From: an uncultured Gammaproteobacteria bacterium
Lineage (GTDB): Bacteria; Patescibacteriota; Microgenomatia; UBA10105; UBA927
Reading direction: 5' to 3'
Assembly (NCBI GenBank): GCA_964533995.1
Contig: CAZHOQ010000001.1
Coordinates: 1 to 52,254 of the forward strand
DNA length: 52,254 nt
In this document: piece after piece, positions 1 to 52,254 of the stretch
Numbering within the stretch: the first letter of the stretch is position 1
How the letters are laid out: every line of letters begins with the position of its first letter
Program-made: the position numbers and the translations under genes
The notes under the pieces: generated by a model
What the model saw: the letters and a program-made list of their open reading frames with translations, nothing else
Told to the model about the DNA's origin: nothing
Database searches by the model: none

Positions 1-948
1 GTCGACACGGACGGCAAGCCCATCTATCTTGCTAACCCAGGAGAGGAGGATCCCGGATGGACCGCGCTCAAAGGCAGCCGGTGGGAAACGCAAAAGAAAA
101 AGGCGGGAAGTCTCAAGCTGTCGCTCCTTGTTCACAGCGCGGATGAAGTAACCATTGGGGAACTGCTTGTATCCCCGAATGAGAGGGCCGTTTCGTTGGT
201 AACAGAGGTTGCTCCGATAATGAAAAAGAGGGGATTTACGGACCTTAACCTGGACATCGAGAGTTTTTCCGAAGCGACGGAGGGCGCAACCCACGCGTTT
301 ACCCAATACGTGAAAGCGGTTGTCCGTGAAGCGAAGGATAACGGCATCGAAACGGTGACCGTCGAAATACCGCCGATTGCGTTATTCCGCAACAACATTG
401 CCGACCCGGTTGCGTTGGGGTCTATTGCCGACCGGATAGTCCTTATGACGTATGATTATCATTATTCCGGCTCATTGCTTGCCGGACCGGTGGCACCGGT
501 GGGCGGGGCGGGCACTGTCCGGGAATTTGACGTGACCATGGCGGTTACCGAAGCAGTACGGCAAATACCGAAAGAAAAAATCATACTCGGCATCCCGCTC
601 TACGGGTATGAGTGGGAAACACTTCAAAAAACGCCTTCGGCGGCAACAATCCCGGGGAGTGCGCAGACAGCCAGCAGCAGGAGGATTGCTGAGCTTTTGA
701 GCAGGTGCGCATCCTGTTCGGCATCGATTGACGGCCTGTCAAAGGAGCCCTATATCGTCTATGACGATGGCGGACACTTTCAACAATTGCATTACGAAAA
801 TGAAGCGTCTATGAAAGAAAAGATTGCGCTTGCGAAATCTTTTGACTTGGCCGGTGTTGCGTTATGGGCATTGGGATATGAAGACGGAACGATCCTTTCC
901 CCACTGACGGCTTATAAGGATGAAATTGATTGGGATCCGCGCCGTTAG
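1..948 (+). CDS. Glycoside hydrolase family 18-like protein (chitinase/YaaH-like), 5' end outside the window
   Basis: Frame 1 is open from base 1 with no stop before the listed start at 196, so the gene is cut by the window edge. FTDLNLDIE fits the GH18 DxxDxDxE catalytic signature. LMTYDYHY fits the conserved GH18 strand. Confidence 0.75.
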   Translation, partial: VDTDGKPIYLANPGEEDPGWTALKGSRWETQKKKAGSLKLSLLVHSADEVTIGELLVSPNERAVSLVTEVAPIMKKRGFTDLNLDIESFSEATEGATHAFTQYVKAVVREAKDNGIETVTVEIPPIALFRNNIADPVALGSIADRIVLMTYDYHYSGSLLAGPVAPVGGAGTVREFDVTMAVTEAVRQIPKEKIILGIPLYGYEWETLQKTPSAATIPGSAQTASSRRIAELLSRCASCSASIDGLSKEPYIVYDDGGHFQQLHYENEASMKEKIALAKSFDLAGVALWALGYEDGTILSPLTAYKDEIDWDPRR

Positions 949-1550
949 AGCGGCAACCGCACCGTTTCCTCGGATGAGGCGTCGGTAACGTGCGTTATAT
1001 TTTCCTCATCTATCCATCCGATGCGGCTCGTTCCTGAGCGCATCGCGACAATGACTGCTTCCGGACCGATCGTGACTTCAGCCTTCCCGTTGAGGGTTAT
1101 GAGCGCGTGCCGCGCGCGGATTGAAAGCGGGGAATCGGACGGGGAGGTGAATGTCCCGGATCCTGATTTCAGGAGGACCACTATGGTGTTTTCCATGAGA
1201 CTTGCCATCGTTACTTCCGTAGATTGCCCAAGGGTGACTATCTCCCGGTTCCTGATTGTTATGGCGGCCTCTCCCCTGGTTGTAGCAATTGATTCTCCCT
1301 GCCGGATGACACCTCCGGGTGTTGCTGTCTGGAAGTCATCCGATTCGCGGGTAAGTTGCTGCACGTCTCCTTCGGCGTATGAGAGTTGGGCAGCAAGAGC
1401 TTCCGACGGCGGCATGAACACGGTACCACTTGGCGAGGGTCGGAATGCTGGTTTTCCTCCGGCAAGTAAAAGCCGGAAGCCTATAACAAAGGCGGCGCCC
1501 GCCAGTATAAGCGTAAGATATATCCCTATGCCCATCAATGATTGACGCAT
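945..1550 (-). CDS. Membrane-anchored hypothetical protein (possible FecR-like beta domain)
   Basis: 201-aa ORF with an N-terminal hydrophobic helix (GIGIYLTLILAGAAFVIGF) followed by a soluble beta-rich region. It has a 4-nt convergent overlap with the GH18 stop. Confidence 0.5.
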   Translation of the reverse strand: MRQSLMGIGIYLTLILAGAAFVIGFRLLLAGGKPAFRPSPSGTVFMPPSEALAAQLSYAEGDVQQLTRESDDFQTATPGGVIRQGESIATTRGEAAITIRNREIVTLGQSTEVTMASLMENTIVVLLKSGSGTFTSPSDSPLSIRARHALITLNGKAEVTIGPEAVIVAMRSGTSRIGWIDEENITHVTDASSEETVRLPL

Positions 1551-1580
1551 AGGTCTAGATTATAGCAAAGCGCTAAATAT

Positions 1581-1724
1581 TTACGGGAGAAAGTACTTCA
1601 TCGTGTACATGAGGAGTGCAAATCCTGCAACGACGATGAATGCCACGCCAAGCTGGATGACGATGCTTTCGCTTGGATGCGTTGTTTTCGAGGTCTTTTT
1701 CGACCGGGCAGATTTTGATTTCAT
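1581..1724 (-). CDS. Small (47 aa) membrane protein, below the ORF-track length cutoff
   Basis: Manual translation gives MKSKSARSKKTSKTTHPSESIVIQLGVAFIVVAGFALLMYTMKYFLP*. A GGAGG (complement of 1729-1733) lies 4 nt upstream of the ATG. The peptide has a basic N-terminus plus one TM helix. It is co-directional with the downstream gene at 945-1550. Confidence 0.4.
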   Translation of the reverse strand: MKSKSARSKKTSKTTHPSESIVIQLGVAFIVVAGFALLMYTMKYFLP

Positions 1725-1789
1725 AATTCCTCCTTTGTTCCTACATTTTTAGCATAAAGAGAATATACCGAATTTGTCAACCGGATGGT

Positions 1790-3511
1790 ATGATAAAAAA
1801 TGTTAAGCGGAACGTAAGTTGCCGTTTTTGTGCTATGAATCTGCCCGATGACATCGTCAAGAAAATACTGACCGACGCGTCGGTTATTCCGTCATCCGAG
1901 ATTGCCGAGTTGGAAACGCTTGCCAAGTCTTCCAATTCGACACTTGCGGATATAGTCAGGCAAAAGCGGATCGTTACGGAAGAGCACTTCGGCAAGCTTT
2001 TGGCTTCTCATTATGGCATCCCGTTTGTTAACCTCGCCAAAATAACCATTCCCGAGGCGGTCTACCGTATCGTTCCCGATAAATTCGCCAAAGCGCACAC
2101 ACTCATTCCGTTTGCGCGTGACACAACCGGGCTCAAGGTTGCGGTATCGGATCCTACGGATACAACGGCGATAGCTACGCTCGAAAAAAAGGCCGGACAG
2201 AAGGTGATTCCCCACTACGCGACCGAGCAGGATATCCGGACTGCTTTGAGGCTACACCGGCGGGATCTTACGACCCTGTTTGGCGAGCTCATGAAGAAAT
2301 ACCACAGTGAAGACGAGGCGCCGCTTGTTGCTATCGTGGACCTTCTCCTCCATACCGCCATCGATGAGAACGTTTCGGACATTCATATCGAGCCGCAGGA
2401 AAAGGATGCGTTGGTACGGTACCGGGTGGATGGCGTCCTTCATGACGTATTGCACCTTTCCAAGGTTATCCACCAGCGGGTCGTCTCACGCATCAAGGTG
2501 TTGGCCAATCTCCGGACCGACGAGCATTCCGCCCCGCAGGACGGAAAAGTACGGATACAGCACGACGAGCAATCCGTTGATATCCGTATTTCCATTATCC
2601 CCATGGTCGAAGGGGAAAAGATCGTCATGCGGTTACTGGTTGCCAATTTCCGGCTCGCCAACTTTTCCGATCTTGGGATGAATCCCAAAGCGGTCGAACT
2701 TGCGGAAAGTGCCCTCAGGCGCTCATACGGAATGATTCTTTCCACAGGACCGACAGGATCGGGTAAAACGACGACGATATACGCGATGCTAAAAAAATTA
2801 AACGTTCGGGAAAAAAACATCACAACGATCGAAGATCCGGTTGAGTACCGCATCAAGGGAGTCAATCAGATCCAGGTGAACCCCAAGACAAACCTGACCT
2901 TTGCCAACGGGCTGCGGTCAATTCTCCGTCAGGATCCCAACATCGTGTTCGTCGGCGAAATCCGTGACGCGGAGACGGCGGGGATAGCCATCAACGCAGC
3001 GCTCACGGGACACCTTGTGGTTTCGACCCTTCATACCAATGATGCGGCGACGGCGCTCCCACGGCTTATCGACATGCATGTAGAACCTTTTTTGGTTGCT
3101 TCGAGCGTCACGCTCATCATTGCACAGCGGTTAGTGCGGAAGATCTGCGATTACTGCCGTGTGTCGACAACCATTACGGAAGCGGAGCTAGCTAAGAACC
3201 TTCCTCCGTCCGTCATCAGCAAACACTATATCCCGGTAGGTGAGCAGCGGGAGATCCGTGTCTATAAGGGGGAGGGGTGCAAGAATTGCCGCTTTACTGG
3301 GTATGAAGGGCGGGTGGGCATCTATGAAGTGCTGCCCATCACCAAGGAAATCAGGGCGCTTATCACCCAGCATCAGGATGCCGACGTCATTGCAAGCCAG
3401 GCGATGAAGGAGGGCATGATTGCCATGTTGGATGACGGACTGGTGAAAGTATCCCAGGGGGTCACGACCATAGAAGAAATACTGAGGGTTACGAAAGTCG
3501 AATCGATATGA
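1790..3511 (+). CDS. pilB: Type IV pilus / type II secretion assembly ATPase (PilB/GspE family)
   Basis: Walker A GPTGSGKTTT, an N-terminal MshEN/T2SSE_N-like region, and a C-terminal CxxC...CxxC (CDYC...CKNC) tetracysteine. An alternative start at ATG 1835 (MNLPDD) is possible. Confidence 0.9.
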   Translation: MIKNVKRNVSCRFCAMNLPDDIVKKILTDASVIPSSEIAELETLAKSSNSTLADIVRQKRIVTEEHFGKLLASHYGIPFVNLAKITIPEAVYRIVPDKFAKAHTLIPFARDTTGLKVAVSDPTDTTAIATLEKKAGQKVIPHYATEQDIRTALRLHRRDLTTLFGELMKKYHSEDEAPLVAIVDLLLHTAIDENVSDIHIEPQEKDALVRYRVDGVLHDVLHLSKVIHQRVVSRIKVLANLRTDEHSAPQDGKVRIQHDEQSVDIRISIIPMVEGEKIVMRLLVANFRLANFSDLGMNPKAVELAESALRRSYGMILSTGPTGSGKTTTIYAMLKKLNVREKNITTIEDPVEYRIKGVNQIQVNPKTNLTFANGLRSILRQDPNIVFVGEIRDAETAGIAINAALTGHLVVSTLHTNDAATALPRLIDMHVEPFLVASSVTLIIAQRLVRKICDYCRVSTTITEAELAKNLPPSVISKHYIPVGEQREIRVYKGEGCKNCRFTGYEGRVGIYEVLPITKEIRALITQHQDADVIASQAMKEGMIAMLDDGLVKVSQGVTTIEEILRVTKVESI

Positions 3512-4557
3512 GTACACAGCGCCTGAGCGTCCCGAGTTCGGAAAAACTCGCCTTTTTTTCCAATATGTCGACGATGGTCAATGCGGGGCTGACGACTGCT
3601 GAGTCCATCAATTCTTTGCTTGAAGACGCCACCGGGGCCATGAAAATCGTGCTTACGGGTATAGCTGCGGATCTCAATCAGGGAAAACAACTTCATGTCG
3701 CCCTTGAGAAATATCCGAAGATATTCGACGGCGTTACCGTTGCGATCATCAAGGCTGCTGAAGAATCAGGAACCATCGATATCGTCCTTAAGGACATCAA
3801 GCAGACCGTCAAAAAGGATATCGAATTTAACGACAAGATCAAGTCGGCGATTACGTATCCCATCATTATCGTCATCGTTTTTTTGGGCGTACTGACCTTG
3901 TTATTGACGTTCGTCATTCCGAAAATCGCGAGCGTATTTTTGAAACTTAAAGTCGACCTTCCGCTCCCGACGAGGGTGCTTATCTTCCTTTCGGATCTTA
4001 TTTTGCACTATACGATACCGACGGCGGCGGTCTCCGGGGTCGTAATTCTTTTGGTTGTGTTGCTTTTCAAAACACAGAAAAAACTGGTGATGAGGTTTCT
4101 TTTAAGCTTACCGGTGGTATCCTCAATGGCAAGGCAAATTGACCTTACCAGATTTTCCCGCAGCATGTATCTGCTGCTGACGAGCGCGATCCCGCTCTAC
4201 ACGGCGCTTGAGTATTCCCAGGCGGTAGCGATGAAGCAGGAGGTAAAAGACGCGATCACCCGCGCCCGGGAGTCGGTCGGTACGGGGAAACGGGTAACCG
4301 ATGGGTTGCACGGGAACAAGGCGATTCCTTCCCTCATGCTCAAGATTATCGAAGTCGGCGAGCGGAGCGGAACGCTTGATAAGTCCATGGCTGACCTTAC
4401 CGAATACTTTGATTATCAGGTGACGACATCGCTTGCGTATATGATGACGCTTCTTGAACCCGTTATCCTGGTATTCGTGGGACTGGTCGTCGGCGGCATG
4501 ATGATGGCTATCATCGCGCCCATCTATAATCTTATCAGTCAGGTGGGAGCTACCTAG
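3508..4557 (+). CDS. pilC: Type IV pilus platform protein (PilC/GspF family)
   Basis: 349 aa with duplicated T2SSF-like helical segments and 3 TM helices. Its start overlaps the pilB stop (ATGA at 3508-3511). Confidence 0.9.
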   Translation: MSTQRLSVPSSEKLAFFSNMSTMVNAGLTTAESINSLLEDATGAMKIVLTGIAADLNQGKQLHVALEKYPKIFDGVTVAIIKAAEESGTIDIVLKDIKQTVKKDIEFNDKIKSAITYPIIIVIVFLGVLTLLLTFVIPKIASVFLKLKVDLPLPTRVLIFLSDLILHYTIPTAAVSGVVILLVVLLFKTQKKLVMRFLLSLPVVSSMARQIDLTRFSRSMYLLLTSAIPLYTALEYSQAVAMKQEVKDAITRARESVGTGKRVTDGLHGNKAIPSLMLKIIEVGERSGTLDKSMADLTEYFDYQVTTSLAYMMTLLEPVILVFVGLVVGGMMMAIIAPIYNLISQVGAT

Positions 4558-4931
4558 GGATTACCCATCGCCTCCCGAACGGCCGCAACAAGCATCGGCG
4601 GCAGGATATCCGCCTTGATAAGGTGACGGACCGCCCCCAGGCTCTTGGCGCGTTCGATGATCGGATCGTGGTCAAGGTTCGTAAGAAGCAGGATGGGGCC
4701 GTTCGGAGATTTCGCTGATGCTTCCTTAAGTTTTGTCAGGACTCCGACGCCGTCGAGTTTCGGAAGCATGACATCCAAAAGTACAGCCGCAAACCCGCCT
4801 TCGAGAAGTTTGGTTAATCCCTCCTGCCCATCGACCGCGGTGTCGATCTCAAAGCCTTCGTTTTGCAAAACTTCCGTATAGAGATCCCGGATATACGCGT
4901 CGTCGTCAACGATAAGGATGCGTTTCGACAT
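4554..4931 (-). CDS. Stand-alone response regulator receiver (CheY-like)
   Basis: MSKRILIVDDD...LLDVMLPKLDG...K has the canonical receiver acidic pocket and phospho-Asp context. The listed ORF was trimmed to ATG 4931 because the upstream 76 codons overlap the divergent gene and show no receiver similarity. Confidence 0.85.
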   Translation of the reverse strand: MSKRILIVDDDAYIRDLYTEVLQNEGFEIDTAVDGQEGLTKLLEGGFAAVLLDVMLPKLDGVGVLTKLKEASAKSPNGPILLLTNLDHDPIIERAKSLGAVRHLIKADILPPMLVAAVREAMGNP

Positions 4932-5007
4932 ACGAAACAATACTATCTCATAATTGTCATACGCACAAATTTCTTTCGTCGTGTGATATGATGCTGGGCA
5001 TTGGATC

Positions 5008-6675
5008 ATGAAACCGCAATCATTGGTTACTACTGACCGCACGATACATACCCCCCCCAGGTCCGTGACCGTTTCCGGAACCAAGCTTACCCTCGCGGAT
5101 ATGTTGGGTGTTGCAAGGGACGGCGCCCCGGTGTCGTTTACGAAAGACCGGCGCATCATCCGGAAGGTGGAGATATGTTATGAGCGCATGATGGAACAAG
5201 TGCGGGACGGCGTGCCGATTTACGGCTGCAACACGGGGTACGGCGCCCGCGCAGGGGTCGTGGTCAATTCGGGTACGGATAAGGAACGCATGGCGCAGGC
5301 CCGGTTGATTTCGGAAAGCATCGTGCATACGGACGTCACGGTTGGTCCGGAGTTGGGAAGTGACGTAACCAGGGCCGCAATGTTGATCCGCATTAATATG
5401 CTGCTGCAGGGAGTGTCGGCAGTACGTATTTCCGACCTCGACATATACCGCCGCATGTTAAATGAGCGGATTACCCCGGTGGTGCATGCCTACGGGGGGT
5501 TGGGCGCATCAGGCGATCTTGCGCATAATGCCCGGGTGTTGTCGGCCGCCCGTCAGCTTCCGGATACGTACGTTACGGATGCCGATGGCCGGCGCCATGA
5601 GGCGCGCACATTGCTCTCCTCGCATAATATCCCCAAGCTCGTGCTGGAACCGAAGGCGGGGCTTGGACTAGTCAATGGCGATAACTTTTCGACCGCCGCA
5701 GCCGCCCTCATCGCTTCGGACCTTATTTCTTACATGCTGATCGAGGATGTATTGGGAGCGATGGTAATCGAGGTGCTGAAGGGGTCAAACAGGGCGTTCC
5801 ATCCGTTTTTGACCGACATCCGGCCGCATGAGGGGCAGCGGGAAGTCGCAACAGTGTACCGGGGGCTTCTTGAGGGGAGTAAGCTCGCATATCAGGAAAT
5901 GCGCGGACATGTCCGGCGTCCGCCCGGAGTCAAAGTACAGGACGCGTACAGCTTGCGGTGCATTTCCCAGGCCGAGGGCATTAACCGCGAACAGATGCAA
6001 TGGATCATTGAAAAGTTGGAAACGAACGCGAATTCCGTATCGGATAACCCCCTCTGGGTTGCGCCGGAATTTGCGACGGATGGCGAATCGCCATGGCAAT
6101 GGGTGAGTGGTGGCAATTTCTTAGCCCAACACGCGGGAGAGTCGATAGATATGATGCGGAAGATCATAACCCGATATGTGAAGCGGAATGACCGGCACCT
6201 GCATCGGTTGGTAAGCCCTCACGAAAGCAATGGTCTTCCGCCGAATCTTTCGGACGCTCAGGCCATTTCCGCGTGCGCCTTCAAGGGGATGCAATTACAG
6301 TCGGGTATGCTTGACGTGTATTCCATGACGCTTGCGACACCGGTCACGACGCTTTTTGGGATCCATGAGGAATCGAACCAGGACATTACCGTTCATTCAC
6401 TCACCTCCGCAATCATGGCCTGGCAGAATTTGGACCTGTTGCGGTATTCTATGGCCATGACGCTCATCGCCGTAGCACAGGCTGTTGATCTTCGCGGCGG
6501 AGGGAAGCTTTTGGCACCAAGGACGCGGCCGGTCTACGAATTCATCAGGGAGCGGTCGCAGTACGTATCCCGGGAACGTCCGTTGGCATCCGACATCCGG
6601 GCAGTAGCCCGTTCGATTGAAACGGGCGAGCTTTCAAAACTCGTGAGAAAACGTGTGACAAAGGGAATGCCATAA
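5008..6675 (+). CDS. MIO-dependent aromatic amino acid / histidine ammonia-lyase or aminomutase family protein
   Basis: The Ala-Ser-Gly MIO-forming triad sits in GGLGASGDLAHNA. It also carries NTGYGARAG, KAGLGLVNGDNFS and RPHEGQ, all in the order typical of the HAL/PAL/TAL family. Substrate cannot be read from the sequence by eye. Confidence 0.8.
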   Translation: MKPQSLVTTDRTIHTPPRSVTVSGTKLTLADMLGVARDGAPVSFTKDRRIIRKVEICYERMMEQVRDGVPIYGCNTGYGARAGVVVNSGTDKERMAQARLISESIVHTDVTVGPELGSDVTRAAMLIRINMLLQGVSAVRISDLDIYRRMLNERITPVVHAYGGLGASGDLAHNARVLSAARQLPDTYVTDADGRRHEARTLLSSHNIPKLVLEPKAGLGLVNGDNFSTAAAALIASDLISYMLIEDVLGAMVIEVLKGSNRAFHPFLTDIRPHEGQREVATVYRGLLEGSKLAYQEMRGHVRRPPGVKVQDAYSLRCISQAEGINREQMQWIIEKLETNANSVSDNPLWVAPEFATDGESPWQWVSGGNFLAQHAGESIDMMRKIITRYVKRNDRHLHRLVSPHESNGLPPNLSDAQAISACAFKGMQLQSGMLDVYSMTLATPVTTLFGIHEESNQDITVHSLTSAIMAWQNLDLLRYSMAMTLIAVAQAVDLRGGGKLLAPRTRPVYEFIRERSQYVSRERPLASDIRAVARSIETGELSKLVRKRVTKGMP

Positions 6676-6676
6676 T

Positions 6677-8158
6677 ATGCGCCTCACCACGGATACGTCG
6701 TTGCTCCGTTCATGGCTGGTACAAAAGGATAGCGGCACAAACAGGAGCGAATCAGCTTCACGGTATGAGACAGCCGGGAAACGAAAGGCACTGGCTTTAT
6801 TCCATGCGGCAGCAAAACAAGTCCCCGCGTATAAGGAATTTTTGCGGAAGAATTCCGTTAAACCCGGTCAAATCAAAACATATGCCGATTTCTTAAAGGT
6901 TCCCGTAACGACGAAGCAAAACTATATTGAGGCGTATGACGTTTGGGACCGCGTTTGGAGCGGGGCACCCGCCGGGACCACCATGATTTCGACCAGCTCG
7001 GGAACGACCGGCGCCCCGCATTATTGGCCCCGGTCAATGCGGCACGATCTTGACGGCGCTGCCGCCCATGAATTTTTTCTTACGAGCATATTCGGCATCG
7101 AGAAAATCCCCACCCTGTTTGTGAACGGGTTTGCCATGGGCAACTGGATAGCGGGCACCTTCACGTATATGTCCGCTTCTTTGGTTGCGTGGAAGGGATA
7201 CCCCTTGACGGTTATGACGCCCGGGTACGACCGGGATGCCGTGATCCGCGTGATCACGGAGGTTGCCCCGCGTTTTGCGCAGGTCATCATTACCGGCCAT
7301 ACGCCGTTTTTAAAGGAAGTCGTGGAAGGGATGCATGCAAGCGGACTCCACAAAAAAGTGTCCTGCAAGCTGTTAGGGACCGGGCAGGGAGTGACTGAGG
7401 GCTGGCGTGACTACATCACGAAGCTTGTCGCCGGCACTGATTCTTTTCGGACGTTTATTAATCTGTACGGATCTGCGGACGCGTCCCTCATGGGATTTGA
7501 AACGCCCGTTTCCATCGCCATACGGAAAGCCGTTGCATCCGCGGGTGATGAAAAGATATTTGGGACCAACCGTCTTCCGTCGCTCTATCAATACGATCCG
7601 AGACTGACGTTTTTTGAGGGAGTAGAAAATGAGCTCTGTATTACCAAAGACAGCGGCGTGCCGCTTATACGGTACAACATTCATGACACCGGGGGTGTCC
7701 GGTCCTATTCCAAGCTTCGTGGAGTGATTTCCGGCGACGATATTGCGGGGCAATCCCGAAAGTACCCCTGGCAGCTTCCGTTTGTGTATCTGTTTGGTCG
7801 TGAGAAATTTATGGTGAAGGTGTACGGGGCAAACATCTATACGGAGCACGTGCAGCGGGCTTTGGATCATGAACGGCTCGTTGGGAATATTACGGGGCGG
7901 TTTTTGCTTGTGACGGCCGAGGATGATCAGAATAACCCCGTTCTTTTGGTCCGGATTGAGCTTCGCGAAAACGTATCCCGCGACATCGGGTTTGCGAGCC
8001 TCATTCGGGATGTCTTTGTCGAGGAGGTGGGGAGGATTAACAGCGAATACCGCTTCGTGCTTTCCTCGATGGGACCAAAGGCCCATCCGAAAATCGAACT
8101 TCATGCATTCGGCGACCCTGAATATTTTCCTAAAGGAGTCGTCAAGAAAACGGTATGA
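6677..8158 (+). CDS. Adenylate-forming enzyme, PaaK / coenzyme F390 synthetase-like (ANL superfamily)
   Basis: TSSGTTGAPHYWP matches the SSGTTG(K/A)P AMP-binding motif. LYGSADAS and IRYNIHDTG fit later ANL core motifs. The start is 1 nt after the upstream stop. Confidence 0.65.
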   Translation: MRLTTDTSLLRSWLVQKDSGTNRSESASRYETAGKRKALALFHAAAKQVPAYKEFLRKNSVKPGQIKTYADFLKVPVTTKQNYIEAYDVWDRVWSGAPAGTTMISTSSGTTGAPHYWPRSMRHDLDGAAAHEFFLTSIFGIEKIPTLFVNGFAMGNWIAGTFTYMSASLVAWKGYPLTVMTPGYDRDAVIRVITEVAPRFAQVIITGHTPFLKEVVEGMHASGLHKKVSCKLLGTGQGVTEGWRDYITKLVAGTDSFRTFINLYGSADASLMGFETPVSIAIRKAVASAGDEKIFGTNRLPSLYQYDPRLTFFEGVENELCITKDSGVPLIRYNIHDTGGVRSYSKLRGVISGDDIAGQSRKYPWQLPFVYLFGREKFMVKVYGANIYTEHVQRALDHERLVGNITGRFLLVTAEDDQNNPVLLVRIELRENVSRDIGFASLIRDVFVEEVGRINSEYRFVLSSMGPKAHPKIELHAFGDPEYFPKGVVKKTV

Positions 8159-9036
8159 GTAACTTTTCCTCACCCAAGAGCCGGTTCCAACAGGCAACGA
8201 ACAGAAACCGGCTCCTCGTGACGCGTCCGGAGCAGGAGACGCTCCGCCGCGCGACCGTCGGTTTTTTCGGCTTATCGGTCGGGAGCCACGCGGCAACGAC
8301 CTGGGCGATGCTCGCAAGACCTAATGCGATAAAAATCGCCGATCCTGATGTCATTGACGCAACCAATTTGAACCGCATCCGGGTCGGTTGGTCTCAGGTC
8401 GGCAAGCGGAAAGTCGATGCTGTGTCCGAACTCCTTGCCGATATACATCCGGAAATGACCATAGATGCGCTGACGGACACGTCACCTGCCTCCATGGAGA
8501 CATTCTGCCGGAAAAAATCCGCCGTCTCGTGCATCGTGGACGAGATTGACGACATCGGCGGGAAAATTACCCTCCGGCAGATAGCCCGGAAGATGCGCAT
8601 ACCCCTTATTTCAGCGGTCGACGTCGGGGAAAACGTGCTGCTTGATGTCGAGCGGTATGACCGCAATGCGGATCAGCAGATGTTTTTGGGGAGATTGCCG
8701 GGTATCGAAATGATCGATGTTGCCGCACTTGATAAGAATGAGCGGGCACGATTGATCATCGCGCTTGTGGGGCTTACCCATAACAGCGATGCAATGCTCA
8801 CGTCATTATTGGAAATTGGCAAATCGATCGATACGTGGCCGCAGCTTGGGAGCACCGCAACCATTGCGGGAGGCGTCATCGCTACGACCGTAAAGCGCGT
8901 GTTGTTGGGCGACCGCGTTTCCTCAGGGAGGTACGTGTTTGAAATGGATGCGCTCTTGGGGAAAATCCCCACGATTTCCGAGCGACGCCATACCCGGACA
9001 CTCATGTCCGCCGTCAAACGGCGGTTTGGCGTATAG
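8155..9036 (+). CDS. ThiF/MoeB/HesA-type E1-like adenylyltransferase family protein
   Basis: A Rossmann-type VGFFGLSVGSH is followed by DPDVIDATNLNRI (the ThiF DxD..SNLNR pattern). ATGA start/stop overlap with the upstream gene at 8155-8158. Confidence 0.7.
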   Translation: MSNFSSPKSRFQQATNRNRLLVTRPEQETLRRATVGFFGLSVGSHAATTWAMLARPNAIKIADPDVIDATNLNRIRVGWSQVGKRKVDAVSELLADIHPEMTIDALTDTSPASMETFCRKKSAVSCIVDEIDDIGGKITLRQIARKMRIPLISAVDVGENVLLDVERYDRNADQQMFLGRLPGIEMIDVAALDKNERARLIIALVGLTHNSDAMLTSLLEIGKSIDTWPQLGSTATIAGGVIATTVKRVLLGDRVSSGRYVFEMDALLGKIPTISERRHTRTLMSAVKRRFGV

Positions 9037-9054
9037 CCGTGATACTATAGTGGT

Positions 9055-11274
9055 ATGCTGCCCATCGAGTTATTAAGTGTCATCATCGCGAGCATTGGGA
9101 ACATTTTCCTCGGTCTGTTTACGTTCTTCAAAAATCCCAAAAGTGCAACCGGAAAATTATTCCTGAGTTTTACCTTATTGCTGGCGCTTTATATCGGCTT
9201 AAATTATGCCGCAACGCATCAGGCGACGGATGCGGCCGCTTCAGTGTTCGTCAGGGTTGTTATGAGCAATGCCGTGCTTATCAACCTCTTCTTTTACTTG
9301 TTGGTCGATACGTTTCCTCAGGCAAAAATCAGGACGAGCAAGCTTATTTTCTGGTCTTCGGTCATTGTGAGCGTCATTCTCGTTCCTATTACTTATCTGT
9401 TCATATTCGAGCAGGTAACCATAACAAACGGTTCCATTAAGACGTTGCCCGGGCTGGCAATGTCTGCCTTCCTGCTGCACACGCTTGTATACGTAGCCGG
9501 CGGTTTCCTGTGGCTAATTCATCGGTATAGGAAGTCCCGCGGGATAGAAAAGACACAGCGGCGTTTTTTCCTGGTCGGTACGGTATTTATGTTCGTATCG
9601 CTTTTGGTTACGAATCTTGTGTTTGTCGTTTTATTCAACAATGCGACGCTGGTGGGACTGCTTCCCTTATATACGCTCGTGTTTGTCGGATGCATCAGTT
9701 ACGCCATGGTCCGCCACAGGTTTCTGGACATCAACGTACTGGTTATCCGCGTTGTCGTGTACTCCGTGCTCATTGCCCTGGTCGCCATTCTCTTTACGGT
9801 TCTCGTCTCCCTCGTAGGACAGACGATATTCCCCATACAATTCACCCAGGAAGAACAGCTCATTCTTATTGGCACGACGGTTATCGTGAGTTTGCTTTTC
9901 CAGCAGGTGAGACATGCCATCGAGCGGATAACCGACCGGATTTTTTTTAAAGGCCGGTATGTCACCAATGACGTTTTAAGTGAACTGTCCCATATCATGG
10001 CTTCGACGTTGCGCCTTGAGGATTTGACCCATGGCCTTCTGGAAACATTACTGGCGGAGCTTCGTATCGGGAAAGGAGCGATAATCCTCCTCCAGGAAGG
10101 GAACGTGACCGGCGTGTTAAGCGAGGGATATGATCCGTTCCCAACCATCGACGAATCCCGCATCCGCGTTGCCTTGTCGGCCCGCAAGACGCTCAATGCC
10201 GACGAACTTGAAGACGGTCCGGTAAAAGACGCCCTTACGTCATTGGAAGCGGTGACGCTCGTGCATTTACGGAGCGAAGGGAAAGAAATAGGAGTGCTTG
10301 TTCTCGGGGCAAAATCCTCAGGCGACATTTACTCGTCGCAAGATCTCTCCTTGCTGGAAATTCTTGCGCCGGAGGCCGCAGTTGCCGTTCAGAATGCGCT
10401 TTCCTATGAGGAAATCCGCCGATTCTCGATCACCCTCCAGGACGAAGTGACGCGGGCAACGGAGGATCTGCGGAAGGCGAATGTCAGGCTTCAGGAATTG
10501 GACAAGCTTAAAGACGAGTTCGTTTCGCTTGCATCCCACGAGCTCCGGACGCCGCTGACGGCCATCCGTTCCTACATATGGATGGCGCTTTCCGGCAAAG
10601 GGGGCGAATTAAATGAAAAACAGACATATTATCTGGACCGCTCCTTCACCTCGACCAACAGGCTTATTAAGCTCGTCAACAGCATGTTGAACATATCAAG
10701 AATAGAGTCGGGACGCATGGCAATATCGTTTAAACGGGGAACCGTGGCCTCCTTAATCCAGACGGCACTTGACGAAATCCAGCCAAAAATCGTGGAGTTG
10801 GGACTTGTGGTTGTTCCCCGCGTGGGGACCGGCCTTCCCGACGTTATCGCGGATCCGGACAAAATCGCGGAAGTGCTTATGAATTTTATCGGGAACGCAA
10901 TGAAGTTTACGCCGAAAGGCGGAACGATAACGATCCAGGCGATACCCGAAGGGTCCTTTATACGGATTTCGGTGACGGATACCGGGGTCGGGATCGCAAA
11001 AGAGGACCTCTCTAAACTGTTTACGAAATTCGGAGCGCTCCGGTCCGGATCAACGCCTGAGGCAATTGCCGCGCAAAGCACGGGCTTGGGACTGTATATC
11101 AGCAAGTCCATTATAACCATGCACGGCGGGAACGTCTCTGCGATGTCTGACGGGTTGGGGAAGGGATCGACGTTTAGTTTTACCCTGCCGGTTTTCTCTG
11201 AGGAAAAAATTCAGGCACTTCAGGGGCAATATAAGACCGAGGGGTTGGGAATCATCCACAACACCATTGAATGA
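9055..11274 (+). CDS. Sensor histidine kinase: N-terminal 7TM region, GAF-like domain, HisKA, HATPase_c
   Basis: About 7 hydrophobic helices in the first ~290 aa. H-box SHELRTPLTAI. N, G1 and G2 boxes (NFIGNAMKFTP, DTGVGI, GLGLYISK). Confidence 0.9.
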   Translation: MLPIELLSVIIASIGNIFLGLFTFFKNPKSATGKLFLSFTLLLALYIGLNYAATHQATDAAASVFVRVVMSNAVLINLFFYLLVDTFPQAKIRTSKLIFWSSVIVSVILVPITYLFIFEQVTITNGSIKTLPGLAMSAFLLHTLVYVAGGFLWLIHRYRKSRGIEKTQRRFFLVGTVFMFVSLLVTNLVFVVLFNNATLVGLLPLYTLVFVGCISYAMVRHRFLDINVLVIRVVVYSVLIALVAILFTVLVSLVGQTIFPIQFTQEEQLILIGTTVIVSLLFQQVRHAIERITDRIFFKGRYVTNDVLSELSHIMASTLRLEDLTHGLLETLLAELRIGKGAIILLQEGNVTGVLSEGYDPFPTIDESRIRVALSARKTLNADELEDGPVKDALTSLEAVTLVHLRSEGKEIGVLVLGAKSSGDIYSSQDLSLLEILAPEAAVAVQNALSYEEIRRFSITLQDEVTRATEDLRKANVRLQELDKLKDEFVSLASHELRTPLTAIRSYIWMALSGKGGELNEKQTYYLDRSFTSTNRLIKLVNSMLNISRIESGRMAISFKRGTVASLIQTALDEIQPKIVELGLVVVPRVGTGLPDVIADPDKIAEVLMNFIGNAMKFTPKGGTITIQAIPEGSFIRISVTDTGVGIAKEDLSKLFTKFGALRSGSTPEAIAAQSTGLGLYISKSIITMHGGNVSAMSDGLGKGSTFSFTLPVFSEEKIQALQGQYKTEGLGIIHNTIE

Positions 11275-11777
11275 AGCGAGGTATGAAACGGTCATCCAAA
11301 ATATTCAGTCGGGGAGCCAGCCTAATAGAACTACTGTTGGTTATGGCAATAATCGGGGTATTTGCCCGGCTTATTACCCTTAATTTGTTCCGCGGGCAGC
11401 AGCGGACATCGATAACGGTAACAAGGGATACGGTTGTTTCCGATCTGCGGCGGACCCAGCTTCAGGCGATGCAGGGGGAGACGGAATCCCCGGGATCGTA
11501 TCTTGATTATTCCATCCGTTTTGAAGAGGGGCGTTATATCATTTTTCCCGGTTCAGTGTATGATGCCGGCAATACGGCCAATCAGGTCGTTGCGCTCGAC
11601 CCGATTTTGAGTTTTTCTTCCATTGACCTGCCGTTTTCCATGATTACGTTTGCGCGGTTGAGCGGTGACATTCGGGATTTTGATTCCATACTCAATCACG
11701 TAACCCTCACCAACGCGCAGACCGGTGATAGTTACCGGCTGACATTTAATGAGCGCGGCATTCCGTTTATCGAGTGA
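11271..11777 (+). CDS. Pseudopilin / minor pilin (GspH/FimT-like) with prepilin-type N-terminal signal
   Basis: G|ASLIELLLVMAIIGV is a class III signal with Glu at +5. ATGA overlap with the kinase stop (11271-11274). Confidence 0.75.
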   Translation: MKRGMKRSSKIFSRGASLIELLLVMAIIGVFARLITLNLFRGQQRTSITVTRDTVVSDLRRTQLQAMQGETESPGSYLDYSIRFEEGRYIIFPGSVYDAGNTANQVVALDPILSFSSIDLPFSMITFARLSGDIRDFDSILNHVTLTNAQTGDSYRLTFNERGIPFIE

Positions 11778-11781
11778 TTAT

Positions 11782-12294
11782 ATGAAACGATTGCGCCGCG
11801 ACAGCGGTTTTACATTAATAGAGCTCACCATGTATGGTGGTTTATTGGGTATTCTTCTGGTTATCTTGAGCGAGTTCTTCGTGACGATTGTCGGAACCCA
11901 GCTCAAAACCAGTGTCGATGCGGCTATGAATTATGACAGCGCATACTTATTAGCGAGAACGACCTATGACATCCGGCGTTCCGTAGCTATCCAATCGCCT
12001 GCGGTTGGCGCATCCGCGAGCGCACTCGTGCTGACGGTTGAAGACGGAGGGACGGATAAAACCTACCAGTACGCGGTGACAAACGGCAATCTGATGCTCA
12101 CGATTGATTCCCAAACGACACAGCTCAATAGTAGCAATTCCGCGGTAACGGACTTTTCCGTCACCCGCATCGGTAATTCCGCAAGCAACCCTTCGGCAAA
12201 GGATACGGTGGGCGTCCAGTTCACCCTGGGGGCAGTTGCGAGCGTATCGGGAGACAGGGAGCGGCGGTTTTCGACCACGGTAAGTTTACGATGA
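11782..12294 (+). CDS. Pseudopilin / minor pilin with prepilin-type N-terminal signal
   Basis: MKRLRRDSG|FTLIELTMYGGLLGILL. Trimmed to ATG 11782, which lies 4 nt after the upstream stop. Confidence 0.7.
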   Translation: MKRLRRDSGFTLIELTMYGGLLGILLVILSEFFVTIVGTQLKTSVDAAMNYDSAYLLARTTYDIRRSVAIQSPAVGASASALVLTVEDGGTDKTYQYAVTNGNLMLTIDSQTTQLNSSNSAVTDFSVTRIGNSASNPSAKDTVGVQFTLGAVASVSGDRERRFSTTVSLR

Positions 12295-12683
12295 AACAAA
12301 CGTCATATCATCTGAATTCCGGACAGGCGGTAGTCACCGTGCTTTTTGTCGTGGTGATCGGCATGCTGGTGACAACCGGGGCAGTTATGACGCTTCTCAA
12401 CGCCTATCAGTCGTTGACGAACCAGGAACTCGGGCGTGAGGCGTTTGCGGCGGCGGAGGCCGGCGTTGAAAACGGTATGCTACGCTTGCTTCGGGACACG
12501 TCGTATACTGGAGAGACGATCACATTTCCGGGAGGAAAAACCGCCGTTGTCACGGTCGTTCAGTCGCCGGATATTGTTATGGTATCGACGGGGACGGTAA
12601 ATAACGTCTCCCGGAAAATTCAGGTGAACGCGCATATCACGGATATGAATATTATCGTCGACACATGGAGGGAGATTCCGTAA
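12291..12683 (+). CDS. PilX-like minor pilin candidate / pilus-locus hypothetical
   Basis: N-terminal hydrophobic helix after SG|QAVVT, with no Glu+5. ATGA overlap with the upstream gene. Confidence 0.5.
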   Translation: MKQTSYHLNSGQAVVTVLFVVVIGMLVTTGAVMTLLNAYQSLTNQELGREAFAAAEAGVENGMLRLLRDTSYTGETITFPGGKTAVVTVVQSPDIVMVSTGTVNNVSRKIQVNAHITDMNIIVDTWREIP

Positions 12684-12696
12684 GCATGGCAAACGT

Positions 12697-13359
12697 ATGA
12701 GCGCATTACTTATTCACAAACGGAACGCAATTCTTGTCCAGTTTACCGACCGGGAGGGAAGCGCGACTATCCCGCTTCCTTTGGAGGCGCTTTCCGATAT
12801 GGATGTGACGAGTGAGGAAGCCTACCTGGCGTCCGTGGGTAAAGTGCTGGGGAAGAAAGTGAGCCCGACCGTTCCTGCCGTGCTCGTCATTGCCGATGAA
12901 CTGTGTTACGTGGCGCAGGCGGCACCCGCGGAAGTGGAAGCAAAAACAAAGGAGCTTATTTCCAACACGCCGTTTACCCATGTGGAAACCGTGACGATCA
13001 AAACCCCGAAATTGTCGTATGTTATCGCGACGAATGCGGATATCTACGAAGCCGCGGTGCGGGTTTTCGATTCATATGGGTATGCAATCACGACCGTGAT
13101 TCCGTGGGCGGCCCTTACCTTTCATAAGGTGAGTGCCGGGGGGGAAATTGACCGGGTTACGGTGAAGCGAACGTTTGACGCGCTGGGGACCCTCAAATCA
13201 TACTCGTTTCCCCTGAGCGCCCATGAGCATGCTGAAGCGGAGGCTACTCCCGCGCCTTCATCTGACAAGCGTAAATCGTTGCCCGTCGGCTGGATTATAT
13301 TCGGCGGATTTGCCCTCCTGTATGCCATCGGCATGATGTGGTTCATGACACGCCAATGA
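12697..13359 (+). CDS. Pilus-locus hypothetical protein with C-terminal TM anchor
   Basis: 220-aa ORF with a C-terminal helix (GWIIFGGFALLYAIGMMWF). It sits between pilin-like genes. No recognisable family. Confidence 0.5.
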   Translation: MSALLIHKRNAILVQFTDREGSATIPLPLEALSDMDVTSEEAYLASVGKVLGKKVSPTVPAVLVIADELCYVAQAAPAEVEAKTKELISNTPFTHVETVTIKTPKLSYVIATNADIYEAAVRVFDSYGYAITTVIPWAALTFHKVSAGGEIDRVTVKRTFDALGTLKSYSFPLSAHEHAEAEATPAPSSDKRKSLPVGWIIFGGFALLYAIGMMWFMTRQ

Positions 13360-16292
13360 GAGACACGCTTCAGTCCGGCCAGTTTATCGTCGAGCTTCTT
13401 GTCGCGATCGGGCTCATGCTCGTTATTCTTCCTCCCCTTACGTATATCATGATTGCCAGCCGGGAGAGCAAGCCCATGCAGGACGTGCGGGTTGCGGCAA
13501 ATACGATGTTGCAGGAAACCTATGAAGCAATGCGAAGCGTCCGTGAGCGCGGATGGAGTTATGTCGCAACCAATGGTACGTACTATCCGGTTGCAAGTGG
13601 CGGAGTGTGGGGTCTTAGTAGTGGTACCGAGGTCGCAGGGGATTTCACCCGGCAGGTAACGATAGGCGATGTGTATCGCGATTCTAACGGCGTGATAGTC
13701 GCAAGCGGCGGGACGCTCGATCCGTCGACGAAAAAAATTGACGCGACGATTTCCTGGACCATTCCATCGGTGTCTTCCATTTCGTCTACATGGTATCTTT
13801 CGCGGTACGTCGGTAATTCTTCGGTCGTGCATACCACGGAGGCGGATTTTTCGACAGGTGTCTTATATAACACGCAAGTTGCCAATACCCTGGGCGGGGA
13901 AATCATGTTGGCAAACAATAACAGGGGAAAATGGTGCAGTCCGTCGTTTTCCCAAACCGCAATCGACCTGCCCGACGGACCGCCTGTAGCGGTCGTTGCG
14001 ACGGCGAGCGCTTCCGTGGGTACACCCAATGACGCGTTTGTCGCCACGGCACCCGTAACATCCAGTTCGATCAAAATGGCGTACGTCAACGTCACCGCGG
14101 ATACCGAAAATCCGCAAGCGACGCTCCGGGGGATATTTACGTTGGATCCGGCTCAGTACAGCTCAGGAGCGCTCGTGCCGACCGGAATCAACCTGGATAA
14201 TACGTTCAAAACAAATGACATTAAGTACTACAAATCCGCTGCCGGAAAAGTGTATGCCCTGATGACGACCAATTTGCCGGACAAGGAAGTCATTGCCGTG
14301 CAAGTCAATGACGGCTCCGGGGATAGCTTTCAGGACCCGGTCAATAAGATTTACCGGTATTGGACCTATTTCAATACCAGGATGTACAGCACCGCATTCA
14401 ATAACCCGTCTGCGCAGGCGGCGGAAACGAGTAATGCGGGGGACAATAACGGGTTTCAGACGAGTAGCACCAATGCATATACCCTCAATGGATCATATGC
14501 AACGGACACCAACAGCGGCAGCGGCACGGGAACCGGGTGTACCGGAACCGACAAGGATAAGCATCAGTTTTACGATTACGACTTTTCTCTTCCGGCCGGG
14601 GCAACAATCGACGGCATTGAAGTGCAGGTGTCCGCACGCGTTGACGGTACGTCCGGATCTCCCAAGATGTGCGTATCGCTATCCTGGGACGGTGGAGTGA
14701 CGTGGTCTACCCCGCAATCGACGCCAACGCTCACGACGAGTAACACTGCCTATACCCTCGGAGGAGCAAGTGATACCTGGGGAAGAGCATGGAACGATGC
14801 GGAGTTTTCCAACGCGAACTTCCGGCTCCGGGTTGCAAACGTTGCAAGTAGCACGTCCCGGGATTTTTCACTTGATTACGCCGGCGTGAAGGTGTACTAC
14901 GACGGCGTTTCGACCGTGCCCAACGATCAGGATCCGTTCGGCTACGGGCCGCGGACACTGACCATCCTTGGAGACCGGGGATACGTGGCAGCGGGCGGGT
15001 ATCTCTACGTTTTCGATTTGACGAATATTGATGCCAAATCATCGGGAAGCGGATTAGACCAGCTCGGGTGCCGGATTCAGCTGGACGGATATGACTGCAG
15101 TCCGGGGACCGGTACCGATCGCAAATACGCTGCGGGGGAAACAGGCGCCTCATGGTCAGATACGACGGGCCCCGCCCACAATGACTGTTCGGACGGCGGT
15201 AATATCGAATTGTTTGCAACCAACCATATCGACGGGGTGACCGTCGGTGGGAACAATTACATTTACGTTGCCGTCGGCGCGGGGACCAATCCTGAATTTG
15301 CCATCGTGAATGCCACAAGCGTCCCTGACGGAGGTTCAAGTCCGTCCATTTCGAATACAAGCTGCGGCAGAATATCGGGGGGGAACGCCGGGTGGAAGCG
15401 GATCAGCTCGTATGATTTCAATTCCGCCTCCGGCACGGAGGAAGCGGCAAACTCTGTGTATGCCGCGGCTGACGGCGCGCGGGCATACATTTCCTCAAAC
15501 GGCGGCATTGACGGGAATGGGGATTTGGAGCCCGACAGCAAGCAATGGTACATCATCAATACGGCGAACAAATCCAGTCCGGCATTTTTGAGCGGATCGC
15601 CGTCAACGGGGGCGACGAGCGGATTCTATGAAGCAACAAGTACTGCGGATTTGCAGCTCTATCCCCGGCGATCGCTTACGGTACTCAATAAAAGCAGGGC
15701 CGTTCTTGTCGGCAGTGACGGGGTGAGCGACGGCAATGATGCCAGAGAATACCAGGTGCTCAATATCGACAACGAGGCAACACCGCTGTATTGCGGCGGA
15801 TTGAATTTCAATCAGGGGTTTAACGATCTTACGAGCGTTTCCGAGGCTGATGGGGACAACTATGTGTATATGGTTGCCAATACGGTCGACAAACAGCTAA
15901 AAGTAATCGAGGGCGGACCCGACACCGGCTTGTATTTAACTCCGGGCACATACGAATCGCCGGTTGTCGATGTCGGCGGATCTGCCGCGCTGAACCGGTT
16001 CTCTGGTGCCGTCAGCCTTCCGGCGTCGACAAATATCCGCGTACAGGTTGCCAGCGCTGCTCCCGTGGGAGGAAGCTGTTCATCGGCGTCATATTCCTAC
16101 ATCGGTCCGGATGGAACGAACGGGACGTTCTTTACGCCGGTCGGCAGCACGGTTTCCGCGAGCATGCCCGTGGGCACCTATGGAGGATATACGAATCCGA
16201 ACCAATGTTTCCGGTACAAGGTCTTTATGGAGACGACGGACACCAATCAAACACCCGTGCTGTATGATATGGGGGTCAATTATTCCCCGTGA
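13356..16292 (+). CDS. Giant pilin-like protein (about 978 aa) with prepilin-type N-terminus; putative pilus tip or adhesin subunit
   Basis: MRDTLQSG|QFIVELLVAIGLML is a class III signal with Glu+5. ATG 13356 overlaps the upstream TGA (ATGA); the listed start at 13338 is a GTG. The remainder is Gly/Ser/Thr/Asn-rich and beta-type. Confidence 0.7.
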   Translation: MRDTLQSGQFIVELLVAIGLMLVILPPLTYIMIASRESKPMQDVRVAANTMLQETYEAMRSVRERGWSYVATNGTYYPVASGGVWGLSSGTEVAGDFTRQVTIGDVYRDSNGVIVASGGTLDPSTKKIDATISWTIPSVSSISSTWYLSRYVGNSSVVHTTEADFSTGVLYNTQVANTLGGEIMLANNNRGKWCSPSFSQTAIDLPDGPPVAVVATASASVGTPNDAFVATAPVTSSSIKMAYVNVTADTENPQATLRGIFTLDPAQYSSGALVPTGINLDNTFKTNDIKYYKSAAGKVYALMTTNLPDKEVIAVQVNDGSGDSFQDPVNKIYRYWTYFNTRMYSTAFNNPSAQAAETSNAGDNNGFQTSSTNAYTLNGSYATDTNSGSGTGTGCTGTDKDKHQFYDYDFSLPAGATIDGIEVQVSARVDGTSGSPKMCVSLSWDGGVTWSTPQSTPTLTTSNTAYTLGGASDTWGRAWNDAEFSNANFRLRVANVASSTSRDFSLDYAGVKVYYDGVSTVPNDQDPFGYGPRTLTILGDRGYVAAGGYLYVFDLTNIDAKSSGSGLDQLGCRIQLDGYDCSPGTGTDRKYAAGETGASWSDTTGPAHNDCSDGGNIELFATNHIDGVTVGGNNYIYVAVGAGTNPEFAIVNATSVPDGGSSPSISNTSCGRISGGNAGWKRISSYDFNSASGTEEAANSVYAAADGARAYISSNGGIDGNGDLEPDSKQWYIINTANKSSPAFLSGSPSTGATSGFYEATSTADLQLYPRRSLTVLNKSRAVLVGSDGVSDGNDAREYQVLNIDNEATPLYCGGLNFNQGFNDLTSVSEADGDNYVYMVANTVDKQLKVIEGGPDTGLYLTPGTYESPVVDVGGSAALNRFSGAVSLPASTNIRVQVASAAPVGGSCSSASYSYIGPDGTNGTFFTPVGSTVSASMPVGTYGGYTNPNQCFRYKVFMETTDTNQTPVLYDMGVNYSP

Positions 16293-16295
16293 GCC

Positions 16296-16323
16296 TTGAC
16301 AAACACGAATTCCTTCTTATAAG
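16296..16323 (+). promoter_or_regulatory. Sigma70-like promoter candidate for the major pilin gene
   Basis: TTGACA (16296-16301), a 16-nt spacer, then TATAAG (16318-16323). GGAGG at 16352-16356 lies 10 nt before ATG 16367. Confidence 0.45.
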
Positions 16324-16366
16324 CTGGATACATCTGTAAAATGTCCAAAAAGGAGGGACGCTGCCT

Positions 16367-16819
16367 ATGAAAAAGAATAAAGGTTTCACGCTCATCGAGC
16401 TACTTGTCGTCATCGGTATTTTGGCGATCTTATTGGCTATCACATTGATTGCAATTAATCCGGCCAGGCAATTCGGTCAGGCCAACAACACCAAGCGCAG
16501 AAGCGACGTGTTACAGATTCTTAACGGCATCCATCAATATGTCGCCGAGAATCAGGGACAGCTTCCCGCCGAAGTCAGCGGATTGACCGCGGACGCAAGG
16601 CTTATGTTCAACAGCGGAAACTTCCCGAACCTTTGCGGACAGCTGATGACGAATTACCTGCCGGCCTTGCCGACGGATCCGTCACTCAACACGTCCAATA
16701 TAACGAGCTGCACGGGAACGTGGAGCACGGGATACGAAATTTCCCGCGATAGCGCAAACCGCATCACGGTATTGGCGCCGACGACCGATAACGCGGCATC
16801 CATTTCCGCAACCCGGTAA
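16367..16819 (+). CDS. pilA: Type IV major pilin
   Basis: MKKNKG|FTLIELLVVIGILAILLAI is a canonical prepilin leader and helix. Size is 150 aa. It has its own promoter, RBS and terminator. Confidence 0.85.
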   Translation: MKKNKGFTLIELLVVIGILAILLAITLIAINPARQFGQANNTKRRSDVLQILNGIHQYVAENQGQLPAEVSGLTADARLMFNSGNFPNLCGQLMTNYLPALPTDPSLNTSNITSCTGTWSTGYEISRDSANRITVLAPTTDNAASISATR

Positions 16820-16844
16820 CGAATTGGAAACGAGTAATACAAAT

Positions 16845-16874
16845 CCCAGCCCCGAAAGGGGCTGGGTTCGTTTT
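16845..16874 (+). terminator. Rho-independent terminator between convergent pilA and typA
   Basis: Stem cccagcccc (16845-16853), loop gaaa, stem ggggctggg (16858-16866), then ttcgtttt. The T-tract is good only for the + strand. Confidence 0.7.
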
Positions 16875-16884
16875 GGGAGAATGG

Positions 16885-18705
16885 TTATTGGGTAGCCCGC
16901 TGTGCCCGCACGCGGTTGACCTTGGAGAGATGGACTTTTCGGAGTCGGAGCGATAACGGCGTTATTTCCAATAGTTCATCATCCTCGATGAAATCGAGGG
17001 CCTGTTCAAGGGATAGCTCAAGCGGGGGATCCAATTGGATCGCGATATCGGCGTTTGCCGAATGGATATTGGTTAGGCGTTTCGACTTCGTGATGTTGAT
17101 GTCGATGTCTTCGTTTTTGTTGGAAATGCCGATGATCATGCCTTCATAAACCGGTACGCCGGGACCGATGAGCGCTCTGCCCCGTTCCTGGACGGTTGTC
17201 AGAGCGTACCCCGTTGATTTGCCGGTTTCGATGGAAACGAGGACACCGTTTCGCGCCTTTTCGCGCTTTGGCGTAACCGGGAAATATCCGATAACCCGGG
17301 TAGCAATAATGCCACTCCCACGGGTTTTGGTCATGATGTCGCCCCGGAATCCCAGAAGATTCCTGGTTGAAATTTTGTAGACCATCTTTGTCATCCCGCG
17401 TTCATCCGTGTGCGTATCCAGCATTTCGCCCCTCCGCTTTCCCATTTCTTCCGTAATGATGCCGACGAGCGAGGAGGAAAGTTCGACGGTTAATTCTTCA
17501 TACGGTTCGCAAAGCTCTCCGTTGATCGTTTTCATAATGACTTCCGGTTTGCCGACCTGACACTCGAATCCTTCACGGCGCATGGTCTCGAGTAAGACAG
17601 CGATATGGAGTTCCCCCCGGCCGGATACCAAGAAGCCGTTGCTTGTTGGGCTCGGTTCGATCTTCAGGCCGATGTTGGTTTCAATCTCTCTCGTCAGCCG
17701 GTCGGCAAGCTGCGTTGGGGTGCCGAATTTGGACTCCTTACCGGCAAATGGGGACGTATTGGGTCCGACGAGCACCTTAAGCGTAGGTTCTTCGATAGTG
17801 ATTTTCGGAAATCCTAATGGGTCTGACGGGTGTGTCAGCGTTTGGCCGATGGAAATACTTCCGCCAGTGATTGCGATAATATCTCCGGTGACACCGGTGT
17901 CCGTTGGTACCCTGGTTAAGCCCTTGCTCGTAAATACTTCTTCCACCCGGAGCGTTCCGATTTTTTCGGTTTCCTCCATGACGAGCAACTGATCGCCTTT
18001 CCTGACGGTTCCCTGGGAGACTTTTCCGATGGCGAATTTCCCCTTATGGCTGTCGAAGTCCAGGCTGGTAACGAGCATTTTGAAAGGTTTGTCGGGATCA
18101 CCGGAGGGGGCGGGTACATATGTTAGGATAGCCTCAAAGAGGGGAATGAGATTTGCGGGAGCACCCGGATCGGAGGGTAGATGGTCCCAAGCTTTTTCCT
18201 CCCGTCCGATGGAGTAGAGGATGGGAAAGTTCAGATGCCCTTCGTGGTGAGCAAGATGCAGGAACAAGCTCTCTATTTCATGAAGCACTTCTTGGGGCCG
18301 CGCGTCTTTTCTATCGATTTTGTTGATGACCACGATAACCGGAATGTTTTGCGCAAGCGCCTTCTGCAAAACAAAATGCGTTTGGGGAAGGGGTCCTTCC
18401 GCGCTGTCTACAATAAGGAGTGCCCCGTCCGCCATATTAATGACGCGCTCAACTTCTCCGGAAAAGTCCGCGTGTCCCGGCGTATCGATAATGTTGATTT
18501 TTGTATCCTGATACGTAACCGATGTGTTCTTCGCAAGAATGGTTATGCCCTTTTCACGCTCCAATTCATTGGAGTCGAGGATGGTCGTTGCCGACATTTC
18601 CGCCTGGTTGTCGCGGAACGTGTGCGTCTGCTTGAGCATTCCGTCCACCAGGGTCGTTTTTCCGTGATCCACGTGGGCGATAATTGCAATGTTTCTGATA
18701 TTCAT
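16885..18705 (-). CDS. typA: Translational GTPase TypA/BipA
   Basis: MNIRNIAIIAHVDHGKTTLVDGMLKQ, DTPGHADF and NKID G-motifs. The 606-aa length and EF-G-like domain order are typical of BipA. Confidence 0.95.
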   Translation of the reverse strand: MNIRNIAIIAHVDHGKTTLVDGMLKQTHTFRDNQAEMSATTILDSNELEREKGITILAKNTSVTYQDTKINIIDTPGHADFSGEVERVINMADGALLIVDSAEGPLPQTHFVLQKALAQNIPVIVVINKIDRKDARPQEVLHEIESLFLHLAHHEGHLNFPILYSIGREEKAWDHLPSDPGAPANLIPLFEAILTYVPAPSGDPDKPFKMLVTSLDFDSHKGKFAIGKVSQGTVRKGDQLLVMEETEKIGTLRVEEVFTSKGLTRVPTDTGVTGDIIAITGGSISIGQTLTHPSDPLGFPKITIEEPTLKVLVGPNTSPFAGKESKFGTPTQLADRLTREIETNIGLKIEPSPTSNGFLVSGRGELHIAVLLETMRREGFECQVGKPEVIMKTINGELCEPYEELTVELSSSLVGIITEEMGKRRGEMLDTHTDERGMTKMVYKISTRNLLGFRGDIMTKTRGSGIIATRVIGYFPVTPKREKARNGVLVSIETGKSTGYALTTVQERGRALIGPGVPVYEGMIIGISNKNEDIDINITKSKRLTNIHSANADIAIQLDPPLELSLEQALDFIEDDELLEITPLSLRLRKVHLSKVNRVRAQRATQ

Positions 18706-18805
18706 AGGAAAAATTCGATAAACGGGGTGAAAGGTCTTGGAAACACGAGGCTACCTACCTACACAGGCCATTTTCGAGCTTAGCGTAGTATACCAGGCTA
18801 AAGGG

Positions 18806-19636
18806 TTACTGCGCAACTTCGTGGGCAGAGTGACGCCCCTTTCGAAAGAACACCCACCAACTCATGAGCGCGACGTATCCGCCGTATGTACTCAACTGAA
18901 TCAGATCCATCGTCCTCGTAATACCGAATATTGCATTTATCATGTCCCCGGCAAGAGTGGCATTTGCCGGAATGAAGGCGAGCGTAATTTTCGTAAGCTC
19001 GGGAAGTACTCCCGCTTCGGCAAATTCATGAACGCCACGGGCTGCCAAGCCTCCCGCAAACAGGATAAGGAGCATGCTGGTTACCCGGAACGCGTAGATG
19101 ATGGGAAGCCTAAGCGTTGCGGCAAATAAACCAAACGATATGAGGAGTCCGCCCGCCAGTCCTCCGGCAAATCCCGTAAATATTTGAGCGGGATTCGAAG
19201 AGAAGAATATGGTGGATAAAAACAGGACGATTTCAATTCCTTCGCGGAAAACGGCGGTAAATACGAGCCAGAATAATCCTTTTTGCTCCTCTTTTTCTAC
19301 CGTATCCCGGATTTTGACCAATAGATGGGTTTTATACTGAGCAAAATATTTATGAAGGAAAAATACCGCCCAGGTGATGAATGCCGCAGATGTCACCATG
19401 AGTATTCCCTCAATAAATTCTTCCGTTTTTCCTGAATATACTTCCTGGACCTTGATGCCGAGCAAACTCCCTGCGCCCAGAAGGATAACACTGACAAGCG
19501 CAGCTGACAACGTTGCAAGCCAAACGGTGCGGATCCCTTTCGTTTGCTTTAGTTTGGTGAGGATGCCCAAGATCGTGGCAACGATAAGTGAAGCCTCGAT
19601 GACTTCCCGAAGGGTGATTAAGAATGCGGCGATCAT
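18806..19636 (-). CDS. FTR1/EfeU-family high-affinity iron permease
   Basis: Two REXXE-type motifs (REVIE near the N-terminus and REGIE mid-protein) within 7 TM helices. AGGGAGG RBS lies upstream of ATG 19636. Confidence 0.85.
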   Translation of the reverse strand: MIAAFLITLREVIEASLIVATILGILTKLKQTKGIRTVWLATLSAALVSVILLGAGSLLGIKVQEVYSGKTEEFIEGILMVTSAAFITWAVFFLHKYFAQYKTHLLVKIRDTVEKEEQKGLFWLVFTAVFREGIEIVLFLSTIFFSSNPAQIFTGFAGGLAGGLLISFGLFAATLRLPIIYAFRVTSMLLILFAGGLAARGVHEFAEAGVLPELTKITLAFIPANATLAGDMINAIFGITRTMDLIQLSTYGGYVALMSWWVFFRKGRHSAHEVAQ

Positions 19637-19659
19637 AGCATTGCCTCCCTTTCTTCCAC

Positions 19660-19688
19660 AAAAAAACGATCCCTAGTATCTAGGATCG
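19660..19688 (-). terminator. Hairpin plus T7 tract (minus strand) downstream of the cupin gene, directly abutting the permease RBS
   Basis: The minus strand reads cgatcctag-ata-ctagggatcg followed by ttttttt: a 9-bp stem with one bulge. It could also be an operator or attenuator, because only about 23 nt separate it from the next start codon. Confidence 0.5.
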
Positions 19689-19799
19689 TTATTAGATAGT
19701 TTGAGGACGGGAGCGATCCTCGGTATGTTGCTCCCTTTATGAAAAAAACAGTGCTCGCATGTAATTTACAATACTAAAAACGATGTCCCTGCGCAAGAG

Positions 19800-20147
19800 C
19801 TATTTCTTAAGCGTCCTGACGGTCAGGAAGACTAGCCTTGCGGGAGTGGTATTTTTCAGGCTGTGGGCCTGTCCGGGTGGAACCGTAACGAAGTCTCCCG
19901 GGTGCACGGGAAACCAATCTTCATCCACGAGCATGTCGCCCGTTCCGTCCAGAAAATAATAAAATTCTTCCCCGTCTGGGTGCGTATGTGTTTCAAGCTG
20001 ACTTCCTGACGTCAGCCACGCATAATTCATGGTCACGATATCGCCTTCATGCCGCTCATCAGACGAGATAAGGCGCTTCCTGTGGGTTGAGTTGTTATGA
20101 ATGACCTCTTCCTGGATATCGGCAGTATTCTTTTTATGGACGGACAT
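19800..20147 (-). CDS. Cupin domain protein
   Basis: HTHPDGEEFYYFLDGTG...PGQAHSL has the two cupin motifs. Trimmed to ATG 20147 (MSVHKK). Confidence 0.7.
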   Translation of the reverse strand: MSVHKKNTADIQEEVIHNNSTHRKRLISSDERHEGDIVTMNYAWLTSGSQLETHTHPDGEEFYYFLDGTGDMLVDEDWFPVHPGDFVTVPPGQAHSLKNTTPARLVFLTVRTLKK

Positions 20148-20195
20148 GGCATGAGTATAGCAAAATAGACGGGGCCGCCGATACAAAGGAAAACG

Positions 20196-21695
20196 ATGAA
20201 ACGACTATTATACGGATCAGGTATGACGATTCGCGCTTTATTGTTTGGTCTATGCATTGCCGGCATAGCGGCATTAGTCATGTGGAAAGAGCATGCGCCA
20301 TTGTGCCCAGGCTGTAATGTCGTCGTTATTTCCCTGGATCAGGTGCGCGCAAACAGCATTCCGTGTTTCGGGTACGGGCAAAATACCATGCCGAATCTTT
20401 GTCGTTTGGCCGAAAAGTCAGCAAAATTCACCCGGGCCTATGCGACCGCGTCGAGAACGCTCGACGCCCATTTTTCCATGTTAACGGGAAGATACCCTTC
20501 TGCCCATGGGATGAACTTACCTTATGCCAGCACACTCTCGGCCACGATTCAAACCATGCCGGAGTATTTCAAATATAACGGGTATCAAACGAATTTTTTG
20601 GGTCCGGTTGCGGATCCCCATATCCCAGTGACCCGAGGAGTCGAACGCGGATTTGATAAGGTCCTCTATGCCGATGACCCGGCAAGCTGGACGAAGTTTA
20701 TGAAAAGCCAGGACGCTTCCGGTTCGGCGTCTCGGAAACCGTCATTTTATTTTCTTCATACCTATGAAGCGCATGAGCCGTTTATCCCGAAGGAGAGCAC
20801 ATTCCGGCGGTTCTATGACGGGAAGAGTGCGATTCCTATATCCTACAAAAGCCTTTGTGACTATACGTACGGGAAATTAAAGTCGCTCCATCCGGATCGG
20901 TTAAACACGCCGAGAATGCCCGACAACTCATGTGAAGCTATCGGAGATTATGTTGCCGCCTACGCCGATACGTTCAAGGAATTTGATGACACGTATACGA
21001 TATTCAATGAGAAATACTGGAGCCTTTTTGATTCGCTGAGCGCATTGGAACGCAAGCGGTACGTGCATGCGCTTTATGCCGGTGCGTTATTCGAGCTTGA
21101 TGCGGATCTCGGAAATTTCTTTGCGTATCTTACCGAATCGGGAAAGATGCAAAATACGGTCATCGTTATCGTAGGAGATCAGGGGGACGAATTTTGGGAA
21201 CACGGTAATTACTCGCACGGGTGGTCCCTTTATAACGAGGTATTGCGTGTACCGTTTATCGTCTACATACCCAAGCACAGAACATTTACGTCGGGCAAAC
21301 TCATGTCACTTGTCGATATTTTCCCGACGGTTGCACGAATTGTTGGGGGCAGGAGCCCCCTCGGGATTTCCGGTGTCGACGCCTTCTCGATGCGTCAGCA
21401 TAGGGCCGTACTCGCTGAGCACGTCACGAACGGGGCGACCGCGGTGATCGCGCGGACCTATAAAATTATCGAGCGGCGGGAGCAGGACGGGCGACAAGTT
21501 GAGTTGTTTAATCTTGCGCATGACCCGCAGGAAACGGATAATCTTTACGAGGAAAATTCCGTATGGGCCGATAGAATACTGGAAAAATTCCGGCAGGTCC
21601 AACCGGCGACGTACGGAGACGACCCTCCAGGAGCGCTACCGACGTGGATGGATGAAAATGACCGGCAGGAGCTTATCGATAGCGGCTATTTTTAG
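20196..21695 (+). CDS. Sulfatase / alkaline-phosphatase superfamily protein with N-terminal TM helix
   Basis: VVISLDQVRAN (metal-binding Asp region), GDQGDEFWEHG (GDHG-like) and an N-terminal hydrophobic helix. AAGGA RBS before ATG 20196. Confidence 0.75.
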   Translation: MKRLLYGSGMTIRALLFGLCIAGIAALVMWKEHAPLCPGCNVVVISLDQVRANSIPCFGYGQNTMPNLCRLAEKSAKFTRAYATASRTLDAHFSMLTGRYPSAHGMNLPYASTLSATIQTMPEYFKYNGYQTNFLGPVADPHIPVTRGVERGFDKVLYADDPASWTKFMKSQDASGSASRKPSFYFLHTYEAHEPFIPKESTFRRFYDGKSAIPISYKSLCDYTYGKLKSLHPDRLNTPRMPDNSCEAIGDYVAAYADTFKEFDDTYTIFNEKYWSLFDSLSALERKRYVHALYAGALFELDADLGNFFAYLTESGKMQNTVIVIVGDQGDEFWEHGNYSHGWSLYNEVLRVPFIVYIPKHRTFTSGKLMSLVDIFPTVARIVGGRSPLGISGVDAFSMRQHRAVLAEHVTNGATAVIARTYKIIERREQDGRQVELFNLAHDPQETDNLYEENSVWADRILEKFRQVQPATYGDDPPGALPTWMDENDRQELIDSGYF

Positions 21696-23654
21696 GCCCA
21701 ATCCGTTTTCCCAGAGCGGGTATGCCGCCCGCAGGTCGGATACCGAGCGGTACGCATTATCACCGAAAGCAAGAACGGTGGGGTTGTTCTCGTAGGTATT
21801 TGCAAAAAGAGAGAGTGTTTCCGGATGGGCCGGATCAAGACGGATTGCCGTTTCGTTGCCGACAAACAGGTTAGCTGCAATGCGCGTGCGGTCGTGCCGT
21901 GTCGAATCCGCATCCGGATTCGTGTCGGGATCTCCGACCGACCGTTCCAATGCGATTCCCACGGGAGAATAGGCGAGCGTATTGTTTATGAATTCGTTAT
22001 CGGTTGCCGGGAACTGCCGGGTAAACGAAACGATCCCGGAGCCGCCGTTTCCTGTCGACGTATTGTTCGCAGCGCGGATGCCGCTTGCGTTGCTTATAAA
22101 CAGTCCGATTCCGTTTCCCCGGGTTCCTCGGGTTTGTTCAAGGCATGCGGACCATCCGATGGAATCAGTGAGCATATTGCTGTCCGCGATGGTTTTTTTA
22201 AACCGTCCGCCGAAAAATTTGAGCGCCGCGCATCCGGAGGAATTCTGGCAGGCGTGCATAATGGTGTTTTTGGAGACTCGAATATTGTCAGCTTCAAATG
22301 GTCTGGCTTCGAAACCGGTTACATGTATGCCATTGCTTGCCGAATCCGTAATCCGGTTTCCGGCAACTCTGACATCCGAAGCGCGCGCTATGAATATTGC
22401 GGATTCGTTGTACCCAAAACCGGTGTGTGCGATACGAACCATTTCGACGGAGACGTTACGGATGCCATGTGCCCGTTTTTCTGAACCGGCAATCCAAATT
22501 GCGGATTTGGACGTATCGGAAAATTTCGACTTCCTGACGCGGACGTTACGGATAATGCCGAGGTCACCGCTTGCAACGCGGACGCCGTTCCCGACATAGC
22601 GGCTTTCGATATCGGATAGTAATACCTGCGAAATCCCGGTTTCCGGCGGTATGACCAGTGCGCCGGTTGCGCGCTCCGTATAGTCATGGTCATTGATAGT
22701 CGTGATGGACACGCCTTGTACGGACACGTTTGACCGTTCTATTAAGATACCGGTAGCCCGGCGGCCGATATCGATATCCAGGGATGCGGGGGTTCCTTCC
22801 TCAAGCGGCCATACATAAAGTGTCCTTGTATCCGGGGCAACGTACCATTCTCCCCGCGTGTCCAAAAGGCCTGCGGCCGCCTCCACGTAATATCGTGTCC
22901 GGTTACTAACCCCGTGTTCCTGGTTGCCATAGGTAAGCGCACCGATCGGCGCATTAGCGGTAATGACGCCTTTTGAACGGTCATGCGCGGAGATAGTCAG
23001 CGTATACAGGTATGTTCCGCACCGGTCGGCTCCGTCGAGTGCGACCAGACGGCCGCCTGCCACGTTCGGAATACGCGTCAGGTTAACGGAGTCAACAAGC
23101 GCGGATGGTTCAGACCCTTCTCCTGTTGCCTGCCACCAGAATTCATGGAATTTGTCGGCATGCTCTCTATATTCGTTCGGGCTTCTGGCAAGGGTAAGTT
23201 TTTGGACATTGCCGTCGCTTGTTTTCTGAGTGATGACCGTCGGGATTTCATCCCAGGCGAGCGTCGTCCGATACACATGCGGCAGGGCGTCTATTGGTAC
23301 TCCCGGGCAGGAACGAGAATCGCATTGGTACCACACGAGTCGGGAAGCGGGTTCGCCGCCCGATAGCACGACCTTTTCATTTTGAGATTGTTGTCCCGCG
23401 ATAACCAGACGGCGCGCGGACCGTTGGGGTGGAACCGAGACGGATTCCCGGTAGGTTCCCGGAAGGATCGTCACCCTGCCTCCGCGGGTAGCAAGGTCAA
23501 CGCCGCGTTGTATCGTGCGGACAGGATGCTGCTTCGTTCCGGCGTTAGTGTCTTTTCCGAAGGGGGAGACATAGACGGAGTTCATAACGCCCGGTCTCGC
23601 CGTGAGGAAAAAGAGGAGGATAGGAATATAAATAAGAAGCGGGCGCCATCGCAT
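21636..23654 (-). CDS. Secreted right-handed parallel beta-helix repeat protein (pectate-lyase fold, DUF1565-like N-terminus)
   Basis: Signal-like MRWRPLLIYIPILLFFLTA. YVSPFGKDTNAGTKQHPVRTIQ is typical of DUF1565/beta-helix proteins. Repeated N-x-I/V-x-G-N turns. Trimmed to ATG 23654. Confidence 0.7.
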   Translation of the reverse strand: MRWRPLLIYIPILLFFLTARPGVMNSVYVSPFGKDTNAGTKQHPVRTIQRGVDLATRGGRVTILPGTYRESVSVPPQRSARRLVIAGQQSQNEKVVLSGGEPASRLVWYQCDSRSCPGVPIDALPHVYRTTLAWDEIPTVITQKTSDGNVQKLTLARSPNEYREHADKFHEFWWQATGEGSEPSALVDSVNLTRIPNVAGGRLVALDGADRCGTYLYTLTISAHDRSKGVITANAPIGALTYGNQEHGVSNRTRYYVEAAAGLLDTRGEWYVAPDTRTLYVWPLEEGTPASLDIDIGRRATGILIERSNVSVQGVSITTINDHDYTERATGALVIPPETGISQVLLSDIESRYVGNGVRVASGDLGIIRNVRVRKSKFSDTSKSAIWIAGSEKRAHGIRNVSVEMVRIAHTGFGYNESAIFIARASDVRVAGNRITDSASNGIHVTGFEARPFEADNIRVSKNTIMHACQNSSGCAALKFFGGRFKKTIADSNMLTDSIGWSACLEQTRGTRGNGIGLFISNASGIRAANNTSTGNGGSGIVSFTRQFPATDNEFINNTLAYSPVGIALERSVGDPDTNPDADSTRHDRTRIAANLFVGNETAIRLDPAHPETLSLFANTYENNPTVLAFGDNAYRSVSDLRAAYPLWENGLGLKIAAIDKLLPVIFIHPRR

Positions 23655-23841
23655 AGTGCAGGTTCGTGCGTTCTTAGAAGTATACCAGACCGTAGGGTCG
23701 GTGCCCGGCATGACGATCGTTCCGCGTACCGTAAGTTACGGTTTCGGTGTCTGGCGCATTAATCCCGAAGATCGAGGAGAGTGTGATGTAGCTAACTTAG
23801 AGTATTCGAGTGATGATTATACACTGATGGAAAGGGGTAGT

Positions 23842-24363
23842 ATGGAAAAGAATTCGTCCGTAGCGGTTGCTATCACCGTGCCGGCATATGCGCGGCTAGA
23901 CATTATCGTTCCTGCGCTAGGTTTTCTCGTGCCGTTTTTCGTATCCGGTCCGCAATTGCTGACTGGGACTCTGGTAAACTGCCTGTTGTTTCTTTACGCC
24001 TGGCGCATACCGAGGAGCAGATACTTCATAATGAGCGCGTTTCCGAGCATCGGGGCTGTCGCAAACGGGGTCGTGTTCGGCACGTTTACTTCATACCTCT
24101 TGTATTTCCTGCCGTTTATTTGGATTGGGAATATGGTGCTTATCGGTGTTGCTAGATCGGCAGGAAAGCGACACGGAATCCTTTTGGTTGGGGAAGCCGC
24201 GGTGAAAAAAGCCGTGTTGCTTTTGTCAGCGTCACTTGTTTTTGTTGCATTCCGCGTCGTGCCGCCGATGTTTTTGGTCGCAATGGGGCTGATGCAGTTT
24301 GCGACAGCCGTTATCGGAGGGCTTATTGCCTTAGGGATTACCACGCGCCTATGGCGGAAGTGA
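23842..24363 (+). CDS. Polytopic membrane protein, unknown family
   Basis: About 5 hydrophobic helices. Start trimmed to ATG 23842, which is preceded by aaagggg. The 3' end overlaps the next gene by 13 nt. Confidence 0.55.
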   Translation: MEKNSSVAVAITVPAYARLDIIVPALGFLVPFFVSGPQLLTGTLVNCLLFLYAWRIPRSRYFIMSAFPSIGAVANGVVFGTFTSYLLYFLPFIWIGNMVLIGVARSAGKRHGILLVGEAAVKKAVLLLSASLVFVAFRVVPPMFLVAMGLMQFATAVIGGLIALGITTRLWRK

Positions 24364-25130
24364 CGGAACTAATCAGTCTCATCGGGTCGAAGCAGCCACT
24401 TGTTGCTATGCTCGCGCCGTCATTTCCCATCATGTACCGGTATCCTCACATTGTCGGAAAATTGAAGCGCTCGGGTTTTATGGCAGTCGTTGAGGTATCA
24501 GTAGGAGCCCTCCGTACAAACAGCGCGCTGGTCTCGTATTTTGAGAATAACGCGGGCGCACGAGTGATAACGAGTCCGTGTCCCTCGTTTGTGCGGATGG
24601 TCCGGAAGAAGCATCCGGAGCTTATGAAGTATGTGGTTATGGAAGTAGATTCGCCCATGGCGGCGACCGCGCGCGTCGTCCGTGATACATATCCGGGGGC
24701 AATACCCGTCTTTATCGGTCCGTGCCATGCCAAGAAGCTCGAAGCGAGGGAAGACCAAGCGGATTTAGGCATTATTGTTATGACGTACCTGGAATTAGAG
24801 TCGTTGTTTTCGGAGCTTGCCATATCGGATAAGCCCACAGATTCTGAAGCGGTGTTTGATATCTCGGAGGGGCGTACGCGGATATATCCGATCGACGGAG
24901 GGCTTACCGAAACAAGCGACATACGCCGTATCCTCCGTGAGGATGAGATCCGCATCGTGTCAGGATGGAAACCCTCCGAAGCGGCGCTGCTCGATTTCCC
25001 GTCCAATACGAAAATCAGGCTGCTTGACGTGTTGTTTTGCGAAGGCGGCTGCATTAATGGGCCAGGTATTGCCAGTCCGCTGTTGCCGGAAGAGCGCAAG
25101 CGCCGAATCCTGAAATTTGCGGGAACGTAA
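24351..25130 (+). CDS. Minimal [FeFe]-hydrogenase H-domain-like protein (Fe_hyd_lg_C-like)
   Basis: Collinear matches to the three H-cluster motifs. ITSPCPSF corresponds to L1 TSCCPxW. IGPCHAKKLE corresponds to L2 MPCxxKKxE. LFCEGGCINGPG corresponds to L3 MxCxGGCxxGGG. It is only 259 aa. Confidence 0.65.
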   Translation: MAEVTELISLIGSKQPLVAMLAPSFPIMYRYPHIVGKLKRSGFMAVVEVSVGALRTNSALVSYFENNAGARVITSPCPSFVRMVRKKHPELMKYVVMEVDSPMAATARVVRDTYPGAIPVFIGPCHAKKLEAREDQADLGIIVMTYLELESLFSELAISDKPTDSEAVFDISEGRTRIYPIDGGLTETSDIRRILREDEIRIVSGWKPSEAALLDFPSNTKIRLLDVLFCEGGCINGPGIASPLLPEERKRRILKFAGT

Positions 25131-25151
25131 GGCCGCGGCTTCATTACATAT

Positions 25152-26108
25152 TTACCGTGATGCATTGAGGCCGCCGATATATTTTTCGGCGGCACTCCAG
25201 TAGCTGGGATTCCCGGTTTGTTTTTGGTGATACCACCATTCGAATCCCCACAGCAACATCGCAGCCGGCCGGAGGCTTTTTCCTTTTTCTCCGTTTACTG
25301 CAAAGTGGGACGGCAGGAAACTCGGCGGACGGGACTTCGTGGTTACTAATTCTCCGGGTTCCCACGGTTCCGCCTGAAGCTCGGTAATCCAGAATTGTCT
25401 GCCGGACTTTTTGATTTGTGAGACGACCCGATTTGTATCGTGTACGGAATCGAGCGGTCCTATATATGTGTGTACCGTACGGAACAAAAACGAAACCGGT
25501 TGCCGGTAATACATGTCCAGTCCGATGATATCGGCGTGCGGCAACGCTTCGGCAAATACGTTCCGACGACTGGCTTCATTTCCCCAGACGGTTACCAAAA
25601 TTTTTCGTGACGGGTCAAGATTTTTCACCAGCCGGACTTCTTCCACGAGGAATTCCGGGCCGATATGCATGCGGTTGGATCCCGAGGGATCAAGGGGTTC
25701 ATTTTCCACCTGATAGATCTTGATCGCGGGACTCCGCTTGAAATGATTGATTACGTTGTATAGGTACATATGTGTGGCATAGAGGAGCTGATGATTGTCC
25801 GGAGTTATTACGGCATGATGGTGGAACGGGACAGCAGCAGTTAGCCACGGGGGGAGATAGTACTCAGGATACCGCGGCGCTTTCATGCCTACGGTGAGGA
25901 CGACATGTGTGCGGTGCTTCTCGCAAAGCTCGATGAGCGAATCCAATTCATCAAATGTGAACGTTCCGGGCGCGGGCTCGATGTCGCTCCAATAACAGCC
26001 CAACCGGATCCATGGTAATCCCAGCCGGAAGTACCATGCTAACGCCTTGCGGGGATCGTATCCGAGATACCGCACGTGCCGATGGCTGAAGGTGGCGCCA
26101 AGCTGCAT
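25152..26108 (-). CDS. Clan GH-A (GH5-like) TIM-barrel glycoside hydrolase
   Basis: YQVENEP (acid/base Asn-Glu-Pro) and WITELQAEPW (candidate nucleophile Glu) at spacing typical of clan GH-A. Confidence 0.6.
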   Translation of the reverse strand: MQLGATFSHRHVRYLGYDPRKALAWYFRLGLPWIRLGCYWSDIEPAPGTFTFDELDSLIELCEKHRTHVVLTVGMKAPRYPEYYLPPWLTAAVPFHHHAVITPDNHQLLYATHMYLYNVINHFKRSPAIKIYQVENEPLDPSGSNRMHIGPEFLVEEVRLVKNLDPSRKILVTVWGNEASRRNVFAEALPHADIIGLDMYYRQPVSFLFRTVHTYIGPLDSVHDTNRVVSQIKKSGRQFWITELQAEPWEPGELVTTKSRPPSFLPSHFAVNGEKGKSLRPAAMLLWGFEWWYHQKQTGNPSYWSAAEKYIGGLNASR

Positions 26109-26302
26109 AGGAGTGGGGTGCTCGTATGTATGGTATATGATCTGACTCAGTTTTTGGAAACCCGTTTCGTAAACTCGTGATAGACGCGTGTTTGCTTTGC
26201 GAACATCGTCATTACGAGACCAACAAACTCTGCGAGCATTTACACAAGCGCAATTCCCGTTCTGAACCAGGGCCGATCCAGTGGTAGCCGCAGGACGCGC
26301 GG

Positions 26303-26707
26303 TTATTCTATAAGATTTTTTGTTTTGAGGTCGTCGAAAATCAACTGATCCACAGGCGAGCTTTTGGATTTCCAGGCGTACGGCACGTACCGGTATTCCG
26401 ATACTTCCGAGGAGGCGCGAAGCATACCAATAAATTGTGCGGTGTAACAGGTCATCCGTACAACCGTTCCCGTTGGCTTGCCGTGCGCCTGCGCCTCGAA
26501 CGTTCCATAGTGCCGGATGGTGCCGGGGACAAGGTCAACGCACAGTTCCTCTTTTACCTCCCGGATAAGCGCTTCCTCGTCCGTTTCGTCACCGTTCCGT
26601 TTGCCCCCCGGAATGTACCAGGTATCCTTTCCGCGGCTAAGCGTCGTGAGTACGCGGTGATTCCGGATGTCGATGTATGCGAGTTTGTCGATATACGTAT
26701 TATCCAT
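26303..26707 (-). CDS. NUDIX hydrolase
   Basis: Nudix box GGKRNGDETDEEALIREVKEELCV. Trimmed to ATG 26707 (MDNTY), 5 nt after the upstream stop. Confidence 0.85.
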   Translation of the reverse strand: MDNTYIDKLAYIDIRNHRVLTTLSRGKDTWYIPGGKRNGDETDEEALIREVKEELCVDLVPGTIRHYGTFEAQAHGKPTGTVVRMTCYTAQFIGMLRASSEVSEYRYVPYAWKSKSSPVDQLIFDDLKTKNLIE

Positions 26708-26711
26708 ATAT

Positions 26712-27257
26712 CTACGCTTGCCCGAAATGATTATTGAGAAATTGTATGGCTTCCGTGGGAGTGTTGGCAACGTGTATGAGCTCCGAAAATGGACGGGGGA
26801 AGAATTTCTCCTGATCCATGTGCCGCATGAGCCCGATGAGATTATCGTAAAAATTGTTGGTGTTTATGATAATGATCGGCTTGTCATGAAAACCCCGTTT
26901 CTTGATTTCCGTAATTTCCATGATTTCGTCAAGCGTTCCGATGCCGCCGGTCAACATCACAAATGCGTGACAAAGCGAGAGGAACAGTTCTTTCCTGTGG
27001 TACAGCGAGTTTGCGACAACGAGTTTATCTACGTCCGCTCTCGGAATCTCATGGAGTGTCGGGACGGTGATGCCGATAAGTTTGGCGCCTGATTGTTGGC
27101 CGGCATCCGCTATATTACGCATCAGGCCCGCATTTAGCGCACCCCAGACAAGGGTATACCGGTGTTTCCCGAGAAGGGATGCGAACTGGCACGCCGCTTC
27201 CCTGTAGACGCCGTTTACCGGTTGTCCGGAGCAGAATACCGCAATGTTTTTGGACAT
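26712..27257 (-). CDS. LOG family (TIGR00730-type) nucleotide phosphoribohydrolase
   Basis: VFCSG..., HRKE and TGGIGTLDE correspond to the LOG PGGxGTxxE and RK motifs. Confidence 0.8.
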   Translation of the reverse strand: MSKNIAVFCSGQPVNGVYREAACQFASLLGKHRYTLVWGALNAGLMRNIADAGQQSGAKLIGITVPTLHEIPRADVDKLVVANSLYHRKELFLSLCHAFVMLTGGIGTLDEIMEITEIKKRGFHDKPIIIINTNNFYDNLIGLMRHMDQEKFFPRPFSELIHVANTPTEAIQFLNNHFGQA

Positions 27258-27259
27258 GC

Positions 27260-27625
27260 TTATTTCGAGGGAATTGCGTCTATATCGATTCGTAATCCGA
27301 TATCTACAAAAAATTCGACTGGGTCGTCTCCAGTGGAGTGAAAATCATATGTTGACCCCTTTGAAATGCGGATGATCGACCCCTTGGTTACCGGCATATT
27401 CGCATTATCGACTGAGAACGTGCCCTCGCCGGAAACGATATAGTACGTTCTGTCAGCAGGTATATTCTCGCGTATGCCGTGGGCTCCGACGAGGCTTCCG
27501 AATGCAAACGTATCGGTTTCCGTCTGATAATACCAGGCTTTCATGTCGCACGTGTCGTTTTTTCTGTTTTTCTGAATGGCCGGAGTCATGACGGAGCGCT
27601 GAAGGAGTGTGGGGCCGTTATCCAT
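27260..27625 (-). CDS. Cupin domain protein
   Basis: YYIVSGEGTFSV...GSIIRISKGSTYDF is a cupin beta-barrel pattern. It forms a tight operon with the LOG and NUDIX genes (2-5 nt gaps). Confidence 0.6.
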   Translation of the reverse strand: MDNGPTLLQRSVMTPAIQKNRKNDTCDMKAWYYQTETDTFAFGSLVGAHGIRENIPADRTYYIVSGEGTFSVDNANMPVTKGSIIRISKGSTYDFHSTGDDPVEFFVDIGLRIDIDAIPSK

Positions 27626-27640
27626 GACCCAAGTATATCA

Positions 27641-27805
27641 TTATACTTTTATTCCGCGCTTAGTGATTTCTTCCAGTATTTTGCCTTCGAGCTTGCGGCA
27701 TGCGCAGTCACGCGCATGCGCAACGTGCCATGCGACACGCTGGTCGAGTGTCGGATTTTTCGGCATTTTATGTGCGGTATGCCAGGTGCCGTTTATTTTA
27801 CCCAT
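27641..27805 (-). CDS. Small conserved hypothetical protein (54 aa)
   Basis: MGKINGTWHTAHKMPKNPTLDQRVAWHVAHARDCACRKL resembles a recurrent small His/Cys-containing bacterial protein family. The listed 116-aa ORF was trimmed to the internal ATG at 27805. Confidence 0.45.
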   Translation of the reverse strand: MGKINGTWHTAHKMPKNPTLDQRVAWHVAHARDCACRKLEGKILEEITKRGIKV

Positions 27806-27864
27806 TTGCCAATGGTATACGCGTTTTGTTCTCGTTGCCGTAACGTGGATTACGGAACAATATG

Positions 27865-29079
27865 TTAGCGGAACAAAAGCAGGGCAGGGTTCCAAAGGAG
27901 CATGCCGCCCAAAAGAAGCATCACCATACCCCCGATAAGGTTCGACCATCCTGCGTATGTATTGGTAAGATGGAGTTTTTCCGCTCCCCAAAGGGCGAGT
28001 CCGAAGACCAGAAAATCATCAAACATGTAAAAAAGTATGTATATCACGATAAAGGCCGCGTTCTGAACGGGGGACAGCCGATTTATTTCCAGGATTTTCG
28101 TGAATGCCTGCGGGATGCCGATCGAGCACGCAAATTCGATAACATTCACGGAAAACGCGATTCCCAAAATCGAAAGAAACGTCACGAAGGTAAACCTGCC
28201 GGCGGCCAGATTTTGGAGTTTTTGTTTCGTATCATGGCGTTTTGAAAGATCCATCACCTTGCACTCGATTTCCTTTCTGTGCCATTCACGCAGGAAAAAT
28301 ATGCCGCCTCCGATCGCGATAAGCCCGACGACCGGGGTGACGATGGAATCGAGGCGGACAAAGTCCCAGGTTTTGTACCAGACGGTAAGAATCAGTGTGT
28401 ACATGACGGCCTCTGCGAGAATAAACGTACCGGCAAACAGCAGCATCTTCCGCCGGTTTCCGACCTGAATGAGTATCATGAGGAACGTGATGAGGACCCA
28501 CATGGCACAAGGATTGAATCCGTCGAAGAACCCTAGCATTGCCGAAAGAATGAACAACGGATACTGTTTCGAATCGATGGTTCCCATGACAGGAAGCGTG
28601 AGTGCAACCGAAGGCTCGTTCGTGCAAGGGGCTAAGCCCGATTCGTCACACGTGCTGCTTTCGGCAAATTTGCCGTCCTCTTTTACGTTCGAAAGATCCG
28701 TAACCGTCTTTTCCGACTTTGCTCTTTCGATAAGTACCACGATTTCCTTTCCGGTCGTTTCCGGTTTGTCGAAGCCAATAAGATACCGCGTGCCGACTAC
28801 CGTTATGGGGGTTACTTTGGAAATGCCTAGGCGTGCGGTAAAGTCGTCCCACATTTTCCGGCCGTCGCTATCTTCCAGGCGGAGAAAAGTTAGGGTTATG
28901 TCGTCCCGCTCCTCATCAAGTTTCGAGAGGAATGCTTCTTCGTCCTTGCAGTGTTGGCATCCGTCCCGGACAAATACCGTAACTTCTACGGCTGGCGCCT
29001 GCGCGTTGACGAGCGAGGGAAACGCCAGCGCAAGTATACCGACGAGAAGCACCATGAATAATTCCGTCGTTTTCCGCAT
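27865..29079 (-). CDS. Thioredoxin/glutaredoxin-like domain fused to a DsbD/CcdA-type transmembrane domain
   Basis: Signal peptide, then CQHC redox motif, then a polytopic region with FDGFNPCAMWVL (CcdA/DsbD-like NPC motif). Trimmed to ATG 29079. Confidence 0.7.
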   Translation of the reverse strand: MRKTTELFMVLLVGILALAFPSLVNAQAPAVEVTVFVRDGCQHCKDEEAFLSKLDEERDDITLTFLRLEDSDGRKMWDDFTARLGISKVTPITVVGTRYLIGFDKPETTGKEIVVLIERAKSEKTVTDLSNVKEDGKFAESSTCDESGLAPCTNEPSVALTLPVMGTIDSKQYPLFILSAMLGFFDGFNPCAMWVLITFLMILIQVGNRRKMLLFAGTFILAEAVMYTLILTVWYKTWDFVRLDSIVTPVVGLIAIGGGIFFLREWHRKEIECKVMDLSKRHDTKQKLQNLAAGRFTFVTFLSILGIAFSVNVIEFACSIGIPQAFTKILEINRLSPVQNAAFIVIYILFYMFDDFLVFGLALWGAEKLHLTNTYAGWSNLIGGMVMLLLGGMLLWNPALLLFR

Positions 29080-29126
29080 GACATGGGGATTATAACAAAT
29101 CAAAGCTGAAGCAACGGTGAAGAGAA

Positions 29127-29684
29127 TCAGAAGGTATCGCGCTGAGAAATTTCATCGATCGTACGCTTGCTTCTTGCCGACTTCGGGAAGTTATTCGCGT
29201 CATAATTCGGGATTGCATACAGATCCTTATGTTTAAGAAGGAGCCAGGCGTTTTTGGGGCCGAATCCGTGTGTTTTGATAAGGGCGTACGAACCCTTAAG
29301 TTTTTTGCCATGGAGGACGAATTTCAGTTCTCCGCGTTTGAGACCTTCCCGCATCACTTCTTTTGCCTTGAGTGGATTTATTACCTCTTCCCGGTTACCC
29401 TTGCCAATGTCCCGTTCCGCAACATAGGTTCCCTCGTCCCAAATCATGACAGCTCCTGCGCCGGGTTCATTTTCCGGAATAACGCCTTCGAAGTTTCTAT
29501 AATCCATATCGTGTTCCGTGGTTTCCATGGCTAACCGCTTGACGGATGGATCCAAGGAAGGACCTTTGGGAATCGCCCAGGACGGCAAGGCGTCGCCAAT
29601 TTCCAGACGGAGGTCGTAATGCGGTCGAACGGTTGCATGCTTATGGATGACAAAGGCAAAGTGGTGCTGTTTTCCGGTTTTCAT
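29127..29684 (-). CDS. Stand-alone DNA ligase D 3'-phosphoesterase (LigD-PE) domain protein
   Basis: FVIHKHATVRPHYDLRLEIGDALPSWAIPKGPSLDP...TEHDMDYRNFEGVIP is the LigD-PE signature. ATG 29684 overlaps the upstream stop (ATGA). Confidence 0.85.
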   Translation of the reverse strand: MKTGKQHHFAFVIHKHATVRPHYDLRLEIGDALPSWAIPKGPSLDPSVKRLAMETTEHDMDYRNFEGVIPENEPGAGAVMIWDEGTYVAERDIGKGNREEVINPLKAKEVMREGLKRGELKFVLHGKKLKGSYALIKTHGFGPKNAWLLLKHKDLYAIPNYDANNFPKSARSKRTIDEISQRDTF

Positions 29685-31066
29685 AGGCGCGTATCGTCCA
29701 AAGAAGGCGGGATGTTCTGGTTCAGATGGAACACATTCGCGGGATCGTATTTCGTTTTTATTTTCTGCAGCCGTTCCCATGTCGTGCCCGGGTAGGCTGC
29801 GTGTATTCTTTCTACCGGCTCGTTGCCCAGGAAATTGACATACGCGCCGTAATCGTTTTGTTGTAGCCTATTTTGAAAGTCCGCTACCCAAAGTTCATGC
29901 TTCATTTTTTCTTCGAGGTTTTGGTAAAGTGTTGCGAGGTTAACCATAATAGTCGATTTTCGGTGGTAATAAGCCGTAGCATCCGGTGGTATTCGCGCTA
30001 TCGCGCCGCCCAATACCCGGAGTTGGCAAACAGCCATCGTACCTGTGGATGCGCGCAGCTTTGTGAGGATGTCGTCGGCTGTGCGTTCGTCCACCCGATC
30101 GATAAACATGGTCCTGGCGGCGGCAATCGGCTGATAGTTACTTTGGTCCGGTGGATACATTTGGGGATAGGGGATGACCTTCACCATATCCGCAAGCGGA
30201 GTATCGATGGATCGGAATTTTTCCATGACCGACGCTCCCGACGTCGCATCACCCGCGTAACACATAAGCGCCATGATGATGAGTTTGCCCGTGGTCTCCT
30301 TTGGAAGGAACGGCATCGGGGGAGCGGTCATCACATTGGCGATGGTCGATAATTCATCCGGCGCCTGTTCTGCCGCATGTATGAACGCGGCGATGTTTTT
30401 TGCCGACGCGGGAAGAATAAGCATGCCGCCGGTAACGGTTTCGACGTCGTGTATCCGGTATTGGAACCGGGTGACGACGCCGAAATTCCCGCCGCCGCCC
30501 CGGACAGCCCAGAAAAGATCCGGTTCGTGCGTCTCGTCGACCGTGTGGAATGATCCGTCTGCGGTCACGATTTCGCAGGCAGTGACGTTATCGATTGTCA
30601 TGCCGTATTTTCGGCTCAGATACCCGATTCCGCCGCCTGTGGTAATTCCGCCGATACCGACGGAACCCGTGTCACCGAATCCGGTCGCAAGCTTATGCAC
30701 GGCGGCAGCATTGGTAAATTCGCCGGCAGTCAAACCCGTTTCAGCCCAGGCAGTGCGCGTGCCAGGGTTGACATCCATTGCTTTCATACGAGTCAGGTCA
30801 AGGACGATACCACCCTCCGATACGCCGTGACCGGCGCTACTGTGACCGCCGGAGCGGATGGCTAGTTCCATGCCGGTTTCGCGTGAAAGCCGTATGCAGT
30901 TTTGGACGTCCTTGATATTCGCAGCCCTTATAATCACGGCGGGTTTTTTGTCGATACCGCCGGCAAATACCGTACGCGCCGCATGGTATTGCGGATCTTC
31001 AGGTCCGATAACCTGACCCTGAAACATGGATGTTACCGAAGCCGCGGAAAACTTGATGGTATTCAT
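29681..31066 (-). CDS. FAD-binding oxidoreductase, FAD_binding_4 / berberine-bridge-enzyme-like
   Basis: RSGGHSSAGH and GIGGITTGGGIGYLSRKYG FAD-binding motifs. C-terminal BBE-like YVNF...KYDPANVFHLNQNI. Trimmed to ATG 31066. Confidence 0.85.
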   Translation of the reverse strand: MNTIKFSAASVTSMFQGQVIGPEDPQYHAARTVFAGGIDKKPAVIIRAANIKDVQNCIRLSRETGMELAIRSGGHSSAGHGVSEGGIVLDLTRMKAMDVNPGTRTAWAETGLTAGEFTNAAAVHKLATGFGDTGSVGIGGITTGGGIGYLSRKYGMTIDNVTACEIVTADGSFHTVDETHEPDLFWAVRGGGGNFGVVTRFQYRIHDVETVTGGMLILPASAKNIAAFIHAAEQAPDELSTIANVMTAPPMPFLPKETTGKLIIMALMCYAGDATSGASVMEKFRSIDTPLADMVKVIPYPQMYPPDQSNYQPIAAARTMFIDRVDERTADDILTKLRASTGTMAVCQLRVLGGAIARIPPDATAYYHRKSTIMVNLATLYQNLEEKMKHELWVADFQNRLQQNDYGAYVNFLGNEPVERIHAAYPGTTWERLQKIKTKYDPANVFHLNQNIPPSLDDTRL

Positions 31067-31070
31067 ACAA

Positions 31071-31336
31071 TCATCCAAGCGACCCGATTTTGACGCTGCC
31101 GTCCCGTTTATATAATGCGACGATGATACCGCTCGGAGTTGTCTGGCTTTCCGTGAGCGTAAACGCCTGCAGCATCGCATGCATGATTTTTCCGTCCTCT
31201 ACCGGTTTATGCGGCATGCCGCCTTCTTTGTAGGTCATCATGGTCATAGTTCCGCCGAAGGCGGATTTATAGAATTCCATTGCGTCGCGGGCCGTGCCGG
31301 AGAAGTTGAGATAGTGTTTAGTTTGCTGTTTTGCAT
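31071..31336 (-). pseudogene. VOC/PhnB-like (3-demethylubiquinone-9 3-methyltransferase-domain) gene, frameshifted near the start and C-terminally truncated
   Basis: GGAGG plus ATG at 31336 opens one frame. The conserved YLNFSGTARDAMEFYKSAFGG...GKIMHA runs in another frame. One extra A in the A4 run right after the ATG (T-run 31329-31332 on +) would restore MQKQQTKHYLNFSG. The ORF ends about 70 aa short of typical family length. Confidence 0.5.
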
Positions 31337-31503
31337 GGGTCCTCCTTGGAAATAATTATTATTGGATGACGGCTGTTACCAGCCGGTCCCAGCGGCTGGG
31401 GATTTTGGATGCGGAAAGACGGCCAGGGAATGCTAAGAGTTTGGAGGATTATCCGACGTCGCGGTTCCGCCAACGCAGTGAACATATCCATATTGTAATA
31501 CAC
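31318..31503 (-). pseudogene. ArsR/SmtB-like HTH regulator remnant
   Basis: MFTALAEPRRRIILQTL matches the ArsR N-terminal helix (ALADPTRRRIL). The remainder has no HTH similarity, and the ORF is about half normal length. Confidence 0.35.
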
Positions 31504-31552
31504 ATTACAATAGGATGGTGCGTAAGTAAATGTAGATAAAGACGAATTGCCG

Positions 31553-31855
31553 TTACGTGACGACTTCCAGTGTGATATCTATCATGTCGCCTTCCGATAT
31601 CGTTTCCGATGCCCGCACGGATTTTTTCAGCGGCAACAGATACCTCCCGTCTTCGTCGGGAAATATCGAGGTCCTCCATGACGTCCCGCCGATGGATGCC
31701 AAGACCGGTATCGACCCGAATCCCCGGCGGGGCCAGATATAGTCCTTCTTGATTATGCCGGATTCCGACGACGGTATGGTTACGAAATGCCACGGGCTGT
31801 CCCCCTGATAAAGCCATACGCGGGCCGTGACGGAATGTATGTTGGAGCGGGTCAT
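31553..31855 (-). CDS. DUF1905 domain protein
   Basis: WHFVTIP...RGFGSIPVLASIGGTSWRTSIFP...YLLPLKKSVR...GDMIDITLEV matches the DUF1905 pattern. Confidence 0.8.
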   Translation of the reverse strand: MTRSNIHSVTARVWLYQGDSPWHFVTIPSSESGIIKKDYIWPRRGFGSIPVLASIGGTSWRTSIFPDEDGRYLLPLKKSVRASETISEGDMIDITLEVVT

Positions 31856-31903
31856 AGGTGCGTTCTCTCAAAGAGTATAGCACCGGGATAGCGGTCGCAT
31901 CGA

Positions 31904-32383
31904 TTATATTTGCGCCATCAGGACGACGAAGTTCTTGCCGTAATGCCTGGCGCACGACGGGCACATGGTATAAAAGAAGTAGAGTTTTTTGAGCGAATTT
32001 TTCCCCGCTTTCACATACGCATCCATGTCTTTAACCCATGCGCCGATACGGTTGAAGGGGCCCTCATATACTTTCGACAGGAAGGTCCCGGAGAGCTTTA
32101 TCATGTCCGCGCCCGGTACGGGTTGCCGTACTGCGATGTAGATTTCCGATCCGAAGAGCGAATTTTCGTCGGAAAGCATGATCGGTATGTCATTTAGGGC
32201 TCCGGCTTGTTCGATACGCGCCATATTTTTCCGCATGATCGCGTTGATGTTGAGCGGCACATGAAGAAATCCGATTACGTGATCGTGGAGGAAGAGTTTG
32301 TCCTTCCATCGTATGGTTTTTCTATCCCACGGGGCCGGATCAAATGGCGGGCAGCAGCCGGTCTCGGCAATCTGCTTGGACAT
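31904..32383 (-). CDS. Conserved hypothetical protein with Cys pairs at both ends
   Basis: 159-aa ORF with CCPPFDPAPWD near the N-terminus and CPSCARHYGKN near the C-terminus. I do not recognise a named family. Confidence 0.55.
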   Translation of the reverse strand: MSKQIAETGCCPPFDPAPWDRKTIRWKDKLFLHDHVIGFLHVPLNINAIMRKNMARIEQAGALNDIPIMLSDENSLFGSEIYIAVRQPVPGADMIKLSGTFLSKVYEGPFNRIGAWVKDMDAYVKAGKNSLKKLYFFYTMCPSCARHYGKNFVVLMAQI

Positions 32384-32590
32384 GGCACCCTAACCGTACA
32401 CCCGGGGGTCGCCCTTGTCTGTATGACAACAAACACATCGTTGCGCTGTCCCGTTCCGACCGTTATTTTCCCGTTTTTAGAAGGAGTATGCCTGTGGTCT
32501 TATGCCTCTATGCGAAGAAATCTACGGGTAACTGCGTGTGGCTGTGTGATGGATAACAGCGTGTTGCGGGGATAATCCTTGCGGCAGAAC

Positions 32591-33148
32591 TCATGGCTGC
32601 GGTTCGGGTACGGCAGATAGCTGTGACGGGATTTCAGGGTCGTTTTTTGGGCCGTAGCTTATGAGTAATTTATCCCCCGGGCGGATTTCGCGTTCAAGGG
32701 CGTTTTGGTCTTCGGTGCCGTTTATGAAGAACTTAAGGGATTGTGTGGAATCGGTGCAGAATTGCTGGCCCGTACCGGTCGTAAGACATACGGGAGTTAC
32801 TTGCATCGGGAGCGTATTGAAGAAATCACTCCAGACGCGGCCTTCTTCACGTACCCGTATGGTATGGGGAGAGGAAGCGTCAATGAAGAGGTCCCCTGAT
32901 GTGTTGTGGTATTTGGGGTCAGTAAATTCGCGGCGCGTACCGTTTGTATATATTACAAATGAAGCGGTAAGGCTTTGTGTAGGCTCATCCGTTGGCGCCA
33001 CTGATGCCGGTGCTACTTTGGGTTCGGATTTTGCGGCGGGGTAGAGAAAAACGACGGTTGCTAGTATTGTGCCAATGATAAGGAATGCGTAAAGCAGTTT
33101 ACGGTCCGGTGCGGGTATCAGGTGGTGATGGCGCGTGCCGCGTTTCAT
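32591..33148 (-). CDS. Membrane-anchored extracytoplasmic hypothetical protein
   Basis: N-terminal TM helix (LLYAFLIIGTILATVVFLY). ATGA overlap with the upstream gene stop at 33145-33148. Confidence 0.55.
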   Translation of the reverse strand: MKRGTRHHHLIPAPDRKLLYAFLIIGTILATVVFLYPAAKSEPKVAPASVAPTDEPTQSLTASFVIYTNGTRREFTDPKYHNTSGDLFIDASSPHTIRVREEGRVWSDFFNTLPMQVTPVCLTTGTGQQFCTDSTQSLKFFINGTEDQNALEREIRPGDKLLISYGPKNDPEIPSQLSAVPEPQP

Positions 33149-33729
33149 GCTCCCGTCCGTTCTTTTACGAATCCGAAGCGCTTGTTGGCTGCAGTCATGG
33201 CTACGAAATGTTTGAGTGCCTTGGTGTACATCGCAACCCCATGGCGTTTCCTGCTTTCTATGTATTCGATTCGGATGCGCGTGTAGGAGTCAGGAAATTT
33301 TTTGAAGTTGGCCCATGCGGAAGGATTCGCTTTGATCGCTTTGAGGATGGCAGGGGGAGTGGTAGGTAGCCCCTTGGTATCCGTTTCCGGATTATACGCG
33401 TGGGCAATTGCGGTGAGTCCCGCCTTGGTCATTTTACCGGTTTGTATGAGTTCCCGGATGCGCTCCTTGTTCATTTGGGACAGCACGCTTGTCGGTTTGC
33501 GGGGCGAAAACCGCTGCGCGAAGCTTTCGCTGTCGCGGGATTTGACGATACTATCGATCCATCCGTAGGCTAGTGCTTCCAACACCGCCTCATCGTAGGA
33601 AATCCGCGGTTTTCCGGATGATTTCTTATAGAAGATAAGCCAGATGTCTTTTTCCGTCTTATGATGTTTGGAAAGCCATGTGCGCCACGCTTTGCGGGAC
33701 GTAACGTAAAGGGTTTTGCCGATGTCCAT
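33145..33729 (-). CDS. YdeI/OmpD-associated (OmdA-like) family protein
   Basis: WRTWLSKHH...IWLIFYKKSSGKPRISYDEAVLEALAYGWIDS is the characteristic N-terminal pattern of this family. Confidence 0.75.
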   Translation of the reverse strand: MDIGKTLYVTSRKAWRTWLSKHHKTEKDIWLIFYKKSSGKPRISYDEAVLEALAYGWIDSIVKSRDSESFAQRFSPRKPTSVLSQMNKERIRELIQTGKMTKAGLTAIAHAYNPETDTKGLPTTPPAILKAIKANPSAWANFKKFPDSYTRIRIEYIESRKRHGVAMYTKALKHFVAMTAANKRFGFVKERTGA

Positions 33730-33781
33730 TGCTATCCGTATTGTATCGTATATTTGTTAGTTGCTATAGTAAGGATTGGGT

Positions 33782-34369
33782 ATGAAAAAACGCGCTGATA
33801 CCGGAAACGACGCCGCTCTCGTTACGAACAGTATCATCATTCTCGTAATGGTCATTGTCGGTTTCGGATGGTATCTTTCCACACGCTTAAAGACACCGCA
33901 ACCCGATCCCGTACCGGCAGGCAATTACTCGTTTGACGTGCTGTCGAAGCCCTTGCCGACGCCGGTCCCCGGGGTGACGGAAACATTTACCGGTACGGTC
34001 ACTGCCCTGATCGCAAAGGGACAGAGTATGGAATGTGACGTGGCCTCAGTGCCGTCAGATGCCGACGGCATTAGCGGTAAACTCTGGACATTTAGTGCTA
34101 CCGGACGGAGCAATCTCTCCGTGCCAATAGGCCGTGGGATGTCCGTTGTCGCCAATTCGGTGCATTCCGGTAACACCGCGTATTCGTGGTTCGATATGAC
34201 CGGAAAGGTGTTGGGATACCGGATCGACCTGACCGCTTCTACTTCGGCAGCCTCCATGCAAAAGCGACAGATTGTGGACGTATTGGTTCGGGATTTGACG
34301 TTCACCTGCGCTGCGTGGACGCCGGATCAGCGAATGCTTACTCTGCCGCCGAATGTCGATTTTAACTGA
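33782..34369 (+). CDS. Membrane-anchored hypothetical protein
   Basis: ATG 33782 is preceded by AAGGA; the listed start at 33776 is a TTG. One N-terminal TM helix and no recognisable domain. Confidence 0.55.
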   Translation: MKKRADTGNDAALVTNSIIILVMVIVGFGWYLSTRLKTPQPDPVPAGNYSFDVLSKPLPTPVPGVTETFTGTVTALIAKGQSMECDVASVPSDADGISGKLWTFSATGRSNLSVPIGRGMSVVANSVHSGNTAYSWFDMTGKVLGYRIDLTASTSAASMQKRQIVDVLVRDLTFTCAAWTPDQRMLTLPPNVDFN

Positions 34370-34396
34370 TAGACGCAAAGCGCCTGTACCGTTATT

Positions 34397-34903
34397 TTGC
34401 GTATGAAGAAAATGATGCGGAAAAGACCGCGTGTGCTTTTCCAAAAAATCGTCGATACCCTCGTAGTGTATATACGAACACAATGTATCGTGATGGTTGC
34501 CGTATCCGCCGTTACCTGGATTATCCTTGTCATGCTAGGCGTGCGATTCGCAATGTTACTGGCCATTACCACCGGGGCGCTTGCCGCAGTTCCCGTTTTG
34601 GGGATGATCACGTCGGCAGTTATCGCGGCGGTTGTCGCGACGTTTGATGACCTTCGGTTTTTACCGGGTGCGCCTGAGGCGGTCGAGGGAATCGTGGTTA
34701 TCGTTGCGTACGTACTCCTTAACATGCTCGTCGATTTGTTTTTGACTCCGTATCTGACCGGGAAAATGATTCGAATCCATCCGGCGCTCATATTCTTTTC
34801 CGTCCTTATTGGCTCGGCGGCGTTTGGGATTCCGGGGGCGCTATTTGCCGTTCCGGTACTTCTCATCGGGAAAACGGTATGGGAACATTTCAATTCCCAA
34901 TGA
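34397..34903 (+). CDS. AI-2E (PerM/UPF0118) family transporter, C-terminal half only (possible gene fragment)
   Basis: LGVRFAMLLAITTGALAAVPVLG...FGIPGALFAVPVL corresponds to the last ~4 TM helices of AI-2E proteins. About 165 aa versus a typical ~350. The listed start is a TTG. Confidence 0.5.
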   Translation: MRMKKMMRKRPRVLFQKIVDTLVVYIRTQCIVMVAVSAVTWIILVMLGVRFAMLLAITTGALAAVPVLGMITSAVIAAVVATFDDLRFLPGAPEAVEGIVVIVAYVLLNMLVDLFLTPYLTGKMIRIHPALIFFSVLIGSAAFGIPGALFAVPVLLIGKTVWEHFNSQ

Positions 34904-34923
34904 CGGGTTGCCGTTAGTATACA

Positions 34924-36372
34924 ATGGGTAGCATGAAAGGCGGTTGGAAGATATTTGCAAGTGTCGTCAGTGCGGGGATAGTTTCATTGTTACTCGAATT
35001 GTCACTTCTTCGGGAATTCGTGTACGTGATCGGCTCCACCGCGTTTTCCAACTCCCTCGTGATTTCGGTATTCCTGGGCGGACTTGCCGTCGGAACGTAT
35101 CTGGGGATCTGGAAGCGGTTTAAGTCGAAGGATGAGCGGTCGGTACGTATTAAGTTCGCCCTGCTGCAGGGAGTGCAGATTCTGTTCGTGTTTCTCTTTA
35201 CGTCGACGAAGGACTACTTCATATACGTGAGTTTGAACGAGCCGGTCATCGTTTCGTACTTCATTCTCGCGACCTTCATCCCGTCGCTTATCGCGGGTGC
35301 GTCGTATGCCACGATGGTCGAGCTCTTATATCATCGCGGACAACGGTACATCATCCATATTTATGCCTACAGCACGATCGGAAACGTGATTGGTGGATTA
35401 TTGCATGGTTACGTGTTCATGTACCTTTTTGGGATGCACGCCGCGTACGTTTTTGCGGTGTTTTGCGCAGCGGTGTCCATTCTGCTTGTGTATCCCGTGC
35501 AAAAAATCCGTGTGCTAGCGGTGATTGCTGCAGCCAGTATCATTCCGGCGGGTATGATTGCCGGGAGCGTGATCCCATCGGCGCTTTTCCCCCTTGATTC
35601 CCTGCTGTTCCGGGAACACAGCCCGTACGGACTTGTCGAAGTCTGGCGGATGAAAGACGGGAAACATGTCCAGATGACAATCGACAACGTGCACCAGTAT
35701 TACAGCTATGATTGGGATAACGATATCCATGCGCAGTGGGCGGATACGACACTTGAAATGTTTGACCGGCCGGTCCGCGTGCTGGTGTTGGGATACGGTA
35801 GCGGCATTTCGTCGTCGGCGTTTTTGTCTTCTCCCAAGACGCGTTCGGTCGATACGGTCGAAAACGCGGTGCCCGTTATGACGGCAGGCAAACGGTTTTT
35901 CCCCACCGAATACGGGAAGCTTACGGCAGACAGCCGTTCCCGCATCATCGTGACGGACTTTCGTAAATACATCCGTTTTACGGATGTTAAGTATGACATC
36001 ATCCTGCTGGACCACAGCATGATCGATCCGTATTACGCAGGGTTCTTCACGCTTGAATTTTTTGACCAACTCAAGCGGGTGCTTACCCCCGGCGGAGTCG
36101 TTGCGAGTTTGGGTGTGGGGCTTTCGTGGGATACGGTACGCGCATCGTTTCCGTATATGTATACCTACACGGGCGAGGGGAGAGAGCTTATCCGGACAAG
36201 CGGGTTTTTTCTAACCACGGAGGCGCTAGCGGGGAACGTCTCGTCACGTTTTACCCCCGAATCCGACGGACCATTGGGTGAGCCGGTTTACTCTGACCAT
36301 CGTGTCTATGGAAATTCCTTGAGGACCGCATTCGGGGCAATCCGGGGACGGGTAACCCGCACCGTGCAATAG
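34924..36372 (+). CDS. Fused polytopic membrane domain / spermidine-synthase-like methyltransferase-fold protein
   Basis: The N-terminal ~220 aa has 6-7 TM helices. The C-terminal region has VLVLGYGSGISS and DIILLD (SAM/dcSAM-binding Rossmann motifs). Confidence 0.7.
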   Translation: MGSMKGGWKIFASVVSAGIVSLLLELSLLREFVYVIGSTAFSNSLVISVFLGGLAVGTYLGIWKRFKSKDERSVRIKFALLQGVQILFVFLFTSTKDYFIYVSLNEPVIVSYFILATFIPSLIAGASYATMVELLYHRGQRYIIHIYAYSTIGNVIGGLLHGYVFMYLFGMHAAYVFAVFCAAVSILLVYPVQKIRVLAVIAAASIIPAGMIAGSVIPSALFPLDSLLFREHSPYGLVEVWRMKDGKHVQMTIDNVHQYYSYDWDNDIHAQWADTTLEMFDRPVRVLVLGYGSGISSSAFLSSPKTRSVDTVENAVPVMTAGKRFFPTEYGKLTADSRSRIIVTDFRKYIRFTDVKYDIILLDHSMIDPYYAGFFTLEFFDQLKRVLTPGGVVASLGVGLSWDTVRASFPYMYTYTGEGRELIRTSGFFLTTEALAGNVSSRFTPESDGPLGEPVYSDHRVYGNSLRTAFGAIRGRVTRTVQ

Positions 36373-36795
36373 TTAGTACCCGTGCCGCCAGACGACTGCC
36401 GTGATATTTATGCCGCCCGTCGTAAGCGCTATCGCTTTTTTAAGTTCGTATTGGCTGATAGTCCTGTCCGGCGATTCATGGCTGGGAATTTTGCCCGTAT
36501 AATACCGGGCCAGCACCGCAAAAGCCCGGGCGTCTCCGAGTTGGCCCAAAGCCCAGATCGCACGGTTTCTTGACTGAAAATCCTGATGCTCGTCGAATAA
36601 CAGGGTGATCAGGGAGAAGACGCAGCCATTGCGGGGCGACTGGCCTGGACTACCGTATATCCTTCGGGCGTCCTGGCATGTTTCCGAGACTTGGGACCCG
36701 ATGACGGCACCCGTCAGGAGAAAAAAGAGGAGTATGGCGCCGACTGCCGCCGTACCGGAGACCAAGACAATGCGTTTCGTAATCTTGCTTTTCAT
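36373..36795 (-). CDS. Membrane-anchored HEAT-repeat (PBS-lyase-like) protein
   Basis: One TM helix, then RAIWALGQLGDARAFAVLARYY, a HEAT_2-type repeat. Trimmed to ATG 36795. Confidence 0.55.
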   Translation of the reverse strand: MKSKITKRIVLVSGTAAVGAILLFFLLTGAVIGSQVSETCQDARRIYGSPGQSPRNGCVFSLITLLFDEHQDFQSRNRAIWALGQLGDARAFAVLARYYTGKIPSHESPDRTISQYELKKAIALTTGGINITAVVWRHGY

Positions 36796-36866
36796 CACAA
36801 CATCCCGTTGCATTACCCAGTATTGCATATGCCTGATTCCGAGGCAATGATTTTGGGGTGGTACGG

Positions 36867-37184
36867 TTACAGATATTTGTCAGCGAATGATCCGATTTCC
36901 GCTATGATGGGGAGAAGGTCCTTGCCTTTCGTTGTCAATTCGTAGAGTACGGAAACCCGGTCGACCGTTTCGGTTTTCCTGATTATGATTTTTTCGCGTT
37001 CCAATTTTTTGAGCCTGGCGGTAAGGGTTGCCGGATTGAGGCCGTTGATCGCACGCTGCAGGTCGTTAAAGCGCATGCCGGTTTTTCCCAGATGATGGAT
37101 GATGCACAAGGTGTGCGTATCGCCGATAATCGCGATCGCATTGTCGATGGCATTCGTATGTGCGGTATTTCTTTTCGTTGACAT
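36867..37184 (-). CDS. HxlR-type winged-helix transcriptional regulator
   Basis: IIGDTHTLCIIHHLGKTGMRFNDLQRAINGLNPATLTARLKKLEREKII follows the HxlR pattern. It is divergent from an oxidoreductase gene, which is the classic pairing. Confidence 0.8.
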   Translation of the reverse strand: MSTKRNTAHTNAIDNAIAIIGDTHTLCIIHHLGKTGMRFNDLQRAINGLNPATLTARLKKLEREKIIIRKTETVDRVSVLYELTTKGKDLLPIIAEIGSFADKYL

Positions 37185-37219
37185 ACTATAGATTACATAG
37201 TACTATATTTTCTATAGTA
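37184..37219. promoter_or_regulatory. Dyad-symmetric operator candidate in the HxlR / oxidoreductase divergent intergenic region
   Basis: tactatag (37184-37191) and ctatagta (37212-37219) are reverse complements. They flank a perfect 10-bp palindrome atagtactat (37197-37206) on the same symmetry axis. Confidence 0.45.
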
Positions 37220-37246
37220 TTCTAGCATAAAAAGGAGGGTAGGGCA

Positions 37247-38182
37247 ATGAAAGCAGCACAATATAGAGTCTATGGCGATACAAGCGTTACGGAAATCGTG
37301 GCCGACGTGCCCGTACCGGAGCCCGTGGCAGGACAAGTACAGGTACATGTGTATGCGGCCGGGATTAACCCAATCGATGCCGCAATCCGAAGCGGATACC
37401 TCAAGGACAAGATTCCCTTACCGTTCCCGGTAACTCTCGGAGGAGATTTCTCGGGTATCGTTTCCAAAGTCGGCGATGGCGTTTCCGGGGTGGTCGTCGG
37501 CGATCAAGTATTCGGCATAGCTAACCCCTTAAAAGGCGGAAGCGGGTCAACGGCAGAATTCGTCGTGGCCGGTAGCGGAAATATCGCAAAGAAACCCGCG
37601 AGCGTGGATCATGTGAACGCAGCGGCATTGCCGCTTGCCGGCACCAGCGCACTCCAGGGTATCGAAGAGCATATGCACATCGGAAGGGGACAATATATTC
37701 TAATTCACGGCGGGGCGGGCGGTATCGGATCGCTAGCTATTCAAGTCGCGAAAGCCCGAGGCGCTTTCGTTGCGGCAACGGCGAGCACGGATGACGTGGC
37801 GTTTGTCAAAGAGATCGGAGCCGATATGGTGATCGACTATAAACGGGAGGATTTTACCCGGATTGTATCCGGGTATGATGCGGTGTTCGATACGGCAGGC
37901 GGTGATATCGCCAACCGATCCATACCCGTCGTTAAGCCTGGCGGGATCGTCGTGTCCATGACTGGTCAGCCGGATCCGGAAATAGCCAGGCGCTATCAGG
38001 TAACGGCTATCGCGCAAGGAACGAACGGTACTACAAAACAGCTTGACCGGGTAGCCAAGCTCGTTGATAGCGGCGTCATTGCGCCGGTAATCGACCGGAC
38101 GTATCCCTTGGAACAAACGAGAGCGGCATATGAGCGGTTAGCTTCTCATCCGCGGGGGAAAGTCGTGATTACGGTGAAATAA
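37247..38182 (+). CDS. NADPH:quinone oxidoreductase / zeta-crystallin-type MDR family protein
   Basis: INPIDAAIRSG, GGAGGIGSLAIQVAK (Rossmann) and a C-terminal HPRGKVVI. AAAGGAGGG RBS upstream. Confidence 0.85.
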   Translation: MKAAQYRVYGDTSVTEIVADVPVPEPVAGQVQVHVYAAGINPIDAAIRSGYLKDKIPLPFPVTLGGDFSGIVSKVGDGVSGVVVGDQVFGIANPLKGGSGSTAEFVVAGSGNIAKKPASVDHVNAAALPLAGTSALQGIEEHMHIGRGQYILIHGGAGGIGSLAIQVAKARGAFVAATASTDDVAFVKEIGADMVIDYKREDFTRIVSGYDAVFDTAGGDIANRSIPVVKPGGIVVSMTGQPDPEIARRYQVTAIAQGTNGTTKQLDRVAKLVDSGVIAPVIDRTYPLEQTRAAYERLASHPRGKVVITVK

Positions 38183-38490
38183 CGAGAGTATCCTTGCTTC
38201 GTTTGTTGAGTATGTGTCGTACGGAAGGACTAATCGGCTTATCCGTCCGGTGAATGCAACCCAACCAACAGCAGGGTCGGCGCATTCCTTCTTTCAACTC
38301 GCTCACGGTCCGTTTTACGTGCGCTTTTCTCGTTTGGTTTTTTTCTGACGAAAGTTACCCAGCAGATCCATTCATTGCGGGCTAGGGGAGTGAGTTGTTC
38401 CCACTTCGTAAGCGCCCTTGGGTCGGCTGCCAACGCATCGTGTAAATCCGTAGGAACATCGTGGACGACACCGGAAGAGATGTTCTTCAT
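38169..38490 (-). pseudogene. YdeI/OmdA-like (bacteriocin-protection type) protein gene with a frameshift in an A7 homopolymer
   Basis: The N-part VPTDLHDALAADPRALTKWEQLTPLARNEWICWVTFVRKK runs in one frame. After the A7 run (T7 at 38338-38344 on +) the family C-terminus NQTRKAHVKRTVSELKEGMRRPCCWLGCIHR continues in another frame, ending at 38169. The listed ORF ends at 38239 in the wrong frame. Confidence 0.6.
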
Positions 38491-38495
38491 GAGTC

Positions 38496-38939
38496 CTATT
38501 TTACTGCCGCCTTTACGAGCGCCGAAATTATTGATTCCTCTTTTGCCGTAAGTTTCGTCAGCGCATACGACGTGGGCCACATATGACCCTCGTCGAGATT
38601 CGCAGCTTCCTCGAAGCCCAATGTCGCATATCGGGATTTGAACTTCGAGGAAGCCTTAAAGAAACAAACAACCTTTCCGTCTTTGGCATATGCCGGCATC
38701 CCATACCACGTTTTAGGCATGAGCAACGGCGCTTGTTCCGAAACGATCCAGTGGATCCGTTTTGCCATCGATCGGTCCGGTTCCTGCATTTTTGCTATGG
38801 CATCGCGTACGGTTTTTTCGCCGAATGCACGGTCTTTATTCGCGCGTTCTTCAGCCTTTAGCTCCAGGGCCCGTGCCCGCATTGCGTCACGTTCGTCATC
38901 GGAAAATCCCTTGTCGTTTTTTGACGTGCTTGCTGTCAT
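38496..38939 (-). CDS. DUF1801 (YdhG-like) domain protein
   Basis: MPKTWYGMPAYAKDGKVVCFFKASSKFKSRYATLGF fits DUF1801. Trimmed to ATG 38939, which is preceded by GGAGG. Confidence 0.75.
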   Translation of the reverse strand: MTASTSKNDKGFSDDERDAMRARALELKAEERANKDRAFGEKTVRDAIAKMQEPDRSMAKRIHWIVSEQAPLLMPKTWYGMPAYAKDGKVVCFFKASSKFKSRYATLGFEEAANLDEGHMWPTSYALTKLTAKEESIISALVKAAVK

Positions 38940-39087
38940 ATGGGTCCTCCTTATTACGGACGTCCGTTGCGCCGTATTACTCCGATCCCTCCGTAACGAC
39001 CAATGCATGACTGATCACGGAGCGAGTCCATTATACATCTATTGTGCGGTATCAAACATATACGAAGGCCTGAGGTTCCGGAGGATA

Positions 39088-39456
39088 TTATTTCCGTAAA
39101 ATCTTCTCCATCGTTTTGCCCTGCGCCAGCTCATTGACAAGCTTGTCCAGGTAGCGGATTGCCTGCATCGTCGGTTCCCCGATGTCTTCCACACGGACGC
39201 CGCAGATGACGCCTTTGATCAGTTTCCGTGACGGGTTGAGGCGGGGAGCCCCGGCAAAGAACGCCTCGAAATCCGTTTGCTTTGTAAGCTGCGCTTCCAG
39301 CTCTTTTTGGCTGTATCCCGTAAGCCAGCGGATGACCTCATCCACCTCTGCTTTCGTACGGCCCTTTTTTTCCGCTTTGGCGATATACATGGGATAGACC
39401 CTGGAAACGCTCATAGTATAGATCCGCGGTTTAGTTTTGGCGACTGCTTGTTTCAT
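39088..39456 (-). CDS. DUF2200 domain protein
   Basis: [31 protein letters not shown]...[10 protein letters not shown]...[11 protein letters not shown] matches the DUF2200 pattern. Confidence 0.75.
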
Positions 39457-39577
39457 GCCGTTTGTCGTGTGCGCTACCTATTATATACGTGACAATACCT
39501 CGCCAAAAGAACGCATACGCTCCAGTGAAGCGAATGAAAATTGCATTCATCGTGGAACGGCGTCAGAATAATCATGC

Positions 39578-40267
39578 ATGCTCGATTTGAGTTATATACA
39601 ACAATTGATTAGTAGCCTTATAGCCATGGAGATGTCGCTTACGTCGACCCTTCCGGTGAATTCCCCGGAATACTTGGCTAAATTCGGCGGACACTGTCCG
39701 CAGGTTACGGAGAATCGGGTTCCCGTGTTAGGTAATTACGTTATTAATCAGTCATTCGAAAGTGCACCAACAGACTCCGGTTTACCATTGGAATGGCTTG
39801 ACGGAAAATACAATGTTTCACCGGGAGACGCTGTTGATTGTCAAACCGCTCGCACGGGAAAGTGCTCCTTTTATTTTGGTCCTGAAAACGCCGATCCCAA
39901 AAAATATGTGCGCCGGGTCGTTCAGGTGATTCCATACAGGGGAACAGAAGGAACGCGCATTACATTTTCCGGATGGAGCAAGGCACGAAATGTTATAGAC
40001 AAATACCCACCCCTTGCGGGTCCGCTGTACGGTATTGGTCTTGAGCTGTTCGATGACAAAGGCGTGTCGATCGTTATGCCGACGGAATGGGACTACCGCC
40101 AGTATTCAGCCGAGTTTTCGTTGGGAACCCATGATTTTGAGTTTGCCGAATCGTCATTCATATCGCCCGTTAATTTCACTTGTGCAGAGGTGTTTTACTT
40201 TTTTGATGAGGATGGCGAGGTGTGGATGGATGATGCCCGTGTAACATTCGTTCCGCCCGAGATGTAG
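39578..40267 (+). CDS. Hypothetical protein (possible jelly-roll/CBM-like fold)
   Basis: 229-aa ORF. The INQSFESAP...LEWLDG...GKCSFYF pattern is reminiscent of CBM4/9-type sandwich domains. Weak. Confidence 0.45.
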   Translation: MLDLSYIQQLISSLIAMEMSLTSTLPVNSPEYLAKFGGHCPQVTENRVPVLGNYVINQSFESAPTDSGLPLEWLDGKYNVSPGDAVDCQTARTGKCSFYFGPENADPKKYVRRVVQVIPYRGTEGTRITFSGWSKARNVIDKYPPLAGPLYGIGLELFDDKGVSIVMPTEWDYRQYSAEFSLGTHDFEFAESSFISPVNFTCAEVFYFFDEDGEVWMDDARVTFVPPEM

Positions 40268-40392
40268 ATGGGAAGTAAAAAGGGGTAGCGCTTCAAATTC
40301 GTACTGCCGCTATTTACGTATTCCTACGCTTCGCTAAAAAGTCTTTTGCAGAGCTGCCGTTTCGCGTTGTTATATTTCTCTTGGATAACCGC

Positions 40393-41006
40393 CTATTTTA
40401 AAATGTTGTATCGTATGTGTGTTACTACGTTGCTTCCGCTCGCTTTCATCGGTTTGAGTTTGAGATTTGGTACCCCTTCGAAAAGCTGCGTGCCTTTGCC
40501 TATGGTTACGGGAGCGATATGCAGCCAGAGCTCATCAATGAGTCCTATTGCCAAATATTGATTGATCGTATTGGCTCCTCCCATAATCTTTACGTTCCGG
40601 TTGCCTGCCGTAACTTTTGCTTTTTCGAGCGCAGATGCGATACCGTCATGCACGAAAAAGAACGTGGTCCCGCCTTTCATTTTTTTTATCGGCTCACGCT
40701 TCGCGTGAGAGAGTACGAAAACCGGCGCGTGGTACGGGGGATCGTCACCCCACCAACCTTTCCATTCAGGCGTTTCTCTTCCGTCTTCTGGTCCGAACAT
40801 ATTGCTGCCCATGATGAACGCGCCGCGTCAAGAACGGCGTCTATTTCTTTTTTGTGTTTCTGTTTTTCCGGCTCGGCAAACATCCAGTTGTCCAGGAGAT
40901 CCGCACTGAAATTGTCACCGAAGGGATGTTCGAAGCTTTGATTGTGTCCGGCGGTAAACCCGTCGAGGGTCATGGTGATGCCGGCAGTGACCTTGGGTGT
41001 ATTCAT
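40393..41006 (-). pseudogene. Dihydrofolate-reductase-like RibD C-terminal domain family gene, split by a frameshift
   Basis: ORF 40686-41006 encodes the family N-terminus (VTAGITMTLDGFTAGHNQ). ORF 40393-40812 encodes the rest (GAFIMGSNMFGP...PVFVLSH...GGANTINQYLAIGLIDELWLHIAPV). The frames meet in the GC run at about 40819-40826. A TGA at 40828-40830 blocks the downstream frame. Confidence 0.65.
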
Positions 41007-41062
41007 AGGTGAAGCATCCTGGGTAAGACCATCTTGGGACCTATGCTAGGGATACTACGTTT

Positions 41063-41572
41063 TCAAGCGTTTTCGCCGGCCTTTTTGATTGTGTCCAGAT
41101 CGATTTTCTTCATCGGCATAAAGGCCGCAGTGACCGCTTCTGCTTTTTGGGGGCTCTCCCGCATCAGTTCATCAAGGATCCTCGGGACCACCTGCCAGGT
41201 GACACCGAATTTATCCGTGCACCATCCGCATTGTTCGGCTTCAGGCACGGCTGATAATTTATTCCAGAAGAAGTCAATTTCTTCTTGCGTCTCGCACTCA
41301 ATGATATACGAAGTCCCTCCGTTAAGTTTGAATTGTTCCATGGGACCACCGTTCAGGGCCATAAAACTTATGCCATCAAGCTCATATTCTGCCGTCAATA
41401 CGGAGCCCTCCGGTCTTCCTGAAACTTCTTCGCTTGCTTTAGGGGATTTTGTGATATCTCCCATTTTTGCACTGTGATCACCGGGAGCTGAATTGAAGGT
41501 ATCTATATAGTATTTTGCCGCCGCTTCACCGTCGTTGTTAGCAAACCAGATGCAGGTAATTAGTTTACTCAT
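41063..41572 (-). CDS. VOC-superfamily protein (3-demethylubiquinone-9 3-methyltransferase-domain / PhnB-like, two-repeat type)
   Basis: MSKLITCIWFANNDGEAAAKYYIDTF...AEYELDGISFMALNGGP...CGWCTDKFGVTWQVVP is the family pattern. Trimmed to ATG 41572. Confidence 0.75.
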   Translation of the reverse strand: MSKLITCIWFANNDGEAAAKYYIDTFNSAPGDHSAKMGDITKSPKASEEVSGRPEGSVLTAEYELDGISFMALNGGPMEQFKLNGGTSYIIECETQEEIDFFWNKLSAVPEAEQCGWCTDKFGVTWQVVPRILDELMRESPQKAEAVTAAFMPMKKIDLDTIKKAGENA

Positions 41573-41641
41573 CCAATTTATTGTAACACATATTACAAGA
41601 GTAACTCTGCTCCCCCGGGAGGACTTGGCCAAGGCCACTCA

Positions 41642-41686
41642 CCAGCGCTACAACTCGCGAATAATAATTCGCTCGTTAAGCGCTGG
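41642..41686. repeat. 45-nt imperfect palindrome at the core/island junction
   Basis: ccagcgct (41642-41649) pairs with agcgctgg (41679-41686). Inner stem gcgaat/attcgc sits around aata. Further palindromes lie just upstream: ttgtaa-N6-ttacaa at 41581-41598 and cttggccaag at 41624-41633. Confidence 0.6.
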
Positions 41687-41964
41687 ACTGCGAACCTACG
41701 GTTCTTACCCTTTCACGAAAATACATACAAAAAAGGAGCGAATGCTCCATTTTTGTATGTGCTCCGGGCAATGGACAGTATACGAAATTACTATACGTTA
41801 CTATAAGTAATTATATTTCTTCATCATTGGCTATTTTTGGGTATTTTCTTTGACTGATGATATGTCACTTGCCAGTTAGTATTGTCTGGATGAAATTAGA
41901 GATATAATTACTTCAAGAATTCTATCGTCGAGATATTTCGTCGGTATTGAAGTGATAAAGGAAA

Positions 41965-44900
41965 TTGAGATTGCATGATATGCAGCATAAATATAAATGG
42001 AGAAGATATTGGTCTCCCCCAGATGCGCAAATAAGCCTATCGGATGGAGGTTTTTTGCATGACCCGATGGATGGTTTTGGTAAATATGTAAATTCAAGCC
42101 TGATTGCCATCGATGTAAACAATTTAACAAACTGTCTAGTTCTTCTTGGGGAGCCTGGTATAGGAAAAAGCATTGAGATACGCGGACTCTTTGACTCGAC
42201 TCTTGACGTAAAGGGTGCAGATAAGGTTTCCTGGCTCGATTTAAGAGACTTCATGACCCCAGAGCATTTTATAGAAGAACTGGAGAGTCATTCTGGTTAC
42301 CAAGAATGGGTGAAGGGAACATCCTCTTTTTATTTATTTTTGGATAGTTTTGATGAAGGTGTCTTTTCATTTCCTCATTTCGCAAAGGCGTTTGAGCACC
42401 TTTTAACTCGTCATAAAAGTAGGATTGAGGATTTATTTCTTAGAATATCTTGTCGTACAGCAGTGTGGCCTTCCTATTTTGAAGATGGTTTACGTGTCCT
42501 TTGGGATGTAGAAGGGTTTAATAAATATGAACTATGCCCACTAATTAAGGAAGACGTAATAACTGCTCTAACCTCAAGAGGTCTTGATGCTCAGAAATTT
42601 GCCTTAGAGGTAAGCGAAAAAAATGTTGCAGGATTAGCAGGAAAACCACTCACACTCAACATGTTAATTGATGTTTTTGAAAGAGGAGGCTGTTTACCAT
42701 CACGAAAAGTTGAAATATATATGCAGGGATGCAGCTTGCTCTTGCAGGAGCCTGATGCCTCTAAAAATACTAATCCTTCAACTAAACCAAAACTTGATTT
42801 AGTTCAGCGTTTAGCCATAGCTGAAAGAATAGCGGCTTCTACAGTAATTAGTGGAAAATCTGCAGTTTTACTGAACGAAACAAGCACGGCTAATGATGGG
42901 GAACTTAAATTGATTGAGCTACAAGGCAATGAAATTGTTGACGATACACTAATTAGAACCGGGGAAGATCAAGTAAAAGAAGTTCTTAACACGGGCCTAT
43001 TTTCTTCTAGGGGTGATGGAAAGATGGGATGGGCGCACCAAACCTATGGGGAATTTTTGGCTGCAAGATATCTAGCCCGCCACAAACTGAATTGGAAACA
43101 AATTCGAAGTTTACTATTTCAAGACCCGCTAGGACGCGGCGCTTTTCAGATAGTCCCCCAGCTATATGAAGTTTGTGCGTGGTTTGCCAGTTTGGATTCT
43201 AGTTTTTTTGATAATGCAGTTTTGCTCGATCCTGAGTTTTTGATGTTAAGTGACGCCAATGTCACGACAGATCTTCAGAGAAAAATGTTAACGGAGCAAC
43301 TGTTAGTTCGATTGGCAAACGGCGAGCTGCTCGACAGGTGGGAGACGTTTAATTACATTAACTATCGAAAATTAAACAATTTAGATATCGCAAACCAGTT
43401 GAAATTTTATATTACTGATGTAACAAAAGGAGTCGTTGTAAGAAGAGCAGCTATTGATATAGCCTCTGCATGCTCTGTAGAGTCTCTTGATGAAGTGTTT
43501 GTTTCTATTGCACTAAACGATAAAGAAAAGCTTGTGATTAGAGCTAGAGCTATAAAAGCCATTGCCGAGATTGGAAGTGAAAGCGCAAAAGAGGCACTTA
43601 GGCCTCTTGTAGATTCAGGTTTTCGGGAAGACCCCGAAGACGAATTAAAAGGAGTGACTCTTCAAGCTTTGTGGCCAGGACATATTGCCACGGATAAACT
43701 ATTCTCCCTATTAACACCACCCAAGCGTCATAGTTTCCTTGGAGCATATTATAGCTTCACAGACAAGTATTTGGTTGGTGAAATTTCTGCAAAAGATATT
43801 GTAATTGCTTTAGATTGGGTAAAAGAGAACGCTGTTCATGAAAGATCAATTGAATATTATTTGAGGAAATTAGCTGATGCAATAATGCTAAAGGCGTTTG
43901 ATAGTTTTACTATCCCTGGGGTTGAAGAGCGATTCTCTCAAATTGTTTATGAGCGGCTTAAAAAGTTTGAGGAAGTAATCGGAGGGCATGCCGTTGACGA
44001 TGAAATAGTCAGTTCTTTTCAAAAGTCTCTTGAGGATGAGAATGACAAAAGAAGGCAACTCATTAAATCTGTGGTCAATCTTCTTATCAGTGAAAATACA
44101 ACAGGCAAGAGGAGGGGGTACTTCTTGTGGTCCCATGGCAAAGTTAAAATTGTATTTTCCAAGGATTTACCCTGGTTGATCCAATGGTTGGGTCAAGAAA
44201 AAAATGAAGAAATCCAACAAATACTCGCCGAAGTAATACAGAGAGTTTTTAATATTAAAAGTTCTAATGATATAGAGTTACTTATTCAGGCAAGAAATAA
44301 GAATAGATTCTTAGAACGAGAAACTACCTATTGGTTTGAACCATTAAGGCTAGATTCTCAGGCCGCCAAAGATCAAAAAAAACAGTGGAGGCAAGAACAA
44401 GAATGGGCGAAGAAGAGAGAAAAGGATGAAAAAATGGAGATACTAAAAATAGTATCTCCAAGTAAAATTAAAGAACACCTTGTTAAGTCTGAGAGGGGTG
44501 ATGCAGATTCTTGGTGGTTATTAAATAATGCTTTGTGTATGTATCAGCATGAGCTCTCAGAAGAGGATATTCGTGAAATGCCAGGCTGGAAGGTGTTAGA
44601 TGCGGATACACAAGAACGAATAATTAAGGTTGGAAAATCGTTTATATTGCAGCAAGAGTCAAAGCCAGATATATGGTTGGGAAAAAATAAAATATATTTT
44701 CCTGCCATGTCAGGATATAGAGCATTAAAAATATATTTTGAGAGAGAAAAGAGCTTCGTCGAATCATTAGGAAAGGAAGTATGGAAAAAATGGGCGCCGA
44801 TAATTATCGGCATGCCGTTTATCTCCAATGACCCAAAGAATGGAGAACTAATTACATTAGCATATAAAAATGCTCCGGATGAGATTATCTCCACACTAGA

Positions 44901-46242
44901 TGTCTTAATAGATGAGGATGAGCAAAAGCACGGAAGCCTATTTATGCTTAGCCTACTTGATGGATGCGTTGATGAAAAGATGGTGATTTTTCTATTGAAT
45001 AAAGCAAAGAAACCTAAATTTAGATCTAGCGCAGTTGGTGATATCCTTCAATTTTTATTGAAGCACAAGGTACAACTCGCGAAAGATTACGTAAAGTCGC
45101 TTATTCAAGTTCCATTATCAGAAGATAAAGATGAACGCGAACTTAGTTTAATAGCAGCTGTCTCACTGCTTTGGCATGCTGAACAAGTAGATTGGATTTA
45201 TTTATGGAAACTCATTCAAAATGATAGAGAATTTGGGCGATCACTAATTGAAAGAGCTCATGATAATCCTTTGCGTGGTTCAGGTATGTTGCCAAAGCTT
45301 ACTGAAGTTCAATTGTCTGAGCTATATTTATGGCTTATGAAAGATTTTCCTCCAGAAAAATATTTTCAACCAGAGGGAGGTGGAACAGTTACACCAGAGA
45401 TATCAATCGGTGAATGGAGAGATTCGGTTTTGCGGGTCCTAATGGATAAGGGAACGGTAGAGGCTTGTAGGCAGATAGAAAGAATTGCCTCTGCATTACC
45501 ACAACACTCCTGGATAAAAGAATTCACTTTGATACAAGCAAGGCGTATAACGCTTGAAAAATCATGGCAGTCTCTTTCCGTAGGCCAAATACTCAAGTTG
45601 GTTGAGAATCAGGAGCTGAGATTGATAAATACTCCGGACGAACTGTTAGATATTGTTATTGATTCCCTTGAGGCTTTAGGAATTAAATTACAAAAAGGAG
45701 AGCAACCACAAGTAATCGACCTTTGGAACGAAAAACGAGTGACCGAGGTAATCTCCGGAAAACGAAACATTTATTTTTTGTCTTCGCCCAAGGATGAAGG
45801 TCGTTTATCAGATAAGATTAAAACGCACTTACAGGAAAGTTTGGTAAACAGGGGTGTTGTTGTAAATAGAGAAGTAGAAATTAAGCGTGGAAGTGAGACA
45901 GATATCCATATCAGTTCTTTCAGTAGGGATGATCTAGAAAGACCAAAGGACTTAATGAAAGTGATAATAGAAGTAAAAGGATGTTGGAACGCCGAGCTTG
46001 AAACTGCTATGGAGAAGCAATTAGTTGATAGATATCTTACAGAAGCAGATTGTTCGCGAGGAGTTTACTTAATAGGTTGGTTTGTTTGTGATCGATGGAA
46101 TGATCCAAGCGATGGGAGGCTTAAGAAATCTCCTAAATCTGACATTATGACAACGAAAGAAAAATATAAGCTTCAAGCTGTCGAATTATCAAAAAAGGAA
46201 TCTCTTAGAGTGGAGTCTATAGTTTTAGATTGTAGACTATAG
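41965..46242 (+). CDS. NACHT-family STAND NTPase with helical (HEAT/ARM-like) repeat region and C-terminal PD-(D/E)xK-like module; candidate antiphage NLR-like protein
   Basis: Walker A GEPGIGKS (42148-42171). Walker B FYLFLDSFDE (42328-42357). GKPLTLNML and WAHQTYGEFLAARYL (NACHT winged-helix signature). HEAT-like RARAIKAIAEIGSESAKEALRPLV. C-terminal TD(1313)IHIS...VIIE(1336)VK(1338)G. The listed start is a TTG; the first in-frame ATG is at 41980. Confidence 0.8.
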   Translation: MRLHDMQHKYKWRRYWSPPDAQISLSDGGFLHDPMDGFGKYVNSSLIAIDVNNLTNCLVLLGEPGIGKSIEIRGLFDSTLDVKGADKVSWLDLRDFMTPEHFIEELESHSGYQEWVKGTSSFYLFLDSFDEGVFSFPHFAKAFEHLLTRHKSRIEDLFLRISCRTAVWPSYFEDGLRVLWDVEGFNKYELCPLIKEDVITALTSRGLDAQKFALEVSEKNVAGLAGKPLTLNMLIDVFERGGCLPSRKVEIYMQGCSLLLQEPDASKNTNPSTKPKLDLVQRLAIAERIAASTVISGKSAVLLNETSTANDGELKLIELQGNEIVDDTLIRTGEDQVKEVLNTGLFSSRGDGKMGWAHQTYGEFLAARYLARHKLNWKQIRSLLFQDPLGRGAFQIVPQLYEVCAWFASLDSSFFDNAVLLDPEFLMLSDANVTTDLQRKMLTEQLLVRLANGELLDRWETFNYINYRKLNNLDIANQLKFYITDVTKGVVVRRAAIDIASACSVESLDEVFVSIALNDKEKLVIRARAIKAIAEIGSESAKEALRPLVDSGFREDPEDELKGVTLQALWPGHIATDKLFSLLTPPKRHSFLGAYYSFTDKYLVGEISAKDIVIALDWVKENAVHERSIEYYLRKLADAIMLKAFDSFTIPGVEERFSQIVYERLKKFEEVIGGHAVDDEIVSSFQKSLEDENDKRRQLIKSVVNLLISENTTGKRRGYFLWSHGKVKIVFSKDLPWLIQWLGQEKNEEIQQILAEVIQRVFNIKSSNDIELLIQARNKNRFLERETTYWFEPLRLDSQAAKDQKKQWRQEQEWAKKREKDEKMEILKIVSPSKIKEHLVKSERGDADSWWLLNNALCMYQHELSEEDIREMPGWKVLDADTQERIIKVGKSFILQQESKPDIWLGKNKIYFPAMSGYRALKIYFEREKSFVESLGKEVWKKWAPIIIGMPFISNDPKNGELITLAYKNAPDEIISTLDVLIDEDEQKHGSLFMLSLLDGCVDEKMVIFLLNKAKKPKFRSSAVGDILQFLLKHKVQLAKDYVKSLIQVPLSEDKDERELSLIAAVSLLWHAEQVDWIYLWKLIQNDREFGRSLIERAHDNPLRGSGMLPKLTEVQLSELYLWLMKDFPPEKYFQPEGGGTVTPEISIGEWRDSVLRVLMDKGTVEACRQIERIASALPQHSWIKEFTLIQARRITLEKSWQSLSVGQILKLVENQELRLINTPDELLDIVIDSLEALGIKLQKGEQPQVIDLWNEKRVTEVISGKRNIYFLSSPKDEGRLSDKIKTHLQESLVNRGVVVNREVEIKRGSETDIHISSFSRDDLERPKDLMKVIIEVKGCWNAELETAMEKQLVDRYLTEADCSRGVYLIGWFVCDRWNDPSDGRLKKSPKSDIMTTKEKYKLQAVELSKKESLRVESIVLDCRL

Positions 46243-46289
46243 CCGGTTATAATAAACGGGAATTTTAGCAGATTATTTGTGAGTTATAA

Positions 46290-46676
46290 TTAGCTTGGAT
46301 CAAGCTCTGATAGCAAGTATTTTTTTAGTGTATCAAGATATTTGTTCATTTTTTGTTGGTCTTTTGGTCGTTCATGTTTTCCTCCGAGATCACCTCGCCT
46401 TTCGATTTTATCTACATAAACTGCTTTGTCTTGAAGATTAAAAAAGTATACAAGCCTAAAACCGCCGCTTGACCCTCGATTACTATCAGGATCAGGTATT
46501 CGTCCATCCCAAATTTCAAAAATATTGTGTGGAGAGCGAAAAAACAATTTTGTTCTATTTGTTTGGTATCGCTGTACTTGTTGAGCCCAGTCTTTGATTC
46601 TATTTTTTAGATCCTCCGATAGCCCGAGTTCCTCCGAGTCTTTTATGTATTGAGGTGTCTGATTATATGTCCACAT
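46290..46676 (-). CDS. RelE/ParE-superfamily-like toxin candidate (partner of the Panacea antitoxin)
   Basis: IPDPDSNRGSSGGFRLVYFFNLQDKAVYVDKIERRGD resembles the RelE/HigB core (GK-SGG-[YF]-R-hIY...h.h..I..R.D). It lies 14 nt downstream of the antitoxin gene, with a GAGGTG RBS. Confidence 0.55.
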   Translation of the reverse strand: MWTYNQTPQYIKDSEELGLSEDLKNRIKDWAQQVQRYQTNRTKLFFRSPHNIFEIWDGRIPDPDSNRGSSGGFRLVYFFNLQDKAVYVDKIERRGDLGGKHERPKDQQKMNKYLDTLKKYLLSELDPS

Positions 46677-46690
46677 GAGGCACCTCGAAG

Positions 46691-47185
46691 TTATGAAGTG
46701 AAAAATTCGATATCTTTTGCGTAATTAAGATCGACTTCATTATAGAGATCTGAGTAAAACCACGGAGCTTCAAGATGCGTTTGATTAACTATTTTTCCGG
46801 TTGGCCATAGTGTAAATTCGTGACAAATTTTATCTAATAAAGTTTTTTCATATTCCGTAAAAACGGATAAATCAGGATCATCTTTTAATTCAAATTTAAT
46901 CATGCCATTTTCTTCGTAGGCGACACGTTCAGCGCTAAGCCGTCCGTTTTCTACTAATTTACTAATTATTTCTTCGGAAAATTTTGGCACAGGACCATAA
47001 TCTAGGTGTATATATTTGTCGCCTGTCACAGTAGCTGATTTATCTCTAAAAGAGATAAAGTCAAGGTAATAGAGAAGTTTATTTAGTTTTGTTGCTCCAA
47101 GGAATTTGTTATTGCAATACTTTACAAAGTACAGAATAGCGTTTTCGTACTTAGAGGTTTTTAATTCTTTCGGCAATGGGGTCAT
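46691..47185 (-). CDS. Panacea (DUF4065/SocA-like) domain antitoxin candidate
   Basis: GATKLNKLLYYLDFISFRDKSATVTGDKYIHLDYGPVP is the Panacea-domain core. Trimmed to ATG 47185, with GGAGG at 47193-47197 (complement). Confidence 0.7.
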   Translation of the reverse strand: MTPLPKELKTSKYENAILYFVKYCNNKFLGATKLNKLLYYLDFISFRDKSATVTGDKYIHLDYGPVPKFSEEIISKLVENGRLSAERVAYEENGMIKFELKDDPDLSVFTEYEKTLLDKICHEFTLWPTGKIVNQTHLEAPWFYSDLYNEVDLNYAKDIEFFTS

Positions 47186-47280
47186 ATTCGTACCTCCATA
47201 CTTGATTATAGACCACTCTATAAAGGACAACAAGTAAAGTCGTTGCGATCATTAACGATATAGATCATAATATCTCTACA

Positions 47281-47365
47281 CAGCCGGTCAGCTGCACGCT
47301 TTGCGTGGCCTCAAGGTAACAGGAAGGGGCGGCTCTTCCGCGATGACCTTGAGGCTGACCGGCTG
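47281..47365. other. GC-rich 85-nt three-way-junction palindromic element (candidate structured RNA or recombination/insulator site)
   Basis: Outer stem cagccggtca(gc) 47281-47292 pairs with (gc)tgaccggctg 47354-47365. Side hairpin cacgc-ttt-gcgtg at 47295-47307. Long arm gcctcaaggt 47308-47317 pairs with accttgaggc 47346-47355, capped by ggaag/cttcc (47322-47326 with 47335-47339). Confidence 0.5.
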
Positions 47366-47390
47366 AAAGCGAGTGGAGGGTCGTCCCTTT

Positions 47391-47603
47391 ATGTTGAAAA
47401 AACCGGTCAACTTACTCATATTAGTCATTCTTCTTGCCTTCTGGACTCCAGGTATTATTTTCTTTATTGAAATGGCTCAGGAAAATGAAACTCATCCGAT
47501 GATTATTACCGCAGTTGTCATATGGTCGCTGGGTTTAATGTTGTATTGTGCTTATTACAAAGAATTCCATAAGTGGTACAGAAACAAATCCGGAAGGCGG
47601 TAA
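47391..47603 (+). CDS. Small two-TM membrane protein
   Basis: ATG 47391 with GGAGG at 47375-47379; the listed start at 47373 is a GTG. Two hydrophobic helices. Confidence 0.5.
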   Translation: MLKKPVNLLILVILLAFWTPGIIFFIEMAQENETHPMIITAVVIWSLGLMLYCAYYKEFHKWYRNKSGRR

Positions 47604-47605
47604 AT

Positions 47606-48253
47606 ATGCAGCACGCAATATCAGTTGCAGTATCAATCCTCATGTTTGTGCTCGGTAATCCGGCGTGGATGATTGCGCAGCAATATTCCAGGCAGGAAAT
47701 AACTAAAGGGACCAAGGTTGTTGATTATTCACCTGACCATATCCCTAGTGAAAAAATTGAAGATGGTTTGTGCTGGACACGATCCATAGCTGCGCCCAGA
47801 AATGAAAAGGCGTGGCGCTGTCAGGGGCCTGAAAGCACTGCGCCTGGTAGCATTACGCCGTTATTTGATCCCTGTTTTGCATTGGATAACCTTAGCGTCG
47901 TCTGCGGTGTTGACCCCGACAAAACAGATGCCGGTTTGGAGTTGAAGCTGCGTGAGCGGCTCCCCAAGGAAGACATATCAGCAGGTACGAATACTCCCGG
48001 GTTCTGGCGTATCCGTCTGGCTACCGGAGCGTTGTGTGCTCCCCATACCGGCACTATGGGCATGACAAACGAAAAGCGCTTCCTGCTTTATTCTTGTGAT
48101 GACGGAACGGGCATATACGAAGACGGCCTGCACGAATCGGATAGTAAGTACGAAGCGGAGAACGTTACTTACGGGCAGACGGACAATCCGGAAGACGGCG
48201 ATTTTGTAGTGCGCAAGGTTGAAAAAGTAGCGGTTAAAGAAGCCTGGAGGTAA
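47606..48253 (+). CDS. Secreted Cys-rich hypothetical protein
   Basis: ATG 47606 lies 2 nt after the upstream stop. Signal-like MQHAISVAVSILMFVLGNPAWMIAQQ. 8 Cys in the mature part. Confidence 0.55.
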   Translation: MQHAISVAVSILMFVLGNPAWMIAQQYSRQEITKGTKVVDYSPDHIPSEKIEDGLCWTRSIAAPRNEKAWRCQGPESTAPGSITPLFDPCFALDNLSVVCGVDPDKTDAGLELKLRERLPKEDISAGTNTPGFWRIRLATGALCAPHTGTMGMTNEKRFLLYSCDDGTGIYEDGLHESDSKYEAENVTYGQTDNPEDGDFVVRKVEKVAVKEAWR

Positions 48254-48264
48254 AATCCGGACAG

Positions 48265-49047
48265 ATGGATATTCAGAGGATTGAAATTGATATTACGGAT
48301 CCGAAGTATTTAAGCAGATTGGCTTATCTTGTCGATCGGGATGATTTCCTTGATGATGTGGCTGATATCCGTAAGAAAATCGGATTGAATGTCTTGCTTC
48401 GAGAAGATCAGATCAACACATGGCAGGAAAAAGAAGTCAAAAACGGCTACCTCGAGAAGGACAAATACACCAATGAAAAAGGAGTTACAAGCTATTACAC
48501 TTCCTGGCTCCGGTCCGAAAAATTGGTGATAGATTTGCTTCGAAAATACAAAAGACACTGGGAATACTTTATGCCGGTTTATTATGCCGTCCTGACCGGT
48601 CGAATCACTCTGCAGACTTTATCGAATGCTGCATCCTGCGGGTTGATATACCCTGAACAATATTACCGGCAGGTAATGTTAGGAGACAAAGAGCCACAGC
48701 TAGCTATCTTTCTGACGCCAGAAACCACAAGAAAAGAGGTGATTGCCGCGTATGATCACCATTTTCGCCAGACAGTTGATGAGTATAAGAGTCGAACGAG
48801 CTATTCTAGTCCGAAATATTTGGACACGATAACGAATATCAAACGGGATAGGGACTGGTACTGGAAACACAAAATTGGAACAACAAGTTATCAAAAATTA
48901 GCGCTGGAAAAATTAGGGCTAAAACAAAAAAGTGATGCTATCAGCACCTTCAGAAATCCGGTTGCTGAACTAGCGGATACGATTCGAAAGGCCATTAAAC
49001 AGTATGAGAGAAAATTAAACACTCCGATTGCTGTTCCGGAAACTTAG
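48265..49047 (+). CDS. Hypothetical protein
   Basis: 260-aa ORF with GGAGG upstream. No family recognised. Confidence 0.5.
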   Translation: MDIQRIEIDITDPKYLSRLAYLVDRDDFLDDVADIRKKIGLNVLLREDQINTWQEKEVKNGYLEKDKYTNEKGVTSYYTSWLRSEKLVIDLLRKYKRHWEYFMPVYYAVLTGRITLQTLSNAASCGLIYPEQYYRQVMLGDKEPQLAIFLTPETTRKEVIAAYDHHFRQTVDEYKSRTSYSSPKYLDTITNIKRDRDWYWKHKIGTTSYQKLALEKLGLKQKSDAISTFRNPVAELADTIRKAIKQYERKLNTPIAVPET

Positions 49048-49104
49048 CGTTTCGGTAGCCCTCCGCTCCCCACAGATTCAAAACCTCGATAAGCTACCTG
49101 TGTA

Positions 49105-49284
49105 ATGTTATCAGCACAAGCGATTGGTGAATATCAGGATATCTATAAGCGGAAGTTCGGGTCGGAAATTTCGGCGGATGAAGCAAAAGCGCAGGGAGAA
49201 AAGTTACTGAGGGTATTCAGGATTATTTACCAGCCGATACCGAACCAGATTGAAATGAAAACGTATGAACCAGAAAAGATTTAA
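49105..49284 (+). CDS. Small hypothetical ORF (59 aa), just below the ORF-track cutoff
   Basis: Manual translation gives MLSAQAIGEYQDIYKRKFGSEISADEAKAQGEKLLRVFRIIYQPIPNQIEMKTYEPEKI*. It looks helical and charged, and overlaps the next ORF by 20 nt. Confidence 0.3.
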   Translation: MLSAQAIGEYQDIYKRKFGSEISADEAKAQGEKLLRVFRIIYQPIPNQIEMKTYEPEKI

Positions 49285-49501
49285 CCAGCTCGTTTCGTAC
49301 CGAAGAAAGTACCTCTCTATTCTCCGGGCTGTCCACATGAAGTGGGCAGAGACGAATAACTATTTTGCGGACGGGTATGTCGATTGCACCGAAATAGTCG
49401 ATCCTCTCTATCCCTACTATCCGACTCTTACACAGTACGAATCCCTGGTGAGGACGAAAGAATTCCGACACAGGAAGCGTGAGGCATTTTCCCGAGGCTA
49501 G
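49265..49501 (+). CDS. Hypothetical protein
   Basis: 78-aa ORF in the co-directional gene string. No family recognised. Confidence 0.35.
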   Translation: MNQKRFNQLVSYRRKYLSILRAVHMKWAETNNYFADGYVDCTEIVDPLYPYYPTLTQYESLVRTKEFRHRKREAFSRG

Positions 49502-49543
49502 AGATTCCGTCAGAAGAATCAAATCCCTTTGGAAAACAGAATA

Positions 49544-49774
49544 ATGATGGATAACTCAATTGAAACTACGGATCTGTATTTAGGCGCACTGTGGTATGCG
49601 AAAGGCATGAAATTTACAGGCATCCGGCGGGAAGGCAGACAGTGCTGGTTTGTATTCACCAACAAGAAAGAGTGTCAGGTAATGGAGGTTCGGTTTTATG
49701 CACAGGAGGAGACGGTCGTTGCAAAGGCATACGCCGATGCGATCAGGACATTAAAGGGCTTGGTGTTTCATTAA
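49544..49774 (+). CDS. DUF5659-like domain protein
   Basis: TTDLYLGALWYAKGMKFTGIRREGRQCWFVFTNK...AKAYADAIRTLKGLV fits my recollection of the DUF5659 pattern, which is common on phage/plasmid-like elements. The listed start is a TTG; the first ATG is at 49544. Confidence 0.55.
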   Translation: MMDNSIETTDLYLGALWYAKGMKFTGIRREGRQCWFVFTNKKECQVMEVRFYAQEETVVAKAYADAIRTLKGLVFH

Positions 49775-49782
49775 GGATTCTT

Positions 49783-50154
49783 ATGCAGAAAGGCATTGAA
49801 ATTAACATCCGATCGATTAGTACTAGTGTTACGATTGCTGATCAGGGGAACATTTTGGCTTGGGTAGAGCTTCGATATGTCGATAATCAAGGCGTCGATG
49901 TGATTATCATCCGAGGGATGACAGTAAAAAAGAAGTACTCGCCGAGTCATAAAAAAGAGTGGTTATCCGTTGATTTTCCGGGTTATCCCAGAAAAAACGG
50001 CAAATTCTTCAAGTCGTTGTATCTCCCGGATAAAGATCATTGGCAATTGGTTACTCAATCCGTACTGGAAGAGTTCCATGAAGCTACCGGCGGGAAATAT
50101 GTTGGGTTAAACGCACCAAAGGAGGATGTAAATCCGGATGAGGTACCCTTCTGA
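49783..50154 (+). CDS. Hypothetical protein, possibly SpoVG-like fold
   Basis: The internal ATG 49783 lies right after the upstream stop. IEINIRSIS...GNILAWVELRYVD..VIIIRGMTV...LSVDFPGYPRKNGKFFKSLYLPDKDHWQLVTQSVLEEF aligns loosely with the SpoVG layout. Confidence 0.4.
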   Translation: MQKGIEINIRSISTSVTIADQGNILAWVELRYVDNQGVDVIIIRGMTVKKKYSPSHKKEWLSVDFPGYPRKNGKFFKSLYLPDKDHWQLVTQSVLEEFHEATGGKYVGLNAPKEDVNPDEVPF

Positions 50155-50179
50155 CTATATAGTAACTATTACTATATAG
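50155..50179. repeat. Perfect 11-bp inverted repeat with 3-nt spacer
   Basis: ctatatagtaa (50155-50165), spacer cta, ttactatatag (50169-50179), immediately after the stop at 50152-50154. ttactat recurs at about 50205. Confidence 0.6.
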
Positions 50180-50463
50180 GGACGGTAACACATCCTTGTA
50201 AGAGGTTACTATTGTTTGAGTCTGAAGTGGCAGTACTTATAAAAGTAAGCGGATAGATTTGTAATGTCAGTTTTAGCCTTAATTAACATGTCAAATCCTT
50301 GTCAAAAATCCGGTGCTTTTCGATGCGGGGAGACTAAATTTGTAAGGTGGTAGTAGTGAATAGAATTATGCCGGAGAAACCTCACAAATACTACACAAAA
50401 AATCGGGGTATTTAGCCTTAAATGATGAAAAAGTGTGAGGTGCGTTTGACAACGCGTAATTTT

Positions 50464-50567
50464 GGAGGAAAAATAGATATGCACTCAGAATTTTCTTTCG
50501 GGCTTTTTAATGGCCGTCTCGGACAGATCCCGAAAGGTTTCTGAGTGCACCGGGGCGGCCATTTTAT
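50464..50567 (+). promoter_or_regulatory. Leader region of the recombinase gene: RBS plus 21-codon uORF embedded in a long hairpin with an alternative pairing
   Basis: GGAGG 50464-50468. uORF ATG 50479 to TGA 50544 (MHSEFSFGLFNGRLGQIPKGF). Stem 50481-50490 pairs with 50539-50548, and 50495-50502 with 50529-50536. Alternative pairing: aatggccg 50509-50516 with cggccatt 50556-50563, just before ATG 50568. Confidence 0.4.
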
Positions 50568-52254
50568 ATGAACAAATATTATATCTACTGCCGTAAATCA
50601 TCGGAAAGCGAGGACCGGCAGGTGTTGTCCATCGAGTCTCAGACCAGGGAACTCATTGAAGTTGCAAAACGGCGCGAGCTTCAGATCATGCGGACTGTTT
50701 CGGAGTCCAAGTCTGCGAAGGATTTGGGAAGACCGGGATTCAGCGAGCTGATTAACGCAATCGAGTCGAAAGAAATAAACAGCATTCTTGTTTGGCATCC
50801 GGATCGACTCTCCCGTAACCCGCAGGATGCAGCGGCCATTATTTCCTTAATGGATAACGGCAAGCTTTCTGAGGTTTGCACCCCAACCCAGTCGTTTCGA
50901 AATAACCCGATGGATAAGTTCATGCTCGGTTTCTTTATGATGCAGGCAAAGTTCGAAAACGATCATAAAGGTGAAAACGTGAAGGAGGGATTAAAGACGA
51001 AAGCGGAGAAAGGTTGGCTACCCTCCGGAGCAAAGCCCGGCTACATGAACGATAAGTATGCGGAGAAAGGAAACAAGACTATCAGAAAGGATCCTGATCG
51101 GTTCCCGCTCATCAGACGATGCTGGGATTACATGCTGAACGGTGCCTACACCCCTGCGAAGATCCTGCGGCTACTGAACGAGGAGTGGGGTTATACGACA
51201 CCGGTCCGGAAATCCATCGGCGGAAAGCCCATGAGCCGCAGTCAGATCTATACCATGTTTGCTGACCCGTTCTATTACGGACGCTTCGAGTATCCGGTTG
51301 GCAGTGGTGTATGGCACGACGGCAAACATGAACCGATGGTTACGAAAGCGGAGTTCGATCGGGTGCAGGTGCTCATTCACCGGCCGGGATCCCCGCGACC
51401 GAAGAACAAAGAATTTGCTCATACAGGTCTTATGCGGTGCGGTGAATGTTCGGCGTTTATTACGGCTGAGGAAAAATGGCAGGTCATATGTCCCGATTGC
51501 GACTACAAATTCACCGCAGTTAACCGAACCGCCTGTCCGAAATGCAGGAAAGCAGTTGAGGATATGGATGACCCGACGGTCCGGCATTATATTTACTACC
51601 ACTGCACCAAGCGGAAGAACCCGAATTGTACCCAGGGCAGTATTCAGGAAGGAAAGCTGGAGGAACAGATCGATGCGTTTCTTGCCAAAATCGGCATCAC
51701 GGAAGAGTTCAAGCACTGGGCGATCAAATACCTCAACGAACTGAACGACCAGGAAACGGAATCCCGGACGGCATCCCTTCATTCACTGCAGGAGAACTAC
51801 AACCGTCTGCAGGAACAACTGGATAATCTTTTGAAGCTCAAGATATCGTCAGGTAATACCGACGGATCCCTGCTCTCTGACGGAGAATTCCGAAGCCAAA
51901 AAGAACGGCTGACGGTTGAGAAAGACCGGATAAAGGAGTTACTGGACGACACCGACGGCAGAGGCAATCGATGGATGGATACGGCGGAGAAAGCCTTCGA
52001 TTTCGCGGTTCATGCGCGGTATTGGTTTGCGCACGGATCGCCGGCCGAGAAGCGGGAGATCATGGTAGCAATCGGTTCGAACCTCGTATTCCAAAATAAA
52101 ATGCTGCGTCTGGACCTGCAGAAACCATACTGTTATCTGGAAGAAGCCATAAAAGCGGAACCGACGATATCCCAAATGTTCGAACCCGGAAAGGAGAAGG
52201 TATCAACAGCCGAAATGGAAGCCGTGTGGGCTCAAAATCTATCAATGCTCCCCC
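50568..52254 (+). CDS. Large serine recombinase (resolvase domain + recombinase domain + zinc ribbon + coiled coil), 3' end outside the window
   Basis: It is not in the ORF track because no stop is reached. Manual translation gives MNKYYIYCRKSSESEDRQVLSIESQ (catalytic Ser context), HPDRLSRN, FYYGRFEY and the Cys cluster CGECSAFITAEEKWQVICPDCDYKF...CPKCRK...YYHCTKRKNPNC. The frame is open to base 52254. Confidence 0.9.
   Translation, partial: MNKYYIYCRKSSESEDRQVLSIESQTRELIEVAKRRELQIMRTVSESKSAKDLGRPGFSELINAIESKEINSILVWHPDRLSRNPQDAAAIISLMDNGKLSEVCTPTQSFRNNPMDKFMLGFFMMQAKFENDHKGENVKEGLKTKAEKGWLPSGAKPGYMNDKYAEKGNKTIRKDPDRFPLIRRCWDYMLNGAYTPAKILRLLNEEWGYTTPVRKSIGGKPMSRSQIYTMFADPFYYGRFEYPVGSGVWHDGKHEPMVTKAEFDRVQVLIHRPGSPRPKNKEFAHTGLMRCGECSAFITAEEKWQVICPDCDYKFTAVNRTACPKCRKAVEDMDDPTVRHYIYYHCTKRKNPNCTQGSIQEGKLEEQIDAFLAKIGITEEFKHWAIKYLNELNDQETESRTASLHSLQENYNRLQEQLDNLLKLKISSGNTDGSLLSDGEFRSQKERLTVEKDRIKELLDDTDGRGNRWMDTAEKAFDFAVHARYWFAHGSPAEKREIMVAIGSNLVFQNKMLRLDLQKPYCYLEEAIKAEPTISQMFEPGKEKVSTAEMEAVWAQNLSMLP

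Follow-up and report, generated by a model that had tools for sequence, protein, structure and literature searches.

What do a MIO lyase, an adenylate-forming ligase and a ThiF-like enzyme make together, and why are they packed with a sensor kinase inside a type IV pilus locus? We addressed this question in a window of 52,254 nucleotides, the whole stretch of DNA analyzed here, which comes from an ultra-small Patescibacteria bacterium. The first-pass annotation had inferred that the three genes probably make and activate an aromatic or imidazole acid-derived small molecule or protein modification linked to signaling or pilus function, and had not recognized the combination as described. Our analysis supports a biosynthetic unit for a small molecule that begins with an aromatic amino acid and is tied to signaling and pili; we likewise found no description of the cassette in the literature searched, and its link to signaling is undescribed. 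We propose, with about even chances of being right, that the cassette is a Patescibacteria-type variant of the oxazolone (azlactone) pathway and that its product is the ligand of the kinase, with output via a CheY-like regulator to PilB. The features on which the argument draws are as follows, the cassette and kinase genes being given as read from open reading frames.

1790 to 3511, plus strand: PilB/GspE-type pilus assembly ATPase with an N-terminal MshEN domain (T2SSE 7e-125, MshEN 3e-19; NCBIfam pilB/gspE about 540 bits)
3508 to 4557, plus strand: PilC/GspF-type platform protein (T2SSF 2e-42; NCBIfam GspF/PilC)
4554 to 4931, minus strand: CheY-like single-domain response regulator, 125 aa (Response_reg 4e-19), divergent from the lyase
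4925 to 4954, plus strand: promoter-like site TCGACA-18-CATAAT (10/12 matches) in the 76-nt divergent gap, weak evidence
5008 to 6675, plus strand: MIO lyase
6677 to 8158, plus strand: PaaK-fold ligase
8155 to 9036, plus strand: ThiF-like protein
9055 to 11274, plus strand: 7TM-GAF histidine kinase
11271 to 16292, plus strand: five prepilin-like genes (minor pilins/pseudopilins), overlapping or abutting, with hydrophobic N-termini read directly
16367 to 16819, plus strand: major-pilin-like gene, product beginning MKKNKGFTLIELLVV..., a classical type IV pilin N-terminus (PF07963 N_methyl on the source contig)
16845 to 16866, detected on both strands: terminator-like hairpin, 9-bp stem with 8 GC pairs

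Re-reading the junctions confirmed the gene packing reported earlier in every detail. The lyase TAA is followed after 1 nt by the ligase ATG, the ligase TGA overlaps the ThiF ATG in an ATGA at 8155-8158, and 18 nt separate the ThiF TAG (9034-9036) from the kinase ATG at 9055; the ATG of the first prepilin-like gene (11271) overlaps the kinase TGA (11272-11274), and the lyase start lies 76 nt from that of the divergent regulator (ATG 4931). The hairpin at 16845-16866 is the sole strong terminator-like one 3' of the lyase start, and its position points to a single long unit running from 5008 to 16819. Since the terminator scan gave no more terminator-like sites in total than the shuffled expectation, we treat this hairpin as suggestive; the promoter scan likewise counted no more promoter-like sites in the region than expected from shuffling.

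The motifs claimed for the three enzymes were all located, with the ASG triad at lyase residues 167-169, SSGTTG at ligase residue 107 and DxD..TNLNRI at ThiF residues 63-75 (DPDVIDATNLNRI, the DxD..NLNR motif). The third protein matches the ThiF family (Pfam, 2e-18), but the generic E1 label does not hold: by sequence, it corresponds to that half of the oxazolone synthetases which carries out cyclization (OxzB, TyzB and TrzS, the last being Rv1355c). It scores 191 bits against the NCBIfam Rv1355c family (model positions 89-349), with the next family at 58, aligns with bona fide Rv1355c-family proteins at 29-32% identity (E 2e-31 and 3e-40), and shares with them the motifs GLSVGS (an unusual loop), NLNR and WPQLG. 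Companion genes in relatives fit the other half of the Rv1355c model (186-193 bits, positions 370-717); there, the flavin-oxidase half adjoins ThiF or is fused to it, and it is absent from the window's lineage. The nearest solved structures are those of TcdA, the tRNA ct6A dehydratase, which also closes an oxazolone ring after adenylation; however, TcdA acts on tRNA, and the window ThiF reaches 32 bits with the TcdA NCBIfam model against 191 with the Rv1355c family. When 72,556 plasmids were surveyed with the ThiF of a related cassette (L061), 16 records matched, of which 15 were actinobacterial (the annotation being Rv1355c family in 9 and ThiF family adenylyltransferase in 4, with 2 unannotated) and one was a weak partial match from Rhizobium; a GNAT gene lies 3' of the ThiF family adenylyltransferase in the one such record inspected. 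The enzymology of OxzB, TyzB/TyzC and TrzS is published (bioRxiv 10.1101/2020.06.11.147165, PMC10404671, PMC12856293), and the cyclase-type identity gives the cassette a concrete chemistry that the first-pass annotation had not recognized.

Across 47 related loci with full flanks, the cassette genes co-occur far beyond the source genome, but the conserved core is not the lyase-ligase-ThiF trio originally singled out. Ligase, ThiF and the 7TM kinase stand together in 43 of the 47 (ThiF in 43, kinase in 43, oxidase in at least 25), whereas the lyase is found in 23 and is interchangeable with other deaminating enzymes: in loci that lack it, a ScyB-like aromatic amino-acid dehydrogenase or a class I/II aminotransferase adjoins the ligase. 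Lyase, dehydrogenase and aminotransferase each convert an aromatic amino acid to a carboxylic acid. Since the arrangement recurs in dozens of species, it is not due to chance. In-frame fusions join lyase to ligase (L033), ThiF to oxidase (L025), ThiF and ligase in either order (P0370, P0375) and dehydrogenase to ligase, with or without ThiF (P0476, P0383). In addition, a non-Patescibacteria locus (L091, GC 62%) encodes, in order, a lyase, a ThiF-oxidase fusion, a FeeM N-acyl amino-acid synthase and a FadD-type CoA ligase. Its fusion is a bona fide Rv1355c-family enzyme (764 bits, cut-off 476), and its lyase, 55% identical to ours, has Phe exactly where the window lyase has His; by sequence, this is a bridging locus, a canonical oxazolone cluster with a Phe-variant lyase of the same family.

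The window lyase (Pfam Lyase_aromatic, 2e-106) scores under every NCBIfam equivalog cut-off, including that for HAL (282, cut-off 524). A check of the substrate-selectivity residues by published criteria (PMC3992019) aligned its His107 with Phe107 of Anabaena PAL, which puts His at selectivity switch position 1, and found NQD where HAL has QED, with Gln replacing the HAL-specific Glu. The enzyme looks like a MIO-dependent aromatic amino-acid ammonia-lyase of the "class A" cassette type, and its signature is tyrosine-type (TAL-like); the earlier proposal of a His, Phe or Tyr substrate, aromatic or imidazole, thereby narrows to the aromatic side, and the histidine type drops out. Its sequence is compatible with either a lyase or an aminomutase, and a second lyase class, from Parcubacteria, shares about 50% identity with a tyrosine 2,3-aminomutase.

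The ligase had no match in a Pfam search, and its N-terminus gave weak FlxY/PaaK matches in NCBIfam (26-30 bits against a PaaK cut-off of 646), FlxY being the best, though weak, at 30 bits (cut-off 520). Its confident AlphaFold model (pLDDT 88.9) matches PaaK1 in Foldseek (E 5e-23, TM 0.69/0.79), and its profile finds PaaK in the PDB at 5e-14. On this modeled fold, the middle gene is a very divergent PaaK-fold adenylate-forming enzyme, from a family of 988 clusters at 50% identity, and we propose that it activates the lyase product and joins it to an amino acid. In public records, the automatic names are "histidine ammonia-lyase" and "phenylacetate-CoA ligase", which would fit a coincidental catabolic neighborhood (HAL of histidine utilization, PaaK of phenylacetate). 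This reading is refuted by synteny and fusions kept across relatives and has next to no probability left; both enzymes also score far under the HAL and PaaK cut-offs, the HAL-specific Glu is lost, and no hut or paa genes lie nearby.

We know of no PaaK-family member that makes N-acyl amino acids, and FlxY, the only characterized close analog in the logic of the ligase, is a CoA ligase. The fold and the weak sequence matches point the same way, and the substrates of most characterized ThiF-like enzymes are proteins, peptides or tRNA (PMC12596934). It is therefore conceivable, though quite improbable, that the ligase is a mere aryl-acid CoA ligase and that ThiF acts, in the style of MccB, PaaA or E1, on a macromolecular carboxylate such as a peptide, a pilin or the kinase C-terminus, with no free oxazolone, a reading that the missing oxidase in the window's lineage also favors. 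However, no acyltransferase was found in any Patescibacteria locus (one may be encoded outside the 52-kb window), and the fusion of ligase with ThiF implies that the two act in succession. In model scores, ThiF falls with the small-molecule Rv1355c family rather than with the ThiF, MoeB or MccB models; a survey of 80 loci showed no conserved gene for a Ubl, a ThiS-like protein or a precursor peptide, and no Cys occurs in the set of residues shared by at least 90% of ThiFs. Of the two products first considered, the small molecule is supported, whereas protein modification, if still conceivable, has no argument in its favor.

Building on what the sequences show, namely the families and folds of the proteins, their motifs, and the order, conservation and fusion of the genes, we infer each chemical step of the oxazolone pathway, the ligand-receptor relation and the pilus output from homology and gene context as the whole basis. 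The MIO lyase, by its active-site signature, would convert tyrosine to p-coumarate. The ligase would adenylate p-coumarate and couple it with an amino acid at the amino group, yielding an N-acyl amino acid; it would thereby stand in for the CoA ligase and FeeM/GNAT N-acyltransferase of known pathways. By homology to OxzB, TyzB and TrzS, the ThiF-like enzyme would then adenylate the carboxylate of this intermediate and close the ring of a 5(4H)-oxazolone. Many relatives encode an Acg/TyzC-type flavin oxidase, which would next desaturate the product; without this enzyme, the product in the window's lineage would be a saturated, hydrolysis-prone azlactone, or ThiF may have another role here.

The known systems OxzAB (Pseudoalteromonas rubra), TyzACB and TrzAS (Mycobacterium tuberculosis) likewise rely on an ATP-dependent ThiF-like cyclase that belongs to the same NCBIfam family, an Acg/TyzC-type oxidase (adjacent or fused in cassette relatives) and aromatic amino-acid building blocks, with signaling genes nearby; actinobacterial oxazolone clusters adjoin such genes both in the plasmid record and in the literature (PMC12856293). 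Unlike them, the cassette has a PaaK-fold ligase where the FeeM/GNAT N-acyltransferase stands, lacks the oxidase in the window's lineage, has a 7TM-GAF kinase, a CheY-like regulator and pilus genes in tight linkage, and resides in Patescibacteria; where they use a fatty acyl-CoA, the cassette is predicted to take its acyl group from an aromatic acid that lyase, dehydrogenase or aminotransferase produces in situ. Precedent for a TAL with a PaaK-like coumarate ligase comes from FlxA/FlxY (PMC3992019). This flexirubin pair and the TAL and pCL of photoactive yellow protein (PYP) resemble the cassette in pairing a tyrosine ammonia-lyase with a p-coumarate-activating adenylating enzyme, but FlxY and pCL produce a CoA thioester destined for a polyketide synthase or for Cys attachment, whereas the cassette has neither PKS nor Cys acceptor and its next enzyme is a ThiF cyclase.

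The kinase (Pfam HisKA_7TM, GAF, HisKA and HATPase_c) combines a 7TM bundle and two further hydrophobic helices with a cytoplasmic GAF domain and the H-box HELRTP (His495). Its external loops are tiny, and conserved polar residues lie inside the membrane, with K420 conserved in the GAF domain. Residues 1-459, modeled with AlphaFold (pLDDT 82.8), give GAF matches in Foldseek, the top ones including bilin-binding photosensor kinases. Together with the TAL-type signature and the GAF and PAS kinases that adjoin the cassette, these matches could suggest chromophore supply for a PYP-like photoreceptor, with p-coumarate delivered as a thioester onto the kinase. We disfavor this as highly improbable. 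The first-pass annotation had argued against a PYP-style thioester from a GAF domain without Cys, and this caveat is borne out: the sole kinase Cys (C213) lies in a TM helix and is not conserved, and no Cys column is conserved among 43 kinase orthologs. Furthermore, ThiF and oxidase have no role in PYP maturation, and the lyase is missing from half of the loci.

We propose instead that the lipophilic, rather labile oxazolone is the ligand of the co-transcribed kinase, which we offer as the first candidate receptor because the cassette is almost always tied to a membrane sensor kinase. Kinase adjacency spans Microgenomates, Saccharibacteria and Parcubacteria despite shuffled gene orders and extends to a large non-Patescibacteria genome (L006). 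The whole would form a synthase-receptor module of the quorum-sensing kind. As in CqsA/CqsS, LuxM/LuxN, AgrBD/AgrC and RpfF/RpfC, signal-synthesis genes adjoin a multi-TM histidine kinase with minimal external loops, and the chemistry is diversified between lineages by tailoring genes, some cassettes containing methyltransferases. The enzyme families and sensor domain are unrelated, however, and export and density dependence are conjectural for the cassette. If true, the proposal would give the oxazolone class of molecules its first receptor candidate and a function that can be tested.

Kinase adjacency may instead reflect co-inheritance or the regulation of something else. The same oxazolone or N-acyl-amino-acid product could be an exported effector or antibiotic, or could modify the envelope, pilins or a host surface as a reactive acyl donor, with kinase and regulator merely co-inherited or steering pili independently. 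Oxazolones, which are electrophilic, have half-lives in the range of hours (bioRxiv 10.1101/2020.06.11.147165), antimicrobial activity is reported for N-acyl tyrosine relatives (PMC12856293), pilin genes lie directly 3' in the window, an alpha/beta hydrolase sits between ThiF and kinase in two loci (L092, L093), and the L091 cluster has no kinase. Set against the breadth of kinase adjacency, the restriction of pilin adjacency to one subclade of cassette loci and the failure to find a conserved exporter in the cassette neighborhood, we consider this account unlikely, if worth keeping in view.

For the kinase-ligand reading, the output would run through the divergent regulator, whose N-terminus is MSKRILIVDDD (start at 4931; also called as 125 aa on the source contig) and in which a Pfam search found no output or DNA-binding domain. 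Phosphorylated by the kinase, it would probably act on PilB, the proposed target of the two-component pair, by protein contact and so tune type IV pilus activity, in contrast to the transcriptional output of quorum-sensing modules. A regulator lies within 6 kb of the cassette in 27 of the 47 full loci. The prepilin-like genes, one of which encodes 984 aa, have weak GspH, prepilin and PilX_N/GspK matches, and relatives carry N_methyl-domain genes at the same place. In many Microgenomates the cassette is flanked by PilB/PilC, and in one locus (L049) a receiver-PilB fusion adjoins the cassette kinase, following it.

The cassette lies inside a pilus locus, and the genes of this part of the window are as follows.

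Genes of the cassette and its surroundings in the window
1790-3511, + strand, pilB-like gene (ORF call and profile match)
3508-4557, + strand, pilC-like gene (ORF call and profile match)
4554-4931, - strand, CheY-only regulator of 125 aa, divergent from the lyase
5008-6675, + strand, MIO lyase
6677-8158, + strand, middle protein (ligase) of 493 aa
8155-9036, + strand, ThiF-family protein
9055-11274, + strand, HisKA_7TM-GAF-HisKA-HATPase kinase
ending at 16819, + strand, six genes with prepilin-like N-termini

The tight packing described in the first-pass annotation was borne out: lyase and ligase are separated by 1 nt, ligase and ThiF overlap by ATGA, 18 nt lie between ThiF and the kinase, the kinase in turn overlaps the first pilin gene by ATGA, and the starts of regulator and lyase are 76 nt apart. 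The motifs it had listed are likewise present: ASG at residues 167-169 of the lyase, SSGTTG at residue 107 of the ligase and DPDVIDATNLNRI at residues 63-75 of the ThiF-family protein. A hairpin at 16845-16866, 3' of the major pilin gene, is the sole strong one downstream. Since promoter and terminator scans of the window returned counts at the shuffled expectation and not above chance, co-transcription is not provable from these scans. The window contains no RNA gene that an Rfam or tRNA scan could recognise. Within the pilin operon, a 984-aa ORF (13338-16292, + strand) without a match in Pfam begins with a hydrophobic N-terminus like that of prepilins, and could encode a giant minor pilin or a tip adhesin.

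Over positions 89-349 of the 722-position NCBIfam model for the Rv1355c family, the ThiF-family protein scored 191 bits, with the next model at 58 bits and the ThiF and MoeB models at only 32-46 bits. Its identity is 29% to a Rhodococcus protein of the Rv1355c family (E 2e-31) and 32% to a ThiF-oxidase fusion at the related locus L091 (E 3e-40), and it has in common with Rv1355c-family members an unusual GLSVGS nucleotide loop, DxD..NLNR and WPQLG. Rv1355c is TrzS, in which a ThiF cyclase is fused to a flavin oxidase and which makes an oxazolone from N-acyl tryptophan (PMC12856293), and OxzB and TyzB/TyzC perform the same conversion on N-acyl tyrosine (bioRxiv 10.1101/2020.06.11.147165; PMC10404671). 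The nearest solved structures are of TcdA, which closes an oxazolone ring too (PMC12596934). Judged by its sequence, the protein belongs with the cyclase domain of the oxazolone synthetase family, and we predict that it cyclises an N-acyl aromatic amino acid in an ATP-dependent manner.

In relatives of the cassette, a gene of about 365 aa found 3' of ThiF corresponds to the other half of the Rv1355c model (positions 370-717, 186-193 bits) and also matches the Acg family of flavin oxidoreductases. No flavin oxidase lies between 9036 and 9055 or among any of the window ORFs, and the missing oxidase in the window lineage is a main weakness of the model. Compared to OxzB, TyzB/TyzC and TrzS, the window cassette has the same ThiF cyclase family but neither the oxidase nor an OxzA/TyzA/TrzA-type N-acyltransferase. 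A hidden acyltransferase or second ligase was rejected, since phmmer searches with FeeM, GNAT, TrzA-like and FadD queries gave zero matches among the ORFs of the window and of the first 86 related loci. A single other oxidase was noticed in the window, a berberine-bridge-enzyme-like FAD oxidase (FAD_binding_4 and BBE; 29681-31180, - strand) that is 20 kb from the cassette and unlinked to it.

We also considered whether the ThiF-family protein might act in an E1/ubiquitin-like or sulfur-carrier system. These readings were rejected, since no conserved small (beta-grasp carrier) partner gene was found near the cassettes and the residues shared by 90% or more of 60 ThiF sequences include no Cys. 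The idea of a RiPP was dropped as well, because the cassette gaps, when searched for a precursor peptide, had no small ORF in common; they are filled by methyltransferases, by divergent genes for the oxidase or by ORFs specific to a lineage.

The lyase matches PF00221 over its full length (356.8 bits against a cut-off of 27.3; profile positions 1-466), its MIO triad is intact, and the motifs PIYG, VNGD and QDAYSLRC, with the catalytic Tyr, Asn and Tyr-x-x-Arg, are kept in 33/33 cassette lyases. It falls below all NCBIfam equivalog cut-offs (HAL 282/524, PAL 263/519, TAM 227/501 and FlxA 170/700), and its best PDB matches are cyanobacterial PALs. Lyase His107 aligns to the selectivity-switch Phe107 of AvPAL/NpPAL, in an alignment that is good but, with gaps nearby, not beyond doubt, and the position of HAL Glu414 is Gln in all 33 cassette lyases (NQD, not QED). 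Since a His at switch position 1, together with a Gln in place of HAL Glu414, is a published criterion for a tyrosine lyase (PMC3992019), the window lyase carries what appears to be a tyrosine-lyase signature. Given NQD instead of QED, a HAL/urocanate reading was rejected for every cassette lyase. Sequence does not separate lyases from aminomutases, also a main weakness of the model, and SgTAM shares about 50% identity with a second lyase class.

A Pfam search of the middle protein gave no match, AMP-binding included. Its AlphaFold model (pLDDT 88.9, pTM 0.88) adopts the two-domain PaaK fold in a Foldseek comparison with PaaK1 (2y27; E 5e-23, TM 0.69/0.79), and the model also superposes on the PaaK relatives NatL2 and AjiA1, which are ester/amide-forming enzymes. 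Core motifs are kept, namely the SSGTTG P-loop, YGSADA, YNIHD and GREKFMVKVYG. The ligase has the PaaK fold, yet it is not a PaaK orthologue; the ligase-family profile reaches PaaK sequences only at 5e-14, and the protein scores 26-30 bits against phenylacetate-CoA ligase-type equivalogs whose cut-offs are 646-700. An exhaustive profile search (E <=1e-30) collected a family of 988 clusters at 50% identity, and a pattern scan with one genome per species found relatives in at least 225 of 185,579 species-representative genomes. The homologues are nearly all from Patescibacteria (Woese-, Gottesman-, Davies-, Beckwith- and Roizmanbacteria, Saccharibacteria and Parcubacteria).

The L091 locus, which lies on a GC-rich, non-Patescibacteria scaffold, connects the window cassette with oxazolone biosynthesis. 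Its genes are, in order, a lyase, the ThiF-oxidase fusion, a FeeM-family N-acyl amino-acid synthase, a FadD-type CoA ligase and a quinone-reductase-like gene; the lyase is 55% identical to that of the window, and the 776-aa fusion scores 764 bits against an Rv1355c-family cut-off of 476. From its predicted gene content, L091 is a canonical oxazolone pathway fed by the window's lyase family. The Phe of the L091 lyase (AISFVDVSVGP) stands in the same column as the His of the window lyase (SIVHTDVTVGP), which would be the classical Phe/His switch at the predicted column. Since the Patescibacteria loci have no FeeM, GNAT, TrzA-like or FadD-like gene, we infer that the PaaK-fold ligase stands in for both the CoA ligase and the acyltransferase. 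To our knowledge, amide formation by a PaaK-fold enzyme is without precedent, which is a further main weakness of the model.

Two further loci are of note. L006 (6328-14887 of an 8.78-Mb ENA contig), from a large-genome non-Patescibacteria organism, has lyase, ligase, ThiF and oxidase genes flanked on either side by cytoplasmic PAS hybrid kinases, not by a 7TM kinase. At L088 (1626-5950, Rhodococcus qingshengii plasmid pLP1), an Rv1355c-family gene adjoins a GGDEF-domain gene, which echoes the c-di-GMP genes beside trzAS in M. tuberculosis; actinobacterial oxazolone clusters adjoin c-di-GMP genes (PMC12856293).

For comparison across genomes, ORFs were called in 86 related loci and labelled with phmmer, and genes were counted in the 47 loci whose flanks reach 4 kb or more upstream and 6 kb or more downstream, where a gene was scored if it lay within 6 kb of the ligase. 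When the conservation of the trio, the kinase and the pilus genes was examined, ThiF and the kinase were each found with the ligase in 43/47 loci, whereas the lyase was present in 23 and pilB in only 7 of the 47. The regulator was scored in 27/47 loci and the flavin oxidase in 25/47, the latter being an underestimate because in Saccharibacteria the 1-kb "gaps" are mostly occupied by an antisense, divergent oxidase of the Acg type. The four loci without ThiF and kinase include records titled Chloroflexia and Syntrophobacterales. The gene set persists across lineages though its order is shuffled, and spot checks of lyase homologues on contigs of 0.95 and 1.13 Mb gave the same picture, with pilB, pilC and the regulator alongside in both. 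Single-linkage clustering of neighbours was skewed by antisense shadow ORFs and fusion chaining and was used only for extra conserved families. Many "binchicken" MAG records with the cassette (L007, L009-L011, L016 and others) go under the titles uncultured Gammaproteobacteria or Pseudomonadales; judged by gene content they look Patescibacteria-like, and the titles are unreliable for taxonomy.

In-frame fusions join the lyase to the ligase (L033) and ThiF to the oxidase (L025), and ThiF and the ligase are fused in either order (proteins P0370 and P0375). A ScyB-like aromatic amino-acid dehydrogenase is fused to the ligase in P0476, found in several MAGs, and to ligase and ThiF in P0383. The context of these two fusions is a Parcubacteria variant (L092, 4986-12237; L093, 4962-12901) in which the genes run oxidase, dehydrogenase-ligase(-ThiF) fusion, (ThiF), alpha/beta hydrolase and 7TM kinase. 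The same type of dehydrogenase abuts the cassette at the lyase-less loci L048 and L030, and a class I/II aminotransferase occurs at eight cassettes without a lyase, divergent and adjacent in every case. Lyase, dehydrogenase and aminotransferase are therefore alternative routes from an aromatic amino acid to a carboxylic acid, and their interchangeability points to such an acid as the likely substrate class of the ligase. SAM methyltransferases lie inside three cassettes (L026, 10084-10794; L028, 11504-12319; L074, 12500-13216), which suggests lineage-specific tailoring of the product and fits a small-molecule pathway. At L072 (11466-13829), ThiF and the 7TM region of the kinase share one ORF. 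The remaining kinase is fragmented, so a frameshift in the assembly, and no genuine fusion, may account for the join, and the ORF was left out of the argument.

With matches to HisKA (1e-16) and HATPase_c (6e-24) and an H-box, HELRTP, whose His is residue 495, the kinase is a predicted class I histidine kinase. An AlphaFold model of residues 1-459 (pLDDT 82.8) has seven TM helices, a short hairpin, two more hydrophobic helices and a GAF domain. Foldseek confirmed the GAF domain; for the 7TM part it returned nothing beyond weak matches of a generic GPCR-like kind (E about 2e-3), which single out no ligand site. Conserved polar residues within the membrane are N27, N50, Q168, Y216, H221, D225 and R232, and conserved GAF residues are K420 (near-invariant), S422, G423 and D430. 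The GAF domain has no Cys, as was read from the sequence originally; the sole kinase Cys, C213, lies in a TM helix and is not conserved, and a PYP chromophore was rejected because the kinases share no conserved Cys.

The regulator consists of a receiver without an output domain. At L049 (14638-16377, Jorgensenbacteria), a receiver is fused to the N-terminus of PilB, in a gene directly 3' of the cassette kinase and 5' of PilC. Together with the recurrent pilB/pilC neighbourhood, these features point to PilB as the putative target of the regulator. Synthase genes adjoin a membrane kinase as in quorum-sensing synthase-receptor modules, also at L089, L090, L092 and L093, and release and sensing of the product are predicted here.

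In the pathway that we propose, the lyase would convert Tyr to p-coumarate, the ligase would convert p-coumarate to an N-coumaroyl amino acid with a presumed amino-acid amine as acceptor, and ThiF would cyclise this to an oxazolone, while in relatives the oxidase would desaturate the product after the ThiF step. The kinase would sense the product as its putative ligand and signal through the CheY-like regulator to PilB, the predicted output. We consider it very improbable that the reactive oxazolone instead acylates the kinase itself, for example at GAF Lys420. 4-Arylidene-oxazolones and amines are used in the textbook synthesis of GFP-type imidazolinone chromophores. By that chemistry, the sensor could acquire a covalent, extended chromophore of the GFP/Kaede type, or else a permanent ligand, from an oxazolone with a p-coumaroyl or aryl-acryloyl group. 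If true, a previously unknown photoreceptor class, or a covalently primed kinase, would control pili in Patescibacteria. We favor a free ligand sensed by the kinase.

The combination of genes had seemed unfamiliar on first reading, and in the literature searched we likewise found no paper joining oxazolones with Patescibacteria or with a histidine kinase. We regard the cassette as a variant of the known oxazolone pathway, and its coupling to a two-component system and pili is undescribed. The discovery of natural products of the oxazolone class dates only from 2020-2025, and what they do physiologically has been called "a major unresolved question" (PMC12856293); in the oxazolone papers the role of the molecules is not established, and signalling is offered as speculation. 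The cassette supplies a candidate oxazolone receptor and output in the 7TM-GAF kinase, the CheY-like regulator and PilB, and it predicts both a PaaK-fold enzyme that forms N-acyl amino acids without CoA and a family of aryl-acyl oxazolones. Patescibacteria are considered nearly devoid of secondary metabolism and rely on type IV pili for finding and holding host cells. If true, a self-made small-molecule signal gating pili would give Patescibacteria their first proposed system of chemical communication.

Further along the window, GC content is 0.37-0.40 at 42000-48000, compared to about 0.52 elsewhere. This low-GC region holds a 1425-aa ORF (41965-46242, + strand), which has a weak HEAT-repeat match and nothing else, and the region may be an acquired island.

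Follow-up and report, generated by a model that had tools for sequence, protein, structure and literature searches.

Avs10, which comprises Erebus, Hypnos and bNACHT64, has been described as a sensor of the phage major capsid protein (Lee et al., Nature 2026;657:735), and Erebus is reported to act in phage defence (van den Berg et al. 2024, Cell Host Microbe 32:1427). In Lee et al., the helical sensor of Avs10 wraps around the A-domain of the major capsid protein, which has the HK97 fold, and cell death is lost when the effector is mutated or deleted. Here we analyse a gene in a stretch of DNA of 52,254 nucleotides (the window) that we consider probable, with some reserve, to encode a single-protein NLR-like anti-phage sensor of the Erebus/Hypnos NACHT superfamily, borne as cargo by an integrative mobile island and equipped with a PD-(D/E)xK-type output. 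An earlier note on this DNA had put the gene forward as an undescribed single-gene defence architecture.

Results

The 1425-codon reading frame announced in that note is present in the window (Table 1), and residues are numbered here from its TTG codon at 41965. The in-frame ATG at 41980 nonetheless appears the likelier start, because an identical database protein (P0001, 1420 aa) begins there and because conservation in the family starts at Y10, the first conserved position in the 117 full-length homologues in which motif conservation was scored. Beyond this choice between TTG 41965 and ATG 41980, nothing was found in favour of a decaying or non-functional gene, or of a chance frame in AT-rich DNA. 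At about 39% G+C, some 6.5% of random codons are stops, and arithmetic from composition gives a probability of about e^-95 for 1425 open codons; more than 100 proteins of equal length match the product from end to end, at 73% to 35% identity, and all its catalytic-type residues are intact. Open frame, homologues and motif conservation effectively refute decay or chance, which we regard as extremely improbable; the gene is real and probably functional.

Table 1. Features of the locus, with positions in the window
Feature	Coordinates	Strand	Evidence or remark
G+C-rich hairpin, T-runs on both strands	41735..41748	.	At the point of G+C drop
Whole ORF	41965..46242	+	1425 codons from TTG; NACHT NTPase, then helical/HEAT-like middle, then C-terminal effector-like module
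Conserved N-terminal segment, residues 1-55	41965..42129	+	Y10, W12, R14, W16, G29, L31, D33, P34 conserved
NACHT NTPase module, residues ~56-420	42130..43224	+	Motif conservation, NCBIfam NACHT-containing families, homologue names
Walker A, G62-E-P-G-I-G-K68-S69	42148..42171	+	G62, E63, P64, G65, G67, K68 invariant in 117/117
Walker B, F125-L-D127-S-F-D130-E131	42337..42357	+	NACHT-specific D[GAS]hDE signature; invariant
Winged-helix motif, W356-A-H358-Q-T-Y-G-E363-F-L-A-A-R-Y369	43030..43071	+	H358 in 116/117 homologues
Middle region, residues 421-1216, presumed repeat sensor	43225..45612	+	Entropy profile; colinear with EruA profile
HEAT-like repeats, residues 492-569	43438..43671	+	Pfam HEAT_2 25.4-27.5 bits, cut-off 27.7
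C-terminal swappable module, residues 1217-1425	45613..46239	+	Putative PD-(D/E)xK-type nuclease effector
E1278	45796..45798	+	Opens helix alpha1 (model); invariant
R1302-E1303-V1304	45868..45876	+	On beta1; invariant
D1313, 'PD' position	45901..45903	+	Just before strand beta2 (model); 115/117 homologues
E1336-V-K1338, '(D/E)xK' position	45970..45978	+	Strand beta3 (model); E1336 116/117, K1338 114/117
Q1352-L-V-D-R-Y1357	46018..46035	+	Helix alpha2 (model); Q, L, Y invariant
128-aa ORF, candidate toxin, downstream of Panacea gene	46290..46676	-	RelE hint only, E=0.15
SocA/Panacea antitoxin-domain gene	46691..47233	-	Pfam PF13274, E=2.4e-17, 64.3 bits
Large serine recombinase	50568..52254	+	Resolvase 2e-27, Recombinase 9.8e-7, Zn_ribbon_recom 1e-4

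The module at residues ~56-420 is made up of a nucleotide-binding domain, a helical domain and a winged-helix domain. Its assignment as a NACHT-type STAND protein is borne out by the Walker A motif, by a Walker B in which D127-S-F-D-E131 agrees with the D[GAS]hDE signature by which Kibby et al. define NACHT proteins, and by the winged-helix histidine motif; K227-P-L-T-L is likewise invariant or nearly so in the 117 homologues, as are the motifs that the earlier note had quoted, each found at its reported position. H358 is probably the counterpart of the histidine that contacts ADP in NLRs (H443 of NLRC4), a residue whose role was described by Kibby et al. The conserved residues 1-55 are probably not an effector but the portion of the NACHT module that precedes the P-loop, and NACHT signatures N-terminal to the NTPase are mentioned by the same authors. 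The profile check suggested earlier, with Pfam NACHT (PF05729), gave no match in the protein even at E<=1, and PADLOC v2 gave none either. Homologues carry the source name 'NACHT family NTPase'.

The NCBIfam antiphage EruA profile (NF058535) matches the protein continuously, with residues 53-1392 aligned to positions 22-1290 of 1318 (E=2.4e-79), and divergent relatives align with this profile to its very end. The antiphage HyoA profile matches in three separate stretches of the NACHT and sensor parts (E=3.3e-57). The scores, 268 bits for EruA (equivalog cut-off 1000) and 194 for HyoA (cut-off 1200), lie so far under their thresholds that function is not simply transferable. From the names and grouping in Lee et al. 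we infer that EruA is Erebus and HyoA is Hypnos, grouped as Avs10, and on this profile evidence the protein is best placed within the Erebus/Hypnos (Avs10) family, whose anti-phage action is already validated, as a distant member and not as a new kind of system. The description 'undescribed' must therefore be abandoned: the gene product is a colinear, distant relative of EruA and HyoA, Kibby et al. had already pointed out C-terminal effectors in bacterial NACHT proteins, and about 3,800 representative protein clusters contain the C-terminal module.

The middle region, which is probably helical, is most variable at residues 601-800 in the entropy profile and closes at a conserved W1201-x-(P)-...-(I/L)-L junction. 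The HEAT-like repeat proposed in it is upheld in part: Pfam HEAT_2 matches at 492-569, and the family profile also matches artificial HEAT-type alphaRep proteins (PDB sequences) at 470-549, but the HEAT_2 score falls just under the cut-off. Relatives that match residues ~10-1216 bear other tails in place of the C-terminal module, namely TIR_2 (3.9e-15), CHAT (2.7e-9 and 3.9e-7), Guanylate_cyc (4.1e-15) and, in others, a weak alpha/beta-hydrolase match or a transmembrane helix predicted by eye. Since the scaffold is kept to ~1216 while the tails are swapped, the C-terminus is the output slot of the family, and the placing of an output module after the repeats, as first proposed, is supported by the exchange of TIR, CHAT and cyclase domains at the same junction.

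The last ~209 residues form a discrete module, the best conserved part of the protein, with the lowest entropy at its core (1.29). In its AlphaFold2 model (pLDDT 92.2, pTM 0.88), the elements follow the order H62-80, E83-91, E98-105, E111-123, H132-144, E149-156, an alpha-beta-beta-beta-alpha-beta core as in PD-(D/E)xK nucleases, and the D...ExK motif recognised in the earlier note is intact on this predicted topology. Across 31 sequences drawn from many phyla, with identities of 29-49%, E1278, D1313, E1336-x-K1338 and Q1352 do not vary, and the proposed survey of key residues found K68 in 117, D1313 in 115, E1336 in 116 and K1338 in 114 of the 117 homologues. When two confident models were compared with PDB and BFVD by Foldseek, nothing reached E<=1e-3; the top matches were spurious Ras-like GTPases (TM about 0.23), and 3dnx and Mus81 (4p0q), which we take to be restriction-endonuclease-like folds, appeared only at chance-level E-values. 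Among Pfam nuclease families, PDDEXK_3 matched (E=0.008) a single sequence out of 30 close ones of the module; none of 31 divergent ones was matched, and a profile search of PDB sequences found nothing. Because neither Foldseek nor Pfam, the checks foreseen for this fold, identifies it, we speak of a putative PD-(D/E)xK-type nuclease.

The blank structural search, despite a pLDDT of 92, and the lack of a consistent Pfam family would also fit an Erebus/Hypnos-type NACHT defence protein whose C-terminal module has some other enzymatic activity, or is a non-catalytic alpha/beta domain that anchors the protein to a host component or helps to sense or regulate, with the output supplied by another activity or by a partner acting in trans. 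Such a module would agree with what Kibby et al. call 'hybrid' C-termini, and neither the invariant R1302-E1303 nor the Q-L-x-x-x-Y spacing is typical of classic PD-(D/E)xK enzymes. We nevertheless consider a non-nuclease module unlikely: in the model, E, D, ExK and Q, all of them invariant, sit exactly on the canonical secondary-structure elements, the slot is shared with the TIR, CHAT and cyclase effectors of relatives, the degree of conservation is that expected of a catalytic domain, and the search of gene neighbourhoods turned up no conserved partner gene.

Between about 41.7 and 51 kb the G+C content drops from about 0.52 to 0.36-0.44, in agreement with the AT-rich setting reported before, and the hairpin at the point of the fall is the probable left edge of an island. 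The large serine recombinase, whose frame is open to the end of the window, where the gene is cut off, marks this island, already described as recombinase-bearing in the earlier note, as an integrative element. Of the toxin-antitoxin-like pair on the island, the Panacea antitoxin-domain gene is confirmed, and its partner shows only the RelE hint and no PADLOC or NCBIfam match. Elsewhere, the neighbourhoods of homologues include a BREX-like cluster, HEPN genes, a diversity-generating retroelement, prophage genes, an SNF2 and MmeI-type restriction-modification pair, a cluster of DUF499, DUF1156 methylase and SNF2, and AbiEii genes; homologues also lie on elements with a relaxase or serine recombinase and on IMG/VR viral contigs. 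The expected defence and mobile-element contexts are thus found, but some homologues sit among housekeeping genes.

These latter neighbours, and the fact that the gene and its closest relatives accompany serine recombinases, a relaxase and coupling protein, and metal-resistance cargo instead of classic defence genes, could point to a STAND/NACHT signalling protein with a main role other than phage defence, such as competition between mobile elements or the addiction and maintenance of the carrier island. Defence and non-defence STAND clades are, moreover, interspersed according to Lee et al. Against such a role, which we hold to be very unlikely, the relatives that have been named are all validated anti-phage proteins, other homologues lie within BREX or restriction-modification clusters and beside HEPN and AbiEii genes, and the alternative tails are typical immune effectors. 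Furthermore, defence genes are a common cargo of mobile elements.

Discussion

In the anti-phage model that we favour, the large middle region would bind a phage protein, most likely, by analogy with Avs10, an HK97-fold major capsid protein. Binding would free an ADP-locked NACHT module, allowing nucleotide exchange and oligomerisation, and the oligomer would unite the C-terminal modules and switch on a PD-(D/E)xK-type metal-dependent nuclease (E1278, D1313, E1336, K1338). The ensuing degradation of DNA would stop the phage and probably kill the cell, as in abortive infection.

Elements of this model recur in several known systems. Animal NLRs (NLRC4, NLRP3, NOD2) share a NACHT module with a Walker B acidic pair and a winged-helix histidine and, after this module, a repeat sensor, but they combine N-terminal adaptors with LRR sensors, whereas here an enzyme-like module comes after HEAT-like/helical repeats; sequence searches from this protein, even with the family profile, detect no solved NLR. 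Avs1-4 and Avs7 are built on the same principle, in which an effector is combined with a STAND NTPase and a helical-repeat sensor; they too show exchange of effectors among relatives, as well as oligomerisation-dependent nuclease activation, but belong to other STAND clades, with other sensors and an N-terminal effector (Mrr, Cap4 or others). bNACHT25 and the REase-effector bacterial NACHTs share the NACHT core, D[GAS]hDE and the winged-helix histidine, and in this group a histidine mutation causes auto-activation that is rescued by a nuclease mutation (Kibby et al. 2023). The output of bNACHT25-type proteins is a REase-fold DNase, and that of the present protein a putative nuclease; the Mrr-like nuclease of bNACHT25 is N-terminal, whereas the candidate nuclease here lies after the repeats. 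Hypnos HyoA/Avs10, likewise a single large STAND protein, is the source of our mechanistic model, but is matched only in three stretches (194 vs 1200 bits), and capsid sensing is carried over from it by analogy. With Erebus EruA, by contrast, the alignment runs unbroken over residues 53-1392, so that NACHT module, long middle region and C-terminal module are all common to two proteins of similar length; by its score of 268 vs 1000 bits, the protein described here is not EruA itself but a distant paralogue, or belongs to a sister subfamily.

The NACHT NTPase and the middle region

An open frame of 1425 codons, counted from a TTG codon, encodes the protein studied here. At the local G+C content of about 39%, some 6.5% of random codons would be stops and the computed chance of such a frame is about e^-95, so the frame cannot be a chance occurrence. 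Since an identical protein in a public collection (P0001, 1420 aa) begins at an in-frame ATG at position 41980, and since the first position conserved across 117 full-length homologues is Y10, this ATG appears a likelier start than the TTG at 41965. The earlier note had placed the frame in an AT-rich segment, and the G+C profile agrees, dropping from about 0.52 to 0.36–0.44 across about 41.7–51 kb. The motifs that it had quoted are all correctly positioned, and are invariant or nearly so in the 117 homologues, K227-P-L-T-L among them.

Walker A (GxxxxGK[ST]) is represented by G62-E-P-G-I-G-K68-S, invariant in 117 of 117 homologues. The winged-helix motif of NACHT proteins has the form hxHxxxxEFLAA, and its equivalent here is W356-A-H358-Q-T-Y-G-E363-F-L-A-A, with H358 present in all but one of the 117. 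The conserved winged-helix histidine contacts ADP in NLRC4 (H443; Kibby et al.), and H358 would correspond to it. The same authors describe a Walker B signature, D[GAS]hDE, that sets NACHT modules apart from other STAND proteins; it is fitted by F125-L-D127-S128-F129-D130-E131, in which D127, D130 and E131 are invariant across the 117 homologues. Walker A, D127-S-F-D-E131, H358 and matches to two NCBIfam families of NACHT antiphage proteins together bear out the NACHT/STAND signature first read from the sequence and, judged by these motifs, the NTPase is a NACHT module. Several sources likewise label homologues as "NACHT family NTPase" or "NACHT domain-containing protein". The Pfam and PADLOC searches by which the earlier note had proposed to verify this reading were negative, and it was the NCBIfam antiphage families that supported it. 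Pfam NACHT (PF05729) gave no match to the whole protein at E≤1 or to residues 1–479 at E≤10, AAA_22 and nSTAND3 alone appearing (E 0.03–0.09); neither a NACHT nor a nuclease family was matched by the whole protein or three fragments of it, and PADLOC v2 matched neither the protein nor nine of its neighbours. Because the protein has the clade's defining features, the missing PF05729 match does not overturn the assignment, and is the failure of one detection model with no defining motif missing.

A conserved 55-aa N-terminus precedes the NTPase. It was considered as an amyloid or adaptor effector and rejected, because it runs on directly into the P-loop, because it is kept in every variant whatever the C-terminal module, and because signatures N-terminal to the NTPase are known from NACHT modules (Kibby et al.). 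Behind the NTPase, HEAT_2 came just short of its cut-off of 27.7 bits at residues 492–569, with 25.4 bits in the whole protein and 27.5 bits in a fragment; precomputed PF13646 matches exist for many homologues, and searches of PDB sequences with phmmer and the family profile returned alphaRep proteins of the HEAT type and, besides these, only the generic P-loops of Clp/Hsp104. The middle region is also the more variable, mean column entropy reaching 2.1 at residues 601–800 versus 1.4–1.6 for the NTPase.

The C-terminal module

In a genome scan, many relatives matched the query only to residue ~1212–1227, which places a module boundary just after the invariant W1201 and a conserved "...W-x-P-x-x-P-x-E-(I/L)-L" junction. 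Relatives sharing the NACHT and middle regions to residue ~1216 carry a variety of other tails in place of the module, which comprises residues 1217–1425 (table). Immune systems routinely use TIR, CHAT and cyclase domains as effectors or to generate signals, and because the module alternates with these at one junction, it is very probably the effector of the protein; the placing of the effector after the repeats, as first suggested, is upheld by this replacement. Counting nuclease-like, TIR, CHAT, cyclase and transmembrane or hydrolase-like tails, the C-terminal slot of this NLR branch has at least five fillings. The short cyanobacterial tail, which reads "KQNPTLRKRL..GGKAFIFEALQKASDQWWVAPFVKAIEAGVKGE", could be an adaptor, and no neighbouring ORF with the same motif was found as its partner. 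One enterobacterial relative bears an N-terminal phosphoesterase resembling DefensePredictor DS-8 and DS-9 (NF053861, 4e-14), so that the scaffold can also take an N-terminal effector.

Features of the window and of the loci of relatives (L-numbers, loci; P-numbers, homologous proteins)
Feature	Locus	Positions	Strand	Remarks
Hairpin	window	41735-41748		perfect 5-bp, G+C-rich
NACHT gene	window	41965-46242	+	1425 codons from TTG
C1340, C1363, C1375	window	45982-46089		in C-terminal module
SocA/Panacea antitoxin-domain gene	window	within 46290-47233	-	PF13274, 64.3 bits (cut-off 25.7)
128-aa ORF after Panacea gene	window	within 46290-47233	-	RelE E=0.15; "GGFRLVYFF" motif
Six consecutive ORFs	window	47373-50154	+	76-260 aa
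Large serine recombinase	window	50568-52254	+	runs off right end; Resolvase 2e-27, Recombinase 9.8e-7, zinc ribbon 1e-4
Tail: TIR domain	L021			TIR_2, 3.9e-15
Tail: CHAT caspase-like protease domain	L019			2.7e-9
Tail: CHAT caspase-like protease domain	L032			3.9e-7
Tail: class III nucleotide cyclase	L075			4.1e-15
Tail: alpha/beta-hydrolase-like domain	L031			weak, 7.5e-5
Tail: single hydrophobic stretch	L018, L039, L079			read as transmembrane helix
Tail: short, conserved (cyanobacteria)	L015, L017, L022, L050			last ~45 residues, replaces nuclease-like module
No tail after scaffold	L056			
Relative without C-terminal module	L062	7028-11929		Enterobacterales MAG, 1634 aa
P0042, Moorella sp. 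Hama-1 (AP024620.1)	L081	10001-14218		inside BREX-like operon
P0027	L085 (metagenomic contig, 1.37 Mb)			adjoins diversity-generating retroelement (reverse transcriptase + bAvd)
P0053				adjoins cluster of DUF499, DUF1156-methylase, SNF2
P0006				copper-resistance cargo, relaxase, coupling protein
P0007				copper-resistance cargo, serine recombinase
P0009, P0048				neighbours mostly housekeeping
P0005				HTH_17/MerR-type gene upstream, then housekeeping genes

Modelled alone with AlphaFold2, the module gave a pLDDT of 92.2 and a pTM of 0.88, and a longer segment (residues 1170–1425, pLDDT 86.4) showed the same order of elements. The model begins with an N-terminal helix and a variable beta-hairpin, continues in module numbering through a helix (62–80), strands (83–86 with 89–91, 98–105 and 111–123), a second helix (132–144) and a strand (149–156), and ends with a further helix and a last strand; the order predicted for its core is the alpha-beta-beta-beta-alpha-beta of the restriction-endonuclease-like fold. 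E1278 stands at the start of the first of these core helices (alpha1), D1313 directly before the second strand (beta2), E1336-V-K1338 on the third strand (beta3) and Q1352 on the helix that follows it. D1313, E1336 and K1338 are kept in 114–116 of 117 close homologues. In 31 divergent modules, with only 29–49% identity to the query and drawn from Bacteroidota, Cyanobacteria, Firmicutes, Actinomycetota, Planctomycetota, Acidobacteriota, Proteobacteria and others, they are invariant, as are E1278, R1302, E1303, V1304, Q1352, L1353, Y1357, G1366 and Y1368. No part of the protein is more conserved than the module core, whose mean column entropy is 1.29.

Nothing was matched at E≤1e-3 in three Foldseek runs with the 256-aa and 209-aa models (twice against PDB, once against BFVD). 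The only entries in these lists that we take to be restriction-endonuclease-like folds were 3dnx (E=7.9e-3) and Mus81 (4p0q; E=1.4e-2, rmsd 8.1 Å over 120 columns); the Ras/Rab-like GTPases that topped them were discarded as spurious (TM ~0.23, rmsd ~16 Å). When 30 close modules were scanned singly with Pfam, PDDEXK_3 was matched in one (E=0.008); Pfam nuclease families were matched in none of the 31 divergent modules, and no Pfam family recurred consistently across both sets. Among PDB sequences the module profile found only chance-level matches, and hhalign of this profile gave an uninformative probability of 0.2% against a single E. coli YraN sequence. The nuclease proposed from the spacing of its D, E and K residues draws support from their conservation and from the topology of the predicted model, and its fold is not confirmed by Foldseek, Pfam or PDB sequences. 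On this balance we regard the module as probably a PD-(D/E)xK-type nuclease. The module is confidently modelled, conserved across phyla and widespread, and yet resembles no Pfam family, PDB structure or predicted viral structure. This leaves some room for a structurally new effector domain, be it an enzyme of another kind or a restriction-endonuclease fold that has diverged very far. Such a reading seems rather unlikely to us; if true, it would give the Erebus-like branch of bacterial NLRs an output domain that has so far gone unrecognised. What novelty remains in the protein lies in this module, to which domain and structure libraries are blind.

As a separate observation, C1340, C1363 and C1375, in the motifs "KGCW", "C-x-x-G" and "WF-x-C", are nearly invariant in the close subfamily and not in distant relatives, and may make up a metal site or a disulphide peculiar to that subfamily.

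Distribution and genomic context

The module profile matched 3,801 representative clusters (50% identity), 1,604 of them at E≤1e-30, and the module lay at the extreme C-terminus in all 150 of the matches listed. In a local HMM search of all ORFs in 94 sequences (the window and the loci), every occurrence of the module was within a NACHT relative. Many bacterial phyla and a few archaea have full-length relatives, which also occur on 29 plasmids and on a few IMG/VR viral contigs; the best match among GTDB representative genomes stood at 36%.

Whether homologues lie in defence or housekeeping neighbourhoods had been raised as a check on the defence reading, and the outcome was mixed: BREX-like, restriction or mobile settings surround P0042, P0027, P0053, P0006 and P0007, and mostly housekeeping genes surround P0009 and P0048. 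The gene order around P0042 is BrxC/PglY, methyltransferase, DUF3644, the NACHT gene, SNF2 helicase and PglZ, with AbiEii and transposases nearby; here an NLR-like gene is nested within another defence system. At the P0027 locus, a HEPN_LA2681 protein overlaps the 3' end of the gene, and prophage SU10-type capsid and portal genes and an SNF2 and MmeI-type methylase/restriction pair are present. P0006 and P0007 are the two closest relatives whose context shows mobility genes. The loci of the closest relatives (L088 and L095, 59–65% identity) encode a multicopper oxidase and a CsoR-type repressor, together with a P-type ATPase in L095. Their elements, with a relaxase and coupling protein or a serine recombinase, resemble the window, where the NACHT gene also lies a few kb from a serine recombinase.

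In the window, the hairpin, with T-runs on both strands, marks the exact point at which G+C drops from ~52% to ~39%, and it probably terminates transcription in both directions and forms the island's left boundary. The presence of a recombinase on this island, proposed in the earlier note, is substantiated by three recombinase domains in the gene at the right end of the window, which probably mobilises the AT-rich segment. The toxin-antitoxin flank is substantiated in part: the antitoxin domain is clear, and its 128-aa partner shows only a faint resemblance to RelE. The two genes, convergent with the NACHT gene, may form a toxin-antitoxin pair of the Panacea type in which the toxin is unclassified. 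The six ORFs between this pair and the recombinase gave no match in Pfam, PADLOC or NCBIfam and may be additional cargo that the element carries. When the window was scanned for tRNAs and with Rfam, no match was obtained. As no named antiphage partner was found among the neighbours in the window, the NACHT gene appears to act alone.

Discussion

Two NCBIfam families of "NACHT domain-containing antiphage protein", EruA and HyoA, are strongly matched by the window protein. The EruA match (NF058535, 267.9 bits, E=2.4e-79) is a single colinear stretch, from residues 53–1392 to positions 22–1290 of a 1318-position profile; the HyoA match (NF058534, 194 bits, E=3.3e-57) falls in three stretches. Six more divergent relatives score 145–245 bits against EruA, and some reach the very end of its profile. 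As the scores of the window protein are far under the equivalog cut-offs of 1000 bits for EruA and 1200 bits for HyoA, it is, on profile evidence, only distantly related to these proteins, whose layout it shares from end to end, and is neither EruA nor HyoA itself. A literature search found no paper using these gene names in the phage-defence sense, and we infer that EruA stands for the protein of Erebus and HyoA for that of Hypnos, names that reportedly originate with van den Berg and colleagues in 2024. Lee et al. (bioRxiv 10.64898/2026.01.04.697583; Nature 2026;657:735) define an "Avs10 (Erebus/Hypnos/bNACHT64)" group, which is triggered by phage major capsid proteins and in which mutation or deletion of the effector domain abolishes cell death. 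The EruA and HyoA matches would thereby tie the window protein to Avs10, through an indirect link.

The anatomy, conservation, modularity and genomic contexts observed here can be read through the standard STAND cycle, adapted to a layout in which the effector comes last; ligand, oligomerisation, nuclease activity and abortive outcome are what we infer. In such a cycle, the variable middle region would bind a phage protein, the best guess, by homology with Avs10, being a capsid protein. The NACHT module would then leave its ADP-bound, H358-locked state and oligomerise, bringing the C-terminal modules together into an active nuclease that would degrade DNA. The published description of Erebus calls its mechanism "unclear", and a confirmed nuclease module would supply the missing effector step for that family. 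Furthermore, the module is absent from current domain libraries, and a profile built from the module alignment A4 would better annotate several thousand proteins.

The window protein is hence a new, distant member of the validated Erebus/Hypnos/Avs10 type of bacterial NACHT proteins: a former "hypothetical protein" of 1,420 aa is now placed in a validated immune family, and a testable map of its parts has been obtained. What the earlier note had observed stands, as does most of its interpretation. Its claim of an undescribed single-gene defence architecture does not, since the EruA and HyoA relatives are experimentally validated and the C-terminal effector layout had been noted before; output from the C-terminus is, in this sense, no new principle, and the general picture of bacterial NLR immunity is unchanged. 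With EruA, the window protein shares the path from NACHT to C-terminus, at 267.9 bits where 1000 are needed for equivalence. Compared with the textbook NLR layout, the Erebus-like branch to which both belong places the effector after the sensor, and thus reverses the polarity of the protein.
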